The position numbers and the translations under genes are program-made. The notes beneath the pieces were generated by a model. The model searched no databases. It had not been told where the DNA came from and saw nothing but the letters and a program-made list of their open reading frames with translations. A stretch of DNA of 64,000 bases from Dehalococcoidia bacterium. Its GTDB lineage: Bacteria > Chloroflexota > Dehalococcoidia > Lucifugimonadales > G958296245. Within the stretch, counting starts at the first letter, position 1, and each line of letters opens with the position of its first letter. The stretch is taken from positions 3,220,347 to 3,284,346 of the forward strand of contig CBDHEI010000002.1 of NCBI GenBank assembly GCA_965262055.1. Reading direction: 5' to 3'. Positions 1 to 64,000 of the stretch are shown in pieces.

Positions 1-850
1 CCGCTTGGCCGACCGCGCCCGCCGCGACAACCCCGGAGCCTACAACTACATCATCCTCATGTCGGATGGCGTCGCCAATGTGGACGCCACGGACCCATTC
101 GCCATCCTCGAGTCCGCCAGCGACAGGGACAGCAGCAACCCGCTGCGCCTTATCACCATCGGGGTCGGCATCGAGAACTACAACGACTACCTGCTGGAGC
201 AGCTGGCCCAGCACGGCAACGGCTGGTACCGGTACCTGAGCGACACCGAGCAGGCGCGGGCGACCTTCAGCCGCGAAAACTGGCTCGCGCTGTCGATACC
301 GTTCGCCGACCAGACGCGCGCCCAGGTGACCTGGGACACCGACGTGGTCAGGTCGTGGCGCATCGTCGGGTACGAGAACCGTGTCACCTCGGACGAGTCC
401 TTCACACAGGCGCGCAAGGAGTTTGCTGAGATACCCGCCGGGGCAGCCACTACGGTCTTCTACGAGCTGGAGCTCAAGGACCAGGGCCGTGGAGAGGTGG
501 TCAAGCTCGGCGACGTTGAGCTGCGGTGGGTTACGCCTTCCTCTGGCGATTCCAACCGCCAGCACGCCGCGATTCTGAGCCGCCGTGACGTGGAGCGGGA
601 CGCGATGGGTGAGGCGATGCTGCAGATGGGCGCCATAGTCGCGCTGTCGTCTGACCTGTACAGCAGCCTTCCTCATGCCGGTTCATCCAGCTCGCAGGTC
701 CATGGGGACCTGGTCTACCTGACGGACGAACTGCTGTCGCTGGATGCGCAGCTCGGCGGTTTCGGCGCCTACCGGGACCTGGTCTTCCTGATGGAGCACA
801 TCACCCGTGACTCCAGGGCGCTTGCCAAGCCCTCCGGTTACAGCCAGTAG
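1..850 (+). CDS. vWA-domain (YfbK-like) protein, 5'-partial; close paralog of 2476..4461
   Basis: Open frame from the window edge to TAG at 848-850. Collinear with 3612..4461 (offset 3611). Motifs IILMSDGVAN, LITIGVG and RIVGYENR. Confidence 0.9.
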   Translation, partial: RLADRARRDNPGAYNYIILMSDGVANVDATDPFAILESASDRDSSNPLRLITIGVGIENYNDYLLEQLAQHGNGWYRYLSDTEQARATFSRENWLALSIPFADQTRAQVTWDTDVVRSWRIVGYENRVTSDESFTQARKEFAEIPAGAATTVFYELELKDQGRGEVVKLGDVELRWVTPSSGDSNRQHAAILSRRDVERDAMGEAMLQMGAIVALSSDLYSSLPHAGSSSSQVHGDLVYLTDELLSLDAQLGGFGAYRDLVFLMEHITRDSRALAKPSGYSQ

Positions 851-864
851 ATCAAGCCCGGAAA

Positions 865-900
865 CGGGGGCGCGGTGAGGTTCATCTCACCGCGCCCCCG
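865..900 (+). terminator. perfect 15-bp GC-rich hairpin without U-tract (terminator or mRNA-stabilising stem)
   Basis: CGGGGGCGCGGTGAG-gttcat-CTCACCGCGCCCCCG, 14 nt after the stop at 850. Confidence 0.6.
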
Positions 901-983
901 GCGGGATATCTCGGACCCGTGCAGCAGGAAATGAAGCGCTAGTCAACGGGCAAATAGCTTAGCCCCATTCAGGAGGAGTAGAG

Positions 984-2438
984 ATGAAGCTCAACGTTAA
1001 GGTCATGGCGGCGGTTCTAGGGTTGGTCACGATGACCATGGTGCTCGCGGCCTGCACCAGGGAAGTGATCAAAGAGGTTCAAGTTCCGAAAATCGTCACC
1101 GAGACGGTGGTGAAGGAAGTGCCGGTCGAGGTCATGGTCGAGAGGGAAGTGGTCAAGGAGGTAACGGTTGAGAGGGTGGTAGAGGTGGAGGTGATCAAAG
1201 AGGTAGCAGTGCCGGGCGAGACGGTAGTTGTAGAGAAGGAGGTAGTCAAGAAGGTCCCGGTCGAGGTGGTGGTCGAGAGAGAGGTGGTCAGGGAGGTGGA
1301 GAAAGTGGTCGAGGTTGAGGTCGCGTACGAGTTTGCTGAGTCGTCACCCTCGTCTAGCTCGCCGCGCCCCGAGGGGCGCTCTATATCCAAGCCGGTAGAG
1401 CTATCAGCTGGTGAGGTAGACGACAACGAGCGCTGGGAGGACTACCTCGTATACCGCGATAGCTACACGGGGCCTCGCGTCCACAACGTCGACGTGTCCG
1501 AGCGGTACGTAATCTCGGTAATAGACGCCCAAGACCGTCCCGTCCCCAACGCCATCGTGCGGGTCTCGGCAGAAGAGATGACCATCTTCGAAGGGCGCAC
1601 CTATGCCAACGGGCAGTCGCTCTTCTTCCCTCTGGCCTTCCCTCAGGCCAGGAATGCATCGGCCTTCCGCCTCTACGTCGAGAAGGACGGCGAAAGCCAG
1701 TACCTGGACACCACCCGCTACGAGGAGAGCGAGTGGGCTGTGAAGCTCGACGTGGACCAGGACAACCCCCGCAGCGTCCCTCTCGACGTCCTGTTCCTCC
1801 TCGACTCGACGGGCAGCATGGCCGACGAGATAGACCAGGTGAAGAATACGCTCCTCTCCGTATCGGAGCGGATACACAGCCTGCCGTCGGAGCCCGACCT
1901 GCGTTTCGGGATGGTGACCTATAGGGACAGGGGAGACGAATACATCACCCGTACCTTCGACTTCGACCGCGATGTGCAACAGTTTCTGCATACGATCAGG
2001 GAAGTGCACGCCGATGGCGGGGGCGACACCCCCGAGTCGGTCAACGAGGCGCTCCACGAGGCCGTCCGAGGTCCCAGCTGGCGGAGCGGCGACGCCATTC
2101 GCCTCGTATTCATGATCGCCGACGCCCCTCCTCACCTGGACTACCCCCAGGACAAGGACTACGCCGAGGAGATGATCGAGGCGCACCGCCGGGGCATCAA
2201 GATATTCACGATAGCTTCCAGTGGACTGGATGACCAGGGCGAGTACGTCTTCAGGCAGATCTCCCAGCACACGATGCGGCGGTTCATCTTCATCGTCTAC
2301 GGCTCAGACGGGCTCACTCCCCACCACGTTAGCGAGTACACGGTCCAACAACTAGACGATCTCGTGGTGAGACTGGTGGAGGAGGAGCTCTCCAACCTTG
2401 AAGGAGACGGTCAGGAGGAGGTAACCCTCAAGCGTTAA
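984..2438 (+). CDS. lipoprotein with Glu/Val/Lys repeat stalk and C-terminal vWA domain
   Basis: AGGAGG RBS; lipobox VLAAC; EVVKEVPVE-type repeats; MIDAS-like LLDSTGSM; GGGDTPES. Confidence 0.9.
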   Translation: MKLNVKVMAAVLGLVTMTMVLAACTREVIKEVQVPKIVTETVVKEVPVEVMVEREVVKEVTVERVVEVEVIKEVAVPGETVVVEKEVVKKVPVEVVVEREVVREVEKVVEVEVAYEFAESSPSSSSPRPEGRSISKPVELSAGEVDDNERWEDYLVYRDSYTGPRVHNVDVSERYVISVIDAQDRPVPNAIVRVSAEEMTIFEGRTYANGQSLFFPLAFPQARNASAFRLYVEKDGESQYLDTTRYEESEWAVKLDVDQDNPRSVPLDVLFLLDSTGSMADEIDQVKNTLLSVSERIHSLPSEPDLRFGMVTYRDRGDEYITRTFDFDRDVQQFLHTIREVHADGGGDTPESVNEALHEAVRGPSWRSGDAIRLVFMIADAPPHLDYPQDKDYAEEMIEAHRRGIKIFTIASSGLDDQGEYVFRQISQHTMRRFIFIVYGSDGLTPHHVSEYTVQQLDDLVVRLVEEELSNLEGDGQEEVTLKR

Positions 2439-2475
2439 TGGGCGGACAAGCAGCTTAACCACAGGAGGAGTAGAG

Positions 2476-4461
2476 ATGAAGCTCAACATTAAGGTCATAG
2501 CGGCGGTTCTTGGGCTGGTAACGATGGCCACCATGCTCGTGGCATGCACTACGGAAGTGATCAAGGAGGTGGCGGTCGAACAGGTCGTCACCGAGACGGT
2601 GGTGAAAGAAGTTCCGGTTGAGGTTGTTGTGGAGAAGGAGGTTGTGAAAGAGGTGCCAGTTCAGAGGGTGGTCGAGGTGGAGGTGATCAAAGAGGTCGAG
2701 GTTCAGAAGGTTGTAGAGAAGGAGGTAGTGAGAGAGGTGGAAAGGCCGGTGATCGTAGAGAAGGAAGTGGTTAGAGAGGTTGAAGTGTTCAGAGAGGTCT
2801 CCGTGGCAGCTCCCGCAGCCGAGAAAGAGGTGCTGAGAGGGGCCGAGAAGGTAGTTGAGCTTATGGTGATTGTTGAAGAGGAGCCTGCAAGGGAAGTCAA
2901 TAAGCCGGTCGTAGAGAAAGAGGTCGTCAAAGAGGTTGCGATGGAGGTCGAGGTCGCGGTATCGGGAGGGTCCACGGGATCCCGGAGACCTTCCACCTCT
3001 CCTGCCTCGACTTCCAGGTCGGGTGGGACCCCGCCGGCCACGACCTTCAAGGACTACCAGCGCGAGAGGTTCGTATCCGCGGTGGAGGACGCGGTCTCGA
3101 CATTCAGCCTCGATACCGACCGCACCTCGTACCACCTCGCCCTCAACTGGGCCCGCACCGGCTACAGGGTCGAGCCCGACTCCGTTAGGGCAGAGGAGTG
3201 GATCAACGCCTTCAACTACGGCTACGAGCCGCCGCTTCACAGCGACAGCTTCGCCATATCGACCGACGTGGTCAGGCACCCCCTGGACGGCGGGCTGCAC
3301 CTCGCGCGAATCGCGTTCCAGGCGCCCGATTTCAGCTACGACAGTACGCCGGTCAACGTGACGCTCGTGCTCGACGCCTCAGGCTCGATGCGTGAAGGAA
3401 ACCGGGTAGACATAGCCAGGGAGACCGCCGAGAGCATCAGGCGCAGCCTGCGCACAGGAGACCGCATCGCCGTCGTACAATTCACCAACAGCGTCGTTGA
3501 CGATCTCACGGTCATGCACACTGACCCGGATGACCGCGATGTCATGAGGTCGATAGACGAGCTCAGACCGCGCGGCTCTACGAACGTGCAGGCCGGCCTG
3601 AATCTCGGTGTGCGTCTCGCCGACCGCGCCCGTCGCGACAACCCCGGATCCTACAACTACATCATCCTCATGTCGGACGGCGTCGCCAATGTGGACGCCA
3701 CAGACCCGTTCGGCATCCTGGAGTCCGCCTACGACCGGGACAGCGGCAACCCGCTGCGGCTGATCACCATCGGGGTCGGCGTCGAGAACTACAACGACTA
3801 CCTCCTGGAGCAGCTGGCCCAGCACGGCAACGGCTGGTACCGGTACCTGAGCGACACCGAGCAAGCGCGGGCGACCTTCAGCCGCGACAACTGGTTGGCC
3901 CTATCCATCCCGTTCGCCGACCAGACCCGCGCCCAGGTGACGTGGGACACCGACGTGGTCAGGTCTTGGCGCATCGTCGGCTACGAGAACCGCGTCACCT
4001 CGGACGAGTCGTTCACGCAGGCTCGCAAGGAGTTCGCTGAAATACCCGCCGGCGCTGCCACGACGGTCTTCTACGAGCTGGAGCTGAGGGACCAGGGTAG
4101 GGGCGATGTTGCCAAGCTCGGCGACATCGAGCTGCGGTGGGTGACCCCGTCCACGGGCGATTCAAACCGCCAGCACGCACCGATCATGAGCCGCAGGGAC
4201 GTGGAGCGTGACGCGATGGGTGAGGCGATGCTGCAGATGGGCGCCATCGTGGCCCTGTCTTCGGACTTGTACAGCAGCCTTCCTCATGCACGCTCGTCCG
4301 ACTCGCAGGTAGATAGAGACCTCGCCTACCTGATGGACGAGCTCCTGTCGTTGGATGGACAGCTCGGAAGCCTGGGGGCCTACCGGGACATGGTCTTCCT
4401 GATGGAGCACATCACCCGCGATTCCAGGGCGGCGTCTATGCCTTCCGGCTACAGCCGGTAG
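2476..4461 (+). CDS. vWA-domain (YfbK-like) lipoprotein with Glu/Val/Lys repeat stalk
   Basis: RBS; lipobox MLVAC; long EV repeats; STFSLDTDRTSY and VRAEEWINAF (vWF_A N-terminal-like); MIDAS VLDASGSM. Confidence 0.9.
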   Translation: MKLNIKVIAAVLGLVTMATMLVACTTEVIKEVAVEQVVTETVVKEVPVEVVVEKEVVKEVPVQRVVEVEVIKEVEVQKVVEKEVVREVERPVIVEKEVVREVEVFREVSVAAPAAEKEVLRGAEKVVELMVIVEEEPAREVNKPVVEKEVVKEVAMEVEVAVSGGSTGSRRPSTSPASTSRSGGTPPATTFKDYQRERFVSAVEDAVSTFSLDTDRTSYHLALNWARTGYRVEPDSVRAEEWINAFNYGYEPPLHSDSFAISTDVVRHPLDGGLHLARIAFQAPDFSYDSTPVNVTLVLDASGSMREGNRVDIARETAESIRRSLRTGDRIAVVQFTNSVVDDLTVMHTDPDDRDVMRSIDELRPRGSTNVQAGLNLGVRLADRARRDNPGSYNYIILMSDGVANVDATDPFGILESAYDRDSGNPLRLITIGVGVENYNDYLLEQLAQHGNGWYRYLSDTEQARATFSRDNWLALSIPFADQTRAQVTWDTDVVRSWRIVGYENRVTSDESFTQARKEFAEIPAGAATTVFYELELRDQGRGDVAKLGDIELRWVTPSTGDSNRQHAPIMSRRDVERDAMGEAMLQMGAIVALSSDLYSSLPHARSSDSQVDRDLAYLMDELLSLDGQLGSLGAYRDMVFLMEHITRDSRAASMPSGYSR

Positions 4462-4482
4462 AAACCTCGCGATTCTTGCAAA

Positions 4483-4514
4483 TGGGGTGCGGCGAGATGC
4501 CTCGCCGCACCCCA
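4483..4514 (+). terminator. perfect 14-bp hairpin, homolog of 865-900
   Basis: TGGGGTGCGGCGAG-atgc-CTCGCCGCACCCCA, 21 nt after the stop at 4461. Confidence 0.6.
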
Positions 4515-4542
4515 AGCCGGTGCAGGAGAGAAGGAGAAGACA

Positions 4543-4878
4543 ATGAAGCCGAATACGATCAGGAAGGCCGCTATCAAGATAGGTGTTGGGGTGCCTGCCA
4601 TGCTGGTACTGGCGCCCGCAGTGCCGTGGTTGGTGCTCGTACTCCACGAGCCGCTGACCGACTGGCTGACGTGGATAATGCCCGGGGTATGGGCGGACGC
4701 ATACCAGGAGGAGAGGGTGTCATTCGGGATAGTGGACAAGATGCAGTCCCTCGGAGAGTGGGTAGCAGCCGGGGGCGTGCTGACGGCGCTCGTTGTGGCG
4801 ATAGCGTCAGGGGTTGCCTTCGTGGTCTGGGGCGCATTCCATCTTCTGGGGGAGATTGCCAGGGGAGAGCGCGAGTAG
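4543..4878 (+). CDS. small hypothetical membrane protein (two hydrophobic segments)
   Basis: AGGAG RBS, 111 aa, two long hydrophobic stretches, in line with the vWA array. Confidence 0.7.
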   Translation: MKPNTIRKAAIKIGVGVPAMLVLAPAVPWLVLVLHEPLTDWLTWIMPGVWADAYQEERVSFGIVDKMQSLGEWVAAGGVLTALVVAIASGVAFVVWGAFHLLGEIARGERE

Positions 4879-4932
4879 GCTAACGAGTCAGGTCTGACGG
4901 GTAATGGAAGACTTCGTTCAGGAGGTGTTGAA

Positions 4933-6534
4933 ATGAGGCAATTCAGGTTCACGTTGATTCTTGGGTTAGCCGCGCTGATCACGGTTCTCGCGGCCTGTAC
5001 AAGGGAGGTGGTCAAAGAGGTGCAGGTAGAGGGGGTGGTCATGGAGCAAATGGTGAAAGAGGGCACCGTAGAGATGATGGCCGAGTTTGACAGGGGCGAG
5101 TCTGAGGGGTTCAACGCCATAGGCGGCACTGCGACTGTCAACGACGAGCCCTACGACCTCACATTCTTCCAGCACTATGGGGTAAACCCCTTCATCGACA
5201 CCGAGGACGACCACCTGTCCACTTTCGCCATGGACGTGGACACGGCGTCGTACACCGTGACGCGGCGCTTCCTGCAGGACGGCAATCTGCCGGACCCGGA
5301 CTCGGTGCGTGTCGAGGAGTTTGTGAACTTCTTTGAGCAGGGCTACGACCCGCCCACGGTGGGCGCCTTTGCCATGCACTTCGAGGGTTCGCCTTCACCG
5401 TTCGGCGGCGGCAACCATTGGCTCATGAGAGTAGGCCTGCAGGGGAGGTCGGTTGACCCAGGGCAGAGGAAGGACGCGACGCTCATCTTTGCCATCGACG
5501 TATCGGGCTCCATGGCCCGCGAGGACAGGCTGGGGATGGTCAAGAGGGCCCTGCAGATGCTCGTCGATGAGCTAAGTCCCAATGACGAAGTTGGGATCGT
5601 CGTCTACGGAAACAGCGGGAGGGTTGTCCTGGAGCCCACGAGCGGCGACAACAAAGAGATGATAATGAGCGCAGTGCGCTCCCTGACCCCGGCAGGGTCG
5701 ACCTACGTGGAAGACGGGTTGAAACTGGCGTATGGGTTGGCAGGTGAGCGGGCGCGGCAGGAGAGGCCAGGTCGGATTACCCGTGTCCTTCTCCTCTCGG
5801 ACGGCGTGGGCAACGTCGGCCGGACCGGCGCGGACAGCATCCTGCGTCAGATCAGAGACCACGTTGAAGAGGGCGTAACCCTCACGACGGTCGGTTTCGG
5901 TATGGGCAACTACAACGATGTACTTATGGAGCGGCTCGCCAACGACGGAGACGGGAGCTATTTCTACGTCGACTCCCTCACAGAGGCGAGGCGCATATTC
6001 TCAGAGAACCTCGTGGGCACCCTGCAAGTTATCGCCAAGGACGCCAAGGTGCAGGTAGACTTCAACCCCGATGTGGTCAGTCGCTACAGGCTGCTCGGGT
6101 ACGAGAACCGCCGAGTTGCTGACGAGGACTTCCGAAACGACGCCGTGGACGCGGGCGAAGTAGGCGCCGGACACAGCGTCACGGCGCTCTACGAGCTGAA
6201 GCTGCGCGACGACGCCGACGGGGCGTTGGCGACCGTGGTGCTGCGCTATGAGGACCCCGACACCGGGGAAGTCTCCGAGCTGAGCCGCGAGTTTCAGCGC
6301 AGCGAGCTCGCTGCCGGGTTTGAGGAGGCATCGCCGAGGTTCCAGATGGCGGCGGTGGTTGCAGAGTACGCCGAGCTGCTGCGCGGTAGCTACTGGGCTC
6401 AGGACGGCAGCCTGAGCGCCGTCGTCCCGGAGGCCATGCGCGTTCGAGACCTGCTCGCGGAGGACATCAGCGTCGCTGAGTTCGCCGACCTCTCCGCTCG
6501 CACGGCGAAGGTATGGGCGACTATGAACCAGTAG
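4933..6534 (+). CDS. YfbK-like vWA lipoprotein (vWF_A N-terminal, vWA, DUF3520-like C-terminal)
   Basis: Lipobox VLAAC; STFAMDVDTASY; VRVEEFVNFF; MIDAS AIDVSGSM; LLGYENR; DAGEVGAGHSVTALYE. Confidence 0.92.
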   Translation: MRQFRFTLILGLAALITVLAACTREVVKEVQVEGVVMEQMVKEGTVEMMAEFDRGESEGFNAIGGTATVNDEPYDLTFFQHYGVNPFIDTEDDHLSTFAMDVDTASYTVTRRFLQDGNLPDPDSVRVEEFVNFFEQGYDPPTVGAFAMHFEGSPSPFGGGNHWLMRVGLQGRSVDPGQRKDATLIFAIDVSGSMAREDRLGMVKRALQMLVDELSPNDEVGIVVYGNSGRVVLEPTSGDNKEMIMSAVRSLTPAGSTYVEDGLKLAYGLAGERARQERPGRITRVLLLSDGVGNVGRTGADSILRQIRDHVEEGVTLTTVGFGMGNYNDVLMERLANDGDGSYFYVDSLTEARRIFSENLVGTLQVIAKDAKVQVDFNPDVVSRYRLLGYENRRVADEDFRNDAVDAGEVGAGHSVTALYELKLRDDADGALATVVLRYEDPDTGEVSELSREFQRSELAAGFEEASPRFQMAAVVAEYAELLRGSYWAQDGSLSAVVPEAMRVRDLLAEDISVAEFADLSARTAKVWATMNQ

Positions 6535-6566
6535 ACACCGGATGCCGCCGCGCTGCGGTTGCTAAA

Positions 6567-8268
6567 CCCGAATCCACCGAAGGACACCGATGGACGGCGT
6601 GAGGACAGCGGCAGGGTGGGTGAGGGAGCTACAGGGGAGATGGCTGGGCTCATTGGGGTAGATTGGATCGGCGAACGGTCTTCAGTCGCCGCAGAGGGCC
6701 CCTATGGCCCTCTGCGGGAGCTGCGATGCGCGGGATGGCGAGAGAATACGCAGCAGGGAACTCTCTCGGACCGGGGTGGCACGAGTTTGCAGGGAAGTTG
6801 GGTCAGTTGCAGGCTGGCAGTTCAGGCGGGGAGTGGAATGGCTCGCAGCCGGGCCATGGCGCGAGTGAACTGGGTTTCCCAAGTCCAATGCTGGGGAAGA
6901 TGCAGGGTAAGGCGGCGCGCCGAGCGGGTGATCCGTCCCACCAGAGCGAAGACCCGCCGCCTGAGGGTCTTGGTGGTCACGGTCCGTTCGGCCAGACCGA
7001 TGCGCGCTGTCCAGCGGGCGAGGTTGTGTGCCATCACCTGCACCGCCAGCCAGGCGCCGTTGGCGGCGAAGCGCCCCGAGGGGAGATGGTTGAGTCCGAC
7101 GCCGTGTTTCAGGTCTCGAATGGCGTTCTCGATCTCGGCGTGGCGGCGATGATCGGCCTCCAGTTCCAGGGTTTCCCCGTCCCGGTCGGTGATGAAGCCG
7201 TGATAGCTGTAGGTGGCGAAGAGGGCCAACTGGGAACCGGGCGTGGGCTTCACCCGCCGGACGATGAGCCGCACCGGCGCGGCGTCGGGTTCACTCTGGA
7301 AGGGGGTATAGGTGGTCTCGGCCACATCGGCGGCGCCGTCCATCCAGTAGGGAATCGGCGTCCAGTCCTGCTCGGGGATCGCCTCAATCAACTCCCGCAG
7401 GCCTTTGTGCTGGCGGATGGTGATGGAGAAGCGGACACCCATCTCGCGGCAGACGGCGACGAGAGCGTGGGCGTAGAAGCCGCTGTCGGCGCGCACCGTG
7501 AGTTGGCCGCTGGCCCCACCGTAGCGCACCCGCCCCACCGTTTCACGCAGGAAGTGGGCAGCGCCGCGAGCGGTGTTGGCACGGCCCTCGCGCAGCCGGG
7601 ACATCAGCACGTCGCCGGTTCCGGCGGCGATGGCCAGCAGTGGGTGATAGCCCCGCGCGCCGGTGTAGTTGTGGTGTCGCGCCCCTTCTTTGTCCAGTCC
7701 ATAGGTCTCGCAGATGGTGGAGTCCAGGTCGATGGTAAGGGGCGAGTCGCCGGGTCCGGCCCCAGCGGCCCATGCGCGTGCCAGCAACTGGCGGCTCACC
7801 CGGTCGAGTTGACGGACATGCCCCCACCGGAAGCTGCGCAGGAAGGTGCCCAGGGTGGATGGCGCCTTGACCACGCAGCCGAGAACACCGACCGTCCCAC
7901 CAGCACGCAGCGCATCAGCGTCGTCGATGAAGTCGCCGCCCGCCAGCGCGGAAGCGACCAGCGTCAGCAGTTTGTCCCCCGTGTTCGCCCGCCCCGGTGC
8001 GCAGCCGAGGTCGAGGTGATGGTCGACGAGTTCCCGCAGGCCCAGGTGCTGTGCAAGGGTGGCCGGCAGGAGCAGGCCGGCATTGGCCACCAGGCGGTGG
8101 TCGTCAAAGACGACGCGGATACGGTCGGGATTGTTCTGTGGCAGCATCTACTGGGTGCTCCTTGTTTCCGGGCGGTTTTCTGTTTCAAAACCATTCTCCC
8201 AGATTCAGAGGAGCACCCTCTGGCTTCTTCAAGGACTGTCCCCAAAGTCGTCTTTCGGTGGATTCGGG
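6567..8268 (-). mobile_element. IS1380-family element A, copy 1 (1702 bp)
   Basis: 15-bp TIR CCCGAATCCACCGAA at both ends; 5-bp direct repeat CTAAA at 6562-6566 and 8269-8273. Confidence 0.95.
6822..8147 (-). CDS. IS1380-family DDE transposase (441 aa, intact)
   Basis: IDLDST, VRADSGF and AEIENAIRDLK catalytic-type motifs; near-identical to 42404..43729 and 57806..59131. Confidence 0.93.
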   Translation of the reverse strand: MLPQNNPDRIRVVFDDHRLVANAGLLLPATLAQHLGLRELVDHHLDLGCAPGRANTGDKLLTLVASALAGGDFIDDADALRAGGTVGVLGCVVKAPSTLGTFLRSFRWGHVRQLDRVSRQLLARAWAAGAGPGDSPLTIDLDSTICETYGLDKEGARHHNYTGARGYHPLLAIAAGTGDVLMSRLREGRANTARGAAHFLRETVGRVRYGGASGQLTVRADSGFYAHALVAVCREMGVRFSITIRQHKGLRELIEAIPEQDWTPIPYWMDGAADVAETTYTPFQSEPDAAPVRLIVRRVKPTPGSQLALFATYSYHGFITDRDGETLELEADHRRHAEIENAIRDLKHGVGLNHLPSGRFAANGAWLAVQVMAHNLARWTARIGLAERTVTTKTLRRRVFALVGRITRSARRLTLHLPQHWTWETQFTRAMARLRAIPLPA

Positions 8269-8270
8269 CT

Positions 8271-8309
8271 AAAGAGGGGCCGACTCCGAGAGCCGGCCCC
8301 TCTTTCTTT
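8271..8309 (+). terminator. intrinsic terminator of the vWA array, now separated from it by the IS
   Basis: AAAGAGGGGCCG (8271-8282) pairs with CGGCCCCTCTTT (8294-8305), followed by CTTT. Confidence 0.75.
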
Positions 8310-8326
8310 GCTACGGGGGGTATCCA

Positions 8327-8600
8327 ATCATCCCAATCACAGACACTGCACAAAGCACAGTCGCTTTGACCTACACGCACGTGTGCGCTACTCTATCGCC
8401 ATGGATCGATTAGCATCTACGCCGCTACCCCGCCGCTCCGCATCCAGTGGCGCCGGGGAACTGTTTCACTTTCGTTCCAAAAGCGTCTCAAATGCGCCCA
8501 CTCGTGTCTCAGAGACGCTCCAATCGCTCCCAAAGAACCTGAAGCCCCAGATAGGAAATGGAACAAAATGGAACAGAACGGAACACTTTTCAGGGGCTCC
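8327..8600 (+). repeat. dispersed promoter plus leaderless-ORF cassette, copy A
   Basis: Shares ATCATCCCAATCAC, promoter geometry, CAGATAGGAAA and GGAACACTTT with the reverse complement of about 59680-59947. Confidence 0.75.
8366..8394 (+). promoter_or_regulatory. sigma70-type promoter TTGACC-N17-TACTCT, ATG 6 nt downstream (leaderless geometry)
   Basis: Direct reading of the sequence; the same geometry occurs at 59877-59905 on the minus strand. Confidence 0.6.
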
Positions 8601-8694
8601 TCCGGCTCACCGCCTCCGCAGTGACCTTGGAAGCGCTGCTCCCCCGGCCGGGTGTACAATAAGGGCCAGCTTATGGACACGCCGGATACCGTAG
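8401..8694 (+). CDS. putative 97-aa leaderless ORF of cassette A
   Basis: ATG 6 nt after the -10 box; shares PQIGN-xxx-WN at identical codon positions with 59352..59870. Coding status unproven; overlaps the next gene by 22 nt. Confidence 0.3.
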   Translation: MDRLASTPLPRRSASSGAGELFHFRSKSVSNAPTRVSETLQSLPKNLKPQIGNGTKWNRTEHFSGAPPAHRLRSDLGSAAPPAGCTIRASLWTRRIP

Positions 8695-9698
8695 AGATAG
8701 GGTCTACCGGTCTTCGTCTGCCATGCATCGGGATAGGAAGCGCCCCCCTGGGCGGGCTCTACTACCACGTGGACGAAGATGAGGCCGTGCGCACCCTGCG
8801 TCGCGCCGTCGAGTTGGGCGCGAGCTACGTCGATACGGCGCCGCTCTACGGCCATGGCCGCAGCGAGCGCATCGTCGGGAAGGCGTTATCGGCGCTGCCC
8901 CGCAGCGACTTCCTCCTCTCCTCCAAGGTCGGGCGGATCCTGGAGCCGGTGACCGCGCCGCCAACCTCTGAACATTTCGTGGATCTGCCAGCCTTGGAGC
9001 CGATCTTCGACTACAGCCGCGACGGCGTGCTGAGGTCCCTGGAGGACAGCCTCGAACGCATGGGCCTCGACCGGGTCGACATCCTCTACGTCCACGACCC
9101 CGACGAAGGCCGCTCCGTATTCGACATCTTCTCAGGCCCGGACCACTACAGGCAGGTGATCGACGAGGCCCTGCCCACGTTGACCGAGCTGCGCTCCCAG
9201 GGCGTGATCGGGGCCGTGGGCGTCGGCATGAACGGCTGGCAGATGCTAACGCGCTTCGCCCACGACGGCGACTTCGACTGCTTCCTGCTGGCTGGCCGGT
9301 ACACGCTACTGGACCAGTCGGCCCTCCCGGAGCTGCTGCCGCTGTGCGAGAGCAAGAACATCAGCGTGGTCATTGGCGGCCCCTACAACAGCGGCATCCT
9401 CGCCTCGGACCTGTCGCCGGGCACGACATACTTCTACCAGGAGGCGGCGCCGGAGGTGCTGGAGAGGGCAATGAGCATCAAGTCGGTCTGCGACCGCTAC
9501 GGCGTGCCCCTGAAGGCCGCCGCGCTCCAGTTCTGCCTTGCCCACCCGGCGGTCGCCGCGGTCATTCCGGGCGCGCGTTCGGTCAGCGAGGCCGAGGAGA
9601 ACTGCGAGATGGCGCGCTTCCCGGTGCCCGCCGACCTGTGGGCGGAGCTGCGCCAGGCAGGTCTGATTCCGGCCGACGCGCCAGTGCCCACCGGGTAG
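8673..9698 (+). CDS. aldo/keto reductase, D-threo-aldose/L-fucose 1-dehydrogenase-like
   Basis: DTAPLYGHGRSE, LSSKVGR, SLEDSLERMGLDRVDILYVHDPD, GGPYNSGILA. Start taken at ATG 8673. Confidence 0.88.
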   Translation: MDTPDTVEIGSTGLRLPCIGIGSAPLGGLYYHVDEDEAVRTLRRAVELGASYVDTAPLYGHGRSERIVGKALSALPRSDFLLSSKVGRILEPVTAPPTSEHFVDLPALEPIFDYSRDGVLRSLEDSLERMGLDRVDILYVHDPDEGRSVFDIFSGPDHYRQVIDEALPTLTELRSQGVIGAVGVGMNGWQMLTRFAHDGDFDCFLLAGRYTLLDQSALPELLPLCESKNISVVIGGPYNSGILASDLSPGTTYFYQEAAPEVLERAMSIKSVCDRYGVPLKAAALQFCLAHPAVAAVIPGARSVSEAEENCEMARFPVPADLWAELRQAGLIPADAPVPTG

Positions 9699-9705
9699 GC
9701 TTGCC

Positions 9706-10041
9706 ATGAAGGCCTTCGCAATGACGCTGGCCTTGAAGAGCGGCCCGGGCGTGGTCGTTGAGTACACTAGGCAACATCGCGCCGTCTGGCCCGAGGTGCT
9801 GCAAGGCCTCCGCGGAATCGGCATCACGAAGATGAAGATATACCTCCACAACCGGAGGCTCTTTATGTACCTGGAGGCCGGTGACGACTTCGACCCCGCC
9901 CGGGACTTCCCGAGGTACATGGACGACCCGCGCGCCAAGGAATGGGACGAGCTGATGCGCGGGCTCCAGGAGCCCGTCTCCGGCGCGAAGCCCGGCGAGT
10001 GGTGGGCCGGGATGGAGGAGGTCTTCGATCTCGACTGGTAA
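9706..10041 (+). CDS. L-rhamnose/L-fucose mutarotase (RhaM/DUF718 type)
   Basis: EYTRQHRAVWPEVL, IYL, LFMYLE and W-x-x-MEEVFDL pattern. Confidence 0.85.
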   Translation: MKAFAMTLALKSGPGVVVEYTRQHRAVWPEVLQGLRGIGITKMKIYLHNRRLFMYLEAGDDFDPARDFPRYMDDPRAKEWDELMRGLQEPVSGAKPGEWWAGMEEVFDLDW

Positions 10042-10060
10042 GGGTAGGGGAGTATCTGCC

Positions 10061-10909
10061 ATGACAACGACGCCCGGCGACACGATCATAGACAGCCATC
10101 ACCACTTCTGGGACATGGCAGCGCTGGACTATACGTGGATGCCGCCCCCGCCCAGCGTGATCCGCCAAAACTACATGCCGAAAGACATGGCGCCGCTCCT
10201 GGAGGGCGTGGGCGTATCCAGGACGGTCCTCGTGCAGGCGCACCAGTCCATAGAAGAAGCGCACTGGATGCTGGACATCGTCGAGAGGACGGACTTCGTC
10301 GCCGGGGTAGTGGCGTGGGCTGACCTGACCAGCCCGGACCTCGGCAGGGACCTCGACTCGATATGTACCAGGCCGGGCCTCGTGGGCATCAGGCACCAGG
10401 TAGAGGAGGAGCCCGACGAGACGTGGCTGTCCAAGCCGGCGGTCATCGAAGGGCTGAAGGAGGTCGCCCGCCACGACCTAGCCTACGACCTGCTGGTCAA
10501 GGGGCCGCACATCAAGTACGTTCCCCAGCTTGCCGAGAAGGTGCCCGACCTGCGCATGGTCGTCGACCACATAGCCAAGCCACCCATCGCCGCGGGGGTG
10601 ACGGAGCCGTGGGCAACCGGCATCGCCGCTGTCGCCGACATACCTGGCGTCTACTGCAAGCTATCGGGACTGGTAACCGAGGCCGATCATGAGCGCTGGA
10701 CAGTCGCCGACCTGAAGCCCTACGTGGACCACGTAGTCGAGAAGTTCGGGTTCGACCGACTGATGTGGGGCAGCGACTGGCCCGTATGCCTGCTGGCCGC
10801 CAGCTACGACCGCGTATTCAGCGCGGCCATGGAGGCAGTGGGCGACCTCACCCCCGAGCAGCGCGCGGGTCTGCTCAGCAAGAACGCGACCGAGTTCTAC
10901 CGGCTATAG
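10061..10909 (+). CDS. amidohydrolase-2 family, L-fuconolactonase-like
   Basis: IDSHHHFWD, VVDHIAKP, CKLSGL, MWGSDWPV. Confidence 0.88.
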   Translation: MTTTPGDTIIDSHHHFWDMAALDYTWMPPPPSVIRQNYMPKDMAPLLEGVGVSRTVLVQAHQSIEEAHWMLDIVERTDFVAGVVAWADLTSPDLGRDLDSICTRPGLVGIRHQVEEEPDETWLSKPAVIEGLKEVARHDLAYDLLVKGPHIKYVPQLAEKVPDLRMVVDHIAKPPIAAGVTEPWATGIAAVADIPGVYCKLSGLVTEADHERWTVADLKPYVDHVVEKFGFDRLMWGSDWPVCLLAASYDRVFSAAMEAVGDLTPEQRAGLLSKNATEFYRL

Positions 10910-11815
10910 CGTCACCTTTTCAATGGGCCCGAAGACGTCCTCCAGGATCCTGCGGACCGTGGCGATGGTCTCCGGCGGGGCATCCGGCCAGGGAGGGCAT
11001 CTGCGGGCGGTCGGGTAGAGGCCACGCAGGTGGATGGCCCCCTTGATGGCGTGAAGCCAGTCGACCTGCAGGGCGCCTTCGAACCACGGGTCCTCGTAGC
11101 GGAAGACCATCTGCCAAGCGTCATCGTAGCGTCCGGACTCCAAGTGTTCGTAGAACTCTATGGCAATGTCGGGTCGGAAGGGCGCTATGCCGCACTGGAA
11201 GGCGGGAGAACCAACTTGGTACGCGTAGATCATGTAGCGCATCCGCCCGGCGCAAATGGTCGAGAAGTCCTCATCTGCAGTCGCGATCGTCAGGTCTAGG
11301 TATGCCTCCATGTCGTGGATCATCGCGCCAGCCACGTTGGAGCGCTTGGCCAGCTCGGCCCCCATGGAGACGGGCGGCGCCCCGTCCTCGAGCACCAGCG
11401 GGATGTCCGAGGCGCCTTCTATCCGGTCGAAGTAGCCTATGTACACGTCGGGCAGGTCGCGGATCGCCGGATCTACCTGTATCCTGACGGCGTCGGCTCC
11501 CACGCTGTCCGCATGGGCCAGGAACTCACGGCACTTGCTCGCCTTCCACCGGCCGGTCCCGGCTATGTACACGGCACGCCCGGCAGTGACCCCTGCGACT
11601 TCCGCGGTCAGTTGCCACACCTCCTCGTCGGAGAGGCTGGTAAACTCGCTGCTGCCCGTGGCCATCGAGATTACGGGCACGCCGTTATCGCACATCCAGT
11701 CGACGTACCTGACGACCGACGGGAAGTCCACGGAGCCGTCCTCATTGAAGCATGTGTTTAGCGGGACGACAGCTCCCCTGATTCTCTCTGCTACTTCCTT
11801 TGTCCTCTCTGACAT
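10904..11815 (-). CDS. DapA/NAL-family TIM-barrel protein lacking the canonical Schiff-base lysine
   Basis: PLNTCFNEDGSVDF, GSSEFTSLSDEE and DSVGADAV match the family; NVAGAM stands where NIVGIK is expected. Confidence 0.75.
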   Translation of the reverse strand: MSERTKEVAERIRGAVVPLNTCFNEDGSVDFPSVVRYVDWMCDNGVPVISMATGSSEFTSLSDEEVWQLTAEVAGVTAGRAVYIAGTGRWKASKCREFLAHADSVGADAVRIQVDPAIRDLPDVYIGYFDRIEGASDIPLVLEDGAPPVSMGAELAKRSNVAGAMIHDMEAYLDLTIATADEDFSTICAGRMRYMIYAYQVGSPAFQCGIAPFRPDIAIEFYEHLESGRYDDAWQMVFRYEDPWFEGALQVDWLHAIKGAIHLRGLYPTARRCPPWPDAPPETIATVRRILEDVFGPIEKVTL

Positions 11816-11837
11816 ATTGACTCCTCTGCGTCTATGG

Positions 11838-13337
11838 CTATTCCGATGACTTGGTCATGCCGTGGTAGTTTGGACCGTTCCACATGACCGGGTACGTGAA
11901 GCCGCTCACGTTGGACGTGGTCGCGACATTGAACGGGAATGTCAGCAGGAACACCGCAGATCCCTCCTCCAGGTACTGTCGCTGCAGCGCCTTGTAGATG
12001 CCGGCCCGCGCTTCCGGGTCGGACTCCGCGGCCGCCCGGTCGAAGCTCTCCCCGGCGCCGAAGTCGTAGCCGCTGTTGGCCTGGGTCCAGGTCATCTTCC
12101 TGCGGAGAACGTCGTCGGGGTCCGGGAACTGGGACGCGGACAGCGAGATGGTGATCCCGTTCAGGCTGCCCGCAGGAGCGTCGAAGTAGTCTGTCGAGGT
12201 CAGCTTCTGGAGCTTGGTGCCGATCCCGATGTTGAGAAGATCGGCCTGGACCTGCTTGGCAATTACGTCGGCGTCCACGCCTCCCCAGAAGCCCTCCCAG
12301 TAGGGAAATGTGAGCTCCAGGCCGCTGGGGAAGCCGGCTTCGGCCAGCAGCTTCCTGGCTTTTTCCGCGTCGTACTCGTAATGGCTGGCCAAGCCCTCGT
12401 CGTACCCGACCATTTCCGGCAGCACGCCCGCCTGGCATTTCTGCACAAGCTCGCTCCAGCCGCCATACATCATTGCGTAGGCGTCATAGTCCAGGGCGTA
12501 CTTGATAGCCTGAACGAAGCTCCGATTGTGCGTCAGCAGTTGGCCGTCCGGCCCCTTGGTTCCCGCGAGAACGGAGACGTGAGGACAGCCGAGCGATGGC
12601 TCGGCGTAACCAGCAAACCTGGGGTCTGCCGCAAGCTCTGCGAAGTCTTGAGGCGACAAGCCCAGCGCCATGTCGATACGCCCTTCTTCGAGTGCCCTAC
12701 GCTGCTCGGCCGGATCGGGGATGTCTTCCAGCACGATCTCTCCAAGGCTCGGACCGCCCTTCCGGTGGCCCGACACTCCCCTGAGCACCGCCCTTGCGTC
12801 GCTCATATCGGTGACCTCGAAGGGCCCGGAGCTCGCCGAGTGGAGCGACAGCCAGCGGTGACCCCAGTCGTTTCCCATGGGCACGGCTGGCATGTCGACC
12901 ACGGAGCCGATTGGGCTCGCCAACGCCAGCAAGAGAGTGGAAGACGGTCTGCTCAGAGTAACCTCAACAGTGCGGTCACCGGTCGCCCTGGTCTCCCTCA
13001 TGGGCAGGTAGCGGGCGGGCGCTTCGCCAACTTTGAGCACCCGCTCCAGCGAGGACGAGACGGCCTCCGCAGTCACAGGCCTCCCTGACGCAAACTTGGC
13101 GCCCTCTCGCAACGTGAATGTATAGACGAGGCCATCGTCCGATACTTCCCACGCCTCTGCCAGCGATGGCACAACCTTGAACCCACCCTCGTCATCCCGC
13201 ACCGTCTCGACCAGCCGCTCGTAGACGTTGCTGACTATGTGCCAGCCAACCGGAATGTAGGCCGACGCCGGCTCCACATACCGTGTGAGGGGTTCCATGA
13301 AGGGCATCGCAACTCTCAGCATACTATCTGTCTCCAT
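11838..13337 (-). CDS. family-5 (DppA/OppA-like) solute-binding fold protein with no visible signal peptide
   Basis: NVYERLV, PSLAEAWEVSDDGLVYTFTLREGAKFASGRPVTAEAV, GPFEV, EGRIDMA. Confidence 0.8.
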   Translation of the reverse strand: METDSMLRVAMPFMEPLTRYVEPASAYIPVGWHIVSNVYERLVETVRDDEGGFKVVPSLAEAWEVSDDGLVYTFTLREGAKFASGRPVTAEAVSSSLERVLKVGEAPARYLPMRETRATGDRTVEVTLSRPSSTLLLALASPIGSVVDMPAVPMGNDWGHRWLSLHSASSGPFEVTDMSDARAVLRGVSGHRKGGPSLGEIVLEDIPDPAEQRRALEEGRIDMALGLSPQDFAELAADPRFAGYAEPSLGCPHVSVLAGTKGPDGQLLTHNRSFVQAIKYALDYDAYAMMYGGWSELVQKCQAGVLPEMVGYDEGLASHYEYDAEKARKLLAEAGFPSGLELTFPYWEGFWGGVDADVIAKQVQADLLNIGIGTKLQKLTSTDYFDAPAGSLNGITISLSASQFPDPDDVLRRKMTWTQANSGYDFGAGESFDRAAAESDPEARAGIYKALQRQYLEEGSAVFLLTFPFNVATTSNVSGFTYPVMWNGPNYHGMTKSSE

Positions 13338-13361
13338 TCTCGAATCATCTATGGCTTGAGT

Positions 13362-15134
13362 CTAACCCGGCGTTCCGTAGGATAGGGCATAGTCATCTAT
13401 CTTGCGTATGGCCATCCTGGGCGTATCCAGGCTTGGTTTCGCTGCCGAGACCCAGCGTTCGAGCTCGTCACGGTGTCCGAGGCGGCGCAGGGCGCTCCAC
13501 GACTCCGTGTAGTCTCCGCGCCCCGGCTGGCAGTCCCAGAAGAAGAGGTGCTCGGCCCCGGCGCCATACAGCCCCGCCGCGCGTCTCCTGTACGTCTCGG
13601 CGGGTAGCTGGTGCGGAAGCATGCCAAAGGCCGCATTTGACGGCGTTCCCCTAGTCAGTTCCAGGAAGTAGTCGGCGTCCCGCGGGTCGTCCCACGAATC
13701 GGACGTGCTGTCCAGGAACACTGCAGAGGTGTAGGGGATTATGGTGTCGACGAGCCCTTCGTCGATCCACGCTTTCAGGTCCATGGCGTAGAGCATGTTC
13801 TCCTCGTGGTTTCGCAACACCACGGCTGAGAGCTCGAACCGGCGGCGCCCCTGTTGCTCCGCCTCGTCGTCCAGTGCCTGCCGCACCTCCCGATGGAACT
13901 GCGTCAGCGTCCTGGCGCGGTATGCGAGCCACCTGGGGTCGGCGTCGTCGAGCTTGCGTGGGTCCTTGCCGTACTCGGCCTGGAACCCCTCTACGAGAGG
14001 AGGCTCGTACTCGACCAGCGGAGGCCGCCGATTGTACAGCAGGCAGATGCCGTCCACATCGTAGCCCGCCACCTCGAGGAGCAGGTTGACGACGAACCGG
14101 CGCACCTCAGGGTATGCGTATGACAGGCGCGGGATGCGGTTGCCGTTCTTGTCCATGCCCCGTAGCTCCGGGTGCCGCGAGTAGAAGGAGTCGCCGTGGT
14201 CGAAGTGGTCGTGGTCGGGGGGAAAGCGGAAACCTGCGACGCGGTAGCTTGCGTGGAACTCCAGCCCCATGTCGTGTGCATGGTCGAGCGCGACCTGGAA
14301 GGGGTCTATTCCCTTGTCGCGCAGCACTTGCCAGCTCTCTCGGTGGAGGCGGTCTCCCAGGTCGAGGAAGTCGTCGAGGCCGTCGAAGGTGGGAATCCTT
14401 CCCGCCTTGCCCAGGTAGAACAGCAGGTCGCCCATCCCGCACTCGTAGTAGAGCCTCGAGAAGTCCGTGTCGCGGAACATCTCCAGGTGGCGGCGTATCT
14501 CCTCTTCGGTGGTGGGACGGTAGTCGTAGTGGTGGCCGTGAGCGTCGTTGTGGCCGAACAGCCGCCGGGTGCCGGCCCGCTGGCCGTCCGCCTGGAGGGC
14601 GGCGACCTCGGCGTCGGTGAGCGGAATGAGCTTTATGTAAGCAATTCGAGCGTGGGAGCCGAACACGGAGCCCGGCCCTTCACCCGAGCCAATCCGCGCC
14701 TTTAGTTGGGCAAAGACGATGTCCTGCCCGGTCAGGTCTGCTATCTTCCAGAAGAGTTCGCGGATCTGCTGCCGTTGCGGCCTCGCTCCCAACGGCACGC
14801 TGAGCAGGGAAAAGGTGTTGTCCCCGGAGAGCCTCGCGAGCCCTTCGACGCGATTTCCGACTTGGAATGCGGAATCTCCCTTCATCCCTATGGACACCGC
14901 GTGCCATCCCGAGACGTCTAACGGGTATGTGACCTCCGGCGCGTCCGTCTCGGTGTCCGCCCGCAGCATGACGCCGGACAGGGTGTCCGTTTCGTAGGTG
15001 TGCATACGCCAGTGGCGCGCCTTGGCGCCCGGGTAGAGGGCGCTGGCCGGCTGGCACCTGTCCAGATCGGTAAGGTAGGTCGGACTACCGGACAGCCACC
15101 GGTCGCCGAAGTAGTCGGTCGTCGTGTCAGTCAT
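13362..15134 (-). CDS. GHL10/DUF187-like glycoside-hydrolase-fold protein
   Basis: LSYAYPEVRRFVVNLLLEVAGYDVDGICL and MDLKAWIDEGLVD; GGAGG RBS before ATG 15134. Confidence 0.7.
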   Translation of the reverse strand: MTDTTTDYFGDRWLSGSPTYLTDLDRCQPASALYPGAKARHWRMHTYETDTLSGVMLRADTETDAPEVTYPLDVSGWHAVSIGMKGDSAFQVGNRVEGLARLSGDNTFSLLSVPLGARPQRQQIRELFWKIADLTGQDIVFAQLKARIGSGEGPGSVFGSHARIAYIKLIPLTDAEVAALQADGQRAGTRRLFGHNDAHGHHYDYRPTTEEEIRRHLEMFRDTDFSRLYYECGMGDLLFYLGKAGRIPTFDGLDDFLDLGDRLHRESWQVLRDKGIDPFQVALDHAHDMGLEFHASYRVAGFRFPPDHDHFDHGDSFYSRHPELRGMDKNGNRIPRLSYAYPEVRRFVVNLLLEVAGYDVDGICLLYNRRPPLVEYEPPLVEGFQAEYGKDPRKLDDADPRWLAYRARTLTQFHREVRQALDDEAEQQGRRRFELSAVVLRNHEENMLYAMDLKAWIDEGLVDTIIPYTSAVFLDSTSDSWDDPRDADYFLELTRGTPSNAAFGMLPHQLPAETYRRRAAGLYGAGAEHLFFWDCQPGRGDYTESWSALRRLGHRDELERWVSAAKPSLDTPRMAIRKIDDYALSYGTPG

Positions 15135-15261
15135 TCTCACCCTCCCTCTCCGTGGGCGCGTTGATTATAATGCCCTCCACCTCCTGTTGACCTACTGACC
15201 CGATGGAAATTCTCCGTAGAGTCCAATGGACAATCGGGTATTCTGAGGGACGGGTTGTGGG

Positions 15262-16227
15262 ATGTCTTTCTTCCGGCTGGGTGACGTAACTGTAACCGAG
15301 AGGGCTGCTGCAGCGCTGTCTGGCTCTGGCACCAGCGCCGAGCCGTTCCTGGCAAGGCATCAGGCAGGCGACTGGGGCGAGGTCGAGACTCGCGTTGCGC
15401 ATGCCAATCAGTTCGCCGTAGAGCGCGGCCACACGATCTATGCGATCACGTCCCGGTACGCCCTCGATTCGCGTTCCTGCCTCCTTGTCATGACCTCGCC
15501 GGACCAGTCCTCGACGCTCGTGCTGCTAGGGTACGAGATGGAGCTCCACGAGGTCGACATTGCGGAGGGGTACTCCAGGTGGGCCGAGTCCTACGACAGC
15601 GAGCTGAACCCGCTTATCGCGGTCGAGGGTCCTTTGGTGGAGAGCATCGTCCGGGACATGCCGATGCGGTCTGCGATAGACGTCGGCGCGGGTACGGGGC
15701 GCCACGCCCTGGCCCTTGCGGGCAGGGGAGTGGCCGTAATGGCGATCGATCCGTCCCCTGAGATGCTGGACATAGCGCGCCGGAAGGCTGCGAAGGCCGG
15801 GCTTGGTATAGATTTCCGTCGTGCGGCAATCGATGAAGGGCTCCCCGCGGAGGACGGCCGGTTCGATTTGCTGATATGCGCCCTGACACTCTCTCACGTC
15901 AGGGACTTCGACGAGGCTGTCCGCGAGTGCGCCCGAGTCGTGCGCCCGGGGGGAGCGATTCTAGTTACCGACATCCATCCGGACGTGGCCAACGGCCTTG
16001 GTTGGACAGTCACTCTGCGGAGACCGGGCGCGATATATAAGCTGGCACACCCCGGCCACACACGGTCGGACTACATAGATGCGATAGCGGGTGCCGGCTG
16101 CTCGGTCGCGAGACTCATCGAAGTCCCGGTGCGAGATGCGCCTGTGGGCACTATTGTCGAGTGGGCGCAGCAAGTGTACGCCGACAGGCAATACTGCCTT
16201 GTCGTCCTCGCGCGGAAGGGTTGCTGA
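15262..16227 (+). CDS. class I SAM-dependent methyltransferase with an N-terminal RH-x2-GDWG domain
   Basis: IDVGAGTGRH, IDPSPEML, FDLLICALTLSH; the first ~90 aa are a separate FRLG...RHQAGDWGEV...STLVLL module. Confidence 0.82.
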   Translation: MSFFRLGDVTVTERAAAALSGSGTSAEPFLARHQAGDWGEVETRVAHANQFAVERGHTIYAITSRYALDSRSCLLVMTSPDQSSTLVLLGYEMELHEVDIAEGYSRWAESYDSELNPLIAVEGPLVESIVRDMPMRSAIDVGAGTGRHALALAGRGVAVMAIDPSPEMLDIARRKAAKAGLGIDFRRAAIDEGLPAEDGRFDLLICALTLSHVRDFDEAVRECARVVRPGGAILVTDIHPDVANGLGWTVTLRRPGAIYKLAHPGHTRSDYIDAIAGAGCSVARLIEVPVRDAPVGTIVEWAQQVYADRQYCLVVLARKGC

Positions 16228-16254
16228 AGGCTAGCCGGTCCGCGGCGCCGAGCC

Positions 16255-16620
16255 CTACGGGATCAGCAAAGTTAGTTGGCGCGGACTCTCGTGAGGTGTG
16301 CGGTTGGCCTCATGGACCAGCGCCGCGTTGAAGGCCGGGTCATCGGGGTCGCCGCTGATAGCCACCACCTGGATGGCCTCCTCGGTCACGTCTGCGCCGT
16401 CCTCCACGAAGCCCCATTTACGTCTCAGGAGGGTGACGCGCCGGTGGAACGGGTTCTTCACCGCGCCGGTGAGCACACCCCGGATGTAGTCGGCCTGGGC
16501 TGTGCTCAGCTTGCCTGCCCAGCCCGGCTCCATGGTGTTCGCGGCGTAGTGGTCCCAAAGCTCCTGGTTGCCCTCGCGCTCCCAGAGAGGCCACCGTTTG
16601 AATTCAGTACTCTGCGGCAT
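16255..16620 (-). CDS. hypothetical protein
   Basis: 121-aa ORF filling the gap 25 nt behind the PIG-L gene; no family recognised. Confidence 0.5.
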   Translation of the reverse strand: MPQSTEFKRWPLWEREGNQELWDHYAANTMEPGWAGKLSTAQADYIRGVLTGAVKNPFHRRVTLLRRKWGFVEDGADVTEEAIQVVAISGDPDDPAFNAALVHEANRTPHESPRQLTLLIP

Positions 16621-16645
16621 TGCTTGCAGGCCCTGCACCCCGGTA

Positions 16646-17467
16646 TCAGGAAATCAGCATCTGGGTCATGTGCTCGTACTGCTCAGGCTCCGTCTTGCCC
16701 GACATCTCAAGGTCGTACTCGCTGACCGGGAGCAGCGCGTGCAACTCCGGCTTGTCCGCGACGAAGGCCTCCGCGTAGGGCACGCGTGCGTGTACCGCGT
16801 GAATTCCGCCGTCCATCATCTCGCCCAGCTTGCGTTGAAGGCTGCCGTCGCCGCCGTAGTACTGAGACCTGAACCTGTTCATGGCTGCGACCTTCTTGTC
16901 GATTACGTCGGTGATGTCGATCACCGTCGTCGGGTTGGCCGGCCGGTAGTTCTCGCGATGGTTGGTTCTCCCCTGTATGACGTGGAAGTAGACCTGGTGG
17001 ACCCCGTGGGGGGCAGGCTTGCCCGGCCTTATGCAGGAGGCGGCCTCCATGGCCAGGAGGGTCATCTGGGTCGCGTTGGCGTGGGCGGCTACCGTGTCGT
17101 ACGGCCAGTGGGTGATTATGATGTCCGGCTTAACTTCGCCGATCACGTCGGCGATCTCGTCTATGATCTCCTCGCGGGGCAACACGATGTCATCGTTGTG
17201 GCCCAGGAAGCGCACGTCGGTCACGCCAAGCTCCGCGGCGGCTTCTACCAGCTCCTGCTTGCGCTCCTCGGCCAGCGCGCCTAGGTCAACCTGCTTGCCC
17301 TTCTTGTAGTCGTCCAAGGCCCGCCCGTGGTGGGAGAGGCCGTGGGTTGGTGTCAGAGTGCAAACCCGGTCGCCGTTGCCGGCGTGCTTCGCCAAAGTGC
17401 CGCCCGCGTACATAATCGCGTCCTTTGGGTGCCCACCGATGTTCAGAATGCTGAGCTTGCGCGCCAT
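16646..17467 (-). CDS. PIG-L/LmbE-family deacetylase-like protein (variant motif)
   Basis: GHPKD in place of AHPDD; ELVEAAAELGVTDVRFLG; KPDIIITH; IDITDVIDKKVAAM; AGGAG RBS. Confidence 0.8.
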   Translation of the reverse strand: MARKLSILNIGGHPKDAIMYAGGTLAKHAGNGDRVCTLTPTHGLSHHGRALDDYKKGKQVDLGALAEERKQELVEAAAELGVTDVRFLGHNDDIVLPREEIIDEIADVIGEVKPDIIITHWPYDTVAAHANATQMTLLAMEAASCIRPGKPAPHGVHQVYFHVIQGRTNHRENYRPANPTTVIDITDVIDKKVAAMNRFRSQYYGGDGSLQRKLGEMMDGGIHAVHARVPYAEAFVADKPELHALLPVSEYDLEMSGKTEPEQYEHMTQMLIS

Positions 17468-17524
17468 GCTGTCCACTCCTTGTGTGGCGTTGTCTATTCG
17501 CCTCGGCCTTGCAGGAGCCGTCGG

Positions 17525-19321
17525 CTACCAGCCAAGGGCATAGCCGATATTCCCCTTGGGGGCCACGCCGCCGGCGATGATCCCTTTCTCCTTGTGGAGC
17601 CGGATGCCCATGGGCTTGCCGCCGCTCCAGGCCTCGGACCGGTCCACGATATGGCCTCGGCGCTCCAGATCTTCCACCACGTCCTGCGGGATGCGCGCCT
17701 CCGCGGTCATGTGTCCGGGGTAGGACTCCCTGGGGTAGAAGGACGATGGGAAGTGGCGGGAAAAGACGGTGGGCGCGTCCAACGCCTCCTGTATGTTCAT
17801 GCCGAGCTCGACATAGTTCAGGAAGAACTGGAGCGTCACCTGGTCCTGGCTGTCGCCTCCCGGCGTGCCGAACACCATGAAGGGCTCTCCGTTCCTGGTT
17901 ACCAGCGAGGGCGTAAGGGTGGCGCGAGGCCGCTTGTGTCCGGCCAGGGCGTTGGGCCGTTCAGCGTTCAGATAGAACATCTGCCCGCGGGTGCCCATCG
18001 GGAAGCCCAGCCCCTTCACGACGGGGGAGGTGCCGATCCAACCTCCGCTTGGCGTCGCGGCAACCATATTGCCTTCGATGTCCACGGCGTCGAGATGGGT
18101 CGTGTCGCCCGTGTGCGCGTGGCCCAGGCCGAGGTCTTGGACCGCGGTGGCCCCAACCCCCAAAGCGCGCCGGTTGTCCTCGGCCACGTCGCCGACGGCG
18201 TAGGCGGGTATTCCGCTTCCGGCGTCGCCGGGACGCATCTCCATCGACGCAGTGTCGCCCACGAGCGACAGCCGGGCGTCGTTGTAGCTCCTGGAGAGCA
18301 GCACGTCAAAGGGTACGTCGTCGAATAGGGGGTCGCCGTAGTATGCTTCGCGGTCAGCGAAGGCCAACTTCACAGTCTCCGTATATGCGTGGAGGTAATC
18401 GGCGGAGTTGTGCCCCATGGCCTTGAGGTCGATGCCATCGAGCAGGGCGAGGTGCTGAAGGAACACGGGCCCCTGGGTCCACGACGAGCACTTGTGGACC
18501 TCAAGGCCTTTGTACTCGTAGGTAACCGGCTCTTCGACCCTAGCGTGCCACCCGGCGATATCTTCGTATGACAGCAGCGCCGTGTGCGCCCGCCCGCTGG
18601 CGTCCTCCACCGGGTTGTCGGCGATGAAGCCGGCCATGCGCTCGGCTATCGGGCCCTTGTAGAAGGCGTCGCGGGCCGCCTCAATTCCGGCAACCCTGCC
18701 CCTGCCTTTCGCGGCGTCCTCGGCCCTCGCCATCGTCTTGAGCATCTCTGCGAAGTCAGGGTTGCGCCACACATCGCCGGTCTCCGGGACGGTGCCGTTC
18801 GGGTAGTAGACCTCGGCGGTCGTCGGGTAGCGCTCGTTGAACTTGTCGAAGCTGGAGGCCAGGCTGTTGTGGAGCCCCTCGTACATGGGGAATCCGTTCT
18901 CGGCGAGCTCGATGGCGGGCTGCAGCACCTGCGAGAAGCTGAGATTTCCGTAGCGCGCCACCGCCACAGCCCACGTGTCCACAGGGGCGGGCGCGGTGGC
19001 CGGGAGGTAGCCGTCTCCTGGGATCAGGTCGATGTTGTGGTCACGGCACCACTCTATGGTGAAGCTCTTGGGAGACCAGCCCATACCGCTGACCGCGACC
19101 GCCTTGCCCTCTCTGGCCGAGTAGATCAGGGTGGGGACCTCACCGGCGATGCCGTTGCTCTGGGGCTCCAGGAGGTTCAGGCAGAAGCACATCGCCGCCG
19201 CAGCGTCGATGGCGTTACCGCCCTGCTCCATAATGCGGAATCCTGCCGCCGTGGCCAGATAGTGGCCGGACGCTACGACGCCGCGCGTCCCCATGATTAC
19301 CGGGCGGGTAGTAAATGCCAT
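17525..19321 (-). CDS. ggt: gamma-glutamyltransferase family
   Basis: GVVASGHYLATAAG, GGNAIDAA, DTTHLDAVD (nucleophile Thr), GTPGGDSQ. True start taken at ATG 19321. Confidence 0.9.
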   Translation of the reverse strand: MAFTTRPVIMGTRGVVASGHYLATAAGFRIMEQGGNAIDAAAAMCFCLNLLEPQSNGIAGEVPTLIYSAREGKAVAVSGMGWSPKSFTIEWCRDHNIDLIPGDGYLPATAPAPVDTWAVAVARYGNLSFSQVLQPAIELAENGFPMYEGLHNSLASSFDKFNERYPTTAEVYYPNGTVPETGDVWRNPDFAEMLKTMARAEDAAKGRGRVAGIEAARDAFYKGPIAERMAGFIADNPVEDASGRAHTALLSYEDIAGWHARVEEPVTYEYKGLEVHKCSSWTQGPVFLQHLALLDGIDLKAMGHNSADYLHAYTETVKLAFADREAYYGDPLFDDVPFDVLLSRSYNDARLSLVGDTASMEMRPGDAGSGIPAYAVGDVAEDNRRALGVGATAVQDLGLGHAHTGDTTHLDAVDIEGNMVAATPSGGWIGTSPVVKGLGFPMGTRGQMFYLNAERPNALAGHKRPRATLTPSLVTRNGEPFMVFGTPGGDSQDQVTLQFFLNYVELGMNIQEALDAPTVFSRHFPSSFYPRESYPGHMTAEARIPQDVVEDLERRGHIVDRSEAWSGGKPMGIRLHKEKGIIAGGVAPKGNIGYALGW

Positions 19322-19425
19322 TGAAGCTTCCTCCTGTCTATAACCGAGCGCCGCGCCACAAGGGTTACAGCGTAGGGCCAACGTTATCCCCGAAGGCTCC
19401 GAAGTGTCAATAGCCGGGATGCGGG

Positions 19426-19950
19426 CTAGGATGCCGTGGACTCGGCTGACTCGCCCGCTTCCTCCGGCCCCGAGACTGCCTCTCCCACAGCCCGTAGCTG
19501 GTCGTCGACGAGATGGTCCGTGTATAGGACGCCGCTGAGGTGGTCCGTCTCGTGCTCGAGCGCCTGCGCGAGGACGCCGCCCTCGGCCCTGATCCTGAAC
19601 GGCTTGCCGTTGCGATCCAGCGCCTTGGCCCGCACCTTCACGGAACGGCGCACGGTCCCCCGGTAGCCGGGGATGCTGAGGCATCCCTCGTCGACTTCGC
19701 GCTCGCCCTTGCGCCGCACAATCTCGGGGTTGATCAGGACGATAGGCTCGTCTTCTTCCTCCGTCTGTATCACAGCCAACCGCAAGGGAATCCCAACCTG
19801 GTTCGCGGCCAAGCCGACGCCCCGCTGCGCGTGCATGGTCTCTATCATGTCGTCGATGATCCTCTGGATGGAGGAGTCTATCTGCTTGATCCAGCGCGTC
19901 CTCTGCCGGAGCCCCGGATCAGGGCTGCGTGTCAACTGGAGGACGGCCAT
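19426..19950 (-). CDS. def: peptide deformylase
   Basis: GVGLAANQVG, EGCLSIPG, HETDHL. Start may be 19950 or 19971. Confidence 0.95.
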   Translation of the reverse strand: MAVLQLTRSPDPGLRQRTRWIKQIDSSIQRIIDDMIETMHAQRGVGLAANQVGIPLRLAVIQTEEEDEPIVLINPEIVRRKGEREVDEGCLSIPGYRGTVRRSVKVRAKALDRNGKPFRIRAEGGVLAQALEHETDHLSGVLYTDHLVDDQLRAVGEAVSGPEEAGESAESTAS

Positions 19951-20062
19951 ATCGCATAGCTCCCAGGGCATGGGGGGGGTCGCTACCGATTATAGCAGCG
20001 AGAGGGCGCCGCGAAGCCTGCGGCGGCCTCTCTGGGAATCAGAAGGTTATTTGCGGCGTCGG

Positions 20063-20893
20063 CTACTCAATGCGCGTCCTGGGATCAAGGGCGTCCCGCA
20101 GACCATCGCCCATGAAGTTGACGGCTATCACCGTGAGCGAGATGGCGATGCCGGGCGGCAGCCATATCCAGGGGTTGTTCTCCAGGATGAACATCGACTG
20201 GGCCGCGCTCATCATGTTGCCCCACGTGGGCGTCGGGATCTGCACCCCGAGGCCCAGGAAGCTGAGGCCGGCCTCCGTAAGGATTGCGCCCGCAATCGTC
20301 AGCATGGCGGCCACGGCCACGTAACCCATGATGCCCGGGAGTATGTGTAAGAATATCTGGCGCCTGTCCGAGGCGCCGAGGGCCTTTGCGGCCATGACGT
20401 AGTCCATCTCCCTGAGCGAGAGCACCTGCCCGCGAACAAGGCGCGCCTTGCCGGTCCATCCAAAGAAGCCGATGACGATAATCAGGTTGAGCATGCTCGG
20501 TCCGACCAGGGCGACCAGGATTATGATCATGAAGAACGTTGGGAAGGTCATCACGAGCTCTGTGAACCGCATGAGAATATCGTCGGTTCGGCCTCCGGCA
20601 TAGCCCGACACCATTCCCAGAACGGTGCCTATGGCGGCCGAGAGGCCCGAAGCCATGAGGCCGACGGTCAGGGATACGCGCCCAGCATCGACTATTCTCG
20701 CATATATGTCGCGTCCTGCTTCGTCGGTCCCGAAGAGGTGGCTCAGGGAAGGAGGGTTCTTGAACTTAGTCAGGTCAACGGCGTTCGGATGGTGCCAGGT
20801 GACGACCGGTCTGAGGATGGCCATGGAGCCGAAGAGTACTATGATCACCAGCCCTATAAGGGCCAAGCGGTGACGGCGGAAGCGTCGCCACAC
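20063..20893 (-). CDS. peptide ABC permease (OppC/DppC type)
   Basis: WRRFRRH, FGTDEAGRDIYAR, ARLVRGQVLSLREMDYV, EAGLSFLGLG. An upstream in-frame ATG at 20992 is blocked by TAG. Confidence 0.9.
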   Translation of the reverse strand: MWRRFRRHRLALIGLVIIVLFGSMAILRPVVTWHHPNAVDLTKFKNPPSLSHLFGTDEAGRDIYARIVDAGRVSLTVGLMASGLSAAIGTVLGMVSGYAGGRTDDILMRFTELVMTFPTFFMIIILVALVGPSMLNLIIVIGFFGWTGKARLVRGQVLSLREMDYVMAAKALGASDRRQIFLHILPGIMGYVAVAAMLTIAGAILTEAGLSFLGLGVQIPTPTWGNMMSAAQSMFILENNPWIWLPPGIAISLTVIAVNFMGDGLRDALDPRTRIE

Positions 20894-21024
20894 GGAGGGG
20901 GCGCCTCGCCTGGGCCGGTCGAACTCCTGCAGAGCTTCCTCGTCTATGCCCTCTGTGCGTTCCCCTGTGGTTCCCGTTTTCTAATCCTCCATCCGCAGCC
21001 AGCAATCTGGCGCGAGCGGCCTCT

Positions 21025-21984
21025 CTATCCCGAGACTCTTATGCGCGGATCGGCATAGGCGTAAAGGATGTCCGCCAGCAGGTTCGCGTAGAGAACGAGG
21101 GACGCGCTGAAGAAGGTGAGCCCCATCAGGATCGGGTAGTCGCGGTTCGTAATCGACTTGATGGAAAGAAGCCCCATCCCTGGCCAGGAGAACATCACCT
21201 CGATCAGGATAGCGCCACCGATCAGGCCCGGTAGGCGCAGCGTTGTGATGGTGATCATCGGCAGCAGCGCGTTCCGGAAGGCGTGACGGGCAATAACCAC
21301 GTACTCGGTGAGCCCCTTCGCCCTGGCGGTTGTGACGTAGTCGGCGTTCATCACCTCCAGCATGGCGGTGCGCGCGTAGCGTGTGTTCCCCGACATCGAG
21401 TCGATAGACAGTATGAACGCGGGCATGACCAAGTGGTGCAGGTTGCCCAATATCGTGAACCCCTCAGACGCGTTGTACATGCCGAAGCTTGGGATCCAGT
21501 GCAACTTGAGGGAGAAGATGTATAAGGCTATGAGCGCGAAGAAGAAGGTGGGTATCGAGATGCCGAACAGCGACGCGACGCTCAGGGTGTAGTCGTACGC
21601 GCTGTACTGCCGGAGCGCCGCTATGACACCGAATACAGTGCCCAGAACTGTGGCAATAACAAGGCCAGTGGTGGTGAGCTCCAAGGTGGCGAGCATCCGC
21701 GACGTGATGATGTCGAGGACGGGGCGCCTGCTCATGTAGGAGAAGCCGAAGTTCCCCTGGAGCACCTCCTTCAGCCACAAAACGTATCGTACCGGGATGG
21801 GTTTGTCCAACCCCAAGGATTCGCGCATCTTCTGCGCGTCCTCCAAGCCCTGGAACTCCTCAGGGTCGATCATCGCGCTGATGGGGTCCCCCGGGGCCAG
21901 ATTGATGAACGTGAAGGTGATGATCGAAATGCCCAGCAGCATGGGCAGCGAGATAATGATCCGTCGGATGATATACTTCCTCAT
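21025..21984 (-). CDS. peptide ABC permease (OppB/DppB type)
   Basis: APGDP, LGLDKPIPVRY, DYVTTARAKGL, HAFRNALLP. Confidence 0.92.
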   Translation of the reverse strand: MRKYIIRRIIISLPMLLGISIITFTFINLAPGDPISAMIDPEEFQGLEDAQKMRESLGLDKPIPVRYVLWLKEVLQGNFGFSYMSRRPVLDIITSRMLATLELTTTGLVIATVLGTVFGVIAALRQYSAYDYTLSVASLFGISIPTFFFALIALYIFSLKLHWIPSFGMYNASEGFTILGNLHHLVMPAFILSIDSMSGNTRYARTAMLEVMNADYVTTARAKGLTEYVVIARHAFRNALLPMITITTLRLPGLIGGAILIEVMFSWPGMGLLSIKSITNRDYPILMGLTFFSASLVLYANLLADILYAYADPRIRVSG

Positions 21985-22033
21985 TGGCCCTGCCTATGTG
22001 CTCCTATAGGGTGCTCAGGTCGAAGCTGACCAG

Positions 22034-22062
22034 ATTCTAGCCGTTATGCGAGTAGGTTGCAA
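22034..22062 (-). promoter_or_regulatory. sigma70-type promoter for the permease pair: TTGCAA-N17-TAGAAT
   Basis: Direct reading, 50 nt upstream of the permease ATG. Confidence 0.55.
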
Positions 22063-22105
22063 CCGGTTCGCGGTCCTAACCGCGGCGGTGGCCAGGAAAC
22101 CGACG

Positions 22106-23923
22106 CTACTCCAACATCTCCCACTGCTCTAGATGGTAAAACCACTCGGCGTGCCATTTGAACTCCGGGGTGACCATGATGCTACCCAGGTCGGAGGGCT
22201 GGGGCCTCGCGCCGAACCCCGGAACGTAGACGTGCGTTCCGTATACCCCCAGCCACACGCTCGAATATATAGGCAGGATGGGCAGGTCCTCGATGAACAT
22301 CTCGTTGACCTGGCGGCCGATCCGCTCCTGCTCGGTTCGCGTCAATGCGCTGGGCAGCGCGTTCAGTAGCGAATCCAGCTTGGGACTAGCGTAGCCCATA
22401 GCGTCGGTTTGAGCGCTATGGAAGTAGAAGTATGTGCCGGACAGCGATCCGCCCCAGCCTCCCACGCGCACGGCGTCATATTCGTGGTCCTGGTAGTAAG
22501 CGACGGCCCAGGAAGCGGTGTCCATCTCTTGGAACGATATCCTCAGACCGGCGTCGACCAGCATCGCCTGTTCCGCATTGTGCATGGACCTCTGATCGGG
22601 GTGGGCGGATGCGGGTGTCTTGACCGTCAGCGTCCTGTCTTCATCCCATCCCACCTCCCCAAGAAGCCTCCTTGCGCGGGCCGAGTCGCCGGATTCCGGG
22701 TATCTCCTCTTCATCTCCTCAGTGACCACGCCCACCGGCATGAACAGGCACGTGTTGTTGATGACGCCCAGGCCGCCGACGAAGCTGTTCACAAGCTCGC
22801 GCCTATCCAGGGCGAGCATGGCCGCCTGCCTTATGCGAGGGTCCGCCAGCCACTCTGTCCTGGAGTTGAACGCGTACCCGGCGGAAGTACGCTGGGTAGC
22901 CACGGCGGCAAGCTCGAAGCGGGGGTCCTGGAGCAGGGCTTTGTATGCGTCCATAGAAAGATCGCCACGCCTGTTGACGTCGATCTCCCCCCGCTGCATC
23001 GCCGCGTGGGCGACCTCGGGCGATCTGATCAGGTGCACCAGCACGGCCTCGATCTTGGGCTCGCCCATGAAGTAGTCCGGGTTCGCCTCGAACTGTATGA
23101 AGTGGCCCGGCCGTCGCTGCTCGAACCGGTACGGCCCAGAGCCGACCATTCCGTGGACGAAGAACTCGTCGGTGTCCAGTTTGTCAGGCTGCACACTTCC
23201 AAGCAGGTGTTCTGGCAGAATTGGCTTCACGTAGAGCGCGTCGAGAAAGAAGCCTGACGGGGAGACCAGGTCGAATCGGATCGTGTGGTCGTCGAGTACG
23301 ACCAACCCACTTACGCCCTTGGCCCGGCCCTCGCTGAAGTCCCCCGCGCCTTCGATTATGGACAGCCTGCCTATCTGGTTGTTGTACGCCTGCTGTCCGG
23401 CGTAGGCGGTGAACGTGAAGGTCACGTCCCTTGCGGTCACCGGGGCGCCATCGTGGAAGGCCGCGTCCTCGCGCAGATAGAAAGTGTAAGATGCGCCGTC
23501 GGCCGCCACCTCCCACCTCTCCGCAAGCTCGGGACGGAACGCCTGCCGTATCGGGTCTGCCATGACGAGGCTAGAGAACAGGTATGCGTTCGCCAGCGAC
23601 ACGTAGCCGCTGGCGCCGGTGAAGGGGGAGAGCTTCTGGACCTCGCTGGAGGTGCGCATGTGTAGGACCGTCTCGGCGTCACCCACGGGCCCCAGGTCCC
23701 TCACGATCTGCTGCTCGACGGTCACTATCCTCTCTACCGGCACCTCCCTGACCACCTCCCTCTCAACCACAACCAGCCTCTCGATGGGGATCTCCTTGAC
23801 CACGGGTTGCTCTATGATCACGTTGCGCTCGACGGGGACCTCCGTCACGAACTCCTGTGTGCACGCCAAGGTCAAGACGGTCAGTGTGGCGCTCATCAGA
23901 GCGCCCGGCCAGGGGATGCGCAT
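22106..23923 (-). CDS. family-5 ABC solute-binding lipoprotein with Glu/Val stalk
   Basis: Lipobox LTLAC; PELAERWEVAADGASYTFYLR; GSGPYRF; AMQRGEID. Start taken at ATG 23923. Confidence 0.88.
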   Translation of the reverse strand: MRIPWPGALMSATLTVLTLACTQEFVTEVPVERNVIIEQPVVKEIPIERLVVVEREVVREVPVERIVTVEQQIVRDLGPVGDAETVLHMRTSSEVQKLSPFTGASGYVSLANAYLFSSLVMADPIRQAFRPELAERWEVAADGASYTFYLREDAAFHDGAPVTARDVTFTFTAYAGQQAYNNQIGRLSIIEGAGDFSEGRAKGVSGLVVLDDHTIRFDLVSPSGFFLDALYVKPILPEHLLGSVQPDKLDTDEFFVHGMVGSGPYRFEQRRPGHFIQFEANPDYFMGEPKIEAVLVHLIRSPEVAHAAMQRGEIDVNRRGDLSMDAYKALLQDPRFELAAVATQRTSAGYAFNSRTEWLADPRIRQAAMLALDRRELVNSFVGGLGVINNTCLFMPVGVVTEEMKRRYPESGDSARARRLLGEVGWDEDRTLTVKTPASAHPDQRSMHNAEQAMLVDAGLRISFQEMDTASWAVAYYQDHEYDAVRVGGWGGSLSGTYFYFHSAQTDAMGYASPKLDSLLNALPSALTRTEQERIGRQVNEMFIEDLPILPIYSSVWLGVYGTHVYVPGFGARPQPSDLGSIMVTPEFKWHAEWFYHLEQWEMLE

Positions 23924-24080
23924 CTTTCCGGTTGTGGACAAGGCCGTGCAATCTCTCGTTTCGCACTCGCGGGGTGTAAACACCGTTCGCGGATGGTGGC
24001 TGTGGTCAACGCCTATGGAATGTGTATAACCTACGCGCCGACCTTAAGTCAAACGAGAGACCCGTGCACCGGGCCTGAGG

Positions 24081-24500
24081 TTAAGCGCTCGCGTCCCCGC
24101 GACACCCTGCGTCAAGCTCCTCTTCAAGCAGGAGCTTCACTTTATGCTCGACCACATCCCTGATACGGCGGACCTCGTCTGCCGGTTTCCCGGCGGGGTC
24201 GTGTAACCCCCAGTCCTCCGCACCGATCTGAATGGGACAGATCTCTTCAATGGAACAGCCCATGGTGCTGAGGCGGTTGGCCCGCTCGGCTATCTCGGCC
24301 GTGAGCAGCTTGGGCCTGCTGGCGCTGAGGTCGATTCCCTGCTCCAGCATCACCTGCGCCACGACCGGGTGGATCCGATCGGAGGGCATGGTCCCGGCGG
24401 AGGCTACGTCGATGGCATTGCCGGCATAGTGCCTAGTGAAGGCCTCCGCCATCTGGCTCCTGCCTGAGTTGTGGATGCAGACGAACAGTATCCGCTTCAC
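24081..24500 (-). CDS. arsC: arsenate reductase (LMW-PTP fold, thioredoxin type)
   Basis: [12 protein letters not shown] (CX5R), [17 protein letters not shown]. Confidence 0.88.
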
Positions 24501-24766
24501 CTAGGGGCTCCCATGGCGTCTTTCCATGACAGATGCTTGGTCAGTGCGAATCCGAGTGTCACTGCCGGGTTGATGTGAGCACCGGAGTGGTGTCCCAGCG
24601 AGTAGACCATGGCGGCTACTACTAAGCCAGCGGCCAGTGTCATCCCCACGGGGCCTACGGCGCCGCCGGAAAGCTCGTCGGCCATTACCGCCCCGGCTGC
24701 CCCGAAAACGAGGGCGAAAGTCCCCAAGAGCTCCGCGAGAGCGCGCTTCGTCAGGCCGGTCGTCAA
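24497..24766 (-). pseudogene. truncated MIP/aquaporin (TM1, TM2 and first NPA only)
   Basis: [11 protein letters not shown] and [10 protein letters not shown] present; the ORF stops a few codons later, overlapping the arsC start (GTGA). Confidence 0.8.
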
Positions 24767-24796
24767 CGATGCCCCCTGGTAGGTGGAGAGGTCTAC

Positions 24797-25441
24797 CTAG
24801 GCGAACTTGCCCGTCACCAGGAAGATCACCCGCTCGCCGATATTGGTAGCGCGGTCCGCCACACGCTCCAGATCGTGGGCTACCCAGAGGAGGAAGGTAG
24901 CCCGCCGGATGGACTTGGGGTCCTCGATCATGAAGGTGAGGAGATCACGGTACACCTGGTCGTAGAGCGCGTCCACCTGGTCGTCGTCGTTGCAGACTTG
25001 GGCTGCGGCGACGACGTCTCGGTCGACCAGCGCGTCCAAGCTCCTCCGCAGCATGCCAGTTGCGAGGTCGGCCATCCGCGGTATGTCTATAAGCGGCTTG
25101 AGGGGAGGCTCGTCACCCATCGCGATACTGATCTTGGCGATTCCCTCGGCGTAGTCTCCCATGCGCTCCAGCTCCACCGAGATGTGGAGGAGGGATATCA
25201 CGAGGCGTAGGTCAATGGCCATAGGCTGTTGGGTCGCGATAAGGTTGATGCACTTCTCCTCGATGTCGTACGTCTGGTGGTCAATGAGGTCGTCCTGCTC
25301 GATAACCTCGCGTGAGGATTCCAGGTCGCGGCGTCTCAGAGCATCCACGGCCTTTGCAAGCGCCTTCTCTACCATGCTTCCCAGCATGAGCAGGTCGTCG
25401 TTAAGTATCCTCAGGTCTCGGTCGAAATCTGTTCTCGCCAT
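24797..25441 (-). CDS. phoU: phosphate signalling protein PhoU
   Basis: QPMAIDLR, ELERMGDYA, LERVADRATNIGE. Confidence 0.95.
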   Translation of the reverse strand: MARTDFDRDLRILNDDLLMLGSMVEKALAKAVDALRRRDLESSREVIEQDDLIDHQTYDIEEKCINLIATQQPMAIDLRLVISLLHISVELERMGDYAEGIAKISIAMGDEPPLKPLIDIPRMADLATGMLRRSLDALVDRDVVAAAQVCNDDDQVDALYDQVYRDLLTFMIEDPKSIRRATFLLWVAHDLERVADRATNIGERVIFLVTGKFA

Positions 25442-25455
25442 GGCGTAGCCTCTGT

Positions 25456-26235
25456 TTAGCTGAAGCGTCCGGTTATGTAGGCTTCCGTCCTCTCGTCCCT
25501 GGGGTCGGTGAATATCTGGTTGGTCTCTCCATGCTCGACCATATATCCGGAACGGTTGTCGTCCACCATCAGGAAAGCCGTCTCATCGGAGACCCTGGCC
25601 GCCTGCTGCATGTTGTGGGTTACGATTACGATGGTTACGTCCCTGACCAGCTCCCTGATCAGCTCCTCGATCGCCAGGGTGGCGATGGGGTCCAGCGCCG
25701 AGGCCGGCTCGTCCATGAGGATGACCTCTGGCTCCACCGCCAGCGCACGCGCTATACAGAGCCTCTGCTGCTGCCCGCCCGAAAGCTCGAGAGCGTTCTT
25801 GTTCAGGCGGTCCTTCACCTCTTCCCAGAGGGCGGCGCGCCTGAGGGATGTCTCCACCGCGTCATCGAAGCGCCCGGTGAACCCGTTGATCCTGAGCCCG
25901 AAGGCCACGTTGTCGTAGATCGACTTGGGGAACGGGTTGGGCTTCTGGAAAACCATTCCAATCCTCGACCTGATCTCCGTCGGGTCCACCGACGAGGAGT
26001 TGATCTCCTCGTCGTTGAAGTGAATCTCCCCAGAGACAACCGCGCCCGGGATAAGGTCGTTCATGCGGTTGAAGCAACGCAGAAGTGTGCTCTTGCCACA
26101 CCCAGACGGGCCGATCAACGCGGTGATTTTATGGCGCTTGATCTGCAGGGCCACGTCCTTGAGGGCCAGGAAGGCGCCGTAGTGGACCTGGACGCCGCGG
26201 GCATTCAGGACATATGCGCCGTTTGAGTCACTCAA
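25456..26235 (-). CDS. pstB: phosphate ABC ATPase
   Basis: [41 protein letters not shown]. Confidence 0.96.
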
Positions 26236-27112
26236 TGGACTTCACCTGGTATTTGTTTCTGAGATATATGGCGAGAGCGTTCATGGACAACAGCACGATG
26301 AGGAGCACGATGATGCCCGCAGCAGCAAGGTCTCGAAACTCTTCCTGTGGCCTCGTTACCCAGTTATATATCTGGATTGGAAGTACGGTGAACCGGTCCA
26401 TGGGCGTGCCGGGAACGAATCGGAGGTAGACCAGCGCGCTGATGGCTATCACCGGCGCCGTCTCTCCAACAGCCCTCGATAGGCCCAGTATGATGCCGGT
26501 AAGCATTCCGGGAAACGCAGTGGGCACCACGACGTTCTTGATGACCTGCCACTGGGTGGCTCCCAGTGCGTACGCGGCCTGCCGGTACGTCAGCGGTACC
26601 GTCTTTATTGCCTCCCTGGAGGCGAGGATGACTATCGGGAGAATCAGCAGGGACATTGTGAGCGCGCCCGCTAGGAGGCTACGCCCCAGTGCAAGCAACT
26701 GGACGAAGAGTGCGAGGCCCAGCAGTCCGTAGACGATGGACGGCACACCCGCGAGGTTGGAGATGTTGACCTCGATCAGGGTAGTGAGCTTGTTGCGCCG
26801 AGCGTACTCCTCGAGGTATATCGCGGCGCCGATCCCCACGGGCACGGTAAACAGGGCGGTTAGCCCCATCAGCCAGATCGTGCCCATAATGGCTGCTCTC
26901 AGCCCAGCTTCTTCGGCGTGTCTGGACGGGTAGTTGAAAATCAGATTGTTGCTGAAGCTGGGCAGGCCTTCGTACAGTATCCGTGCCAGCAGTATGATCA
27001 GCCCGGCGATGCCAATCAGGATGGCCCCGAAGAACACGACGTAGAAGATTTTGCCTACCAGCTTCCTATGGGCGACCTTGGGGCGGAACTGATGAACTGT
27101 CTTGTCTATCAT
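26228..27112 (-). CDS. pstA: phosphate ABC permease PstA
   Basis: [27 protein letters not shown]. Confidence 0.94.
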
Positions 27113-28062
27113 GCCCACTTGACTCCCCAGCGCTTTACGACCCAGTGCCCGAAAACATTCATGGCAAGGGTCATCAGGAAGAGCAGTAGACCCACGGCGA
27201 ATATGGTGTTGTACTCCAAGGAACCGTGGGGTGTCTCACCGAGACTGAGCTGCACGATGTACGCGGTCATCGTCTGAATGCTTTCCAGCGGGTTGAGGGT
27301 CATCCTCGGTGTCGCGCCGGCGGCGATAGTGACCAGCATCGTCTCACCCACGGCGCGCGATATGCCTAGGATGAATGAGGCCACGATACCTGAGAGCGCG
27401 GCGGGCACCACGACCCTTACCGAGACCTCCAGGCGCGTTGCTCCGAGCGCGTAGGCCCCTTCCCGGAGTGACCTCGGCACCGCCAGCATGGCGTCCTCGC
27501 TGAGGGAGGACACCATAGGGATGATCATCAGCCCCATGACCATGCCGGCGCTCAGCGCGTTGAACACGATCATGTCCGGGAAGATGACCTGTAGCTGCGG
27601 CGTCACGAAGGTCAACGCGAAGTAGCCGTATACTACCGTCGGTATGCCTGCCAGCACCTCCAGAGAGGGCTTGATGGCTCGGCGTACCTTATCGGGAGCG
27701 TACTCGGAGAGAAAGATAGCCGTTGCCACGCCTACGGGTATCGCCACCATGGCGGCTATACCTGCCACCAGCAGAGTTCCCGCGGCCAGAGGAAGGACCC
27801 CGTACGACTGGGGCTTGAGTATCGGGGACCATCGGGCCCCCAGGAGGAAGTCCCAGATCGGTATCTCTATGAAGAAGCCCCAAGCCTGGCTCAGCAGGCT
27901 GACCACGATGCCGACGGTCGTAAAGATGGACACTATGGCGCATGCGAAGAAGATCGTCTTGACGACATGGCCTTCTATGTCCCGCCGCGGACGCCTGGGG
28001 CCGGACGCGCGGCTAGTTCCTGTGTTCCCAACTGGGCCTGAGGTCGCTATGTTGCCATCCAC
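27109..28062 (-). CDS. pstC: phosphate ABC permease PstC
   Basis: LEVLAGIPTVVYG, SRAVGETM, MTAYIV. Confidence 0.94.
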   Translation of the reverse strand: MDGNIATSGPVGNTGTSRASGPRRPRRDIEGHVVKTIFFACAIVSIFTTVGIVVSLLSQAWGFFIEIPIWDFLLGARWSPILKPQSYGVLPLAAGTLLVAGIAAMVAIPVGVATAIFLSEYAPDKVRRAIKPSLEVLAGIPTVVYGYFALTFVTPQLQVIFPDMIVFNALSAGMVMGLMIIPMVSSLSEDAMLAVPRSLREGAYALGATRLEVSVRVVVPAALSGIVASFILGISRAVGETMLVTIAAGATPRMTLNPLESIQTMTAYIVQLSLGETPHGSLEYNTIFAVGLLLFLMTLAMNVFGHWVVKRWGVKWA

Positions 28063-28149
28063 ATGTTTGTCTTTCGAGGTACTCTACGTGAGTTTGGGGC
28101 TGAGCGGCAACTCTGTCTTTCGGGACTGCCGCTCAACCCTGTGTACACG

Positions 28150-29991
28150 CTATCTGCTGTTCATTTCCAGCGCGTTGGTGTATGCCGAAGCGTCCAGCGG
28201 GATGTATCCAACCTCCCGCGTCAGCGCGCGGCCATGCTCCATGTAAAACTCCACGAACGCCGCGACCGCAGACCGCTCCAAGCTCTTCTTGCTCACGTAG
28301 ATGAACAGTGGGCGCGCCAGGGGAGTGTAGTCCCCGGACTCTATGGTGTCGGACGTGGGAGCCACGCATCTGTCGCCGTCGTCTATCGCTACCACCCTGA
28401 GCTTGTCGGTGTTCTCCTGGTAGTACGCGTAGCCGAAGTAGCCCAGTGCGTTCCTGTCGCCCGATATCCCCTGGACCAGCACGTTGTCGTCTGCCGACGC
28501 CGTGTAGTCGGCACGGCTCGCCTGGGCCTCTCCTACGATCTCCTCGGTGAAGTAGTCGAACGTGCCAGAGTCGGTGTCTGGTCCGTACAGACGCAACGGC
28601 CTGTCCGGGAAGCTGTCCTTCACCTGGTTCCAGTTCGTTACCGAGGACCCCGGCTCCCAGATCTCCTTCAACTCGGATACCGACAGACAGTCCACAAAGT
28701 CGTTTCCAGGATTTACCATCACCGACAGACCGTCGGTGCCTACCTTGATCTCAATGTACTCGACGCCGTTGTCTACGGCCGACTGCGCCTCGGAGTCCTT
28801 GATGGGCCGCGAAGCGTCTGATATGTCGGTCTCACCCACGACGAACCTCTTGAAGCCGCCGCCGGTGCCCGACACTCCTACGTTCACCCTCACCTCAGGG
28901 TGTATCTTCCCGAACTCCTCGGCGACCGCCTCGGTAATCGGGTACACTGTGCTAGACCCATCGATCTCGATGGTGCCGGTGAGCTTCTCCATGGTCATCT
29001 TGGCGGGGATCTTCTCTGGGACTTTCTGCATGCCGCCTTCGATGCTGTAGGCTTCGGGCGCCAGCGGGATGTATCCAACCTCCTGTGTCAGCGTGCGCCC
29101 ATGCTCCATGTAAAAGTCCACGAAGGCCGCCACCTCCGGCCGCTCCAAGCTCTCCTTGCTTACGTAGATGAACAGCGGGCGGGCCAGGGGAGTGTAGTCC
29201 CCGGACTCGATCGTGTCGGACGTGGGAGCCACACACCCGTCGCCGTCGTCTATCGCCAACACCTTGAGCTTGTTGGTGTTTTCCTGGTAGTACGCGTATC
29301 CGAAGTAGCCCAGCGCGTTCCTGTCGCCCGATATGCCCTGGACCAGCACGTTGTCATCAGCAGAGGCCGTGTAGTCCCAACGGCTTGCCTGGGCCTCGCC
29401 TACGATCTCCTTGGTGAAGTAGTCGAATGTACCGGAGTCCGTATCGGGCCCGTAGAGAGCCAGGGGTCTGTTGGGGAAGAATGGGCTGACATGGTTCCAG
29501 GTCCTGACCGTGGACCCAGGTTCCCAGATCCTTTTGAGCTCTCCTACGGAAAGACAGTCCACGAAGTCGTTTTCGGGGTTTACCATGACTGACAGGCCAT
29601 CGGTGCCCACCTTGATCTCTAGGTACTCAATGCCATTGTCGGCGGCGGCCCGTGCTTCGGAGTCCTTGATGGGCCGCGAGGCGTCGGATATGTCGGTCTC
29701 GCCCACGACGAACCTCTTGAACCCGCCGCCGGTGCCCGACACTCCCACGTTCACTCTCACTTCGGGGTGTACCTTACCAAACTCCTCGGCAACCGCCTCG
29801 GTGATCGGGTAGACCGTGCTCGATCCATCGATCTCGACGGTACCGGTGAGCTTCTCCATGGTCTTTGGAGGCGCCGCTGTCGGCTCTTCCTCACCGCCCC
29901 CGCAGGCGACCGCCAGCAGAGGAACAAGCGCCAGCACCGATAGCCATATCTTCCAAGCCTTAAGGGACCTGATCATTCGCATTCTCCTCAT
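28150..29991 (-). CDS. pstS: phosphate-binding lipoprotein with two tandem PstS domains
   Basis: Lipobox LAVAC; [15 protein letters not shown] and DSGTFDYF each occur twice, with unit starts 867 nt apart. Confidence 0.93.
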
Positions 29992-30033
29992 TTGCTCCTT
30001 TCCGGCTCTCCATCTCGCGTTTACTCCGTGCGC

Positions 30034-30089
30034 AGACTACTCCCGGTGTCTTAACGTTCGGCTAAGGGAACGTTAACGGACTGTTAACG
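30034..30089 (-). promoter_or_regulatory. candidate Pho box (four direct repeats, 11-bp period) plus -10 TAGTCT
   Basis: TTAACG 30051, CTAAGG 30062, TTAACG 30073, TTAACG 30084; -10 at 30034-30039; no -35 box. Confidence 0.75.
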
Positions 30090-30221
30090 TTCGGGCCTGA
30101 ACGCGGGGAAGCTCCACACGGGCCCGACAAGCCTGCTGCTCAGAAGGATGAGAGTCTGTAGGCCACGCCGAGAGAGCGAGGATTCGATATGGGAACGCAG
30201 TTCCGTGGGGTAGGGCAGGAG

Positions 30222-31019
30222 CTAACCGGACGCGGCGCCGAAGGTGAGGAGGAGGGCCCCGGCTACTATGGCCGCGCCAGTCGCCAGCAGGAATGCACCG
30301 AAGTTCACTCGCTCCGCTACCGCCGCGAGCGCGCGAATCGTGACGAGGCCGGTTACAAATGCCACGGCTGCCGCGGCGAGGGTCTCGGCAGAGATCGAGA
30401 AGCTTCCTGACGTCCAAGTGTACGTGGCGGCTCCGAGGCTTGCAGGCACACTCATCAGGAAGCTGACTACCAGCGCCTCGCGCCGGTCCACTTTGCGCCA
30501 GAGCAGCGCCGCTACCGTCAGGCCGGACCGGCTGAGGCCGGGCACCACGCTCAGCCCCTGCGCCACGCCGGCCAGCACTCCGTCCACTGCCGAGAGGTCC
30601 GCACGGGTGCGTCCTCCCGCGCTGGGCCGCCGGACTTGAAGGGCGCCGGTGACAAGGAGGGCCGCCCCGACTATCACCATCGCCGCGGAGCCCAGACCCT
30701 CGGAAATCTCTGCCAGGGAGAGCAGTAACGGCAACCCTATGGCGCCGCTTACCACCGTCGATATGAACATAAAGGCCGTTAGTGCGGAGGGTCTGGTCGG
30801 CTTCGTGAGCACGCCACGGAGTATGTCCGCAGCCTCCGTCCTGAACGCAACGAGCGCTGCGGGGGCGGTCCCGACGTGAAGCCACAGGGCGTATTCGATT
30901 CCCTCCGCCACTTCGCCCTCGAAGACGAGGGACCGCACCAGCACGATCATGCCTTCCGAGCTGACAGGCAGCCACTCGAAGACCCCTTGAAGTACGCCGA
31001 GCAGAAGGGCTTCTCCCAC
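30222..31019 (-). CDS. uppP: undecaprenyl-diphosphate phosphatase (BacA family)
   Basis: QGVFEWLPVSS, HVGT, PGLSRSG, SFLMSVPA. Confidence 0.9.
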   Translation of the reverse strand: MGEALLLGVLQGVFEWLPVSSEGMIVLVRSLVFEGEVAEGIEYALWLHVGTAPAALVAFRTEAADILRGVLTKPTRPSALTAFMFISTVVSGAIGLPLLLSLAEISEGLGSAAMVIVGAALLVTGALQVRRPSAGGRTRADLSAVDGVLAGVAQGLSVVPGLSRSGLTVAALLWRKVDRREALVVSFLMSVPASLGAATYTWTSGSFSISAETLAAAAVAFVTGLVTIRALAAVAERVNFGAFLLATGAAIVAGALLLTFGAASG

Positions 31020-31107
31020 TAGGGTCGTCTCACAGCTTGGACTTGCGGTGTGGAGTGCGGCAGGGCGGGCTCCCCTTTTGCCGTTATGGTTAGCTTGCCG
31101 TGACGGG

Positions 31108-32460
31108 CTAGGCTCTGGGTAGGGTGAAGTAGAATGTGCTTCCAGAGCCCTCGCGGCTCTCGGCGCGAACTTCGCCGCCGTGGAGTTGCACGATGTGCTT
31201 GACTATCGCGAGCCCCAGCCCGGTACCCTCTCCACCCCGGGATCGGTCCACCTTGTAGAAGCGCTCGAATACGTGGGGCAGATGTTCCTCCGGTATCCCA
31301 ACCCCAGTGTCCTCGACACTGACCTCGACCAGCCTGCCGTCCTCCGCGGCGCCCACGCACACGCGGCCGCCGTCCGGCATGAACTTGACCGCGTTCTCGA
31401 CGAGGTTCATCAGCACCTGGCGTACCTTGTCTTCCTCGCCCACCACGTTGGCGAGACCGTCCGGGATGTCCACTGAGGCTTCGATCTCCGCCAAAGCGGC
31501 CCGGTCCGTGGCCTGTGCGATCACGTTCTCCGCGATTGGCTTGAGCGGGAGCGGGCCTAGGTGTAGCTCGACTTGACCGGTCTCAAGGAGCGACAGTTCC
31601 AGCAGTTCGTTGGCCATCACCGTCATACGGTCAACGTCTCTCCCGATCCTGTCCAAAAAGTCTCCGGCGATCTCCCTGTCCTCCAGCGCTCCGTCCGCTA
31701 GGGTATCGACCATGGCCTTGATAGAGGCTAGAGGACCGCGCAGCTCATGCGATACGTTGCTAACGAACTCCCTGCGGGTCGTGTACAACCGCTGCATCCC
31801 AGTCTGGTCGTGCAGCGTTAGCAGAACGCCGTCCGAGCCGTCACCATGGACCGGAATGGCAAGAGCTCGAATGAATCTCCGATTGGTGACGAGCTCGACA
31901 TCCGACTGGCTCGGTCGATCTGACTCCAAGGCGCCGCGCACCAGCGTCTGGAGCTCGTGGTCTCGCACTATCTCTGCAACCCCGCTTCCGACCGCATCGG
32001 GAGCCCGAACCCCCAGCATCGACTCGGCGGCCCGGTTCAGCAGCGATACCCTGCCATCTCTATCTATCACCAGCACGCCGTCGGCCATCAGGTCTAGCAG
32101 GGCAGCCAGCTTGTTCCTTTCCGCTGTCAGGCTGCCTACAGCCTCCCTCATCGCCGCCGCAATGAGGTTGAAAGCATTGGCCAGCTCGCGGCTCTCGCCT
32201 GACGTGGGCACCGCTATCCTGTGCTCCAGGTCGCCGTCGGCAACTCGTTGTGCGCCTTCTGTTATCTCGCGCGCGGAGCGAGAGGTGCGTAGGACAATGA
32301 AAAAACACGTAGCCACGGCGATGACCGCCAACATAGCCAGAGTGACGATGGCAAACCTCTCGGCCAGCGCCCCTCTCGCTATGAAGCCTATAGACGCCGC
32401 GACCAGAAAGAGGACGGCGCCGGGGAGCGCCACACGCCATTGAAGCGGCTGCACGTTCAT
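31108..32460 (-). CDS. phoR: sensor histidine kinase (HAMP-PAS-HisKA-HATPase), PhoR-like
   Basis: FVSNVSHELRGPL, NLVENAVKF, DTGVGIP, FERFYKVD, GTGLGL; adjacent to the pst genes. Confidence 0.88.
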   Translation of the reverse strand: MNVQPLQWRVALPGAVLFLVAASIGFIARGALAERFAIVTLAMLAVIAVATCFFIVLRTSRSAREITEGAQRVADGDLEHRIAVPTSGESRELANAFNLIAAAMREAVGSLTAERNKLAALLDLMADGVLVIDRDGRVSLLNRAAESMLGVRAPDAVGSGVAEIVRDHELQTLVRGALESDRPSQSDVELVTNRRFIRALAIPVHGDGSDGVLLTLHDQTGMQRLYTTRREFVSNVSHELRGPLASIKAMVDTLADGALEDREIAGDFLDRIGRDVDRMTVMANELLELSLLETGQVELHLGPLPLKPIAENVIAQATDRAALAEIEASVDIPDGLANVVGEEDKVRQVLMNLVENAVKFMPDGGRVCVGAAEDGRLVEVSVEDTGVGIPEEHLPHVFERFYKVDRSRGGEGTGLGLAIVKHIVQLHGGEVRAESREGSGSTFYFTLPRA

Positions 32461-33191
32461 GCCTCGAACCGGTAGCCTACTCCCCGAACGGTTATCACCC
32501 TCTTGGGCTCTCCCGGGTCTTTCTCTATCTTCTCGCGCAGCCAGCGGATGTGCACGTCCACGGTCCTGCTGTCACCGACGTAGTTGTGTCCCCAAATCTG
32601 GTCCAGTATCTGGTTCCTGCTGAGTATCCTGCCCTTGCGTGCTAGGAGCAGGGCCAGCAGCTCGAACACCCGAGGCTTCAGGCTCAGGGCCTCGCCCCCG
32701 AGTGTGGCGGTGTGGCTGTCGACATCTACTTCCAGGTCGCCCGACGTGAAGACCTGCCGACTCTCTGTGCGGGCCAACCCGTCCGGCTCCATCCGCGAGC
32801 GCCGGAGCATCGCCTTGACCCGCGCCAACAGCTCTCGCATGCTGAAAGGCTTGACAACGTAGTCGTCCGCCCCAAGCTCCAGCCCCAGTACCCTGTCGAT
32901 CTCCTCGCCGCGGGCAGTGAGCATAAGCACCGGCACGTCGTTGTCTCGTCTCAGGATGCGGCACACCTCGAAGCCATCGAGCCTAGGGAGCATTACATCC
33001 AAGATCACCAGGCTGGGATTGGTCTCGCGGGCGGCCTCCAGCCCGCTCTCTCCCTCGGTGGCCGTGCGCACGGAATAGCCTTCCTGCTCAAGGCTGTACT
33101 GGAGAGCCCTGAGCAGGTTCCCGTCGTCCTCGATGACCAGCACCGTCTCTTTCGTGGCAGCCTCCCGGTTCAAGAACGGCGGGGACATCAT
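32457..33191 (-). CDS. phoP: OmpR-family response regulator, PhoP/PhoB-like
   Basis: ILDVMLP, LELGADDYVVKPF, RTVDVHIRWLREKIE, TVRGVGYRF. Confidence 0.85.
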   Translation of the reverse strand: MMSPPFLNREAATKETVLVIEDDGNLLRALQYSLEQEGYSVRTATEGESGLEAARETNPSLVILDVMLPRLDGFEVCRILRRDNDVPVLMLTARGEEIDRVLGLELGADDYVVKPFSMRELLARVKAMLRRSRMEPDGLARTESRQVFTSGDLEVDVDSHTATLGGEALSLKPRVFELLALLLARKGRILSRNQILDQIWGHNYVGDSRTVDVHIRWLREKIEKDPGEPKRVITVRGVGYRFEA

Positions 33192-33242
33192 AAAGCGGTC
33201 TCAGCCGTTCCTACCCCTCCAAATTAATGCATCGGGGCCGCA

Positions 33243-33271
33243 TTGACAAACGGCCCTGTCGGCACTAGCCT
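33243..33271 (+). promoter_or_regulatory. sigma70-type promoter TTGACA-N17-TAGCCT
   Basis: Direct reading; upstream of the small ORF at 33300. Confidence 0.55.
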
Positions 33272-33299
33272 CAACTCACAAACAAGATGGAGCAGTCAC

Positions 33300-33545
33300 A
33301 TGGAGACTAAGGCCTCAGGCATAGGATACGTCAGTTTCGGGTGGGTAGGGGAGAACCGGGAGATGGAGGTCGTCCTCAAAGACGGTAGGTGGTACACGGT
33401 GCATCGAGTCGACGGCGAGCCCGACCCCCGCATGACCAAGATATACGGCAGCAACGAGTTGCCCACACCCTGGACGGAGGAGACTCCGCGCGACACCGTG
33501 ATCGAGGAGCTCGCTGCCCGCAACGGGCACGCCAAGATCGTATAG
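33300..33545 (+). CDS. small hypothetical protein (81 aa)
   Basis: GGAG RBS, own promoter, protein-like composition (GYVSFGWVGE, GRWYTVH, LPTPW). Confidence 0.65.
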   Translation: METKASGIGYVSFGWVGENREMEVVLKDGRWYTVHRVDGEPDPRMTKIYGSNELPTPWTEETPRDTVIEELAARNGHAKIV

Positions 33546-33678
33546 GCCGGGTGCCGGCTGCGGGGAAGCGAACTCCGGCAGCCCGTCGGGCCCCCGGTTC
33601 ATCTGCGTTCACCGTCCGTCAGCCATCCCGCACAGTCCGCTGGGGGCGGTCCGCCCGCGCCTCAAGGGCTCGAAATAC

Positions 33679-33710
33679 AGAGGGCCCGGTGCATCTGCAC
33701 CGGGCCCTCT
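33679..33710. terminator. perfect hairpin between convergent genes
   Basis: AGAGGGCCCGGTGCA-tc-TGCACCGGGCCCTCT. Confidence 0.7.
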
Positions 33711-33736
33711 ACTACATCAGCGTGTTTCCCCGTTAA

Positions 33737-35722
33737 CTATTCCAGCTGCCCGTGAAGCGGTCCAGTCTCGTTGAGCGGGTGAGTCGTCCCGAACTCGGCG
33801 ATGTCGGTCTGGTGCATCAGGTACTCCCACTCGCCGCCGCCCGCGAACTGAGGCGTGAAGACGATCTCCTTCAGCTGCGAGGGCTGTGGGCGCCTGCCAT
33901 ATCCGGGAATCCATACGTGGGCGCCGTAGGTCGTCAGGCCCAGCCCCGTGGATACCACCACGATGGGAAGGTCCTCGATGAACATCTCGTTGATCTGAAG
34001 ACCGATCTTTACGAGGTCGTCATCGTTGAGAGCCCTTGGCACCGCGTCGAGCAGGGCGTCCAACTCTGGAGTGGCGTAGCCCATTGCGTTGGTATTCTGG
34101 CTGTGGAAGTAGTAGTTCAGGTGGTCCACAGCGCCGCCCCAGCCACCGACGTACACGAGGTCGTAGTTGTAGTTCTCGTAGTACACCGCGGCCCAGACCG
34201 GTGTCTCCATCGTCTCGAAGGTGACCCTCAGTCCGGAATCCGCGAGCATCTGCTGCTTTGCGGCCATCTGGGGCCGCTGGTCTGCGCCATACCCTGGGGC
34301 CTTGGCTTTTACCTCGCGATCGAAGTCCCAACCAGCCTCCTCGAGGAGCGCACGGGCCTTCATGCTGTCGCCGGTATGGGAGTAGCGGGCCTTCAACTCA
34401 TCGGTCTCAACGCCCGTGGGTACGAACAGGTTCGTGTTGTGGATGTACCCGAGACCGGCGCTGAACGTGTCCACAATCTGCTTGCGGTTCAGAGCCCACA
34501 TGAACGCTTGGTGTATGCGCGCGTCAGCGATCCAGTCGGTGCGGAAGTTGAACGAGAAGCCGCGGCCATTCCCGCGCCCGCCCACCGCCGCGATCAGGAA
34601 TCGGGGGTCTGCCAGGAACGACTGGTTCACCTCAGGTGAGAAGCCGCCGCGCCTGCTGCCGTCGATCTCACCCCGCTGCATGGCGATCTGGGCCGTGTCA
34701 GGGCTGGTGATCAGGTGTACGAACACCCTGTCGATTTTCGGCTTACCCAGGTAGTAGTCGTCGTTGCTGATCAGCTCATGGAACTGGTCAGGCTCGTGCT
34801 TGACGAACTTCCAGGGGCCGGAGCCTATGGGCTTCTGCGACCCCAGGCCGATGAAGAACTCGCTGTCGTCGATGTCCTCAGGGCCCAGGCTGCCCAGGAT
34901 GTGCTCGGGGAGTAACCAGACTCCGGCGGCCTGGGTCAGGAACTGTCCCGTTGGGAAGGCCATGTCGAACCGGATCGTATAGTCGTCGATTACGTTGATG
35001 CCCTCTACCGAGTCGGTGGTGCCCTCGGCGAAGGCTTCCGCCCCCTTCACCATCGCGAGCCTCTGGACGGCGCGGCTCTTGGTCCGCGGGTCCATGTAGG
35101 ACGTGAAGGAGAAGGCTATGTCGTCGGCCGTTACGGGCTCACCGTCGTGGAAGAAGGCGTTCTTCTGCAGATAGAAAGTCGCCGAGCTTCCGTCGGGAGC
35201 AACTTCCCAGCGCGCCGCCATGTTGGGCGCATACCTCTGATCGTGGGGGTTGCCCGTCATGAGGGTCGAGAAGACGTGCAGGCCTATCAGGCCTGTGTAT
35301 CCGCTGACCGCCGTGAACGGCGACAGCTTCGTGACGGCGCTGGAGGCGCGCCAGTTGAGGACCGAGGCAGCCACCTCCCCTTCGCCCACTACAACCTCCT
35401 TGAATACCTCTACCTCCCGGACAACCTCCTTCTCCACAACGACCGGTACCTCTACCTCCCTCACAACCTCTTTCTCGACCACCCTCTCTACCGTTACCTC
35501 TACCTCCCTCACAACCTCTTTCTCGACCACCACCTCTACAGGCACCTCTTTAATGACTTCTCTCTCGACCACCACCTCGACCGGTACCTCTTTCACCACC
35601 GTCTCGGTGACGACCTGCTTTACAGGGATCTCCTTGATCACTTCGCGCGTTCCACACGCAACAGCCGCCCCGAGAGCAATGACTGCAGCTATCGCGGCCA
35701 ACAACCGGTAGACTTTTAGCAT
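33737..35722 (-). CDS. family-5 ABC solute-binding lipoprotein with Glu/Val stalk; paralog of 22106..23923
   Basis: Lipobox AAVAC; EV repeats; KLSPFTAVSGY; AMQRGEID; GGAGGAGG RBS. Confidence 0.9.
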   Translation of the reverse strand: MLKVYRLLAAIAAVIALGAAVACGTREVIKEIPVKQVVTETVVKEVPVEVVVEREVIKEVPVEVVVEKEVVREVEVTVERVVEKEVVREVEVPVVVEKEVVREVEVFKEVVVGEGEVAASVLNWRASSAVTKLSPFTAVSGYTGLIGLHVFSTLMTGNPHDQRYAPNMAARWEVAPDGSSATFYLQKNAFFHDGEPVTADDIAFSFTSYMDPRTKSRAVQRLAMVKGAEAFAEGTTDSVEGINVIDDYTIRFDMAFPTGQFLTQAAGVWLLPEHILGSLGPEDIDDSEFFIGLGSQKPIGSGPWKFVKHEPDQFHELISNDDYYLGKPKIDRVFVHLITSPDTAQIAMQRGEIDGSRRGGFSPEVNQSFLADPRFLIAAVGGRGNGRGFSFNFRTDWIADARIHQAFMWALNRKQIVDTFSAGLGYIHNTNLFVPTGVETDELKARYSHTGDSMKARALLEEAGWDFDREVKAKAPGYGADQRPQMAAKQQMLADSGLRVTFETMETPVWAAVYYENYNYDLVYVGGWGGAVDHLNYYFHSQNTNAMGYATPELDALLDAVPRALNDDDLVKIGLQINEMFIEDLPIVVVSTGLGLTTYGAHVWIPGYGRRPQPSQLKEIVFTPQFAGGGEWEYLMHQTDIAEFGTTHPLNETGPLHGQLE

Positions 35723-35843
35723 GATCCTCCTCCTGAATGACTCTTCATGACGGATACGCCGAACCGCACGCCTGCTCGCGGTTGCACGGTAGCTTCAACT
35801 GCGGAAGCCACGACAAGGGCGGTTGCCGACAGGGTCGGCCCGA

Positions 35844-35872
35844 AACGTAGCACGATGGTGAAGCGGTGTCAA
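35844..35872 (-). promoter_or_regulatory. sigma70-type promoter TTGACA-N17-TACGTT for 35722, implying a leader of about 115 nt
   Basis: Direct reading. Confidence 0.6.
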
Positions 35873-35935
35873 CCAGCGGTGTCTGGCCCCGCCTCAGGGG
35901 ACCGGTTATGGCATACTGTTATGAGGATGCCCACT

Positions 35936-36940
35936 ATGGAGACCCCCATGGCGATGGACATCGACGACCCCGTACTGGAAGTCGACGGGCTGAACACTCA
36001 CATCTTCCTCAAGGAGGGAGTGGCGAGGGTAGTCAACGGCGTCTCGTTCCAGATCGCAAGGGGAGGCGTGCTGGGACTGGTGGGGGAGAGCGGCAGCGGC
36101 AAGACGATGACTGCCCTCTCAATCTTGGGGGTGGTCCCCTTCCCAGGGGAGGTCGTATCCGGCGAGGTGAGGCTGAACGGACGGGACATTCTCTCCATCA
36201 GTTCGGAGGAGCTGCGGAGAATCAGGGGAAACGAGATATCGATCATCTTCCAAGACGCGGTGGCGTCGCTGAACCCAGTCCTGTCAATCGGCAGTCAGAT
36301 GGTCGAGGGAATCACAGTCCACCTGGACGCCACGAAGAAGGACGCCGAGAAGATGAGCCTGCACCTGCTGGAGCAGGTGGGACTTCCGGACCCGGAACGG
36401 ATCATGAGGGGCTATCCATTCCAGCTCAGCGGCGGCATGGCACAGCGCGTCATGATGGCGATGGCCGTGGCGCTGAGCCCGAGGGTCCTCATAGCCGACG
36501 AGCCCACCTCCAACCTCGACGTGACGCTCCAGGCGGAGCTCCTGCACCGGCTGAGGACGCTGAGGCAGGAGTACGAGACCGCGATCCTTCTCATCACACA
36601 CGACATGGGCGTCGTCGCCGGGATCGCAGACGCTGTGGCGGTCATGTATGCCGGCTCGCTCGTAGAGTACTCAGACACCCGCACGGTCTTCGAGCGCCCG
36701 GCTCACCCTTACACATGGGCGCTCCTACAGGCCGTCCCGCGCCTCGATTCCCCTTACAGCACGCTCAGACCGCTCGCGGGGTCCCCCCCGGACCCGATGG
36801 AGATTCCGGCCGAGTGTCCATTCCTGCCCCGCTGCCCAAAAGCGTCTAGTACGTGCAGAACGAGCCCCATGCCGCCCCTTATAGAGCTAGAGCCGGGCCA
36901 CAAGGTAGCGTGCTACAACCCGGTAGAGCCGCAGCGCTGA
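35936..36940 (+). CDS. peptide ABC ATPase (OppD/DppD type)
   Basis: GESGSGKT, YPFQLSGGMAQR, ADEPTSNLD, HPYT, C-terminal CPFLPRCP...HKVAC. Start uncertain (35921-35948). Confidence 0.92.
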   Translation: METPMAMDIDDPVLEVDGLNTHIFLKEGVARVVNGVSFQIARGGVLGLVGESGSGKTMTALSILGVVPFPGEVVSGEVRLNGRDILSISSEELRRIRGNEISIIFQDAVASLNPVLSIGSQMVEGITVHLDATKKDAEKMSLHLLEQVGLPDPERIMRGYPFQLSGGMAQRVMMAMAVALSPRVLIADEPTSNLDVTLQAELLHRLRTLRQEYETAILLITHDMGVVAGIADAVAVMYAGSLVEYSDTRTVFERPAHPYTWALLQAVPRLDSPYSTLRPLAGSPPDPMEIPAECPFLPRCPKASSTCRTSPMPPLIELEPGHKVACYNPVEPQR

Positions 36941-36960
36941 ACGGAGGTCCCTGAGCGAAA

Positions 36961-38184
36961 GTGGAAGCCAAAATATACGTGAAGCCTCTGCTTGGATTGT
37001 TGACCTTGGCGCTGGCGGCGCTCGCCGCCGCCTCGGGAACGGTAGGCGCCCAGCAGGCCGAGACGTTTTTCCTCGTGCCCAGATGGCATCAAATCGTTCT
37101 GGAGCCCGGAGAGATGGTCGTCGTACCGGCGACGGCGGAGAACAGGGGCACCGGCCCTGTGGAATTCATCGTGTCCTGGGAGAAGACCCCGGGTCCTGCC
37201 TGGGAGACCGGCATAAGGGGCGCGCTTACCAACTTCCAAGTCATCGCCGTCGCAATGCCCGCGGGAGACACCCGGTCGCTTTCGCTTGAGATCAAGGCCC
37301 CCGACGAAGTCGAGGCGGGCGCCTACCACCTCGAGATCAGGGCCGAGTCCACGGACGGCAAGTGGGAGAGGGTGCTGCCCTTCACGGTCACCATCGAGCC
37401 CCAGGAGGAAACCCCGCAGTCCCTCTTCCCCGCCGGAGACATGTACCTGCGGCCACCCAGGTTCTCGTCGCTCACCGGAGAGAACGATGGAGTCTTCGAG
37501 TTCAGCGTCGGCCTGATCAACGCCACCGAACAGCCTGCGAACCTCGATCTGGGGGTCACCGCGCCCCAGGGCTGGGACATCGGATTCTTCCCATCCTTCG
37601 AGCGCGACAAGCGAATCATCTCGGTGAGCATCGACGCCGGAGCCTCCGCCACCGTAACGGTCGTCGTCACCCCCGCAAGCAACGCCGACACCGGGCGTTA
37701 CGAGGTGGAGTTCGTGGCCTCCGGCGGCGAAAGGGACCTCACCACGGACCTGTTCATCGAGTTGACCGGCGCCAGAGAGGTCAGGCTCAAGACCCCGGAC
37801 GACCGCCTGAACGCGAACGCGGCCCCGGGCGAGCCGACCGAGATGATCATGATCGTGGCCAATCCGGGCGGCGCACCGCTCGATTTCGTCAACGTCTTCG
37901 GGCAGGCTCCGGACGGCTGGGAGCTGGAGTTCACCCCCGCCACTTTCAACTTCTTCGAGGCGGGCGGCGAGCAGGAGGTGAAGTTGAAGATCCAGCCCAC
38001 CCAGGACGCCATCCCAGGCGACTACCGCCTGTCGGTTGCCGCCGTGGCTGAGGGGGCATCGGACACCGTCGACATCGTGATCACCGTCACCCAGTCGACG
38101 ATCTGGGGCTGGGTCGGCCTGGCCGCCGTGCTGGCGGTCGCGGTCGGCATGGTGGGCCTCTTCCTGAGGCTGGGGAGGCGGTAG
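36961..38184 (+). CDS. secreted, C-terminally anchored protein with NEW3/NPCBM-associated Ig-like repeats
   Basis: Signal peptide; three repeats of a V-x-N-x-G...P-x-GW...G-x-Y pattern; C-terminal TM followed by RLGRR. Confidence 0.75.
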   Translation: MEAKIYVKPLLGLLTLALAALAAASGTVGAQQAETFFLVPRWHQIVLEPGEMVVVPATAENRGTGPVEFIVSWEKTPGPAWETGIRGALTNFQVIAVAMPAGDTRSLSLEIKAPDEVEAGAYHLEIRAESTDGKWERVLPFTVTIEPQEETPQSLFPAGDMYLRPPRFSSLTGENDGVFEFSVGLINATEQPANLDLGVTAPQGWDIGFFPSFERDKRIISVSIDAGASATVTVVVTPASNADTGRYEVEFVASGGERDLTTDLFIELTGAREVRLKTPDDRLNANAAPGEPTEMIMIVANPGGAPLDFVNVFGQAPDGWELEFTPATFNFFEAGGEQEVKLKIQPTQDAIPGDYRLSVAAVAEGASDTVDIVITVTQSTIWGWVGLAAVLAVAVGMVGLFLRLGRR

Positions 38185-38185
38185 C

Positions 38186-40777
38186 CTACCGGCGCGACAG
38201 GTACTTGCCGACCTCGGCGGCGTTGCGCTTCAGCCAGGCGGCGTTCAGCCGAATCCGCTCCAGCGACTGGCGCACGGTGCGCTCTGCGGCCGGTGCCGGG
38301 TGGTCGGCGAAGAATGACTCCACCTCGTCGTGCATCCGCAGCGTACTGAAGCGCTGCGTCAGCGATACCAGCCGCATCAGGCCGAATCCGCCCTCGCCGT
38401 AGCGGCGGTCCAACTCGTCCCAATTCTCCTTCAGGAACTGCCACGCCAGGTCCCTGCCGCGCCGGTTGGACGCCACGCTCACGACCACGGAGACCGTGTT
38501 GTGCACGCGTACCTCGGGGGTCAACGACCTCCTCAGCAGTTCGTCCAGCAATGCGCCCTCATCGACTTGGGCAATGGCCCTGAGGAAACGCACCTTTTCC
38601 TCTTCTGAGCCGGCTTCCAGGTACATCCTCCACTGCGTATCGAACACCGGCTTGCCGCCCTGTCGCGCCGCCAGACCCTGTACCACGTCGCGGATATCGG
38701 GATGCACGGCCTCCCCGGCGTCGGCGAACCGGGCGAAGCGACGCGCCGCCTCGTCGAGGGTATCCTGGTCGCCGTAGCGGCCCAGGCTCGACAGCAGCGC
38801 GCTTCTGAGCAGCGCGTCGAGCTCACCGTCCCCGGGCCGGACGTCCCACCCGATTTTCCGCCCCGCAGCCTGGGACACACCCCTAGCGTATGCCCTGAAG
38901 GCGTCGTGGTAAGGCTGGTCGGCGAGCAGGTTGTCTAGGCTGGCCATGTTTGCGCTGAGGTCCGACCAGACGGCGTACTCGGTCTCGTTGACGTACGCCC
39001 GCGCCAGGTCGAGTAGCTCGCTCACCGGCATATACCCCGCCCTCGAAAGCGCGAAGGCGTCGTCCTGGAGGCCCAGCCTGTCTATGGCTGAGACTGTGGC
39101 CCGTTCTATGGCCGTCCGCAGGCCGGCCCAGCCCTCGCCCGTGTAGTTGACCCTGTAGAAGCCTGTCTGCTCGGGGTTGACCTTCACCCAGGCGTCTCCA
39201 TCCGGTGCCGGGACGCTGATCGTCCCCTGGCGCTGGCTCAAGAGTACCGGCTCCGGTGCCTCCCCGGCGGAGGTGGTGACGTTGAGCGGGACTCGCCACG
39301 TGGTGTCATCCGCCTCGTCCGGGTCGATCAGGTGCTCGTACACGAATCGGCCCTGGCGGGCCGTCACCTCGAGACTGTCGCCGGAGCGCCGCGAACCGAC
39401 ATCCAGCACCGGGTAGCCGGTCTGCTGTACCCAGGAGTCCATCATCTCGGCCACCGGCTGCCCCGAGGCCTCGCCGAGGGCGTCCCAGAGATCGCGGGTG
39501 GCCGCGTTGCGGTACTGGTGCCGGTCGAGGTACCGGTTGATCCCCTTGCGGAAGGTCTCCGCCCCTAAGAAATTCTCCAGCATGCGCAGCACCGAACCGC
39601 CCTTGCTGTAGCTGATGGCGTCGAAGAGCTGCCCGATCTCCGCGGGATGGTTGACCTCTTGCTCTATAGGATGGGAGCTCTTCAGCCCGTCCAGGCTTAG
39701 GGCCTCGTTCGTGTCGTTCGATACGAACTCAGTCCACACCTGCCAGTCGGGGAAGATGTTATCGACAGCCTTGTCACCCATCCACGACGCGAAGCTTTCG
39801 TTGAGCCAGAGGTCGTTCCACCAGCCCATCGTCACCAGGTCGCCGAACCACATGTGGGCCATCTCGTGGGAGACGATGGCGGCGACCCTCCTGCGCGTCG
39901 CGACAGAGCTCTCTTTTGCGTCGACTAGGAGCGCCGGCTCCCTATACGTGATGGCGCCCCAATTCTCCATTGCGCCGGCGGCGAAGTCGGGAATCGCGAG
40001 ATGGTCCAGCTTCTCGAGCGGGTAGGGGATACCGAAATAGTCGTTGAAGTACGCCAGAAGCCTGCAGGAGACGTCCAGCGCAAACTCCCCTTTTCCCTCG
40101 TTGCCGGGCGTGGCCCACACCCTTACAAGGGTGCCGTTGTCGGCCCGCCTCTCGATCGATCTGAGATCGCCCACCACGAACGCCAGCAGGTAGGTGGACA
40201 TTACCGGTGTCTTCGCGTACTCGACCCTCCGCATTCCGCCTACATCCTCACACTCGCGCTCTACCGGCGTATTGGAAACGGCCTGTAGGTCAGACGGCAC
40301 GACCAACGTGACCTGGAAGCTGGCCTTCATCGCTGGCTCGTCCCAGCAGGGAAAAGCCCGGCGCGCGTCGGTAGCCTCGAACTGGGTGGTGGCCAGGTAG
40401 CGCTCCTCACCGGACGCGTCGACGTACCTGCTCCGGTAGAAACCGCGAAGCTTGTCGTTCAGCTCTCCGGTAAACGATATGTCCAAAGTGGCTGGACCGG
40501 CGGGCAGGGGGCTCCCAAACCGGAAGGCCGCAGTCTCCTCGTCGTTGTCGAGGGTCACCTCGCCCTTGCACTCCGAGCCGTCGGCAAGCCGCAGGCTGGC
40601 CGATGCGATGTCGAGCTCTATCGCGTTGAGCACCACCGTATCGGTGGGCTCCAGGATCTCCAGGTCGATCGACACCTCACCGGAAAAGGTGGCCTCGGCC
40701 AAGTCAGGGGTCAACGTCAGCCGGTAATGCACTGGCCGGACGTTCTTGGGAAGCATAACTGCGCCTGATTCAGCCAT
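38186..40777 (-). CDS. pepN: M1-family aminopeptidase
   Basis: TQFEATDARRAFPCWDEP, GAMENWG, HEMAH...LWLNE, YSKGG. Confidence 0.93.
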   Translation of the reverse strand: MAESGAVMLPKNVRPVHYRLTLTPDLAEATFSGEVSIDLEILEPTDTVVLNAIELDIASASLRLADGSECKGEVTLDNDEETAAFRFGSPLPAGPATLDISFTGELNDKLRGFYRSRYVDASGEERYLATTQFEATDARRAFPCWDEPAMKASFQVTLVVPSDLQAVSNTPVERECEDVGGMRRVEYAKTPVMSTYLLAFVVGDLRSIERRADNGTLVRVWATPGNEGKGEFALDVSCRLLAYFNDYFGIPYPLEKLDHLAIPDFAAGAMENWGAITYREPALLVDAKESSVATRRRVAAIVSHEMAHMWFGDLVTMGWWNDLWLNESFASWMGDKAVDNIFPDWQVWTEFVSNDTNEALSLDGLKSSHPIEQEVNHPAEIGQLFDAISYSKGGSVLRMLENFLGAETFRKGINRYLDRHQYRNAATRDLWDALGEASGQPVAEMMDSWVQQTGYPVLDVGSRRSGDSLEVTARQGRFVYEHLIDPDEADDTTWRVPLNVTTSAGEAPEPVLLSQRQGTISVPAPDGDAWVKVNPEQTGFYRVNYTGEGWAGLRTAIERATVSAIDRLGLQDDAFALSRAGYMPVSELLDLARAYVNETEYAVWSDLSANMASLDNLLADQPYHDAFRAYARGVSQAAGRKIGWDVRPGDGELDALLRSALLSSLGRYGDQDTLDEAARRFARFADAGEAVHPDIRDVVQGLAARQGGKPVFDTQWRMYLEAGSEEEKVRFLRAIAQVDEGALLDELLRRSLTPEVRVHNTVSVVVSVASNRRGRDLAWQFLKENWDELDRRYGEGGFGLMRLVSLTQRFSTLRMHDEVESFFADHPAPAAERTVRQSLERIRLNAAWLKRNAAEVGKYLSRR

Positions 40778-40846
40778 TGCACTCCTCCGACACCCTAAGT
40801 GGGCGTCAAATGCCTCTACTACGTGGATGTCAGGAAAGAGCCGCGC

Positions 40847-41641
40847 TCACTCCGGGAGCCCGCGCCACACCGGCTTCCGTTTCTCGGCGAAGGCGCGCGG
40901 CCCCTCCAGCAGGTCGGGCGACGCAAGCACCCGGTCCAGCTCGCTGAACTCGTGCCGCATCGCATCCTCTAGGCTGAGGCTCATCCCTTCCGTGGCCATC
41001 TGCTTGTGTGCGCGCACTGACAGCGGAGCACACTCGGCGATCTCCCGCGCCCACCGGTCAGCGGTGGGCATCAACTCGGCCTGCGGGACCACCTCGTTGA
41101 CGATACCCCACCGAAGGGCCTCGGCAGCGGCGATCGACTTACCGGTCAGGAGCATTGTCATGGCGACCTTGAAGGGCGCCTGCCTGGGGAGGCGGTGCAC
41201 GCCTCCGGCGGCTGCCACCAGCCCCACCTTGGGCTCCGGCGCTGCAAACGTGGCGTGCTCGGCCGCAATGACGATATCGCATGCCAGGGCCAATTCCAGC
41301 CCGCCGCCCACAGCGTAGCCGTTCACCGCCGCTATGATCGGCTTCCAGCACGTGAAGTCCGACGTGATCCCGCCGAAGGGCATTCGTTCGGCGTCGGGGT
41401 AAGTCTCGCCGGACTTGCCGTGCTCGGCCGTGTACTTGAGGTCGTTGCCGGCGCTGAAGGACCTGTCGCCCTCGCCGGTGAGAATCGCCACCAGCAATGC
41501 AGGGTCCTCACGGAAGTTCGTGAACGCCTCCCGCATCTCGGCGCTCGCTGGCGGATGAATGGCGTTTAGGCGATGGGGGCGGTCGATAGTCAGGTGGGCG
41601 ACCGGCCCCCGCTTCTCGTAGCGTATGAACTGGTACGTCAA
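40847..41641 (-). CDS. enoyl-CoA hydratase/crotonase family
   Basis: FSAGNDLK, KPIIAAVNGYAVGGGLELALACD, APEPKVGL. Confidence 0.92.
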   Translation of the reverse strand: MTYQFIRYEKRGPVAHLTIDRPHRLNAIHPPASAEMREAFTNFREDPALLVAILTGEGDRSFSAGNDLKYTAEHGKSGETYPDAERMPFGGITSDFTCWKPIIAAVNGYAVGGGLELALACDIVIAAEHATFAAPEPKVGLVAAAGGVHRLPRQAPFKVAMTMLLTGKSIAAAEALRWGIVNEVVPQAELMPTADRWAREIAECAPLSVRAHKQMATEGMSLSLEDAMRHEFSELDRVLASPDLLEGPRAFAEKRKPVWRGLPE

Positions 41642-41708
41642 CGCCCCCCCTTGGTCACCCGTCGATCGGGGACCGGAGCCCGGTGTCCGTGTGGGCAGCC
41701 GCCTGCGG

Positions 41709-42173
41709 CTAGGTCCCGAACCGGACTTCAGCGTTGGGGTCGCAGTACTCCACGCCCTTGGTCGCCCAGAAGATCGCGGCGATCTCGTCGACGCAAGCGA
41801 CCAGCTTCTTGGCGGAGTCCATGTCGACGTTCTGCTTGTTCGCCGACGCCAGCTTGGTCGTCTCCCAGACCTTGGTGTGCAAGTCCGGGTACTTCTCCAG
41901 GTGCTCCGGCTTGAAGTAGTCGTGCCAGAGTATGTCGACCTCGTGCTTCACTAGGTCGGCGTGCTCCTCCTTGACCGCCACGTAGCGCCCGAACGAGTTG
42001 CCAGAGGCGACGTTCATCTCGCCACTCAACGCCTCGATTCGCATTACCATCTTCAGCACTGTCTGGGCCGCGATCTTGGCGGCAATCGGGTCGTATATGC
42101 CGCAGGGGATGTCGCAGTGGGCCAGCCCCTCGTGTACCGGTAGCCATCGAGTCAGCATCTGCTGCAATCTCAT
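41709..42173 (-). CDS. sodN: nickel superoxide dismutase precursor
   Basis: Ni-hook HCDIPCGIYDP after an 18-aa leader. Confidence 0.95.
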   Translation of the reverse strand: MRLQQMLTRWLPVHEGLAHCDIPCGIYDPIAAKIAAQTVLKMVMRIEALSGEMNVASGNSFGRYVAVKEEHADLVKHEVDILWHDYFKPEHLEKYPDLHTKVWETTKLASANKQNVDMDSAKKLVACVDEIAAIFWATKGVEYCDPNAEVRFGT

Positions 42174-42206
42174 TTCCCTTAAAGTCTCCTTGGTGAATGT
42201 AACTAA

Positions 42207-42235
42207 AGACTACAAGAGGCCCAGAGACAACGCAA
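42207..42235 (-). promoter_or_regulatory. candidate sodN promoter TTGCGT-N17-TAGTCT
   Basis: Lies between the IS end (42283) and the sodN ATG. Confidence 0.5.
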
Positions 42236-42282
42236 GTGTCGCACCACGGGGCCACGGGGGTGTCACCCACACATCCCCTTAA

Positions 42283-43988
42283 CCCGAATCCACCGAAAGA
42301 CGACTTTGGGGACAGTCCTTGAAGAAGCCAGAGGGTGCTCCTCTGAATCTGGGAGAATGGTTTTGAAACAGAAAACCGCCCGGAAACAAGGAGCACCCAG
42401 TAGATGCTGCCACAGAACAATCCCGACCGTATCGGCGTCGTCTTTGACGACCACCGCCTGGTGGCCAATGCCGGCCTGCTCCTGCCGGCCACCCTTGCAC
42501 AGCACCTGGGCCTGCGGGAACTCGTCGACCATCACCTCGACCTAGGCTGCGCATCGGGGCGGGCGAACACGGGGGACAAACTGCTGACGCTGGTCGCTTC
42601 CGCGCTGGCGGGCGGCGACTTCATCGACGACGCCGATGCGCTGCGTGCTGGTGGGACGGTCGGTGTTCTCGGCTGCGTGGTCAAGGCGCCATCCACCCTG
42701 GGCACCTTCCTGCGCAGCTTCCGGTGGGGGCATGTCCGTCAACTCGACCGGGTGAGCCGCCAGTTGCTGGCACGCGCATGGGCCGCTGGGGCCGGACCCG
42801 GCGACTCGCCCCTTACCATCGACCTGGACTCCACCATCTGCGAGACCTATGGACTGGACAAAGAAGGGGCGCGACACCACAACTACACCGGCGTGCGGGG
42901 CTATCACCCACTGCTGGCCATCGCCGCCGGAACCGGCGATGTGCTGATGTCCCGGCTGCGCGAGGGCCGTGCCAACACCGCTCGCGGCGCTGCCCACTTC
43001 CTGCGTGAAACGGTGGGGCGGGTGCGCTACGGTAGGGCCAGCGGCCAACTCACGGTGCGCGCCGACAGCGGCTTCTACGCCCACGCTCTCGTCGCCGTCT
43101 GCCGCGAGATGAGTGTCCGCTTCTCCATCACCATCCGCCAGCACAAAGGCCTGCGGGAGTTGATTGAGGCGATCCCCGAGCAGGACTGGACGCCGATTCC
43201 CTACTGGATGGACGGCGCCGCCGATGTGGCCGAGACCACCTATACCCCCTTCCAGAGTGAACCCGACGCCGCGCCGGTGCGGCTCATCGTCCGGCGGGTG
43301 AAGCCCACGCCCGGTTCCCAGTTGGCCCTCTTCGCCACCTACAGCTATCACGGCTTCATCACCGACCGGGACGGGGAAACCCTGGAACTGGAGGCCGATC
43401 ATCGCCGCCACGCCGAGATCGAGAACGCCATTCGAGACCTGAAACACGGCGTCGGACTCAACCATCTCCCCTCGGGGCGCTTCGCCGCCAACGGCGCCTG
43501 GCTGGCGGTGCAGGTGATGGCACACAACCTCGCCCGCTGGACAGCGCGCATCGGTCTGGCCGAACGGACCGTGACCACCAAGACCCTCAGGCGGCGGGTC
43601 TTCGCTCTGGTGGGACGGATCACCCGCTCGGCGCGCCGCCTTACCCTGCATCTTCCCCAGCATTGGACTTGGGAAACCCAGTTCACTCGCGCCATGGCCC
43701 GGCTGCGAGCCATTCCACTCCCCGCCTGAACTGCCAGCCTGCAACTGACCCAACTTCCCTGAAAACTCGTGCCACCCCGGTCCCGCGAGAGTTCCCTGCT
43801 GCGTATTCTCTCGCCATCCCGCGCATCGCAGCTCCCGCAGAGGGCCATAGGGGCGCAAGGCGGCGACTGAAGACCGTTCGCCGACCTTCCAATCTACCCC
43901 AATGAGCCCAGCCATCTCCCCTGTAGCTCCCTCACCCACCCTGCCGCTGTCCTCACGCCGTCCATCGGTGTCCTTCGGTGGATTCGGG
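42283..43988 (+). mobile_element. IS1380-family element A, copy 2 (1706 bp)
   Basis: Same 15-bp TIRs; flanks CTTAA and CTAAA (one mismatch). Confidence 0.95.
42404..43729 (+). CDS. IS1380-family transposase (intact)
   Basis: 441 aa, near-identical to copies 1 and 3. Confidence 0.93.
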   Translation: MLPQNNPDRIGVVFDDHRLVANAGLLLPATLAQHLGLRELVDHHLDLGCASGRANTGDKLLTLVASALAGGDFIDDADALRAGGTVGVLGCVVKAPSTLGTFLRSFRWGHVRQLDRVSRQLLARAWAAGAGPGDSPLTIDLDSTICETYGLDKEGARHHNYTGVRGYHPLLAIAAGTGDVLMSRLREGRANTARGAAHFLRETVGRVRYGRASGQLTVRADSGFYAHALVAVCREMSVRFSITIRQHKGLRELIEAIPEQDWTPIPYWMDGAADVAETTYTPFQSEPDAAPVRLIVRRVKPTPGSQLALFATYSYHGFITDRDGETLELEADHRRHAEIENAIRDLKHGVGLNHLPSGRFAANGAWLAVQVMAHNLARWTARIGLAERTVTTKTLRRRVFALVGRITRSARRLTLHLPQHWTWETQFTRAMARLRAIPLPA

Positions 43989-44062
43989 CTAAAGCGTCGG
44001 TGGGTGGGGGCGGGGCATTAACCACTCTTTTGGCGCCGCATCCGTTTGCGGCAACGATCAAG

Positions 44063-44091
44063 TTGTAAGCGTTTAGCCTTCGTCTTATAAT
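44063..44091 (+). promoter_or_regulatory. sigma70-type promoter TTGTAA-N17-TATAAT
   Basis: Direct reading; upstream of the sugar transferase. Confidence 0.6.
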
Positions 44092-44172
44092 CCGACCATC
44101 GGCGCGGACCTAATTGAAGCCTGCGTCGCACACTACTGCCGCGGCTCGACCCGGCACGAACGGACTTGCAGT

Positions 44173-44907
44173 TTGGCTGTTCCCGAGCTAGAAGGTGTCC
44201 CAGACGGGGCGGGCGGCGAGGCCGCGAAAGCGCCCGCGGACGAAGACACCCCCGTGGGAGATGGCTACAAGCGCGCGTTCGACCTCACCATACTGGCTGT
44301 ATCGCTCGTCGTCTTCTCCCCAATTTGGATTGTGCTCTGCGCCGGGATACTCCTGGCAATCTGGCTGGACGACCGCGGGCCCCTCCTCTACGCCCAACGC
44401 CGGGTGGGCAGGGGAGGACGCGAATTCACAGCGTTCAAGTTCCGTACCATGCTTGACGACGCCGAGAAGCTCACGGGCCCCGTGTGGGCCGCCGGCCATG
44501 ACCCACGGACTACCAGGGTGGGCAGAGTCCTTCGTCCGCTCCACCTGGACGAGATGCCCCAGCTCCTCAACATCCTCAGGGGCGAAATGAGCCTAGTCGG
44601 GCCGCGCCCGGAACGTCCCGAACTGGTACGCCACTTCGTGGAGGAAGCTCCGAGGTTCTCATCGAGGCTGAGGGTGCTGCCCGGCCTTACCGGCCTGGCC
44701 CAGGTCAGGGGACGCTACGATTTGCCCCCCAGGGACAAGCTCAGGTATGACAATCTCTACATCAGGCGACTAGGCCCCGTGCTCGACCTCAAGCTGCTGG
44801 TTCTCACAGTCTTTGTGGTGCTCATCGGCAGGCCGAGGCTGCAAGCGAACCCTCTATGCAGGGCTTTCCCCGGCCGGCGCCGTGACCGCAGCGATAGCGC
44901 GGGCTGA
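44173..44907 (+). CDS. bacterial sugar transferase (polyprenyl glycosylphosphotransferase catalytic domain)
   Basis: KRAFD, FKFRTM, LDEMPQLLNILRGEMSLVGPRPE, PGLTGLAQV. Confidence 0.9.
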   Translation: MAVPELEGVPDGAGGEAAKAPADEDTPVGDGYKRAFDLTILAVSLVVFSPIWIVLCAGILLAIWLDDRGPLLYAQRRVGRGGREFTAFKFRTMLDDAEKLTGPVWAAGHDPRTTRVGRVLRPLHLDEMPQLLNILRGEMSLVGPRPERPELVRHFVEEAPRFSSRLRVLPGLTGLAQVRGRYDLPPRDKLRYDNLYIRRLGPVLDLKLLVLTVFVVLIGRPRLQANPLCRAFPGRRRDRSDSAG

Positions 44908-44933
44908 GGGCATCTTGCACTGCATCGCGCCAA

Positions 44934-45824
44934 CTACGGGCCGTCGCGGCCGGTCAGGCTCCAGAGGTACTCCGCCAACTCCCGGGTGGGGGTGGGGATT
45001 ATCCCGGAGCCTATCTCCTCCACCGAATACTTGATGCGCTCCTTTTCGGTCATTGAGTCGTCTGCCCAGCTGGAGTAGAACGCGAGGCCGGCCTTTCGGC
45101 AGGCGTCCTGCACTATGCCCCTGGCCTCGTCCATCTGAGGCGGGTACGGTGGGTCATGGGCGTCGGGGTCGCCGAAGGACATTCCCATGTCGCCCGGCCC
45201 CCACTCGGCGAACGCCAGCCCCGGAACGGCCGCGGTACGGTCAGCGTTGGGCAGGCAGTGCCGGTCCTCGATCTTCAGCCCGAGCATCAGCTCCCCGTCC
45301 GGGTTGAGCGGCCACGGGTCCGCCATCCTGACGTACTCCCTGGGCTCCACTCCCCATATCTGGGCAGGTTCTCCCTGTCCCCCTCCTCCGCGTCTCCCTT
45401 CCGGTATCCCCAGATCGAGCCCGATGGTCTGGAACGGGTATCTCGCCGTGCTGACGAACGCCCGCACCGCCTCGGGGCTTCGGGCATGGGTGTGAAGAAG
45501 CCCGTGGACGCCCGTAGAGAGCACGTGTCTCGACTGCCAGGCGTTATAGAAGACCTCCTCCGGGCTGATGCAGTTGGACGGCAGGGTCGCCACCACCGTA
45601 GGCATCAGGCGCCCGCCGGGTGTGGGGCCGCCGTCCTTCACCCCGCGCATGAAGTCGCGCAGGCCCACCGTGTCGAATGGGTGATGCTCGAACTCCACTA
45701 GGAGCAGGTCACACCACGTCTGCGACGCCTTGAGACCGGCCTCGTAGGTCAGAGTCGGCGCGCTGGTGACCGCGACGGTCTGGCCCTGCTCCAGCAGATC
45801 GATGCACTTGTTGATCCTGGCCAT
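44934..45824 (-). CDS. HpcH/HpaI aldolase-family protein
   Basis: EFEHHPFD, LSTGVHGL, LGLKIED, AEWGPGDMGMS. Confidence 0.75.
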   Translation of the reverse strand: MARINKCIDLLEQGQTVAVTSAPTLTYEAGLKASQTWCDLLLVEFEHHPFDTVGLRDFMRGVKDGGPTPGGRLMPTVVATLPSNCISPEEVFYNAWQSRHVLSTGVHGLLHTHARSPEAVRAFVSTARYPFQTIGLDLGIPEGRRGGGGQGEPAQIWGVEPREYVRMADPWPLNPDGELMLGLKIEDRHCLPNADRTAAVPGLAFAEWGPGDMGMSFGDPDAHDPPYPPQMDEARGIVQDACRKAGLAFYSSWADDSMTEKERIKYSVEEIGSGIIPTPTRELAEYLWSLTGRDGP

Positions 45825-45976
45825 GTCCGCTCCTGTAATCCCTTGGGACGTTGCGCTGGGCTGCGGCGCCGCCAGCGTGCGGCGATCGGACGGATTCTAC
45901 CCAAGGTGTAAGCTGCGGGCAAGCGTGTACAATCGCCCGCAACACTTACGAATCGGAGCCGAGTAAGGGGAAAGCA

Positions 45977-46783
45977 ATGAAGAAGAAGGTCCTCATAACC
46001 GGAGCGGCGGGCCGCATAGGTGGAATAGTTCGACAGTTCTTGGGCCAGAAATACGAGCTTAGCGCCCTGGACATCGTGGCTGTGGACGACATCCCTTCAC
46101 GAGTCGCCGATCTCGCCGACATTGACTCCATCATGCCGGCCTTCGAGGGGCAGGACACCGTGGTCCACCTTGGTGCCGACCCCAGCGGCGGCGCTCCCTG
46201 GGACTCGGTCCTGCCCAACAACATCGTAGGCATGTACAACGTCATGGAGGCGTGCCGCGCGGCGGGCGTCAAGCGCATCGTGTTTGCAAGCACCAACCAC
46301 GTTGTAGGGTACTACCCGGAAAAAGAAGATCCGTACAAGGCGGTCTTCGAGGGGCGGCTCGACGACGCCCAGAGGCCGTTCCCATTGCTGACCGCCGAGA
46401 AGATTCGGCCCGATTGCCTCTACGGCGTCAGCAAGGCCTTCGGTGAGGCTATTGGGAGCCTCTACTGTGACAAGTACGGCATCTCCTTCATTGCTCTCCG
46501 GATCGGCGGGGTGAATATGGACGCGCGTTGGCAGGTAAAGTCCTACCCGGGCCTCGCCATGTGGCTGAGCCACCGGGACGCGGCCCAGCTAGTCGAGCGA
46601 AGCATCGACGCCCCTGATTCGGTGGGCTTTCTGATCGTGTACGGGATGTCGAACAACACCATGCGCATCCACGAGATCGATACCGCCGAGAAGGTGCTGG
46701 GTTACAGGCCGCAGGACGACGCAGGCGACACACTGGATCCCGACGCCGCTACCGGCGGCTACTACGGCCACGCTCACCCATAG
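45977..46783 (+). CDS. NAD-dependent epimerase/dehydratase, uronate-dehydrogenase-like
   Basis: ITGAAGRIG, FASTNH, YGVSKAFGE, WLSHRD. Start taken at ATG 45977. Confidence 0.85.
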   Translation: MKKKVLITGAAGRIGGIVRQFLGQKYELSALDIVAVDDIPSRVADLADIDSIMPAFEGQDTVVHLGADPSGGAPWDSVLPNNIVGMYNVMEACRAAGVKRIVFASTNHVVGYYPEKEDPYKAVFEGRLDDAQRPFPLLTAEKIRPDCLYGVSKAFGEAIGSLYCDKYGISFIALRIGGVNMDARWQVKSYPGLAMWLSHRDAAQLVERSIDAPDSVGFLIVYGMSNNTMRIHEIDTAEKVLGYRPQDDAGDTLDPDAATGGYYGHAHP

Positions 46784-46844
46784 CTGATTGAGGGCCCTGT
46801 GGAGGCTGCCTTTCCCCGGAGTCGGCGTGAGGTTTGGCCAGGGC

Positions 46845-47912
46845 CTATCGCTGGATCGTCTCGACCGAGACTTCCGCGGCTATGCGGTCAATCGTCGCCA
46901 TTACCGTCTGAGGGATGGGAATGCCTTCGGCTAGACGCCGCTCCCTTGTTAGAAACTCGATCTCGCCAGGCATATACACCGCCTCTGTGCCCTCGGCCAG
47001 GGCGCTGTCGTGTACCTGCCGGGCCAGTGAGTCGACCCTCTCCTTGAACTCGCCAAGCGGCATCACCTTGCCGACGTCGATGGCGTAGAAGTAGTGGCTG
47101 ACCTTCACGGGATAGAACACGTCTGTCGACGCCAGGGCGTCCCGGGGCACGTCTTTCCCCGTGAGACCCCCGCCTATCACGGAGGTAAGCACCTCCAGGG
47201 CCACGGTCAGTGCGAAGCCTTTGGCCCCCGCCATGGGGGCTACGAGTCCAAGCAGTGCCTCCTCGGCGTCCGTGGTGGGGCGCCCCTGCCGGTCGAGCGC
47301 CCAGTCGGGCGGTATGCTCTCGCCCTTGGCAGCCGCCACGCGGATCTTGTTGCGGGCCGCCGTGCTAGATGCCATGTCTAGGACGACGGGGTATGACTCG
47401 CCAGCCGGCGCGGCAACGCAGAAGGGGTTGTTGCTCACGGTTTCTGTGATGCCGCCCCAGGGCGCCATGATGGCCGGGCCGTTCGTGCTGCACACGCCTA
47501 TCATCCCCTGTTGGACGGCCATCATTCCGTAGTAGGCCAGCGCTCCCATGTGGTTCGAGTTGCGCACGATGACCGTGGCCGCGCCGTGGCTGCGGGCGCG
47601 CTCTATCGCCAGCGACATCGCCTGCACGGAGACGACTTGGCCCATGCCCCCGCCGCCGTCGAGAACGGCCAGCCCGCCCGCGTCGGCAACCGTCGTGACC
47701 TCGGGGGTCGGGTTGATCCCGTTCTGGAGCCCTCGGACGTACCTGTGCAAGAGCTGAACCCCGTGGGAATAAACCCCGCGCAGGTCCGCCTCCAGCAGGC
47801 TGTCCGCTATGACCGCCGCGTCGGACTTCGGTACGGAGACGGCGGCGAGCGCCCTCTCGCCGAAGGCTCGATGGGCGTCCGCCGTCACGATGACGTCTTG
47901 TCCTTCAGCCAT
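46845..47912 (-). CDS. Ldh_2-family (malate/L-sulfolactate-type) oxidoreductase
   Basis: ADLRGVYSHG, NSNHMGA, NNPFCVAAP, LDMASS, YMPGE. Confidence 0.88.
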   Translation of the reverse strand: MAEGQDVIVTADAHRAFGERALAAVSVPKSDAAVIADSLLEADLRGVYSHGVQLLHRYVRGLQNGINPTPEVTTVADAGGLAVLDGGGGMGQVVSVQAMSLAIERARSHGAATVIVRNSNHMGALAYYGMMAVQQGMIGVCSTNGPAIMAPWGGITETVSNNPFCVAAPAGESYPVVLDMASSTAARNKIRVAAAKGESIPPDWALDRQGRPTTDAEEALLGLVAPMAGAKGFALTVALEVLTSVIGGGLTGKDVPRDALASTDVFYPVKVSHYFYAIDVGKVMPLGEFKERVDSLARQVHDSALAEGTEAVYMPGEIEFLTRERRLAEGIPIPQTVMATIDRIAAEVSVETIQR

Positions 47913-48080
47913 ATGTACGGACCTCGCGTCGAAGATGTGTCCGCATTCTATAGTCGTGCCGCAGGGGGCGCAAACTGCTCCAAGCTAGCCCAGGTCTACC
48001 ACCTCAGTCACATTGCCTGGAGGATTCAGCCTGGGGTCGGCTGCGCGCCGGTGTGATATGGGGGCGCCAGAGGGGTGGGG

Positions 48081-48839
48081 CTATGGGCCCCTGGGGAGGG
48101 CGGTGAAGTCTATGTGCCCGGAGGCCGGGTAGTAGCTGCCGGGTGGGTTGGCGTCGGCGGAGACCCAGTAGTCGGCGGGGTCGCGCCAGGTGTCGACGCC
48201 CTTGCGCATGGCTTCGCGCTCGTAGTAGCTGGGACCGGTGGGCGGGTCGGCGGGTGTGGGCCGGGGCTCTTCCGGGTACTGGAGCGGTGGCGGGTCTGCG
48301 CTCGCTTCGGGCTCTTCGGTCGAGGCGGCCGGGGGCGTTGGGCGGGCGGGCGGTGGCGGCTCCGGGTCGTCGCGCCGTTGAGGGTCGTCGTTCCAGGAGT
48401 CGGCGTCGCGCCGGGCCTTGGCGGCGGCCCTTGCTTCTTTCCTCTCCTTGTAGGCGGAGTAGAGGTCGCACTCTGCTGTGAGGGCTTCGTCCAGCTTGTC
48501 GGGGTCGTCCTCGTAGGCTTGGTGGAGCGTATCGCCGATGCCGTGGGGGAAGGTCTCTTCGTCCTCGTCCTCCTCGTCCTCCTCGTCGTCGTCGCCGTCG
48601 TCGTAGTAGTGGTCGCCGCCGTCGGAGTGGTCGTCTCGGCAGAGGCGCAGGAGCTCTTTGGCAGCCGAGAGCCTGTGGTGGGGCTTGAAGCCGTCGAGGT
48701 TTCCGTGCATGACGTCGACGAGGAATCGTACGACGAGTCTGCCGCCGTCGGTCTCGTCGCGGGCGATGTCGGCGAGTGAGGGGTATCTGTCCTCGCTGGC
48801 GTCGTCGTTGTGTTGCGCGGGCTGCGCTTCGTAAGACAT
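48081..48839 (-). CDS. hypothetical protein: small N-terminal helical domain, then acidic and Pro-rich tail
   Basis: DETDGGRLVVRFLVDVMHG...HRLSAAKELLR; strong promoter directly upstream. Confidence 0.7.
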   Translation of the reverse strand: MSYEAQPAQHNDDASEDRYPSLADIARDETDGGRLVVRFLVDVMHGNLDGFKPHHRLSAAKELLRLCRDDHSDGGDHYYDDGDDDEEDEEDEDEETFPHGIGDTLHQAYEDDPDKLDEALTAECDLYSAYKERKEARAAAKARRDADSWNDDPQRRDDPEPPPPARPTPPAASTEEPEASADPPPLQYPEEPRPTPADPPTGPSYYEREAMRKGVDTWRDPADYWVSADANPPGSYYPASGHIDFTALPRGP

Positions 48840-48846
48840 GTGTTCT

Positions 48847-48876
48847 ATAATAGGGGGTGGCGCAGGGGTTTGTCAA
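48847..48876 (-). promoter_or_regulatory. promoter TTGACA-N18-TATTAT, ATG 7 nt downstream (leaderless geometry)
   Basis: -35 at 48871-48876, -10 at 48847-48852, no RBS. Confidence 0.75.
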
Positions 48877-48891
48877 GTGGGTCCACGAACG

Positions 48892-49519
48892 GGTAGTGTC
48901 TCAGTTTGCAAGTCATGGAACGCAGGCCACCCACGGGTACGGTCGATGGACAGTCACCCACCTCGGCTCTGTCGTCCTCTCACGTGAAGGATAGGTGCCA
49001 CCTGTTGTGGGCCGAGCATACCCAGAGAACCACCGAGGAGATGTAGAGCGGTATGTGATATTGTAATGGCCGTGCCATTTCCCATCGTCGTAGTAGCGAT
49101 AGGGACCAATGTGCTGCTCCAGGGCCGCGAGCTCCTCAGCATCGACGTCCAGGGGAATGTCCACGCCGTTGACGGCCATCCTGTAGCTGTTTCCCTTGAC
49201 CTCAAACATGACGTGATTGGTAGCCAGAGGGCCGCTGTCAAAGTCGGTCAGACTGCCTGAGTCCAAGCGAATCGCGGGCTCTCCCCAACTCTGGTAGAAA
49301 CTCTTAACCACACTGTCGTTCTCGTAAAGCCTTCCGTGTCGAGCCTCATATGATGATTCAAATAATGTATAGCGAAAATCGACTGTGAAAGTCCCGTCGG
49401 ACGACACCAGGACTAGAAGGTCCATACCTTTGTCGGGCACACTTCGCACCATGAAGCCATATTGGAACCCCGGCAACCCCGGCGCCTAGCTCGTCAGATT
49501 GGCAAACTGAGACACTACC
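48892..49519. mobile_element. 628-bp non-autonomous element with Mutator-superfamily-like (IS256/ISH6-type) ends and passenger DNA
   Basis: Perfect 18-bp TIR GGTAGTGTCTCAGTTTGC; 8-bp direct repeat CACGAACG at 48884-48891 and 49520-49527; no transposase inside. Confidence 0.9.
48913..49476 (-). CDS. passenger ORF or gene fragment, beta-sandwich-like (DUF1080/LamG-like by eye)
   Basis: Fills the TIR interior; YGFMVR...LVSSDGTF...ATNHVMFEVKGNSYRMAVNG; lower GC than the flanks; weak TTG start without RBS. Confidence 0.45.
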   Translation of the reverse strand: MPGFQYGFMVRSVPDKGMDLLVLVSSDGTFTVDFRYTLFESSYEARHGRLYENDSVVKSFYQSWGEPAIRLDSGSLTDFDSGPLATNHVMFEVKGNSYRMAVNGVDIPLDVDAEELAALEQHIGPYRYYDDGKWHGHYNITYRSTSPRWFSGYARPTTGGTYPSRERTTEPRWVTVHRPYPWVACVP

Positions 49520-49601
49520 CACGAACGAAGGGGCTATATGCCGCCCGCCCCGGACGGTCTCGCAAGCCGATATACTCTGGGTCAGCCATCCTCGGAGGAG
49601 C

Positions 49602-50999
49602 ATGGGCATGAACGTCATATGGATCGTCGCGGACACGTTCAGGCAAGACCACCTCGGGGCGTACGGGAAGGCTGAGATAAGCACGCCCTCCCTCGACACG
49701 CTGGCCTCGAAGTCGATGCGGTTCGAACGGCACTACGCGGCCGGCTTCCCGACGATGCCGACCCGCGCCGACCACGCTACGGGCCGGTGGACCATGTCGT
49801 TCATGGGGTGGGAGCCGATACCCGACGAGGCCACAACCCTTGCCGAGATACTGGCCAGGCAGGGCGTGCACACGGCGGCCATGGTGGACACGCCCTTCTA
49901 CCTGCGCGGCGGAATGAATTACGACAAGGGCTTCCAGACCTTCTCTATGTACACGGGCCAGGAGGGCTCAGTCACCCGTCTGATAGAGGCCCACCACCAC
50001 GAGTCCCGCGATGCCCGGGAAGCCTGGCGCTTCGAGGCGGACCGGAACGTGGCCCAGACGGTCAACCGCGCGATGGAGTGGCTCCAGCGCCACTACAAAG
50101 AGGACTTCTTCCTCTACGTGGACACCTGGGACCCCCACGAACCCTGGGACGCGCCGAGCTACTACACGGAGATGTACATGCCGGACTACGACGGCGAGGT
50201 GGTGCAGCCCATATACGGCCACTGGCATGACGCGCATGGCTTCACGGACAGCCGCGTCCGCAAGGCGCTGGCAACCTACAAGGGCGAGGTTACGATGGTC
50301 GACACCTGGGTAGGCCACCTGCTGCGCGCCGTGGAAAACATGGGGCTGATGGAGAATACGGCCATCATCTTCACATCAGACCACGGATTCTACTTCGGGG
50401 AACACGGCGGGCTTTTCGGGAAACTCACCTTTGCCAAGGGCCCTGACGGCTCCCTGTACCAGCACGGCGACCCGAATGCCATGTGGGACTTTTCGCCACT
50501 GTACGAGGAAATAGTCCTCGTGCCGTTGCTGGTCTACGTGCCCGGCGCGAGCCCAGGCGCTTACAGAGGCTTGACTTCGGCAGTGGACGTGATGCCTACC
50601 GTCCTGGAGGCTATGGGGCAGGGAGTCCCGAATTGGGTAGAGGGCGAGTCCCTGCTCCCGAAGGTTCACGACCCGTCGTTGCCTGGCCGTGACTTCACCG
50701 TTTCAACGGTGCCGTTCGCCAATCCGGGGGATTCCGTTGACTCGGTGGACAACATCAGGCGCCGGCTCGGCAGGGCGCCCGTGACGACGGTCACGACGGA
50801 CGAGTGGTCCCTGTTGTACAGCATCGACGCCGGGATGTCGCAGCTTTACCATCTGCCGTCGGACGCTGGGCAGCACAGCGACCTGTTAGGCCAAAACCCC
50901 AGCGTCGCGAGGGCCGTGCACGAAAGGCTCTTGAAGTTCATGGCGGATACTCGCCTGCCGGAGCCGCTGAGGGACCCGAGGGCCGAGCTCCGGCTATAG
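49602..50999 (+). CDS. sulfatase-fold hydrolase with Thr at the Cys/Ser nucleophile position
   Basis: ADTFRQDH, TMPTR, DTWDPHEPW, SDHG, LYEE; GGAGGAG RBS. Confidence 0.85.
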   Translation: MGMNVIWIVADTFRQDHLGAYGKAEISTPSLDTLASKSMRFERHYAAGFPTMPTRADHATGRWTMSFMGWEPIPDEATTLAEILARQGVHTAAMVDTPFYLRGGMNYDKGFQTFSMYTGQEGSVTRLIEAHHHESRDAREAWRFEADRNVAQTVNRAMEWLQRHYKEDFFLYVDTWDPHEPWDAPSYYTEMYMPDYDGEVVQPIYGHWHDAHGFTDSRVRKALATYKGEVTMVDTWVGHLLRAVENMGLMENTAIIFTSDHGFYFGEHGGLFGKLTFAKGPDGSLYQHGDPNAMWDFSPLYEEIVLVPLLVYVPGASPGAYRGLTSAVDVMPTVLEAMGQGVPNWVEGESLLPKVHDPSLPGRDFTVSTVPFANPGDSVDSVDNIRRRLGRAPVTTVTTDEWSLLYSIDAGMSQLYHLPSDAGQHSDLLGQNPSVARAVHERLLKFMADTRLPEPLRDPRAELRL

Positions 51000-51046
51000 C
51001 AAGGCCCTTGCTCCGGTCCCCCTCCGAAGTACGAGGGCATTCGTCT

Positions 51047-52922
51047 TCCCAGATTCCCCACCTAACATAGTTGGTGTGGCCTTCGTGGATTTACGCCCGT
51101 GTTGAGTATCGATTCGGTGGTTCCATATGGTCGGATCGGGCCGTAGGTAGGACCTTGGCCGAAGACTTTGAGGGTATGGGCAGCGTAGCCGCACCGATTA
51201 TGGCTGTCCTCAGGCCGAAGAAGGCATGGCGCAGCCTGGGCGACCTTGCTGAGTCGCCTTCAACCGATGCACAGACAGGACCGCTTATGGTTGGTACGGC
51301 TCGGCGGACAGCGCCAATATCCTCTGACGTGCCCTGATCAACAACTCGTATGAGGGATGGCCCCGCGCCAGACGGATGATCAGCTTCCTGGCGTGTCGCA
51401 TCACCCGGCCCGGAAGGGCGATCAGGGCGAAGCGCACTGCCTTGAGACGCTTGCTCACCCACTGTCCTCCCAACGCCAGCCGCTTCATCGCAGAGCTCAG
51501 GTTGAAGGCCAGCACCGCTATGGCCCACCATGCGGCGTTGGCTCCGAACAGCCCCGACGGGAGCCTGCCCGCAGCCAGGTCACTCTTCAGGACGCTGTGG
51601 ACCTGCTCGCCTTTACCGCATCTCTGCCTGTACCACCGGATCATCTCATCTCCCGGAAGGTCTCGGTTGGTCACCAACCCGGAGACCTTGTGCCAGGCTC
51701 CGCCGGCCAGCCTCATCACGGGGAAGGGCAGTTCCAGCTGCAGTTCCATTCCCGGCAGAGGCTGTTCGCTCAGCGGCTCCCTGATAGCGATGAACCGGTA
51801 TTCAGGGTTCTTCTTGCTGTAGGCTATCCAGTCTGGTACGAAGTTCACCTCCGCCCACTGTTGACCTGTCTCGACCCAAGTGGCGCCCAGTCTGCGGTGC
51901 GGGGCATGCCAGTCTTGTTCGGCAACCTCGGACACCGCGCGCCTGAACTCCGGCGTCACGTTGAGCCCTACCGCAAACTCGATCACTCCGAAGCGCTCGT
52001 CTCTGCCCTCGGCGCAGTACCGCAGCAACTCGTGCTGATACCCAGCCGCGTCCGACCGCAGCATCACCTTGTCCACCGCACAAGGCAGATGCTCCAACGC
52101 TTCGGTCAACACTCGCAGTTGCTGATAGCCAGCAGGTACGTTGCCGTCCCGAAACTCCGAATGCACTATCAACTCAGCCTCGGCCCAGTAGGTCGTCAGA
52201 GGCTGATACGCCTTGTACTTCTTGTAGCTGTAGAGCGCCTGCTGCTTGTGCGTCTCCACCAGCGTGGCGTCCATGTCCAACGTGGCTTGAGCGCAGGGCG
52301 AACGGCTCTGTACGAAGCTCACCATATCGGCGTTCACCTTATGCAGACCCCCCAGCGCTTCGTTGGGTGAAGGTATGAACGCTCTGTGAGCTTCCCGACT
52401 GGACTCCTCGCCCGCCTCGTGGAATCTCTCCAGGTACCGGAACACCGCCGACTCCGATGGCATGCTCCGCCGACGCTCTACACGCCATCGCTCTTCCAAC
52501 GCTCTACGCTCTCGACGACCCATCCCATAGCTCTCGACTTCCCGAAGCACCCTGCACAACCCCGCGTCCTTCTCCAGAACATCCAGATCGACCACTGACT
52601 CACCGCCTGCCAGGTTCAGCAGTATCAGCGAGCTGACCACTTGGCTGTCCGTCCAGCCCTGACCACACTCCCGCAGTCCCACGTGGCGCTCTACCGACGA
52701 CCTCAAACCTGCTGCGTGCATCAACTCCAAGTACGTCATCATCCCCGCCATCGCCGTCATGCCCGGCGAGCTCTTCTCCTGCTCGTACTGGAACGGCAGA
52801 ACCCCTTGCTTCATAATAGGTGCACCTCGTTGGTGATCGTTTCTCTCTTCCAAGAAACATCTTAGCCCCCTTCACGGCGGGCTCCAACGAGGTCTTCTTC
52901 TTCTCTAGGTGGGGAATCTGGG
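51047..52922 (-). mobile_element. IS1380-family element B (1876 bp)
   Basis: Perfect 17-bp TIR CCCAGATTCCCCACCTA; 4-bp direct repeat TCTT at 51043-51046 and 52923-52926. Confidence 0.92.
51285..52814 (-). CDS. IS1380-family transposase (509 aa), distinct from element A
   Basis: TLDMDATL, LRSDAAGY, GKGEQVHSVLK, PSGLFGANAAW. Confidence 0.88.
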   Translation of the reverse strand: MKQGVLPFQYEQEKSSPGMTAMAGMMTYLELMHAAGLRSSVERHVGLRECGQGWTDSQVVSSLILLNLAGGESVVDLDVLEKDAGLCRVLREVESYGMGRRERRALEERWRVERRRSMPSESAVFRYLERFHEAGEESSREAHRAFIPSPNEALGGLHKVNADMVSFVQSRSPCAQATLDMDATLVETHKQQALYSYKKYKAYQPLTTYWAEAELIVHSEFRDGNVPAGYQQLRVLTEALEHLPCAVDKVMLRSDAAGYQHELLRYCAEGRDERFGVIEFAVGLNVTPEFRRAVSEVAEQDWHAPHRRLGATWVETGQQWAEVNFVPDWIAYSKKNPEYRFIAIREPLSEQPLPGMELQLELPFPVMRLAGGAWHKVSGLVTNRDLPGDEMIRWYRQRCGKGEQVHSVLKSDLAAGRLPSGLFGANAAWWAIAVLAFNLSSAMKRLALGGQWVSKRLKAVRFALIALPGRVMRHARKLIIRLARGHPSYELLIRARQRILALSAEPYQP

Positions 52923-53037
52923 TCTTCATACTTCCTTGACACTACTGTGGTACTTTTAGGGGGATCGTTGCTTCCATCGACTGGGCTGCACTCCAAAGGC
53001 GTGCATCGGGCGTATATGTAGTAGTGAGGAGTCAGCT

Positions 53038-53916
53038 TTGCGCCCCGAAACTATTCCACCGCGTGTGTCCGACATGGAGGCTCCGGCCGATTCGTCGGTT
53101 CCTCGGGCGCCAACCTGGAGAAGGCGTTGGCGGGTCCTTCGTGAGAGGTCCGCTGCGCTGACTCTTGTCGCTTTCGGCGTGGTTGCGTTGCTGCTCGCCT
53201 TGCTACTTTGGACGACCTTCCGTACAGATGACCAGCAGCTTGTGGCTACAGACGTAGAGGAGGCAGTTGCACGGGCCTTAGCCTCTGCAACACCGTCTCC
53301 AGTCATCTCTGCCCAGGTCTACCAGGCCATACTGCCGTCCCTGGTCGTGGTACAGACGGACAACGGCAGTGAAGGGAACGGCTACGGGATCGGAACCGGA
53401 GTAGTCGTTAACAGCGACGCCGAGGTGCTAACGGCGTTGCACGTCATTCAGGGCGCGACGGAGATCCAGCTAGCCTTCGCGGACGGCACCAGGACATCCG
53501 CCACCGTCACCAACGTGGACCCGGAGAGAGACATCGCGGTCCTGACGCCGGCCGTGCTGCCGAACTTCGTCATACCCGCTACCATCGGCAGCTCCTCAGC
53601 GATGCGCGTCGGCGACGAGGTATTCGCAGTGGGCAACCCGCTTGGTCTGGTTGGCTCGTTTAGTGCGGGCGTAGTATCCGGATTCGACCGCGACTTCAGG
53701 CCTGAGGGCAGGGAGGAACCTCTGCGCGGCCTGATCCAGTTCGACGCGGCCGTGAATCCGGGCAATTCGGGCGGTCCACTGCTGGACCGACGCGGGCAGG
53801 TCGTCGGCATCGTTACCGGGCTGATCAACCCTACCGATCTGGACTTCTTCATTGGGATAGGATTCGCTGTCCCCATCGACGTGGCGGTCAGTGCCGCCGG
53901 AGGGCCGGCGCAGTAG
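53038..53916 (+). CDS. membrane-anchored S1C (trypsin-like) serine protease without PDZ
   Basis: N-terminal TM; triad motifs TALHV, RDIAVL, GNSGGP. Confidence 0.9.
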   Translation: MRPETIPPRVSDMEAPADSSVPRAPTWRRRWRVLRERSAALTLVAFGVVALLLALLLWTTFRTDDQQLVATDVEEAVARALASATPSPVISAQVYQAILPSLVVVQTDNGSEGNGYGIGTGVVVNSDAEVLTALHVIQGATEIQLAFADGTRTSATVTNVDPERDIAVLTPAVLPNFVIPATIGSSSAMRVGDEVFAVGNPLGLVGSFSAGVVSGFDRDFRPEGREEPLRGLIQFDAAVNPGNSGGPLLDRRGQVVGIVTGLINPTDLDFFIGIGFAVPIDVAVSAAGGPAQ

Positions 53917-53940
53917 TCGACCGAGAGGTGTGTATCTGGT

Positions 53941-54942
<1,002 letters not shown>

Positions 54943-55847
54943 TCGGAGGGCTCCCGAGCGGGTGCTGCACCGCCTCGACTGGCAGGTGCTGCGCCGGCTT
55001 GATGGAATCCTCCAGGGAGACTACCGGAGCCTCTTCATGGGCGGCGGTCTCGACTTCGCCGAGTTGCGCGAGTACCAGCCGCCGGACGACATCCGCCACA
55101 TCGACTGGAACGTGACGGCGCGGATGGACATGCCGTATGTACGCCGGTACTTGGAAGACCGAGAGGTCACGGCATGGTTTCTGCTCGATCTGAGCCCTTC
55201 GATGGCCTTCGGCGCGGTCGAGCGGCGCAAAGAGTCCGTCATGGTCGACTTCGTAGGGGTACTGGCACGTCTGCTCACACGGAACGGGAACCGGGTCGGC
55301 GCCATCCTGTATGACAACAAAGTTGAGTTTGCTATTCCTCCGCGGAGCGGACGGCCACAGGTGCTTCGGCTGATCAACGACATCCAGAGGCAGCAGTCGT
55401 CGCCAGGCGGGGCGATGACAGACCTGTCCAAGCTGCTACAGTCAGCGTTCAATAGCATTAAGCGGCGGTCGCTTATTTTCCTGGTCTCGGACTTCATCTG
55501 CCTGCCGGGATGGGATAAGGCGATGGACCGCCTCAACAGCAAGCACGATCTGCTGGCGGTGCGCCTCTGGGACCCGCGTGAGGCAGACCTGCCCGATGTC
55601 GGTGTTGTGCTCGTAGAGGACTCGGAGACGGGGGTCCAGATGAGCGTGGACACGAGCGACAGGGGGTTCCGACGGCGGTTTCACGAAGCGGCCCGCCGCC
55701 GTGAAGCCGAGCTGGAGCAGACCTTCAAGCACGCCGGTGTGGACGAGCTGTCGCTGTCCACCGAGGAGGACCTAGTACTGGCCATCCTTCGATTCGCCTC
55801 GCTGCGCAGCAGGGCGCGGCGGCCTCAGTGGTAGGGGAGTAGGAACG

Positions 55848-56834
55848 GTGTCCTTCATCTGGCCGTGGGTCCTCGTCTCTCTGTTGGCGCTGCCCGTGTG
55901 CGTCTACGTGTACGTGCGGCTACAGCGGAGGCGGAGGGAGGACGCAGCCAGTCTGGGCGCGCTGGGCTCCGTGCGGGAAGGAGTCTCCACTCTGGCAGGG
56001 CGGCGGCGCCACATTCCGCCCATCATATTCCTGATCGGCGTTGCACTGCTGGCAGTGGCTTCGGCCCGTCCGCAGCTAACTCTGCCGGTGCCCCGGATGG
56101 AGGGTACCGTCGTGCTGACGTTCGACGTATCGTCCAGCATGGCTGCCGATGACGTCGAGCCGACGAGGATGGACGCCGCCAAGAAGACTGCGAGGGCCCT
56201 CATCGACCGGCGTGCCAGCGGCGCCAGGATTGGGATCGTAGCCTTTGGAGAGAGCGGGCTGGTGGTGCAGCCGCCGACCGACGATGACGAAGCGCTGGGC
56301 GCAACCATCGACCGCCTGGTGCCCCAGAGCGGGACGTCGCTGGGCAGGGGGATACTAACCGCACTGAACCTCGTCTCGGCGGAGTCCGGCCTCGGCTTTG
56401 GGGAGCCAGCCTCGGAGGATGGAGCGGCGCCTCGGGGCGTCTTCGCGCCCTCGGTCATCGTGCTGCTGACGGACGGGGAGAACACGGACCCTCCCGACCC
56501 GCTGGAAGCCGCGCAGACGGCCATCGACCGCGGTGTACGTGTCTACGCCGTAGGTTTCGGCACTGAGGAGGGCGCAGTCCTAGAGGTCGACGGTTTCAAC
56601 CTCTTCACACAGCTAAACGAGCCCGTCTTGCAGGAGATCGCGCTGCAGTCCGAGGGCGTCTACTTCAGGATAGAAGACCTCGAGGACGTGCCGTCTGTCT
56701 ACGAGGAGCTTGAGACCGAGTTCGTCGTCGAGTCCAGAGAGATAGAGGTCACGTCCGCCTTTGGAGGTGTGAGCGCACTGCTGCTCCTCGCTGGCGGCGC
56801 TCTTTCGCTATTCTGGTTCGGGCGGATGCCGTAG
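55848..56834 (+). CDS. BatA-type membrane vWA protein
   Basis: N-terminal TMs, ARPQ, MIDAS FDVSSSM, LLTDGEN, C-terminal TM. Confidence 0.9.
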   Translation: MSFIWPWVLVSLLALPVCVYVYVRLQRRRREDAASLGALGSVREGVSTLAGRRRHIPPIIFLIGVALLAVASARPQLTLPVPRMEGTVVLTFDVSSSMAADDVEPTRMDAAKKTARALIDRRASGARIGIVAFGESGLVVQPPTDDDEALGATIDRLVPQSGTSLGRGILTALNLVSAESGLGFGEPASEDGAAPRGVFAPSVIVLLTDGENTDPPDPLEAAQTAIDRGVRVYAVGFGTEEGAVLEVDGFNLFTQLNEPVLQEIALQSEGVYFRIEDLEDVPSVYEELETEFVVESREIEVTSAFGGVSALLLLAGGALSLFWFGRMP

Positions 56835-57684
56835 GCGGAGGTCATTCCATGGGGTTGCTTTGGCCGGCCTACCTGTTGCTTTTGACCGCGATACCGCTGG
56901 TCGTGGTGGCGTATGTCCTGGTGCTGAGGCGGAGGAGGCGGTTTGCCGTCCAGTACTCCAGCCTGTCCCTTATACGGCAGGCGATGCCAAGCGGCTTCCG
57001 ATGGAGACGCCATCTGCCGTTCGCACTGATGGCGCTTGCCATCGCGTTGCTCATCCTGGCTCTTTCGAGGCCATTCGCAAACGTGACGGTGGCCTCCAGC
57101 AGGACCACCGTAATGCTGGCGCTGGACGTATCGCTGAGCATGTGCGCCGACGACATCTACCCCAACAGGCTCACGGTCGCCCAAGAAGCCGCAGAGGGGT
57201 TCATAGATAGCCAGGAGCCCGGGACCCGGGTGGGCATAGTCGCCTTCGCCGGCATCGCCCAGCTTATCGTGCCGCCCACGACCGACAGGGACGCCCTGCT
57301 GGAGGCGGTATCGAACCTGACCACGGCGCGCGCAACGGCCGTGGGCAGCGCGATCGCCCGCTCGCTCGACGCCCTTGCCGAGGTGAACCCCGACATCGAG
57401 CCCGTAAGCGTGTACGTGACCCCACGGGAAGGCGAGACGGACCCCGGGCTGGAAGACAGCTTTCAGCCGGATGTGATCGTGCTGCTGACGGATGGGGCGA
57501 GCAACCGCGGGGTGCGCCCGCTGGCCGCCGCCCGCGCCGCCCGCGACCGCGGGGTCCGGGTGTACACCATCGGCTTCGGCACAACGAGCCCGTCCGTCTT
57601 GAGGTGCACGCCGGGCCAGCTTGGGGGAGACGAGCTGGCCAACCGCATCGGCCGGGGCGGTTTCGGGAGCTTCGGAGGCTTTAG

Positions 57685-59387
57685 CCCGAATCCACCGAAA
57701 GACGACTTTGGGGACAGTCCTTGAAGAAGCCAGAGGGTGCTCCTCTGAATCTGGGAGAATGGTTTTGAAACAGAAAACCGCCCGGAAACAAGGAGCACCC
57801 AGTAGATGCTGCCACAGAACAATCCCGACCGTATCGGCGTCGTCTTTGACGACCACCGCCTGGTGGCCAATGCCGGCCTGCTCCTGCCGGCCACCCTTGC
57901 ACAGCACCTGGGCCTGCGGGAACTCGCCGACCATCACCTCGACCTCGGCTGCGCACCGGGGCGGGCGAACACGGGGGACAAACTGCTGACGCTGGTCGCT
58001 TCCGCGCTGGCGGGCGGCGACTTCATCGACGACGCCGATGCGCTGCGTGCTGGTGGGACGGTCGGTGTTCTCGGCTGCGTGGTCAAGGCGCCATCCACCC
58101 TGGGCACCTTCCTGCGCAGTTTCCGGTGGGGGCATGTCCGTCAACTCGACCGGGTGAGCCGCCAGTTGCTGGCACGCGCATGGGCCGCTGGGGCCGGACC
58201 CGGCGACTCGCCCCTGACCATCGACCTGGACTCCACCATCTGCGAGACCTATGGACTGGACAAAGAAGGGGCGCGACACCACAACTACACCGGCGCGCGG
58301 GGCTATCACCCACTGCTGGCCATCGCCGCCGGAACCGGCGATGTGCTGATGTCCCGGCTGCGCGAGGGCCGTGCCAACACCGCTCGCGGCGCTGCCCACT
58401 TCCTGCGTGAAACGGTGGGGCGGGTGCGCTACGGTGGGGCCAGCGGCCAACTCACGGTGCGCGCCGACAGCGGTTTCTACGCCCACGCTCTCGTCGCCGT
58501 CTGCCGCGAGATGGGTGTCCGCTTCTCCATCACCATCCGCCAGCACAAAGGCCTGCGGGAGTTGATTGAGGCGATCCCCGAGCAGGACTGGACGCCGATT
58601 CCCTACTGGATGGACGGCGCCGCCGATGTGGCCGAGACCACCTATACCCCCTTCCAGAGTGAACCCGACGCCGCGCCGGTGCGGCTCATCGTCCGGCGGG
58701 TGAAGCCCACGCCCGGTTCCCAGTTGGCCCTCTTCGCCACCTACAGCTATCACGGCTTCATCACCGACCGGGACGGGGAAACCCTGGAACTGGAGGCCGA
58801 TCATCGCCGCCACGCCGAGATCGAGAACGCCATTCGAGACCTGAAACACGGCGTCGGACTCAACCATCTCCCCTCGGGGCGCTTCGCCGCCAACGGCGCC
58901 TGGCTGGCGGTGCAGGTGATGGCACACAACCTCGCCCGCTGGACAGCGCGCATCGGTCTGGCCGAACGGACCGTGACCACCAAGACCCTCAGGCGGCGGG
59001 TCTTCGCTCTGGTGGGACGGATCACCCACTCGGCGCGCCGCCTTACCCTGCATCTTCCCCAGCATTGGCCTTGGGAAACCCAGTTCACTCGCGCCATGGC
59101 CCGGCTGCGAGCCATTCCACTCCCCGCCTGACTGCCAGCCTGCAACTGACCCAACTTCCCTGCAAACTCGTGCCACCCCGGTCCGCGAGAGTTCCCTGCT
59201 GCGTATTCTCTCGCCATCCCGCGCATCGCAGCTCCCGCAGAGGGCCATAGGGGCCCTATGCGGCGACTGAAGACCGTTCGCCGACCTCCAATCTACCCCA
59301 ATGAGCCCAGCCATCTCCCCTGTAGCTCCCTCACCCACCCTGCCGCTGTCCTCACGCCGTCCATAGGTGTCCTTCGGTGGATTCGGG
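57685..59387 (+). mobile_element. IS1380-family element A, copy 3 (1703 bp)
   Basis: Same 15-bp TIRs; 5-bp direct repeat TTTAG at 57680-57684 and 59388-59392. Confidence 0.96.
57806..59131 (+). CDS. IS1380-family transposase (intact)
   Basis: 441 aa, near-identical to copies 1 and 2. Confidence 0.93.
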   Translation: MLPQNNPDRIGVVFDDHRLVANAGLLLPATLAQHLGLRELADHHLDLGCAPGRANTGDKLLTLVASALAGGDFIDDADALRAGGTVGVLGCVVKAPSTLGTFLRSFRWGHVRQLDRVSRQLLARAWAAGAGPGDSPLTIDLDSTICETYGLDKEGARHHNYTGARGYHPLLAIAAGTGDVLMSRLREGRANTARGAAHFLRETVGRVRYGGASGQLTVRADSGFYAHALVAVCREMGVRFSITIRQHKGLRELIEAIPEQDWTPIPYWMDGAADVAETTYTPFQSEPDAAPVRLIVRRVKPTPGSQLALFATYSYHGFITDRDGETLELEADHRRHAEIENAIRDLKHGVGLNHLPSGRFAANGAWLAVQVMAHNLARWTARIGLAERTVTTKTLRRRVFALVGRITHSARRLTLHLPQHWPWETQFTRAMARLRAIPLPA

Positions 59388-59679
59388 TTTAGGGGCGGGA
59401 ACTTCCTGAGGCTGGACGAGGGGACTCTGAGCCGCGTCGCCGAGATCACGGAAGCCGAGTACTACGCGGCTGAGAGCGCGGACGAGCTTCTTCAAGTTTT
59501 CTACACCATACCGGTGCAGATCGAGAAGAAGAAGGTCCGCATGGAGGTCTCGGCGGTGCTGACCGCCATAGGCGCTCTTCTTGCGCTCTCCGCCGTCGCG
59601 CTTGGCCTCCGCTGGAGCCCGCTGCCGTAGCTTTCTGGCCGGGCCGCGTAAGGGCCGGTCCGAGGGAGCCTCCACGCCG

Positions 59680-59947
59680 AAAAATCGTTTCAAAGTGTTC
59701 CATAACGCCCAGTTTCCTATCTGAGGCCTGGACATCTTGGCAGAGAAATGGAGCGCATCTGGGGCACAAATGGACGCCAGACTGATGCGTTTGAGGTGAA
59801 ATGGGACAGGTCCCCGGGGGCTCTTGGCGCCGGAGGGTGCGGCGGCGCGGGTCTGAGGGAGTCCGTTCATGAGGCTATGATAGCACGGCCGTTCGCATGC
59901 ATCAATATCTGAACTGTGATTCGTGGGATGGGTGTGATTGGGATGAT
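59680..59947 (-). repeat. dispersed promoter plus leaderless-ORF cassette, copy B
   Basis: GTGATTGGGATGAT 59934-59947; TTGATG-N17-TATCAT (59905-59877); ATG 59870; TTTCCTATCTG 59713-59723; AAAGTGTTCC 59692-59701. Confidence 0.75.
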
Positions 59948-60112
59948 GTTAGAGGCGGGGTTGGGTGGTCTCTGGGGACTCTCGGGAGGGGGTGGGTGCG
60001 GGCTGACAATATGACGGAGGCGGGGTCTGGGCCAGCGAGCCTATTGCGGCGGGAGCCAGACCGGTACTATGCTTCCCTAAACCCAAGCCGCTGGAAGTGC
60101 AGGGGAGTACCC

Positions 60113-61768
60113 ATGGGAAAACCGGGCGTACGGAGCGTGGAGCCGAGAGGGGCCGATCTCGTTGTGCGGGCCCTGCGGAATGCTGGGACACGGCATATCT
60201 TCTCGCTCTCAGGCAACCAGATCATGCCCATATACGACGCCCTCGTGGACGAGGATATCAAGCTCTACCACGTGCGGCAAGAGGCGGCCGCGGTACACAT
60301 GGCGGACGCGTGGGGGAGGCTGACGGGCAACCCCGGCGTGGCCCTGGTGACAGCGGGACCGGGGTTCGCCAACACGCTGTCAGCCCTCTACGTGGCGCGG
60401 ATGGCGGAGTCTCCGGTCGTGCTTATTTCGGGCAGCTCGGCAATGTCGGAGGCGGGGCAGGGGGCCTTCCAGGAGATGCCGCAGGCGGGCATGGCGGAGC
60501 CCGTCACGAAGGCGTCGTGGACGGCATCCGGCACGTCGGAGCTGGGCGCCGAGGTAGAGCGCGCATATAGCATCGCGGCGTCGGGGCGTCCTGGGCCGGT
60601 ACACGTCACGATTCCTGTGGACGCGCTGGAGGCGCGTGTGCCTGCAGAAGAGGAACGGCCCTCCTCGGAGGCTGGTGCCGTGCCTAGTGGTGTGCTGGAC
60701 GATGCAACCGCAGCCAGGTTCTTCGACCTGGTGCGCGGCGCGAAACGGCCTCTGATCATCGCTGGCCCTGCGGCGTCTCGGGGACAATCGCGCCAAGCCA
60801 TCGACGAGCTTGCGGACGCGGCCGGTGTGCCGGCGGCCTACATGGAGAGCCCTCGCGGGGTGGCGGACCCGAGCCTTGGGGCGTTCGCGGAGGTGCTGCC
60901 GGAGGCCGACCTGGTCGTGCTGATAGGGAAGAAGCTGGACTTCATGCTGAAGTTTGGCAGGGAGCCGACGTTCAGCCGCGACTGCAAGTTCGTACAGATA
61001 GACGCCGAGGAGTCTGCTGTTGCAGCGACAGAGGTGGTGCTGGGAGACGCAGGGCGACTGGCCCTGAAGATCGTGGCGGACCCGGCCTCGGCCTCGCGCC
61101 GGCTGCTGGCCCACGCTAGCGCCTTCCGACCACAGCACAGCGGCTGGGCGGACGAGGTGCGCGACGCGATCGCGTTCAGGCCCCGGTCGTGGCAGGACTT
61201 GGAGCCGGACGAAAATGGCGCGTTACATCCGGTCCAGGTCTGCCGGGAGATACAGAAGCTGCTCGGTGACGGCGGAGTCTTCGTATCGGACGGCGGGGAG
61301 TTCGGCCAGTGGGCGCAGGCGTGCATCAACGCTCCGGAGCGGCTGATCAACGGCCCGTCTGGCGCCATCGGCAGTTCGATACCGTTCGCCATAGCGGCCA
61401 GGCTGGCCCGCCCGGAGGCGCCCATCGTAGCCACCCTCGGTGACGGCACCTTCGGGTTCCACGCGATGGAGCTCGATACCGCAGTGCGGTACAGCATCCC
61501 ATTTGTCCTAGTTGTGGGCAACGACGCCGCGTGGAACGCCGAGTACCAGATACAGCTACGCGACTACGGCCCGGACAGGCTGTTCGAGTGCGAGCTTATG
61601 CCGTCGCGCTACGACCGTGTGGCTGCCGCCTTAGGGGGCCACGGGGCGCACGTTACGTCGGTGGAGGAGCTAGGCCCGACGCTCCGGGCAGCGCTGGACA
61701 GCGGGCTGCCGGCTTGCGTTAACGTGTCTATCTCTCGGCACCCGGCACCGGCGGTCAGGCGGGAATGA
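60113..61768 (+). CDS. thiamine-diphosphate enzyme, acetolactate-synthase-like
   Basis: FSLSGNQI, VRQEAAAVHMA, TAGPG, GRPGPVHV, GDGTFGF...VGND. Start taken at ATG 60113 with RBS. Confidence 0.9.
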   Translation: MGKPGVRSVEPRGADLVVRALRNAGTRHIFSLSGNQIMPIYDALVDEDIKLYHVRQEAAAVHMADAWGRLTGNPGVALVTAGPGFANTLSALYVARMAESPVVLISGSSAMSEAGQGAFQEMPQAGMAEPVTKASWTASGTSELGAEVERAYSIAASGRPGPVHVTIPVDALEARVPAEEERPSSEAGAVPSGVLDDATAARFFDLVRGAKRPLIIAGPAASRGQSRQAIDELADAAGVPAAYMESPRGVADPSLGAFAEVLPEADLVVLIGKKLDFMLKFGREPTFSRDCKFVQIDAEESAVAATEVVLGDAGRLALKIVADPASASRRLLAHASAFRPQHSGWADEVRDAIAFRPRSWQDLEPDENGALHPVQVCREIQKLLGDGGVFVSDGGEFGQWAQACINAPERLINGPSGAIGSSIPFAIAARLARPEAPIVATLGDGTFGFHAMELDTAVRYSIPFVLVVGNDAAWNAEYQIQLRDYGPDRLFECELMPSRYDRVAAALGGHGAHVTSVEELGPTLRAALDSGLPACVNVSISRHPAPAVRRE

Positions 61769-61862
61769 CATCGATGGAGAGGATGGACGTGGAAACGAAG
61801 CCATCATGACACCTGCTCGGGCGTAGGTCTTAGCGGCCTGGGAGGCAGACCGGTACGCTTGG

Positions 61863-62324
61863 ATGGATATTTCGTTCGAAGCCTCGGATGGCCTAGAGCT
61901 GAGGCAGGCCAGTCAAGACGACAATGAGTTCGCCTACCAGGTGAACAGGGCTGCCTTCAGAGAATAGGTGGAGCAGGTGTGGGGATGGGACGAAAATGAG
62001 CAGCGGAGACTTCACTACCGAAGATTGCGGGCGCAGGACTTCTATGTCATCAGTCTGGACGCAATCGACGTTGGGACCATGTCGTTGGCCCTAGAGCCCG
62101 ACTGCGTGTATGTCAACCAGATCTATCTCTTGCCAAAGCACCAAGGGCAGGGAGTTGGCCGAAGGTGCATGTTGCTGGTCCTCGAAGCGGCGAGCAAGCT
62201 CAGCCTTCCGGTACGGCTTAGGGTGCTGAGGGTAAACGTCCGGGCAGCGGCATTCTACGGGAGGCTCGGCTTCGCCACTGCAGGCGAGACTGACACGCAC
62301 GTCCTGATGCAGAAGGTGCCTTAG
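61863..62324 (+). pseudogene. GNAT acetyltransferase with an in-frame TAG at codon 35
   Basis: MDISF...AAFRE*VEQVWGWDE...QGQGVG...FYGRLGF; TAG at 61965-61967. Confidence 0.75.
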
Positions 62325-62375
62325 GGCTTGGATAATCCGCCAAACCAAGTAGTCCGCGAGTGTCGGGGAGGGGTG

Positions 62376-62452
62376 TGGTAGCGCGTACGGGATTCGAACC
62401 CGTGATCTCCGCCTTGAGAGGGCGGTGTCCTGGGCCGCTAGACGAACGCGCC
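62376..62452 (-). tRNA. tRNA-Glu (anticodon CTC)
   Basis: Cloverleaf; anticodon arm CCGCC-CT-CTC-AA-GGCGG; GGTTCGAATCC; encoded CCA. Confidence 0.97.
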
Positions 62453-62472
62453 ACGCATCAGGCCAACTTCGG

Positions 62473-62546
62473 TGGCTGGGGATCGAGGATTCGAACCTCG
62501 GCTTACAGATCCAGAGTCTGTCGTCCTACCACTAGACGAATCCCCA
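62473..62546 (-). tRNA. tRNA-Gln (anticodon CTG)
   Basis: Cloverleaf; anticodon arm ACAGA-CT-CTG-GA-TCTGT; GGTTCGAATCC; encoded CCA. Confidence 0.97.
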
Positions 62547-62556
62547 CCGTCTTTGC

Positions 62557-62586
62557 AGTTTACCAAGAGTCTGCGTCCCGTATCAA
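62557..62586 (-). promoter_or_regulatory. tRNA operon promoter TTGATA-N18-TAAACT (extended TG)
   Basis: -10 box lies 10 nt upstream of tRNA-Gln. Confidence 0.6.
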
Positions 62587-62647
62587 GGCTGTGATAGGGG
62601 AGTCGACAGCTCTTCAGACTCGAGAACCCCCCATCCCTTCGACAGGT

Positions 62648-63619
62648 TCAATCCCCGGGCGGCCGGGGGAAGAGGTAAGGGCCCCAATCGGCGATCGCGG
62701 CATAGGCGGCAGAGTATGGGTCTGTCCGCCCGCTCTGAACGTCCTCGACGAGGCGGCCTATCTCGCCGTCCGCGGAGCCGGCGTTCGACAGCCTCTGCTC
62801 CAGCTCGCCAAGCAGCAGCCGTATGAACTCCTCACGGCGGCGCTCGGCGCGGCGGCGCTCCAGGTTGGCGGTGCTGCGGGAACAGTCAAGGTGGCCGGCT
62901 ATGGCCTCTGAGAGCTCCTGGAGACCCTGCGCCCGGTGGGCCTCGGTCATCAGCACGGGCGGGGTCCACCATGCGCCGGTGCTGCCGTGCGCCACCTCCT
63001 CTCCAATGACGGCGGCCATGCTGTCGGCGTTCGGCCTGTCGGCCTTGTTCACCACGAAGATATCGCCGGCCTCCATGAGGCCGGCTTTGAGCATCTGGAC
63101 CGCGTCCCCGGCCTCCGGTACGAGCACGACCACAACGGTATCGGCGACGTTCATGATGTCGAGCTCCGTCTGGCCGACGCCCACAGACTCGACGATGACG
63201 ACGTCCATGCCGAAGGCGTCCAGCAGGCGCGCGGCGGCGGAGGCCCCAAGGGAGAGTCCGCCGTGCCACCCACGCGTGGCGATGCTGCGTATGAAAACGC
63301 CCTCGTCGAGGTAGTGGCGCCTCATCCTGACACGGTCGCCCAGGACGGCGCCGCCCGTGAACGGGCTAGTGGGGTCGACGGCCAACACGCCCACGGACAC
63401 GCCCGCTTCCCGGTACAGGCGCACCAGCCCGTCTACCAGAGTGCTCTTGCCGGCGCCGGGCGGTCCCGTAACACCGACGCAGTGGGCCCTCCCGGTCAGG
63501 GGGTGTATGGACTTCATGATCTCGCCGCAGGAAAGCGGGTCTCGCTCCAGCAGCGTGAAGAGCCTGGGAAGGGCCCGGCGGTCGCCGTCGAGGGCTTTTT
63601 GGACAAGCTCTTCAGTCAT
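62648..63619 (-). CDS. meaB: methylmalonyl-CoA mutase-associated GTPase
   Basis: GVTGPPGAGKST, AVDPTSPFTGGAVLGDRVRM, ESVGVGQ, VVNKAD. Confidence 0.93.
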   Translation of the reverse strand: MTEELVQKALDGDRRALPRLFTLLERDPLSCGEIMKSIHPLTGRAHCVGVTGPPGAGKSTLVDGLVRLYREAGVSVGVLAVDPTSPFTGGAVLGDRVRMRRHYLDEGVFIRSIATRGWHGGLSLGASAAARLLDAFGMDVVIVESVGVGQTELDIMNVADTVVVVLVPEAGDAVQMLKAGLMEAGDIFVVNKADRPNADSMAAVIGEEVAHGSTGAWWTPPVLMTEAHRAQGLQELSEAIAGHLDCSRSTANLERRRAERRREEFIRLLLGELEQRLSNAGSADGEIGRLVEDVQSGRTDPYSAAYAAIADWGPYLFPRPPGD

Positions 63620-63695
63620 GGGGGACACGTCGCGGCGTGGGAGGGGGTAGGGTGGGGAACATGCGCGGCGTTGTGAGGGGACGCTTGCCGGGGGC

Positions 63696-64000
63696 CTAGG
63701 TCGAGTCCAGGGCGCGGATGAGGTTCGCCATCTCGATGGCGACCAGGGCCGCATCGAAACCTATGTTGCCGTGCTCGCTGGCGGTGTCGTCCGGGTCGCG
63801 CCCCGGCTTGCTCTGAGGTCTCCCGGCCTCGACGTCCTCGCCTGCTTCTCCCCCAGCGCGGGCGAGGGCCTGCTCGAAGTTGTCCGTCGTCAGCACGCCG
63901 AACACCACGGGAACTCCCGTCTCGAGCCCGGCCCTGGCGACGCCTTGGGACGCCGCTTCCGAGATGTGCTGGTAGTGGTCGGTCTCGCCCCTTATGACGG
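63696..64000 (-). CDS. ribH: 6,7-dimethyl-8-ribityllumazine synthase, 5'-partial, with a loop insertion
   Basis: [34 protein letters not shown]. Confidence 0.92.

Follow-up and report, generated by a model that had tools for sequence, protein, structure and literature searches.

Two sequence units in the window (the whole 64,000-nucleotide stretch of Dehalococcoidia DNA analysed here), referred to as copies A and B, are paralogues in an undescribed, lineage-specific multi-copy family, whose known members all come from a few genomes of uncultured Dehalococcoidia. These units may well be small non-coding RNA (sRNA) genes with their own promoter, a reading that we prefer but hold tentatively. 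It is supported by the homology of the copies, their number, their retention at orthologous loci, the conservation of the promoter, a strand-asymmetric composition and the lack of a conserved peptide.

A dispersed multi-copy family

The first-pass annotation had described one unit present twice in the window, and every sequence feature that it listed was recovered at its position in A and B. The two copies are homologous, with a local alignment score of 49 against 20.4 ± 2.7 (maximum 33) for 500 dinucleotide shuffles, and copy B is the best match to copy A within the window on either strand. The unit itself is real, but the core common to the whole family, about 230 bp (8364–8590 in A, 59909–59680 in B), is narrower than the span first proposed, and both the upstream 14-mer and the ORF tail to 8694 fall outside it.

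8364–8590, forward strand: copy A, complete unit from promoter to T-run (nhmmer family profile, E = 4.8e-46)
59680–59909, reverse strand: copy B, complete unit (nhmmer family profile, E = 1.2e-44)

Seventeen canonical copies occur in one 3.5-Mb Dehalococcoidia metagenome-assembled genome (MAG), 15 of them on chromosome OY760867.2, where they lie on either strand between 0.02 and 3.4 Mb, and two on small contigs, which resemble duplicates of L008 and L017. The pattern CAGATAGGAAA-N9-ATGGAACA matches 17 times in this MAG and once, by chance, across the other 185,578 species genomes. The same MAG carries one divergent extra copy (L025), which lies inverted at the copy A locus and has GAGAC/GGGAC repeats together with GTCTC/GTCCC body motifs. 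On five related metagenome contigs, copy A or B has stayed in place. Orthologues of A are L022, L023, L027 and L028, and those of B are L030 and L032. Neighbour proteins at these loci are 86–97% identical to those of the window.

A scan of JGI metagenomes gave three chance pattern matches, none fitting the family profile, and IMG/VR gave zero. Literature string searches returned no match to the family, and the earlier statement that the unit belongs to no catalogued class is borne out by Rfam 15, Pfam, a search of 5.8 billion proteins and these literature searches. The first-pass annotation had made its proposal depend on further copies and on similarity above shuffled controls, and both were found.

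A conserved promoter and an accessory upstream module

Each unit begins with a predicted promoter, and both window copies are preceded by a short module outside the family core.

8366–8394, forward strand: copy A promoter, −35 TTGACC (8366–8371), 17-nt spacer, −10 TACTCT (8389–8394), read from the sequence
59877–59905, reverse strand: copy B promoter, TTGATG (59905–59900), 17-nt spacer, TG-TATCAT (TATCAT at 59882–59877)
8327–8365, forward strand: accessory upstream module of copy A, 14-mer ATCATCCCAATCAC (8327–8340) and a CACAGTC motif
59906–59947, reverse strand: accessory upstream module of copy B, the 14-mer (59947–59934) and AATCACAGTTCAGA

Six nucleotides separate the −10 element from the ATG in both copies (ATG at 8401 in A and 59870 in B). 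Copy B passes a promoter scan, with 9/12 matches and the TG extension, and copy A falls below the criterion, its −10 matching 3/6 positions. Orthologues of copy A carry the full TGnTAnnnT; the window copy has private substitutions there and has lost the TG. Among 20 aligned family copies, the −35 reads TTGAC in 17 (TTGAT, TTGCA or TTGCC in the rest), the extended −10 TG is present in 19 and TAnnnT in all 20, while the inner −10 bases vary. The family promoter is predicted to be of the extended −10 sigma70 type, conserved at exactly the function-critical positions. The earlier description of a dispersed unit with its own promoter thus holds for the family, by conservation of the sigma70-type −35 and −10 across diverged copies, but copy A taken alone fails the scan. 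That the units are transcribed we infer from sequence. With a shared promoter, all copies would respond together. The same scan gave no second promoter on the opposite strand of copies A and B.

The upstream 14-mer had been treated as part of the cassette, a view that its distribution does not support. It is confined to copies A and B, L013 and their orthologues, and L017 has related AATCAC motifs. In L028 the upstream module is split by two MITE insertions, and at the copy B locus of the MAG (L031) it adjoins the BatB stop codon with no unit present.

A variable body and a constant 3′ module

Downstream of the predicted start, the unit consists of a poorly conserved body followed by a nearly constant 3′ end.

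8401–8547, forward strand: predicted transcript body of copy A, starting at the conserved ATG, which is the predicted transcription start site; C-rich and poorly conserved
8548–8590, forward strand: constant 3′ module of copy A, CAGATAGGAAA, with GGAAC at 8560, 8570 and 8580 (10-nt period) and TTTT at 8587–8590
59680–59723, reverse strand: variant 3′ module of copy B, CAGATAGGAAAC-TGGGCGTT-ATGGAACAC-TTTGAAACG-ATTTTT

The body is 41–61% identical between subfamilies and contains 36–45% C against 21–29% G, on the same strand in every subfamily. The 3′ module is a near-invariant 40-nt purine block made of GGAAA and three GGAAC at 10-nt spacing, followed by a T-run; its identity is 72–91% among the eight non-B subfamilies and 59–69% against the B-type block, which is kept in all three orthologues (copy B, L030 and L032). 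In both window copies CAGATAGGAAA lies exactly 147 nt past the ATG (8548 and 59723), and GGAACACTTT is found in each. Within the B lineage, sequences differ by about 6% in the 3′ two-thirds and by about 16% in the 5′ third, according to a count by eye.

If the units are sRNA genes, transcription would start at or beside the almost invariant ATG, and the transcript would comprise the C-rich, fast-evolving body (137–159 nt across the family), the purine-rich module and a U-run. The constant 3′ module would be the working part, acting either as a platform for protein docking or titration or as a multi-copy seed for base pairing. Several of the 3′ repeats fit an A-N-GGA type site, which would suit the docking option.

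Folding analyses speak against the sRNA reading, since they give no terminator hairpin, no fold signal and no covariation. Single-sequence minimum free energy z-scores are −1.27 and +0.74 for the two copies, and in the folds of A and B no hairpin precedes the T-run, which means that neither has an intrinsic terminator. RNAalifold, applied to 14 and to 25 sequences, yielded no covariation-supported fold and a consensus of only −4.83 kcal/mol. The best candidate pairing, between the body motifs CCRTTC/GTTCC and the GGAAC repeats, is paired in 81.3% of cells (81.2% in shuffled data) and scores 0.166 for covariation (0.171 in shuffled data). The divergent MAG copy had suggested that body motifs co-evolve with the 3′ repeats, but duplex energies did not discriminate self from cross combinations, and the idea was rejected. 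Rfam 15 returned two tRNAs only for the whole window at gathering thresholds, and sub-threshold noise only for copies A and B at E ≤ 10.

A DNA-level element

The strict 10-nt repeat period is seen more typically where proteins contact a single face of the DNA duplex, and the CGAACG conserved inside the promoter spacer, which is predicted to be untranscribed, calls for an explanation at the DNA level. The units could be site arrays bound by a transposase, by the arm-type domain of a tyrosine recombinase or by a transcription factor. Such an array would be part of a regulatory landing pad or of a non-autonomous mobile element, and the promoter would be incidental or would drive neighbouring genes. 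We regard this as unlikely. It would account for three or four direct GGAAC repeats exactly 10 bp apart, for inverted GTTCC or GTTCG motifs in the body, for CGAAC in the spacer and for the missing RNA covariation, but the spacers between the repeats are as invariant as the repeats themselves, as would be unusual in an array of sites. The GAAC motifs do not match LexA (GAAC-N4-GTTC), ECF-sigma (−35 GGAAC) or sigma54 sites in consensus spacing or right half-sites.

Conservation is much higher at the two ends of the unit than in its middle, a pattern also shown by transposon ends. However, the ends form no inverted repeats with each other, the copies share no left terminus beyond the −35, and the conserved left end has the signature of a working promoter, in which only functional −35 and −10 positions are fixed. 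The C-rich strand bias kept in diverged copies, the stability of copies at orthologous loci across 3–14% divergence of the neighbouring proteins and the lack of any partner protein gene linked to the units also weigh against an element of this kind.

Recent spread is seen in one subfamily. Seven MAG copies are near-identical, five of them with an identical junction to a truncated MITE; this subfamily has recently spread together with the MITE fragment, which is a separate element with its own inverted repeats. The spread of these seven copies counts against the sRNA reading and in favour of a DNA element. A DNA element is also favoured by the inverted orientation of the divergent MAG copy at the locus of copy A. 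No clear target site duplication was visible by eye around the MITE-flanked copies. Judged as a MITE or non-autonomous transposon, the family lacks terminal inverted repeats and has only one near-identical subfamily. It may still be the degenerate mobile element that the first-pass annotation suggested. SINE-like retrotransposition was rejected by reasoning, because the −35 and −10 upstream of the start are copied with the unit and an RNA intermediate would not carry them.

The same annotation had reported no transposase nearby, which is incorrect, as two 1.71-kb copies of an IS1380-family insertion sequence (IS) adjoin A and B without being part of the unit.

6562–8274, reverse strand: IS1380-family IS between a vWA gene and copy A, with a 441-aa DDE_Tnp_1_4 transposase at 6822–8147 (Pfam, E = 1e-58)
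57679–59392, forward strand: second IS copy, interrupting the BatB-type vWA gene beside copy B; L030 has an intact 361-aa BatB

This IS has three copies in the window at 99% identity. The one beside copy A is absent from the 97%-identical allele L022, and a CTAAA duplication marks its junction. Given the IS-free alleles (L022 and L030), both IS are independent, recent insertions. These alleles keep the unit, and its assignment to the adjacent IS1380 element was rejected on that ground.

A portable promoter or leader

Neighbouring genes bear on the possibility that the unit is a portable promoter or leader, which would drive same-strand genes or produce antisense RNA against convergent genes, with the purine block serving as a translation-initiation or standby region. 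We consider this quite unlikely. No terminator lies within the unit, and 11 of 18 surveyed copies have a same-strand gene 30–270 nt downstream. The block resembles a Shine-Dalgarno sequence (AGGAAA, GGA) and includes ATGs, and in L003 the longest downstream ORF begins inside it. On the other hand, six of the 18, including copy B, are convergent with the next gene, and 11 same-strand against six convergent copies is near random orientation. The aldo/keto reductase gene 3′ of copy A has its own promoter-like TGTACAAT (identified by eye), which is also present at L024 and L025, related loci without a unit in the same orientation. Moreover, about 190 nt of body and block are conserved although a promoter would not need them.

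The downstream genes encode Macro, GHMP kinase, GFO/IDH/MocA, GGT, DHPS, AKR, MoxR, PPK2, LepA and DUF1802 proteins. As the neighbours have no common function, the unit is not the shared leader of one regulon, and a riboswitch or leader of this kind was rejected in view of the heterogeneous neighbours and mixed orientations. The association with vWA operons, which the first-pass annotation had noted, was likewise rejected. Neighbours of the vWA type are confined to A and B, which lie 3′ of a vWA gene, and to L006, which precedes a MoxR gene; other copies have heterogeneous ones, and the adjacency is coincidental. The two vWA genes of the window also differ in type, one being YfbK-like and the other BatB; copy B faces the 3′ end of the BatB-type gene in convergent orientation and is divergent from a TPP-enzyme gene.

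Coding potential

An open reading frame starts at the predicted transcription start site.

8401–8694, forward strand: ORF A, 97 aa, not a conserved coding sequence

The units might thus be leaderless small-ORF genes, in which the ATG at the transcription start is translated into fast-evolving basic peptides, or in which translation itself matters, for example by shielding C-rich RNA from Rho. As an account of the family this is improbable, and more so than the readings above. Of 26 copies, 25 have the ATG at the predicted start, at a varying distance from the −10 (6–7 nt, and 8 in L009 and L016); in L028 it is replaced by GTG. Eleven of 12 representatives have no stop in frame 0 across the body, whereas the other frames are open in 3/12 and 7/12; the openness of frame 0 exceeds the expectation from composition (P(open) 0.25–0.54 in composition-matched shuffles), although the copies are related. 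Five subfamilies share the TAG within CAGATAGG that closes the ORF (assigned by hand for the L025 variant). The almost invariant ATG and the open frame 0 hint at translation.

What would be translated is not a conserved protein. ORF lengths range from 39 to 172 aa, the distance from ATG to block is 0, 1 or 2 modulo 3 depending on the copy, and frameshifts separate close relatives (L015 from L002, L010 from L004). The peptides are unrelated among copies, and the reading frame over conserved nucleotide islands varies. ORF A has a GC content of 0.56/0.62/0.55 by codon position, and identity by codon position (0.49/0.57/0.51) gives no pattern of conservation. GC3 is 0.55–0.70, against 0.81–0.82 in two window genes measured in frame, and none of the 18 surveyed copies is plausibly spanned by an ORF with gene-like GC3. 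A hand count of the differences between copy A and L023 gave 5 synonymous and 9 non-synonymous ones, close to the neutral expectation. Pfam gave no match for ORFs A and B, and among 5.8 billion proteins the sole match to ORF A was the same locus in a 97%-identical strain.

The small-protein family raised in the first-pass annotation is unsupported, since neither the length of the ORF nor its frame over the block nor its peptide is conserved, GC3 is low and homologues are lacking. A type I toxin-like module, also raised there, fares no better: the predicted peptides are Arg/Pro-rich and hydrophilic (judged by eye) and unconserved, and the scan gave the opposite strand no promoter. Gene callers can nevertheless take the open frame for a hypothetical protein, which creates an annotation problem; P0001 in the protein collection is an ORF of this family called as a protein.

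Relation to known systems

Several known systems resemble the family in part. Qrr1–5 of Vibrio form a multi-copy paralogous sRNA family. CsrB, RsmY and RsmZ are protein-titrating sRNAs with repeated GGA motifs displayed in hairpin loops and encoded by several redundant genes. Correia/NEMIS, ERIC and BOX elements are promoter-carrying intergenic repeats or MITEs of roughly 100–250 bp present in tens of copies, some of them with outward promoters, and the lambda attP arm-type sites P′1–P′3 form part of a site of about 240 bp, with three tandem repeats spaced roughly 10 bp apart at one end. LhrC1–5 of Listeria are another multi-copy paralogous sRNA family (PMC4132741).

As in LhrC and Qrr, several intergenic paralogues are present per genome, each with its own similar promoter and, as predicted here, independent transcription, and a short repeated motif is the conserved part, presumably also the functional one. 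Unlike them, the present family reaches about 18 copies or more in a single genome, as against 4–7, and lacks a terminator hairpin, conserved stem-loops and a known chaperone or target; its motif is purine-rich (GGAAC) instead of C/U-rich, and it has an almost invariant 5′ ATG. The likeness to CsrB, RsmY and RsmZ lies in repeated GGA motifs (ACGGA and AUGGA fit A-N-GGA) within an otherwise poorly conserved RNA encoded by several genes per genome, although the match concerns a 3-nt motif only. Each unit has four such motifs, but their presentation in hairpin loops is unsupported by RNAalifold and the pair count, and a terminator is again missing.

Unit size, intergenic dispersal, the promoter and the recent amplification of one subfamily recall Correia/NEMIS, ERIC and BOX. 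In contrast to these, the units have no terminal inverted repeats and no clear target site duplication, their copies stay at orthologous loci, and the subfamilies (41–61% identity in the body) are too divergent for recent transposition, yet promoter and 3′ block are kept. The attP arm sites resemble the units in size, in the direct repeats spaced about 10 bp apart at one end and in inverted motif copies elsewhere, but the units have no linked integrase gene and no recognisable core-type site, and many copies lie on the chromosome.

It is also conceivable, though unlikely, that the family is a new lineage-specific element in which the 40-nt module docks a dedicated protein, as RNA or as DNA, and the 5′-AUG transcript is translated without encoding a conserved protein. 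It would then be either a regulatory RNA that is translated yet non-coding or a module for recombination or mobility that carries a promoter, and in either case would lack a described counterpart.

Significance

To our knowledge, next to nothing has been described of regulation by RNAs or repeats in Chloroflexota, uncultured Dehalococcoidia included. Between genomes in which neighbouring proteins share only 77–84% identity, the units retain a promoter and a 40-nt module, the latter much less changed than other parts of the unit. If the 5′-terminal AUG and the open frame without a conserved protein are real features of the transcript, they would offer a clean case in which to ask whether leaderless translation serves a purpose beyond protein synthesis. 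With about 20 units per genome, probably under one shared regulation, the family would constitute a sizeable regulatory layer in these bacteria.

Homology and distribution

Copies A (8364-8590, +) and B (59909-59680, -) belong to a family of ~230-bp units consisting of a promoter, an ATG, a body, a constant 3' module and a T-run. Direct reading of both stretches bore out all the motifs and spacings given for them in the first-pass annotation, including CAGATAGGAAA at 147 nt past the ATG in each copy and the common GGAACACTTT.

8327-8340 (+): 14-mer motif upstream of copy A
59947-59934 (-): identical 14-mer upstream of copy B
8401 (+): ATG of copy A, preceded by TTGACC, 17 nt, TACTCT and 6 nt
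59870 (-): ATG of copy B, preceded by TTGATG, 17 nt, TATCAT with a TG extension and 6 nt

The similarity between A and B is too weak to be visible in an ordinary blastn self-comparison of the window at E<=1e-3. Their homology is nevertheless real, since the gapped local alignment scores 49, compared with 20.4±2.7 (maximum 33) in 500 dinucleotide shuffles, the control proposed earlier, and no other 411-nt chunk of the window, on either strand, scores as well against copy A as copy B does.

Scanning the pattern CAGATAGGAAA-N9-ATGGAACA over 185,579 species, one genome each, gave 18 matches, 17 of them in a single Dehalococcoidia metagenome assembly (MAG); the other, in Methanothrix, was rejected as chance. 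Fifteen MAG copies are spread from 0.02 to 3.4 Mb, on both strands, of the 3.5-Mb chromosome OY760867.2, and two lie on small contigs and appear to duplicate the copies at loci L008 and L017. All align to A and B along about 230 nt, as expected of the dispersed unit proposed earlier. A family-profile search returned exactly the known copies, with none in the window beyond A and B; the pattern matched JGI metagenome contigs three times, never fitting the profile, and IMG/VR not at all. The window is not part of the MAG. DNA identity of the genes common to both is 72-80%, and protein identity is 77% for vWA and 84% for the TPP enzyme. Within the collections scanned, only one small clade of Dehalococcoidia, all uncultured, has the family.

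Anatomy of the unit

The promoter consensus is cTTGACa-cccg-CGAACG-ccc-GTGCTAacaT. Every one of the 20 aligned copies has TA...T, 19 have the extended -10 TG and 17 have TTGAC, with variable inner bases in the -10; in this alignment, the pattern is that expected for a promoter under selection. The spacer motif CGAACG is conserved as well, exact in 17/20 copies and one base different in two more. In 25 of 26 copies the predicted start coincides with or adjoins an ATG (L028 has GTG), which follows a gap of 6-7 pyrimidine-rich nt (8 in L009 and L016). The body, 137-159 nt long and 41-61% identical across subfamilies, shows one and the same strand bias throughout, being C-rich (C 36-45%, G 21-29%), with a predicted GC-rich hairpin of variable sequence at ~+25 to +55 in most copies and a few conserved islands (CCsGG, GTyCCA, CCrTTCGT, GCGyTCC). 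It is followed by the 3' module, CCCAGATAGGAAAyGGAACAAAATGGAACAGAATGGAACA, then nnTTTT. This module is 72-91% identical across the eight non-B subfamilies, its GGAAC repeats keep a strict 10-nt period, and a variant form of it is stably kept in copy B and its orthologues. The 14-mer, previously taken as part of the cassette, falls outside this core: only A, B, L013 and their orthologues have it upstream, two MITE insertions part it from the promoter in L028, and it adjoins the BatB stop in MAG locus L031, where there is no unit.

The comparisons establish homology, copy number, a conserved promoter, strand asymmetry, retention at orthologous loci and the lack of a conserved protein; transcription, the 3' end and any function are inferred. 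The best-supported reading, which we hold tentatively and at slightly under an even chance, is that the units are small RNA genes forming a lineage-specific family. The units would share a promoter, and regulation would probably be common to all copies; the body would be free to vary, and the constant purine-repeat module would be the working part, acting as a protein-binding or titration platform or as a repeated seed.

Evidence for a structured RNA was not found. MFE z-scores are -1.3 and +0.7 for the two copies, giving no fold signal, and the RNAalifold consensus reaches only -4.8 kcal/mol. The 3' repeats have complements in the body (CCrTTC for GAATGG, GTTCC for GGAAC), and in a 20-sequence alignment pairing between them is register-specific (81% paired cells versus 16-49% when slid). 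It does not, however, exceed column shuffles in pairing (81.3% versus 81.2%) and covariation score (0.166 versus 0.171), and duplex energies do not discriminate self from cross. No hairpin was found before the T-run, so the units have no intrinsic terminator, whereas the window genome does use hairpin-plus-T terminators: a canonical one of the vWA gene (AAAGAGGGGCCGACTCCGAGAGCCGGCCCCTCTTTCTTTG) lies at 8268-8310, now parted from its gene by an insertion sequence (IS).

Mobile elements and inheritance

The first-pass annotation had reported no transposase; two copies of an IS1380-family element adjoin A and B, though they are not parts of the cassette.

6562-8274 (-): 1.71-kb IS, copy 1, between a 533-aa YfbK-like vWA gene and copy A
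42279-43988: copy 2, from the window self-comparison
57679-59392 (+): copy 3, splitting the BatB-type vWA gene beside copy B
56849-57724 and 59367-59630: the two parts of that gene
51047-52923: another IS1380-like element, distinct from the first, whose 522-aa DDE_Tnp_1_4 transposase is encoded at 51285-52853 (-)

The three 1.71-kb copies are mutually 99% identical, encode a 441-aa DDE_Tnp_1_4 (IS1380-type) transposase, and have the inverted repeat CCCGAATCCACCGAARGAC and 5-bp duplications (CTAAA, TTTAG). L022, an ENA contig of a 97%-identical strain, lacks the first IS and runs from vWA stop through terminator hairpin to unit A, with the CTAAA single that is duplicated in the window; L030 has an intact 361-aa BatB, then unit B. 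The IS copies inserted recently and independently, and the reading of the unit as part of an IS was rejected because these IS-free alleles keep it.

A DNA-level site array or mobile element is an unlikely alternative, the strongest of three. In its favour are the 10-bp periodicity of the repeats, the conserved unit ends, the promoter-spacer motif and a MITE-linked amplification. Seven MAG copies are near-identical, and five of them have an identical junction to a 5'-truncated copy of a ~130-nt MITE (TIR CCCCAAATCCCCCACCT); this common junction indicates that one subfamily recently amplified along with the MITE, and suggests that the unit was amplified as MITE cargo. The MITE (CCCCAAATCCCCCACCT ... 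AGGTGGGGGATTTGGG) flanks members of this subfamily on one side or both; its sites are L002, L005, L006, L007, L011 and L018 (OY760867.2), L025 11990-12060, and L028. Because its ends resemble this TIR, the 51047-52923 element may be the autonomous partner. That element is bounded by inverted xCCCAGATTCCCCACCT and has two related copies in MAG L005.

Other repeats were also observed. A second MITE family (ends ...TAACTGTTCAGAC / GTCTGAACAGTTA) interrupts the 14-mer module of L028 at about 11700-11830, where a 10-bp duplication, CCAATCACAG, accompanies the insertion; it also occurs near units in L001, L007, L008, L015 and L016, and in L033. Its terminus is similar to the AATCACAGTTCAGA motif that precedes copy B.

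8-851 and 3619-4462: internal repeat, 88% identity
934-1300 and 2430-2783: internal repeat, 76% identity
28194-28996 and 29061-29863: near-tandem duplication, 86% identity
1062-1340, 2554-2798 and 35394-35644: ~250-nt repeat family, 69-74% identity

The equivalent loci in related assemblies were retrieved by protein homology to the flanking vWA and TPP-enzyme genes. In L023, L027 and L028 (vWA protein 89-92% identical), copy A has the position and orientation that it has in the window, and copy B is kept in L030 (TPP enzyme 93% identical) and L032 (86%); the more distant L024, L026, L029 and L033 are without the unit. The B lineage diverges by about 16% in the 5' third of the predicted transcript and about 6% in the remainder (by-eye count). 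Given this persistence and uneven divergence, the unit, as judged from these alignments, is a stable, constrained genomic resident and not only a recent repeat.

L025 11672-11906 (-): divergent inverted member in MAG OY760867.2, at the locus orthologous to copy A

This strongly divergent member has an intact promoter, an ATGCAC start and a 53-aa open frame stopping at a TAG homologous to that in CAGATAGG. Its 3' repeats are AAGAC/GAGAC/GGGAC and its body has matching GTCTC/GTCCC motifs, readable as covariation or decay.

Genomic context

A portable promoter or leader is somewhat less likely still. At 11 of 18 copies surveyed a same-strand gene begins 30-270 nt downstream, and 6 are convergent with the next gene. 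The downstream genes (Macro, GHMP kinase, GFO/IDH/MocA, GGT, DHPS, AKR, MoxR, PPK2, LepA, DUF1802) are functionally unrelated, on which ground a regulon leader was rejected; for the same reason the vWA adjacency of A and B, noted in the first-pass annotation, is coincidental. Downstream of copy A, the aldo/keto reductase gene carries a promoter-like TGTACAAT of its own (by-eye reading), also present at L024 and L025, the two related loci without a same-orientation unit.

Coding potential

Least probable of the three is a set of translated leaderless ORFs. In 11 of 12 representatives the ATG frame runs through the entire body with no stop (the remaining frames do so in 3 and 7; chance of an open frame 0.25-0.54 in composition-matched shuffles), and in five subfamilies, the divergent MAG copy counted by hand, it ends at the TAG within CAGATAGG; the transcript may thus be translated without a conserved product. 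The small-protein reading offered earlier finds little agreement, and the unit is mostly non-coding by these comparisons. ORFs from the ATG range from 39 to 172 aa, the ATG-to-block distance modulo 3 is 0, 1 or 2 depending on the copy, frameshifts separate close relatives, and peptides are unrelated across copies. GC at the three codon positions of ORF A is 0.56/0.62/0.55, compared with GC3 of 0.81-0.82 in two window genes measured in frame; A-B identity is flat over codon positions, and a hand count of copy A against its orthologue L023 gives 5 synonymous and 9 non-synonymous differences. Against 5.8 billion proteins ORF A matched its own locus only, Pfam matched neither ORF, and no plausible unit-spanning ORF with gene-like GC3 was found at any of the 18 copies.

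Interpretation

Rfam returned nothing for the two copies or the window beyond two adjacent tRNA genes (62379-62452 and 62476-62546, -), its sole matches there. The family is absent from Rfam 15, Pfam and the literature searched, which upholds the earlier statement that it fits no recognised feature class; known-family and SINE-like readings were rejected. The family is a dispersed set of predicted small intergenic transcription units, most likely sRNA genes. Its unusual traits leave space for something more novel than sRNA genes: the predicted 5'-terminal ATG starts a frame that is open yet non-coding, a terminator is lacking, and the purine block repeats with a 10-nt period.

Follow-up and report, generated by a model that had tools for sequence, protein, structure and literature searches.

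A transposase-less 628-bp unit with a truncated passenger gene is very probably a deletion derivative of an IS1-family transporter insertion sequence

Between a sulfatase gene and a gene for an acidic protein, a 64-kb stretch of a Dehalococcoidia genome (hereafter, the window: the whole 64,000 nucleotides that were analysed) carries 628 bp of coding DNA enclosed by the ends of a mobile element, with no transposase gene inside. How did a gene fragment come to lie between such ends, and to which transposase do the ends belong? The initial annotation answered with a Pack-MULE-like unit, i.e., with Mutator-type ends that capture pieces of genes and are mobilised in trans. Below, we follow the ends, their autonomous relatives and the cargo gene to a different origin. 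The features of the locus, in window coordinates, are as follows; L133 and L136 are two loci with full-length relatives of the element, and P0005 and P0029 are the respective passenger proteins.

48081-48839, minus strand: acidic-protein gene (open reading frame, ORF)
48847..48876, minus strand: putative promoter of the acidic-protein gene, near-consensus TTGACA-18-TATTAT, 8 bp outside the duplication and spared by the insertion
48884..48891, no strand: left target-site duplication CACGAACG, exact repeat of 49520-49527
48892..48914, plus strand: transposase-distal terminal inverted repeat (TIR), core GGTAGTGTCTCAGTTTGC, repeat of ~23 nt; an end common to at least 120 loci, with the same junction in L133 and L136
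48913..49487, minus strand: cargo, a 5'-truncated passenger gene (ORF 48913-49476, passenger homology to 49487), 65% identity to P0005 and 76% nucleotide identity to L136
49490..49510, plus strand: transposase stub CTC GTC AGA TTG GCA AAC TGA = LVRLAN*, from a 26/31 alignment with the left end of L136
49497..49519, minus strand: transposase-proximal TIR, 18-nt core 49502-49519, of the GCCAAT type that adjoins transposase genes, defined by TIR pairing
49520..49527, no strand: right target-site duplication CACGAACG, exact repeat of 48884-48891
49602..50999, plus strand: sulfatase gene, divergently transcribed (ORF)

The boundaries of the unit are clear. Both the perfect 18-bp TIR GGTAGTGTCTCAGTTTGC (48892-48909 on the plus strand and 49502-49519 on the minus strand, 0 mismatches) and the exact 8-bp duplication CACGAACG (48884-48891 and 49520-49527) were re-found where they had been described. 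Pairing of the window TIRs reaches ~23-24 nt with 2 mismatches, and a search for GGTAGTGTCTCAGTTTGC with up to 3 mismatches gave no further match within the 64-kb window, while 0 of 100 dinucleotide-preserving shuffles of the window contained two or more TIR matches. The chance of an 8/8 identity between the duplications is ~1.5e-5; with the last C of the TIR included, the duplication is 9 bp long (CCACGAACG). Nearly all of the interior is filled by a single ORF of 187 codons with a TTG start (48913-49476, minus strand). The GC content of the 628-bp element is 0.553, as compared with 0.634 for the window and 0.62-0.72 for the flanks, and the GC3 of its ORF is 0.63 vs. 0.85-0.86 in both neighbouring genes. 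Taken together, the TIRs, the target duplication and the deviant GC and GC3 values tell us that the element is genuinely bounded, foreign DNA; in this respect, the initial view of a real transposition product with a 187-codon frame of lower GC was correct. Its point of insertion is a divergent intergenic region of 126 bp (without the element), 8 bp from a near-consensus -35 box.

Nine copies of the element were recovered (the window, L001-L006, L129 and L130), 98.9-99.7% identical and all located at one and the same site. Variation within the element amounts to four sites in this population, which is too few for a selection test. At one position, 49516, the other eight copies have a C, so that their end reads GGTGGTG and the TIR match is 17/18. 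No second copy of the cargo ORF was present among 5.8 billion protein clusters, no intact IS1-type transposase of the group described below lies within the 64-kb window, and the organism of the window is absent from the TIR loci among the matches listed (at least 120). An unoccupied site between the sulfatase and acidic-protein genes is expected to read GTCCACGAACGAAGGGG. The check for such an empty site with a single duplication found none: the empty-site 22-mer had 0 matches in JGI metagenomes, and in two orthologous sulfatase loci (84% and 88% identity), the upstream region was either different or truncated. A 31-mer spanning the cargo/TIR junction likewise had 0 matches in JGI metagenomes. 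Among the recovered copies and related loci, there was also no undeleted (full-length) occupant of the window site.

The neighbourhood shows some mobility of its own. A 1,874-bp insertion sequence (IS) occupies window positions 51049-52922, with TIR CCCAGATTCCCCACCTA, a 4-bp duplication TCTT and an ORF of 522 aa (51285-52853, minus strand); its copy in L002 is annotated as DDE_Tnp_1_4, IS1380-like. The corresponding site is empty in L001, L003, L004 and L130 (GCATTCGTCTTCATAC), indicating that the IS1380-like element is active and polymorphic in the population. In L002, coming from one metagenome, a copy of the same IS1380-like element (5591-7470, equivalent to window 48887-48890) interrupts the 8-bp duplication immediately beside the distal TIR of the 628-bp element, with GAAC duplicated. 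The protein encoded at 48081-48839 (minus strand) is very acidic, with D/E-rich 9-nt tandem repeats of the GTCCTCCTC type at 48555-48628; its gene is predicted at 252-411 aa depending on the contig and is without a Pfam hit on record.

To which family do the ends belong? Searching for GGTRGTGTCTCAGTTTGC in one genome per GTDB species, we obtained at least 120 loci sharing the 17-nt end GGTAGTGTCTCAGTTTG. They come from Acidobacteriota, Alphaproteobacteria, Gammaproteobacteria, Nitrospirota, Planctomycetota, Chloroflexota, Bacteroidota, Binatia, Methylomirabilota and others. Plus- and minus-oriented ends were paired inside each locus to define elements, which, among the matches listed, measured 37-350 bp (a 110-bp class being common), 473-817 bp or 2,145-5,856 bp. 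Perfect 8-bp duplications accompanied at least 30 element pairs, and one had a 9/9 duplication. Conservation between elements is confined to the first 17 nt; past this point the two ends consistently differ, reading ...TTTGCC(A) on the transposase side vs. ...TTTGAAAT at the far end. Nine long elements among the matches listed contain an ORF of 286-297 aa abutting one TIR, and this ORF is carried by all of the long elements with a perfect duplication, again among the matches listed. Its last codons (...GCA AAC TGA, 'AN*') form part of the TIR.

The products of this ORF in L063 and L020 match Pfam DDE_Tnp_IS1 (PF03400) with 24.6 and 27.0 bits, respectively, against a cutoff of 24.1, and their best model is NCBIfam transpos_IS1 (E 5.5e-15 and 2.5e-15). 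The score of the latter, 56-57 bits, stays below the model's curated cutoff of 100, which places the group on a distant branch of the IS1 family. Transposase_mut gave no match at E<=0.01 in Pfam and NCBIfam scans of the transposases found within the same ends. Plasmid homologues from PLSDB (tblastn, 59-64% identical) are labelled 'IS1 family transposase' by PGAP. The Acidiphilium multivorum JZ-6 plasmid NZ_CP041717.1 (L139, 3267-5900) carries an element of 2,634 bp that shares these ends. It has a perfect duplication AAGCCGAG, a transposase that PGAP assigns to the IS1 family and four ORFs for hypothetical passengers; this copy from a cultured isolate adjoins a RES/Xre toxin-antitoxin pair. 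By the ISfinder convention, TIRs of the IS1 family begin with GGnnnTG. The window end, GGTAGTG, fits this pattern, and the 8/8 duplication has the 8-9 bp size of the family. The ends of E. coli IS1A, GGTAATGACTCC (GGTAATG) and GGTGATGCTGCC (GGTGATG), are identical to the window TIR at 10/18 and 7/18 positions, and the stop codon of insB is likewise found inside the inverted repeat (IR). Thus, the IS1-type DDE domain, the homologues named by PGAP and the IS1A-like ends assign the ends to the IS1 family and not to IS256/ISH6; within the former, they represent a distant branch whose members have a single ORF. The initial attribution to Mutator/IS256/ISH6-type ends has to be abandoned, given IS1-family cognate transposases in nine autonomous copies and no Transposase_mut match. 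The autonomous partner that a TIR search was expected to reveal does exist in other genomes, as copies of 2.1-5.9 kb, with none in the 64-kb window.

What do elements with these ends carry? The long ones hold 1.2-5 kb of genes unrelated to transposition. A domain scan identified a Fic protein (L063) and an inserted IS5-type transposase among them, and, judging by their translations, other ORFs look like a Clp/SppA-like protease, a DUF488-like protein, an AlbA_2-like regulator, an HNH protein and a nested IS1595-type transposase. The layout of a transposase gene plus passenger genes is what the ISfinder authors term a transporter IS, or tIS (PMC3129680, PMC9330008). Since the autonomous copies carry varied passenger genes, they are transporter ISs; L063 (with its Fic gene), L039, L049, L062, L115, L085 and the Acidiphilium plasmid element all have this layout, while the window element, being without a transposase, does not.

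Transposase-less members of the group fall into two sorts. Four of them are gene cassettes: L009 (817 bp, duplication 8/8) with a DUF4440/SnoaL gene, L090 (486 bp) with a GFA gene (E 1e-26), L055 (610 bp) with a Cas2-like ORF and L010 (255 bp, duplication 8/8) with a DUF1737 ORF. In all of these siblings the cargo is a complete gene and each time a different one, and so the question of whether siblings carry different cargo is answered in the affirmative. The other sort is small. Copies of 106-110 bp (L046, L059, L068 and L087) occur in one Acidobacteria MAG with differing duplications, and the presence of multiple short copies with differing duplications in a single MAG indicates that trans-mobilisation of non-autonomous group members is real. 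At the lower end of the size range, L106, L047 and L112 (37-39 bp) consist of only two abutting TIRs, the smallest possible derivatives, two of which have 7/8 duplications. Overall, one data set shows the whole series, from autonomous tIS through a form with a decayed transposase and the gene cassette to the MITE.

The decayed form in this series is L136 (8941-11428), an element of 2,488 bp with the full-length P0029 gene and, at the opposite end, a decayed IS1 transposase whose C-terminal remnant reads outward into the degenerate proximal end (tblastn E 4e-12 to 7e-11). That end, CGTAGCGTCTCAGTGTG, matches at 14/17 positions, and the flanks TGACCGCG and CGACCGCG form a 7/8 duplication. L136 is thus a transporter IS in which the transposase has decayed and the passenger is intact. 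A related genome has the element at the same chromosomal site (L133), where it is interrupted by an IS5-like insertion. The full-length gene closes with ...GCCTGCGTTCCATAA in both L133 and L136, and CTTGCAAACTGAGACACTACC comes directly after it; the L136 stop/TIR junction is TAA+C+TTGCAAACTGAGACACTACC, and the window junction, ...GTTCCATGACTTGCAAACTGAGACACTACC, has the same form, a stop codon + C + TTGCAAACTGAGACACTACC. On the other side, the proximal 31 nt of the window element, GGTAGTGTCTCAGTTTGCCAATCTGACGAGC, align with the left end of L136 at 26/31 positions. Within them, the final seven codons of the transposase gene can be read, as LVRLAN* in the window vs. LVEMAH* in L136. The stop codon of the stub (49490-49510) lies inside the TIR; intact copies end in ...ALAN* or ...ELAN*. 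Hence, the initial statement that the interior has no transposase remnant holds for the transposase gene as a whole, but not for these last codons, LVRLAN* at 49490-49510 on the plus strand. Past the 31 nt, the window sequence jumps to about passenger codon 277, with a possible 4-5-nt microhomology A[A/G]GCC at the junction. Both junctions can therefore be read against L136 (stub 26/31, then ~codon 277), and one internal deletion suffices to convert an L136-type element into that of the window. No intact parent with this passenger was seen, the transposase of L136 being decayed. We would also like to mention that the flanks of L133 and L136 are 92.8% identical over 6.9 kb, as compared with 79% in the passenger region (74% at the amino acid level, dN/dS ~0.25), so that the passenger either evolves faster than its surroundings or has been exchanged by recombination.

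The cargo itself corresponds to residues ~271-459 of P0005 and ~277-468 of P0029 and ends in ...PYPWVACVP*. It is the C-terminal (3') 41% of a gene for a secreted FN3 protein of 459-468 aa and has neither the signal/anchor nor the FN3 part nor the first conserved cysteine; the identity of the window ORF to the shared C-terminus (P0005 residues 271-459) is 65%, and the nucleotide identity to L136 is 76%. The donor gene was thus found in full length, in L133 (P0005) and L136 (P0029), and the interior is indeed foreign coding DNA and a gene fragment, as had been claimed, with a GC3 of 0.63 against 0.85-0.86 around it. A word-indexed homologue search had returned four proteins only (near-identical copies plus two partial homologues) and missed the full-length relatives, whereas an exhaustive profile search returned 26 proteins. 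The matched region is, in most of the longer ones, the C-terminal domain of FN3 proteins of 283-616 aa, laid out as an N-terminal hydrophobic anchor or signal, Pro/Thr linkers, one to three FN3 domains, a 'SNAYGNGC' motif and a domain ending in ...PYPWVAC(V/K)P. The cargo ORF had no match in Pfam or NCBIfam. An AF2 model from three sequences was unusable (pLDDT 45); that from a 12-sequence alignment is all-beta (pLDDT 64, pTM 0.67). Foldseek found nothing significant for it in the PDB (best E 0.29), its weak top matches being mostly ConA-like lectin folds, and one homologue has a sub-threshold Laminin_G_3 match. The resemblance to a beta-sandwich noted initially is in keeping with an all-beta model, but at a pLDDT of 64 and with no significant PDB match by Foldseek it is weakly supported; going by the model, an all-beta and possibly ConA-like fold, a 'beta-sandwich', is plausible.

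Copies of this family without any TIR (L134/L008, L007 and L135) are native genes, and their existence identifies the passenger as a cellular gene acquired by one IS lineage. For the same reason, the homologues in L007 and L008 were rejected as elements. L008 also contains an IS1595-family IS (4876-5840; 294-aa transposase with Zn_ribbon_IS1595 and DDE_Tnp_IS1595) that cuts the 5' end of the native homologue; its transposase was rejected as a partner, because it belongs to an unrelated IS that shares no ends with the element and truncates the L008 copy. In L134, which is orthologous to the L008 locus, the cargo homologue is intact (351 aa).

The window ORF is without internal stops. Comparing the fragment with the intact gene of L136 (dS ~0.9) gives a dN/dS of 0.20, close to the 0.22-0.25 between intact genes. 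Such values suggest that the truncation may be recent relative to the divergence or else that the fragment is still constrained.

All of this leads us to consider it very likely that the 628-bp unit is non-autonomous and derives, through internal deletion, from a transporter IS of the IS1 family. In the parent, the proximal TIR would have been followed by a transposase gene that read outward into this TIR, then by a short divergent promoter region, the passenger and a distal TIR. Its passenger would have been a membrane-anchored or secreted FN3 protein of 459-468 codons with a C-terminal beta-domain, the distal TIR following right after the stop codon. IS1-type cut-or-copy transposition would have placed an element of this lineage between the sulfatase and acidic-protein genes, producing the CACGAACG duplication. 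A single internal deletion, to which the comparison with L136 points, would have taken out all but the last 7 codons of the transposase gene, along with the intergenic region and the passenger up to about codon 276 (its first 59%), leaving a TIR, the 3' fragment of the passenger, the 21-nt transposase stub and a TIR. By this account, the element should still be movable by a cognate IS1-type transposase. Its truncated cargo gene is probably not functional. In form, the unit is a mobile insertion cassette (MIC) with a truncated gene as cargo: it has IS-type IRs around coding DNA unrelated to transposition, and it has no transposase gene.

Whether the deletion came before or after the insertion is about evenly balanced. 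We would give nearly an even chance to a deletion that took place elsewhere, the 628-bp cassette then moving in trans into the window site as a true MIC. The intact TIRs (18/18; 17/18 in the other population copies) and the perfect duplication agree with this, as does the mobilisation of transposase-less relatives in other genomes, including the cargo-bearing L009 (817 bp) and L010 (255 bp) with their perfect duplications; what speaks against it is one insertion site among nine samples, no cognate transposase within the 64-kb window and no second ORF copy among the 5.8 billion protein clusters. It is quite possible too, if somewhat short of an even chance, that a full-length transporter IS inserted at the window site and suffered the internal deletion in place, the 628-bp form never having transposed. 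A single copy at a single site is what such a history would leave. A simple internal deletion would also leave two ends of different type and a transposase stub attached to the proximal TIR, as seen in the element, and the dN/dS of 0.20 vs. 0.22-0.25 between intact genes suggests recent truncation. No observation counts directly against this order of events; the same structure is expected if the cassette moved after its deletion, and no strain with the undeleted form at the site was found. With all nine copies at one site, there is no sign that the 628-bp form itself ever moved. The initial idea of a non-autonomous vehicle mobilised in trans can thus be retained as far as the missing transposase, the gene-fragment cargo and the varying siblings are concerned, but nine copies at a single site do not bear out its movement.

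Two other origins would leave the deletion aside altogether. One is that a piece of a resident gene became enclosed by two independent insertions, of MITEs or solo ends, whose outer ends then moved the segment. Elements of 37-110 bp with these ends are abundant and could bracket genes, but we regard this composite origin as very unlikely: there are neither inner ends nor internal duplications, transposase coding sequence lies beyond the TIR on the proximal side, the cargo is not resident (GC3 0.63 vs. 0.85 in the neighbours), and the full-length form in L136 has an ordinary transporter-IS layout. The other is the initial proposal, a Mutator-like (IS256/ISH6) non-autonomous element that captured a fragment of a host gene de novo in the Pack-MULE style. 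The GGT start and the 8-bp duplication also fit ISH6/IS256 by rule of thumb, and the cargo is a gene fragment. Nevertheless, this origin is extremely improbable, for the cognate transposase is of the IS1 family with no Mutator domain, the junction between the 3' fragment and the TIR was inherited from an element with the whole gene, and the 5' junction adjoins the transposase stub and thus bears the mark of a deletion rather than a capture. The full-length gene lies already within the L133/L136 element, with the same stop/TIR junction, and the 5' break falls at the stub; the fragment thus arose by deletion. It is the truncated standard passenger of the L133/L136 IS lineage, from which one deletion yields the 628-bp form; an interior of this kind had been named at the outset among the findings that would refute the initial proposal.

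For annotation, this divergent promoter region should be recorded as holding the relic of an IS1-family cassette, and the ORF as a truncated passenger rather than a host gene. The category, a MIC derived from a transporter IS, is already known, and the element adds no new one. Its value is as a worked example of how a MIC originates and of the way in which IS ends carry small genes along, with both deletion junctions readable against a full-length relative; in addition, the ends of this IS1 branch are nearly invariant across many soil and water phyla. It is tempting to go further and suppose that the branch acts as a broad-host shuttle of single genes (in at least 10 phyla), that the window unit was mobilised in trans with its truncated beta-domain expressed and selected, and that deletion of a tIS makes it a functional analogue of Pack-MULEs. 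The cargo within the almost invariant 17-bp ends (GFA, DUF4440/SnoaL, Cas2-like, DUF1737 and the FN3 beta-domain fragment) would suit such a picture, which we nonetheless hold to be rather unlikely as a whole.

Finally, we would like to compare the unit with known systems. With IS256/ISH6, the group shares 8-bp duplications and G-rich or GGT termini; it differs in that no cognate transposase of these ends has a Transposase_mut domain. Like plant Pack-MULEs, the window element is bounded by TIRs, lacks a transposase and contains a fragment of a cellular gene, and cargo varies at the level of the group. Unlike Pack-MULEs, it has short TIRs and an 8-bp duplication instead of one of 9-11 bp, the fragment came from deletion of a passenger-carrying IS and not from capture, sibling cassettes hold whole genes instead of chimeric fragments, and the transposase is of IS1 and not of the Mutator superfamily; the eukaryotic relatives of IS1 are the Merlin-type elements, not Mutator. 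The likeness to the IS1 family extends to the GGnnnTG ends (GGTAGTG here, GGTAATG/GGTGATG in E. coli IS1A), the 8-bp duplication and a group transposase with HTH and DDE_Tnp_IS1 that reads into the IR and stops inside it. Full-length group members measure 2.1-5.9 kb, with unrelated passenger genes. The window element departs from this in having 7 terminal codons instead of a transposase, and the group departs from classical IS1 in its ~36% identity to InsB over a 39-aa motif, an NCBIfam score below the cutoff and a single ORF with no frameshift. The group would correspond to the 'ISMhu11-like' or transporter-IS type of ISfinder, a single-ORF branch of IS1 with passenger genes.

Same-group MITEs have the same 17-nt ends and 8-bp duplications and are non-autonomous as well, and they have amplified within single genomes. 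They are, however, 37-350 bp long and mostly non-coding, whereas the window element (628 bp) is almost all ORF. A MITE is small, non-coding and multicopy; here, 90% of a single-copy element is one gene-derived ORF. That ordinary MITEs carry no such cargo, as had been argued in favour of a new kind of unit, is true in itself, but transposase-less derivatives with cargo already have a name, MICs (PMC3129680). These are defined by IS-type IRs that flank coding DNA unrelated to transposition in the absence of a transposase (PMC3129680), as in MIC231 of Bacillus cereus, the Tn3-type cassettes of Xanthomonas and the qnrS2 MIC of Aeromonas (PMC3129680, PMC4337579, PMC5444012). The window unit differs from them in its ends, which are of the IS1 family and not of IS4/IS231 or Tn3, and in its 5'-truncated cargo with one copy at one site; it resembles them in the target duplication that flanks the unit, and it may be mobilised in trans, as is presumed for MICs.
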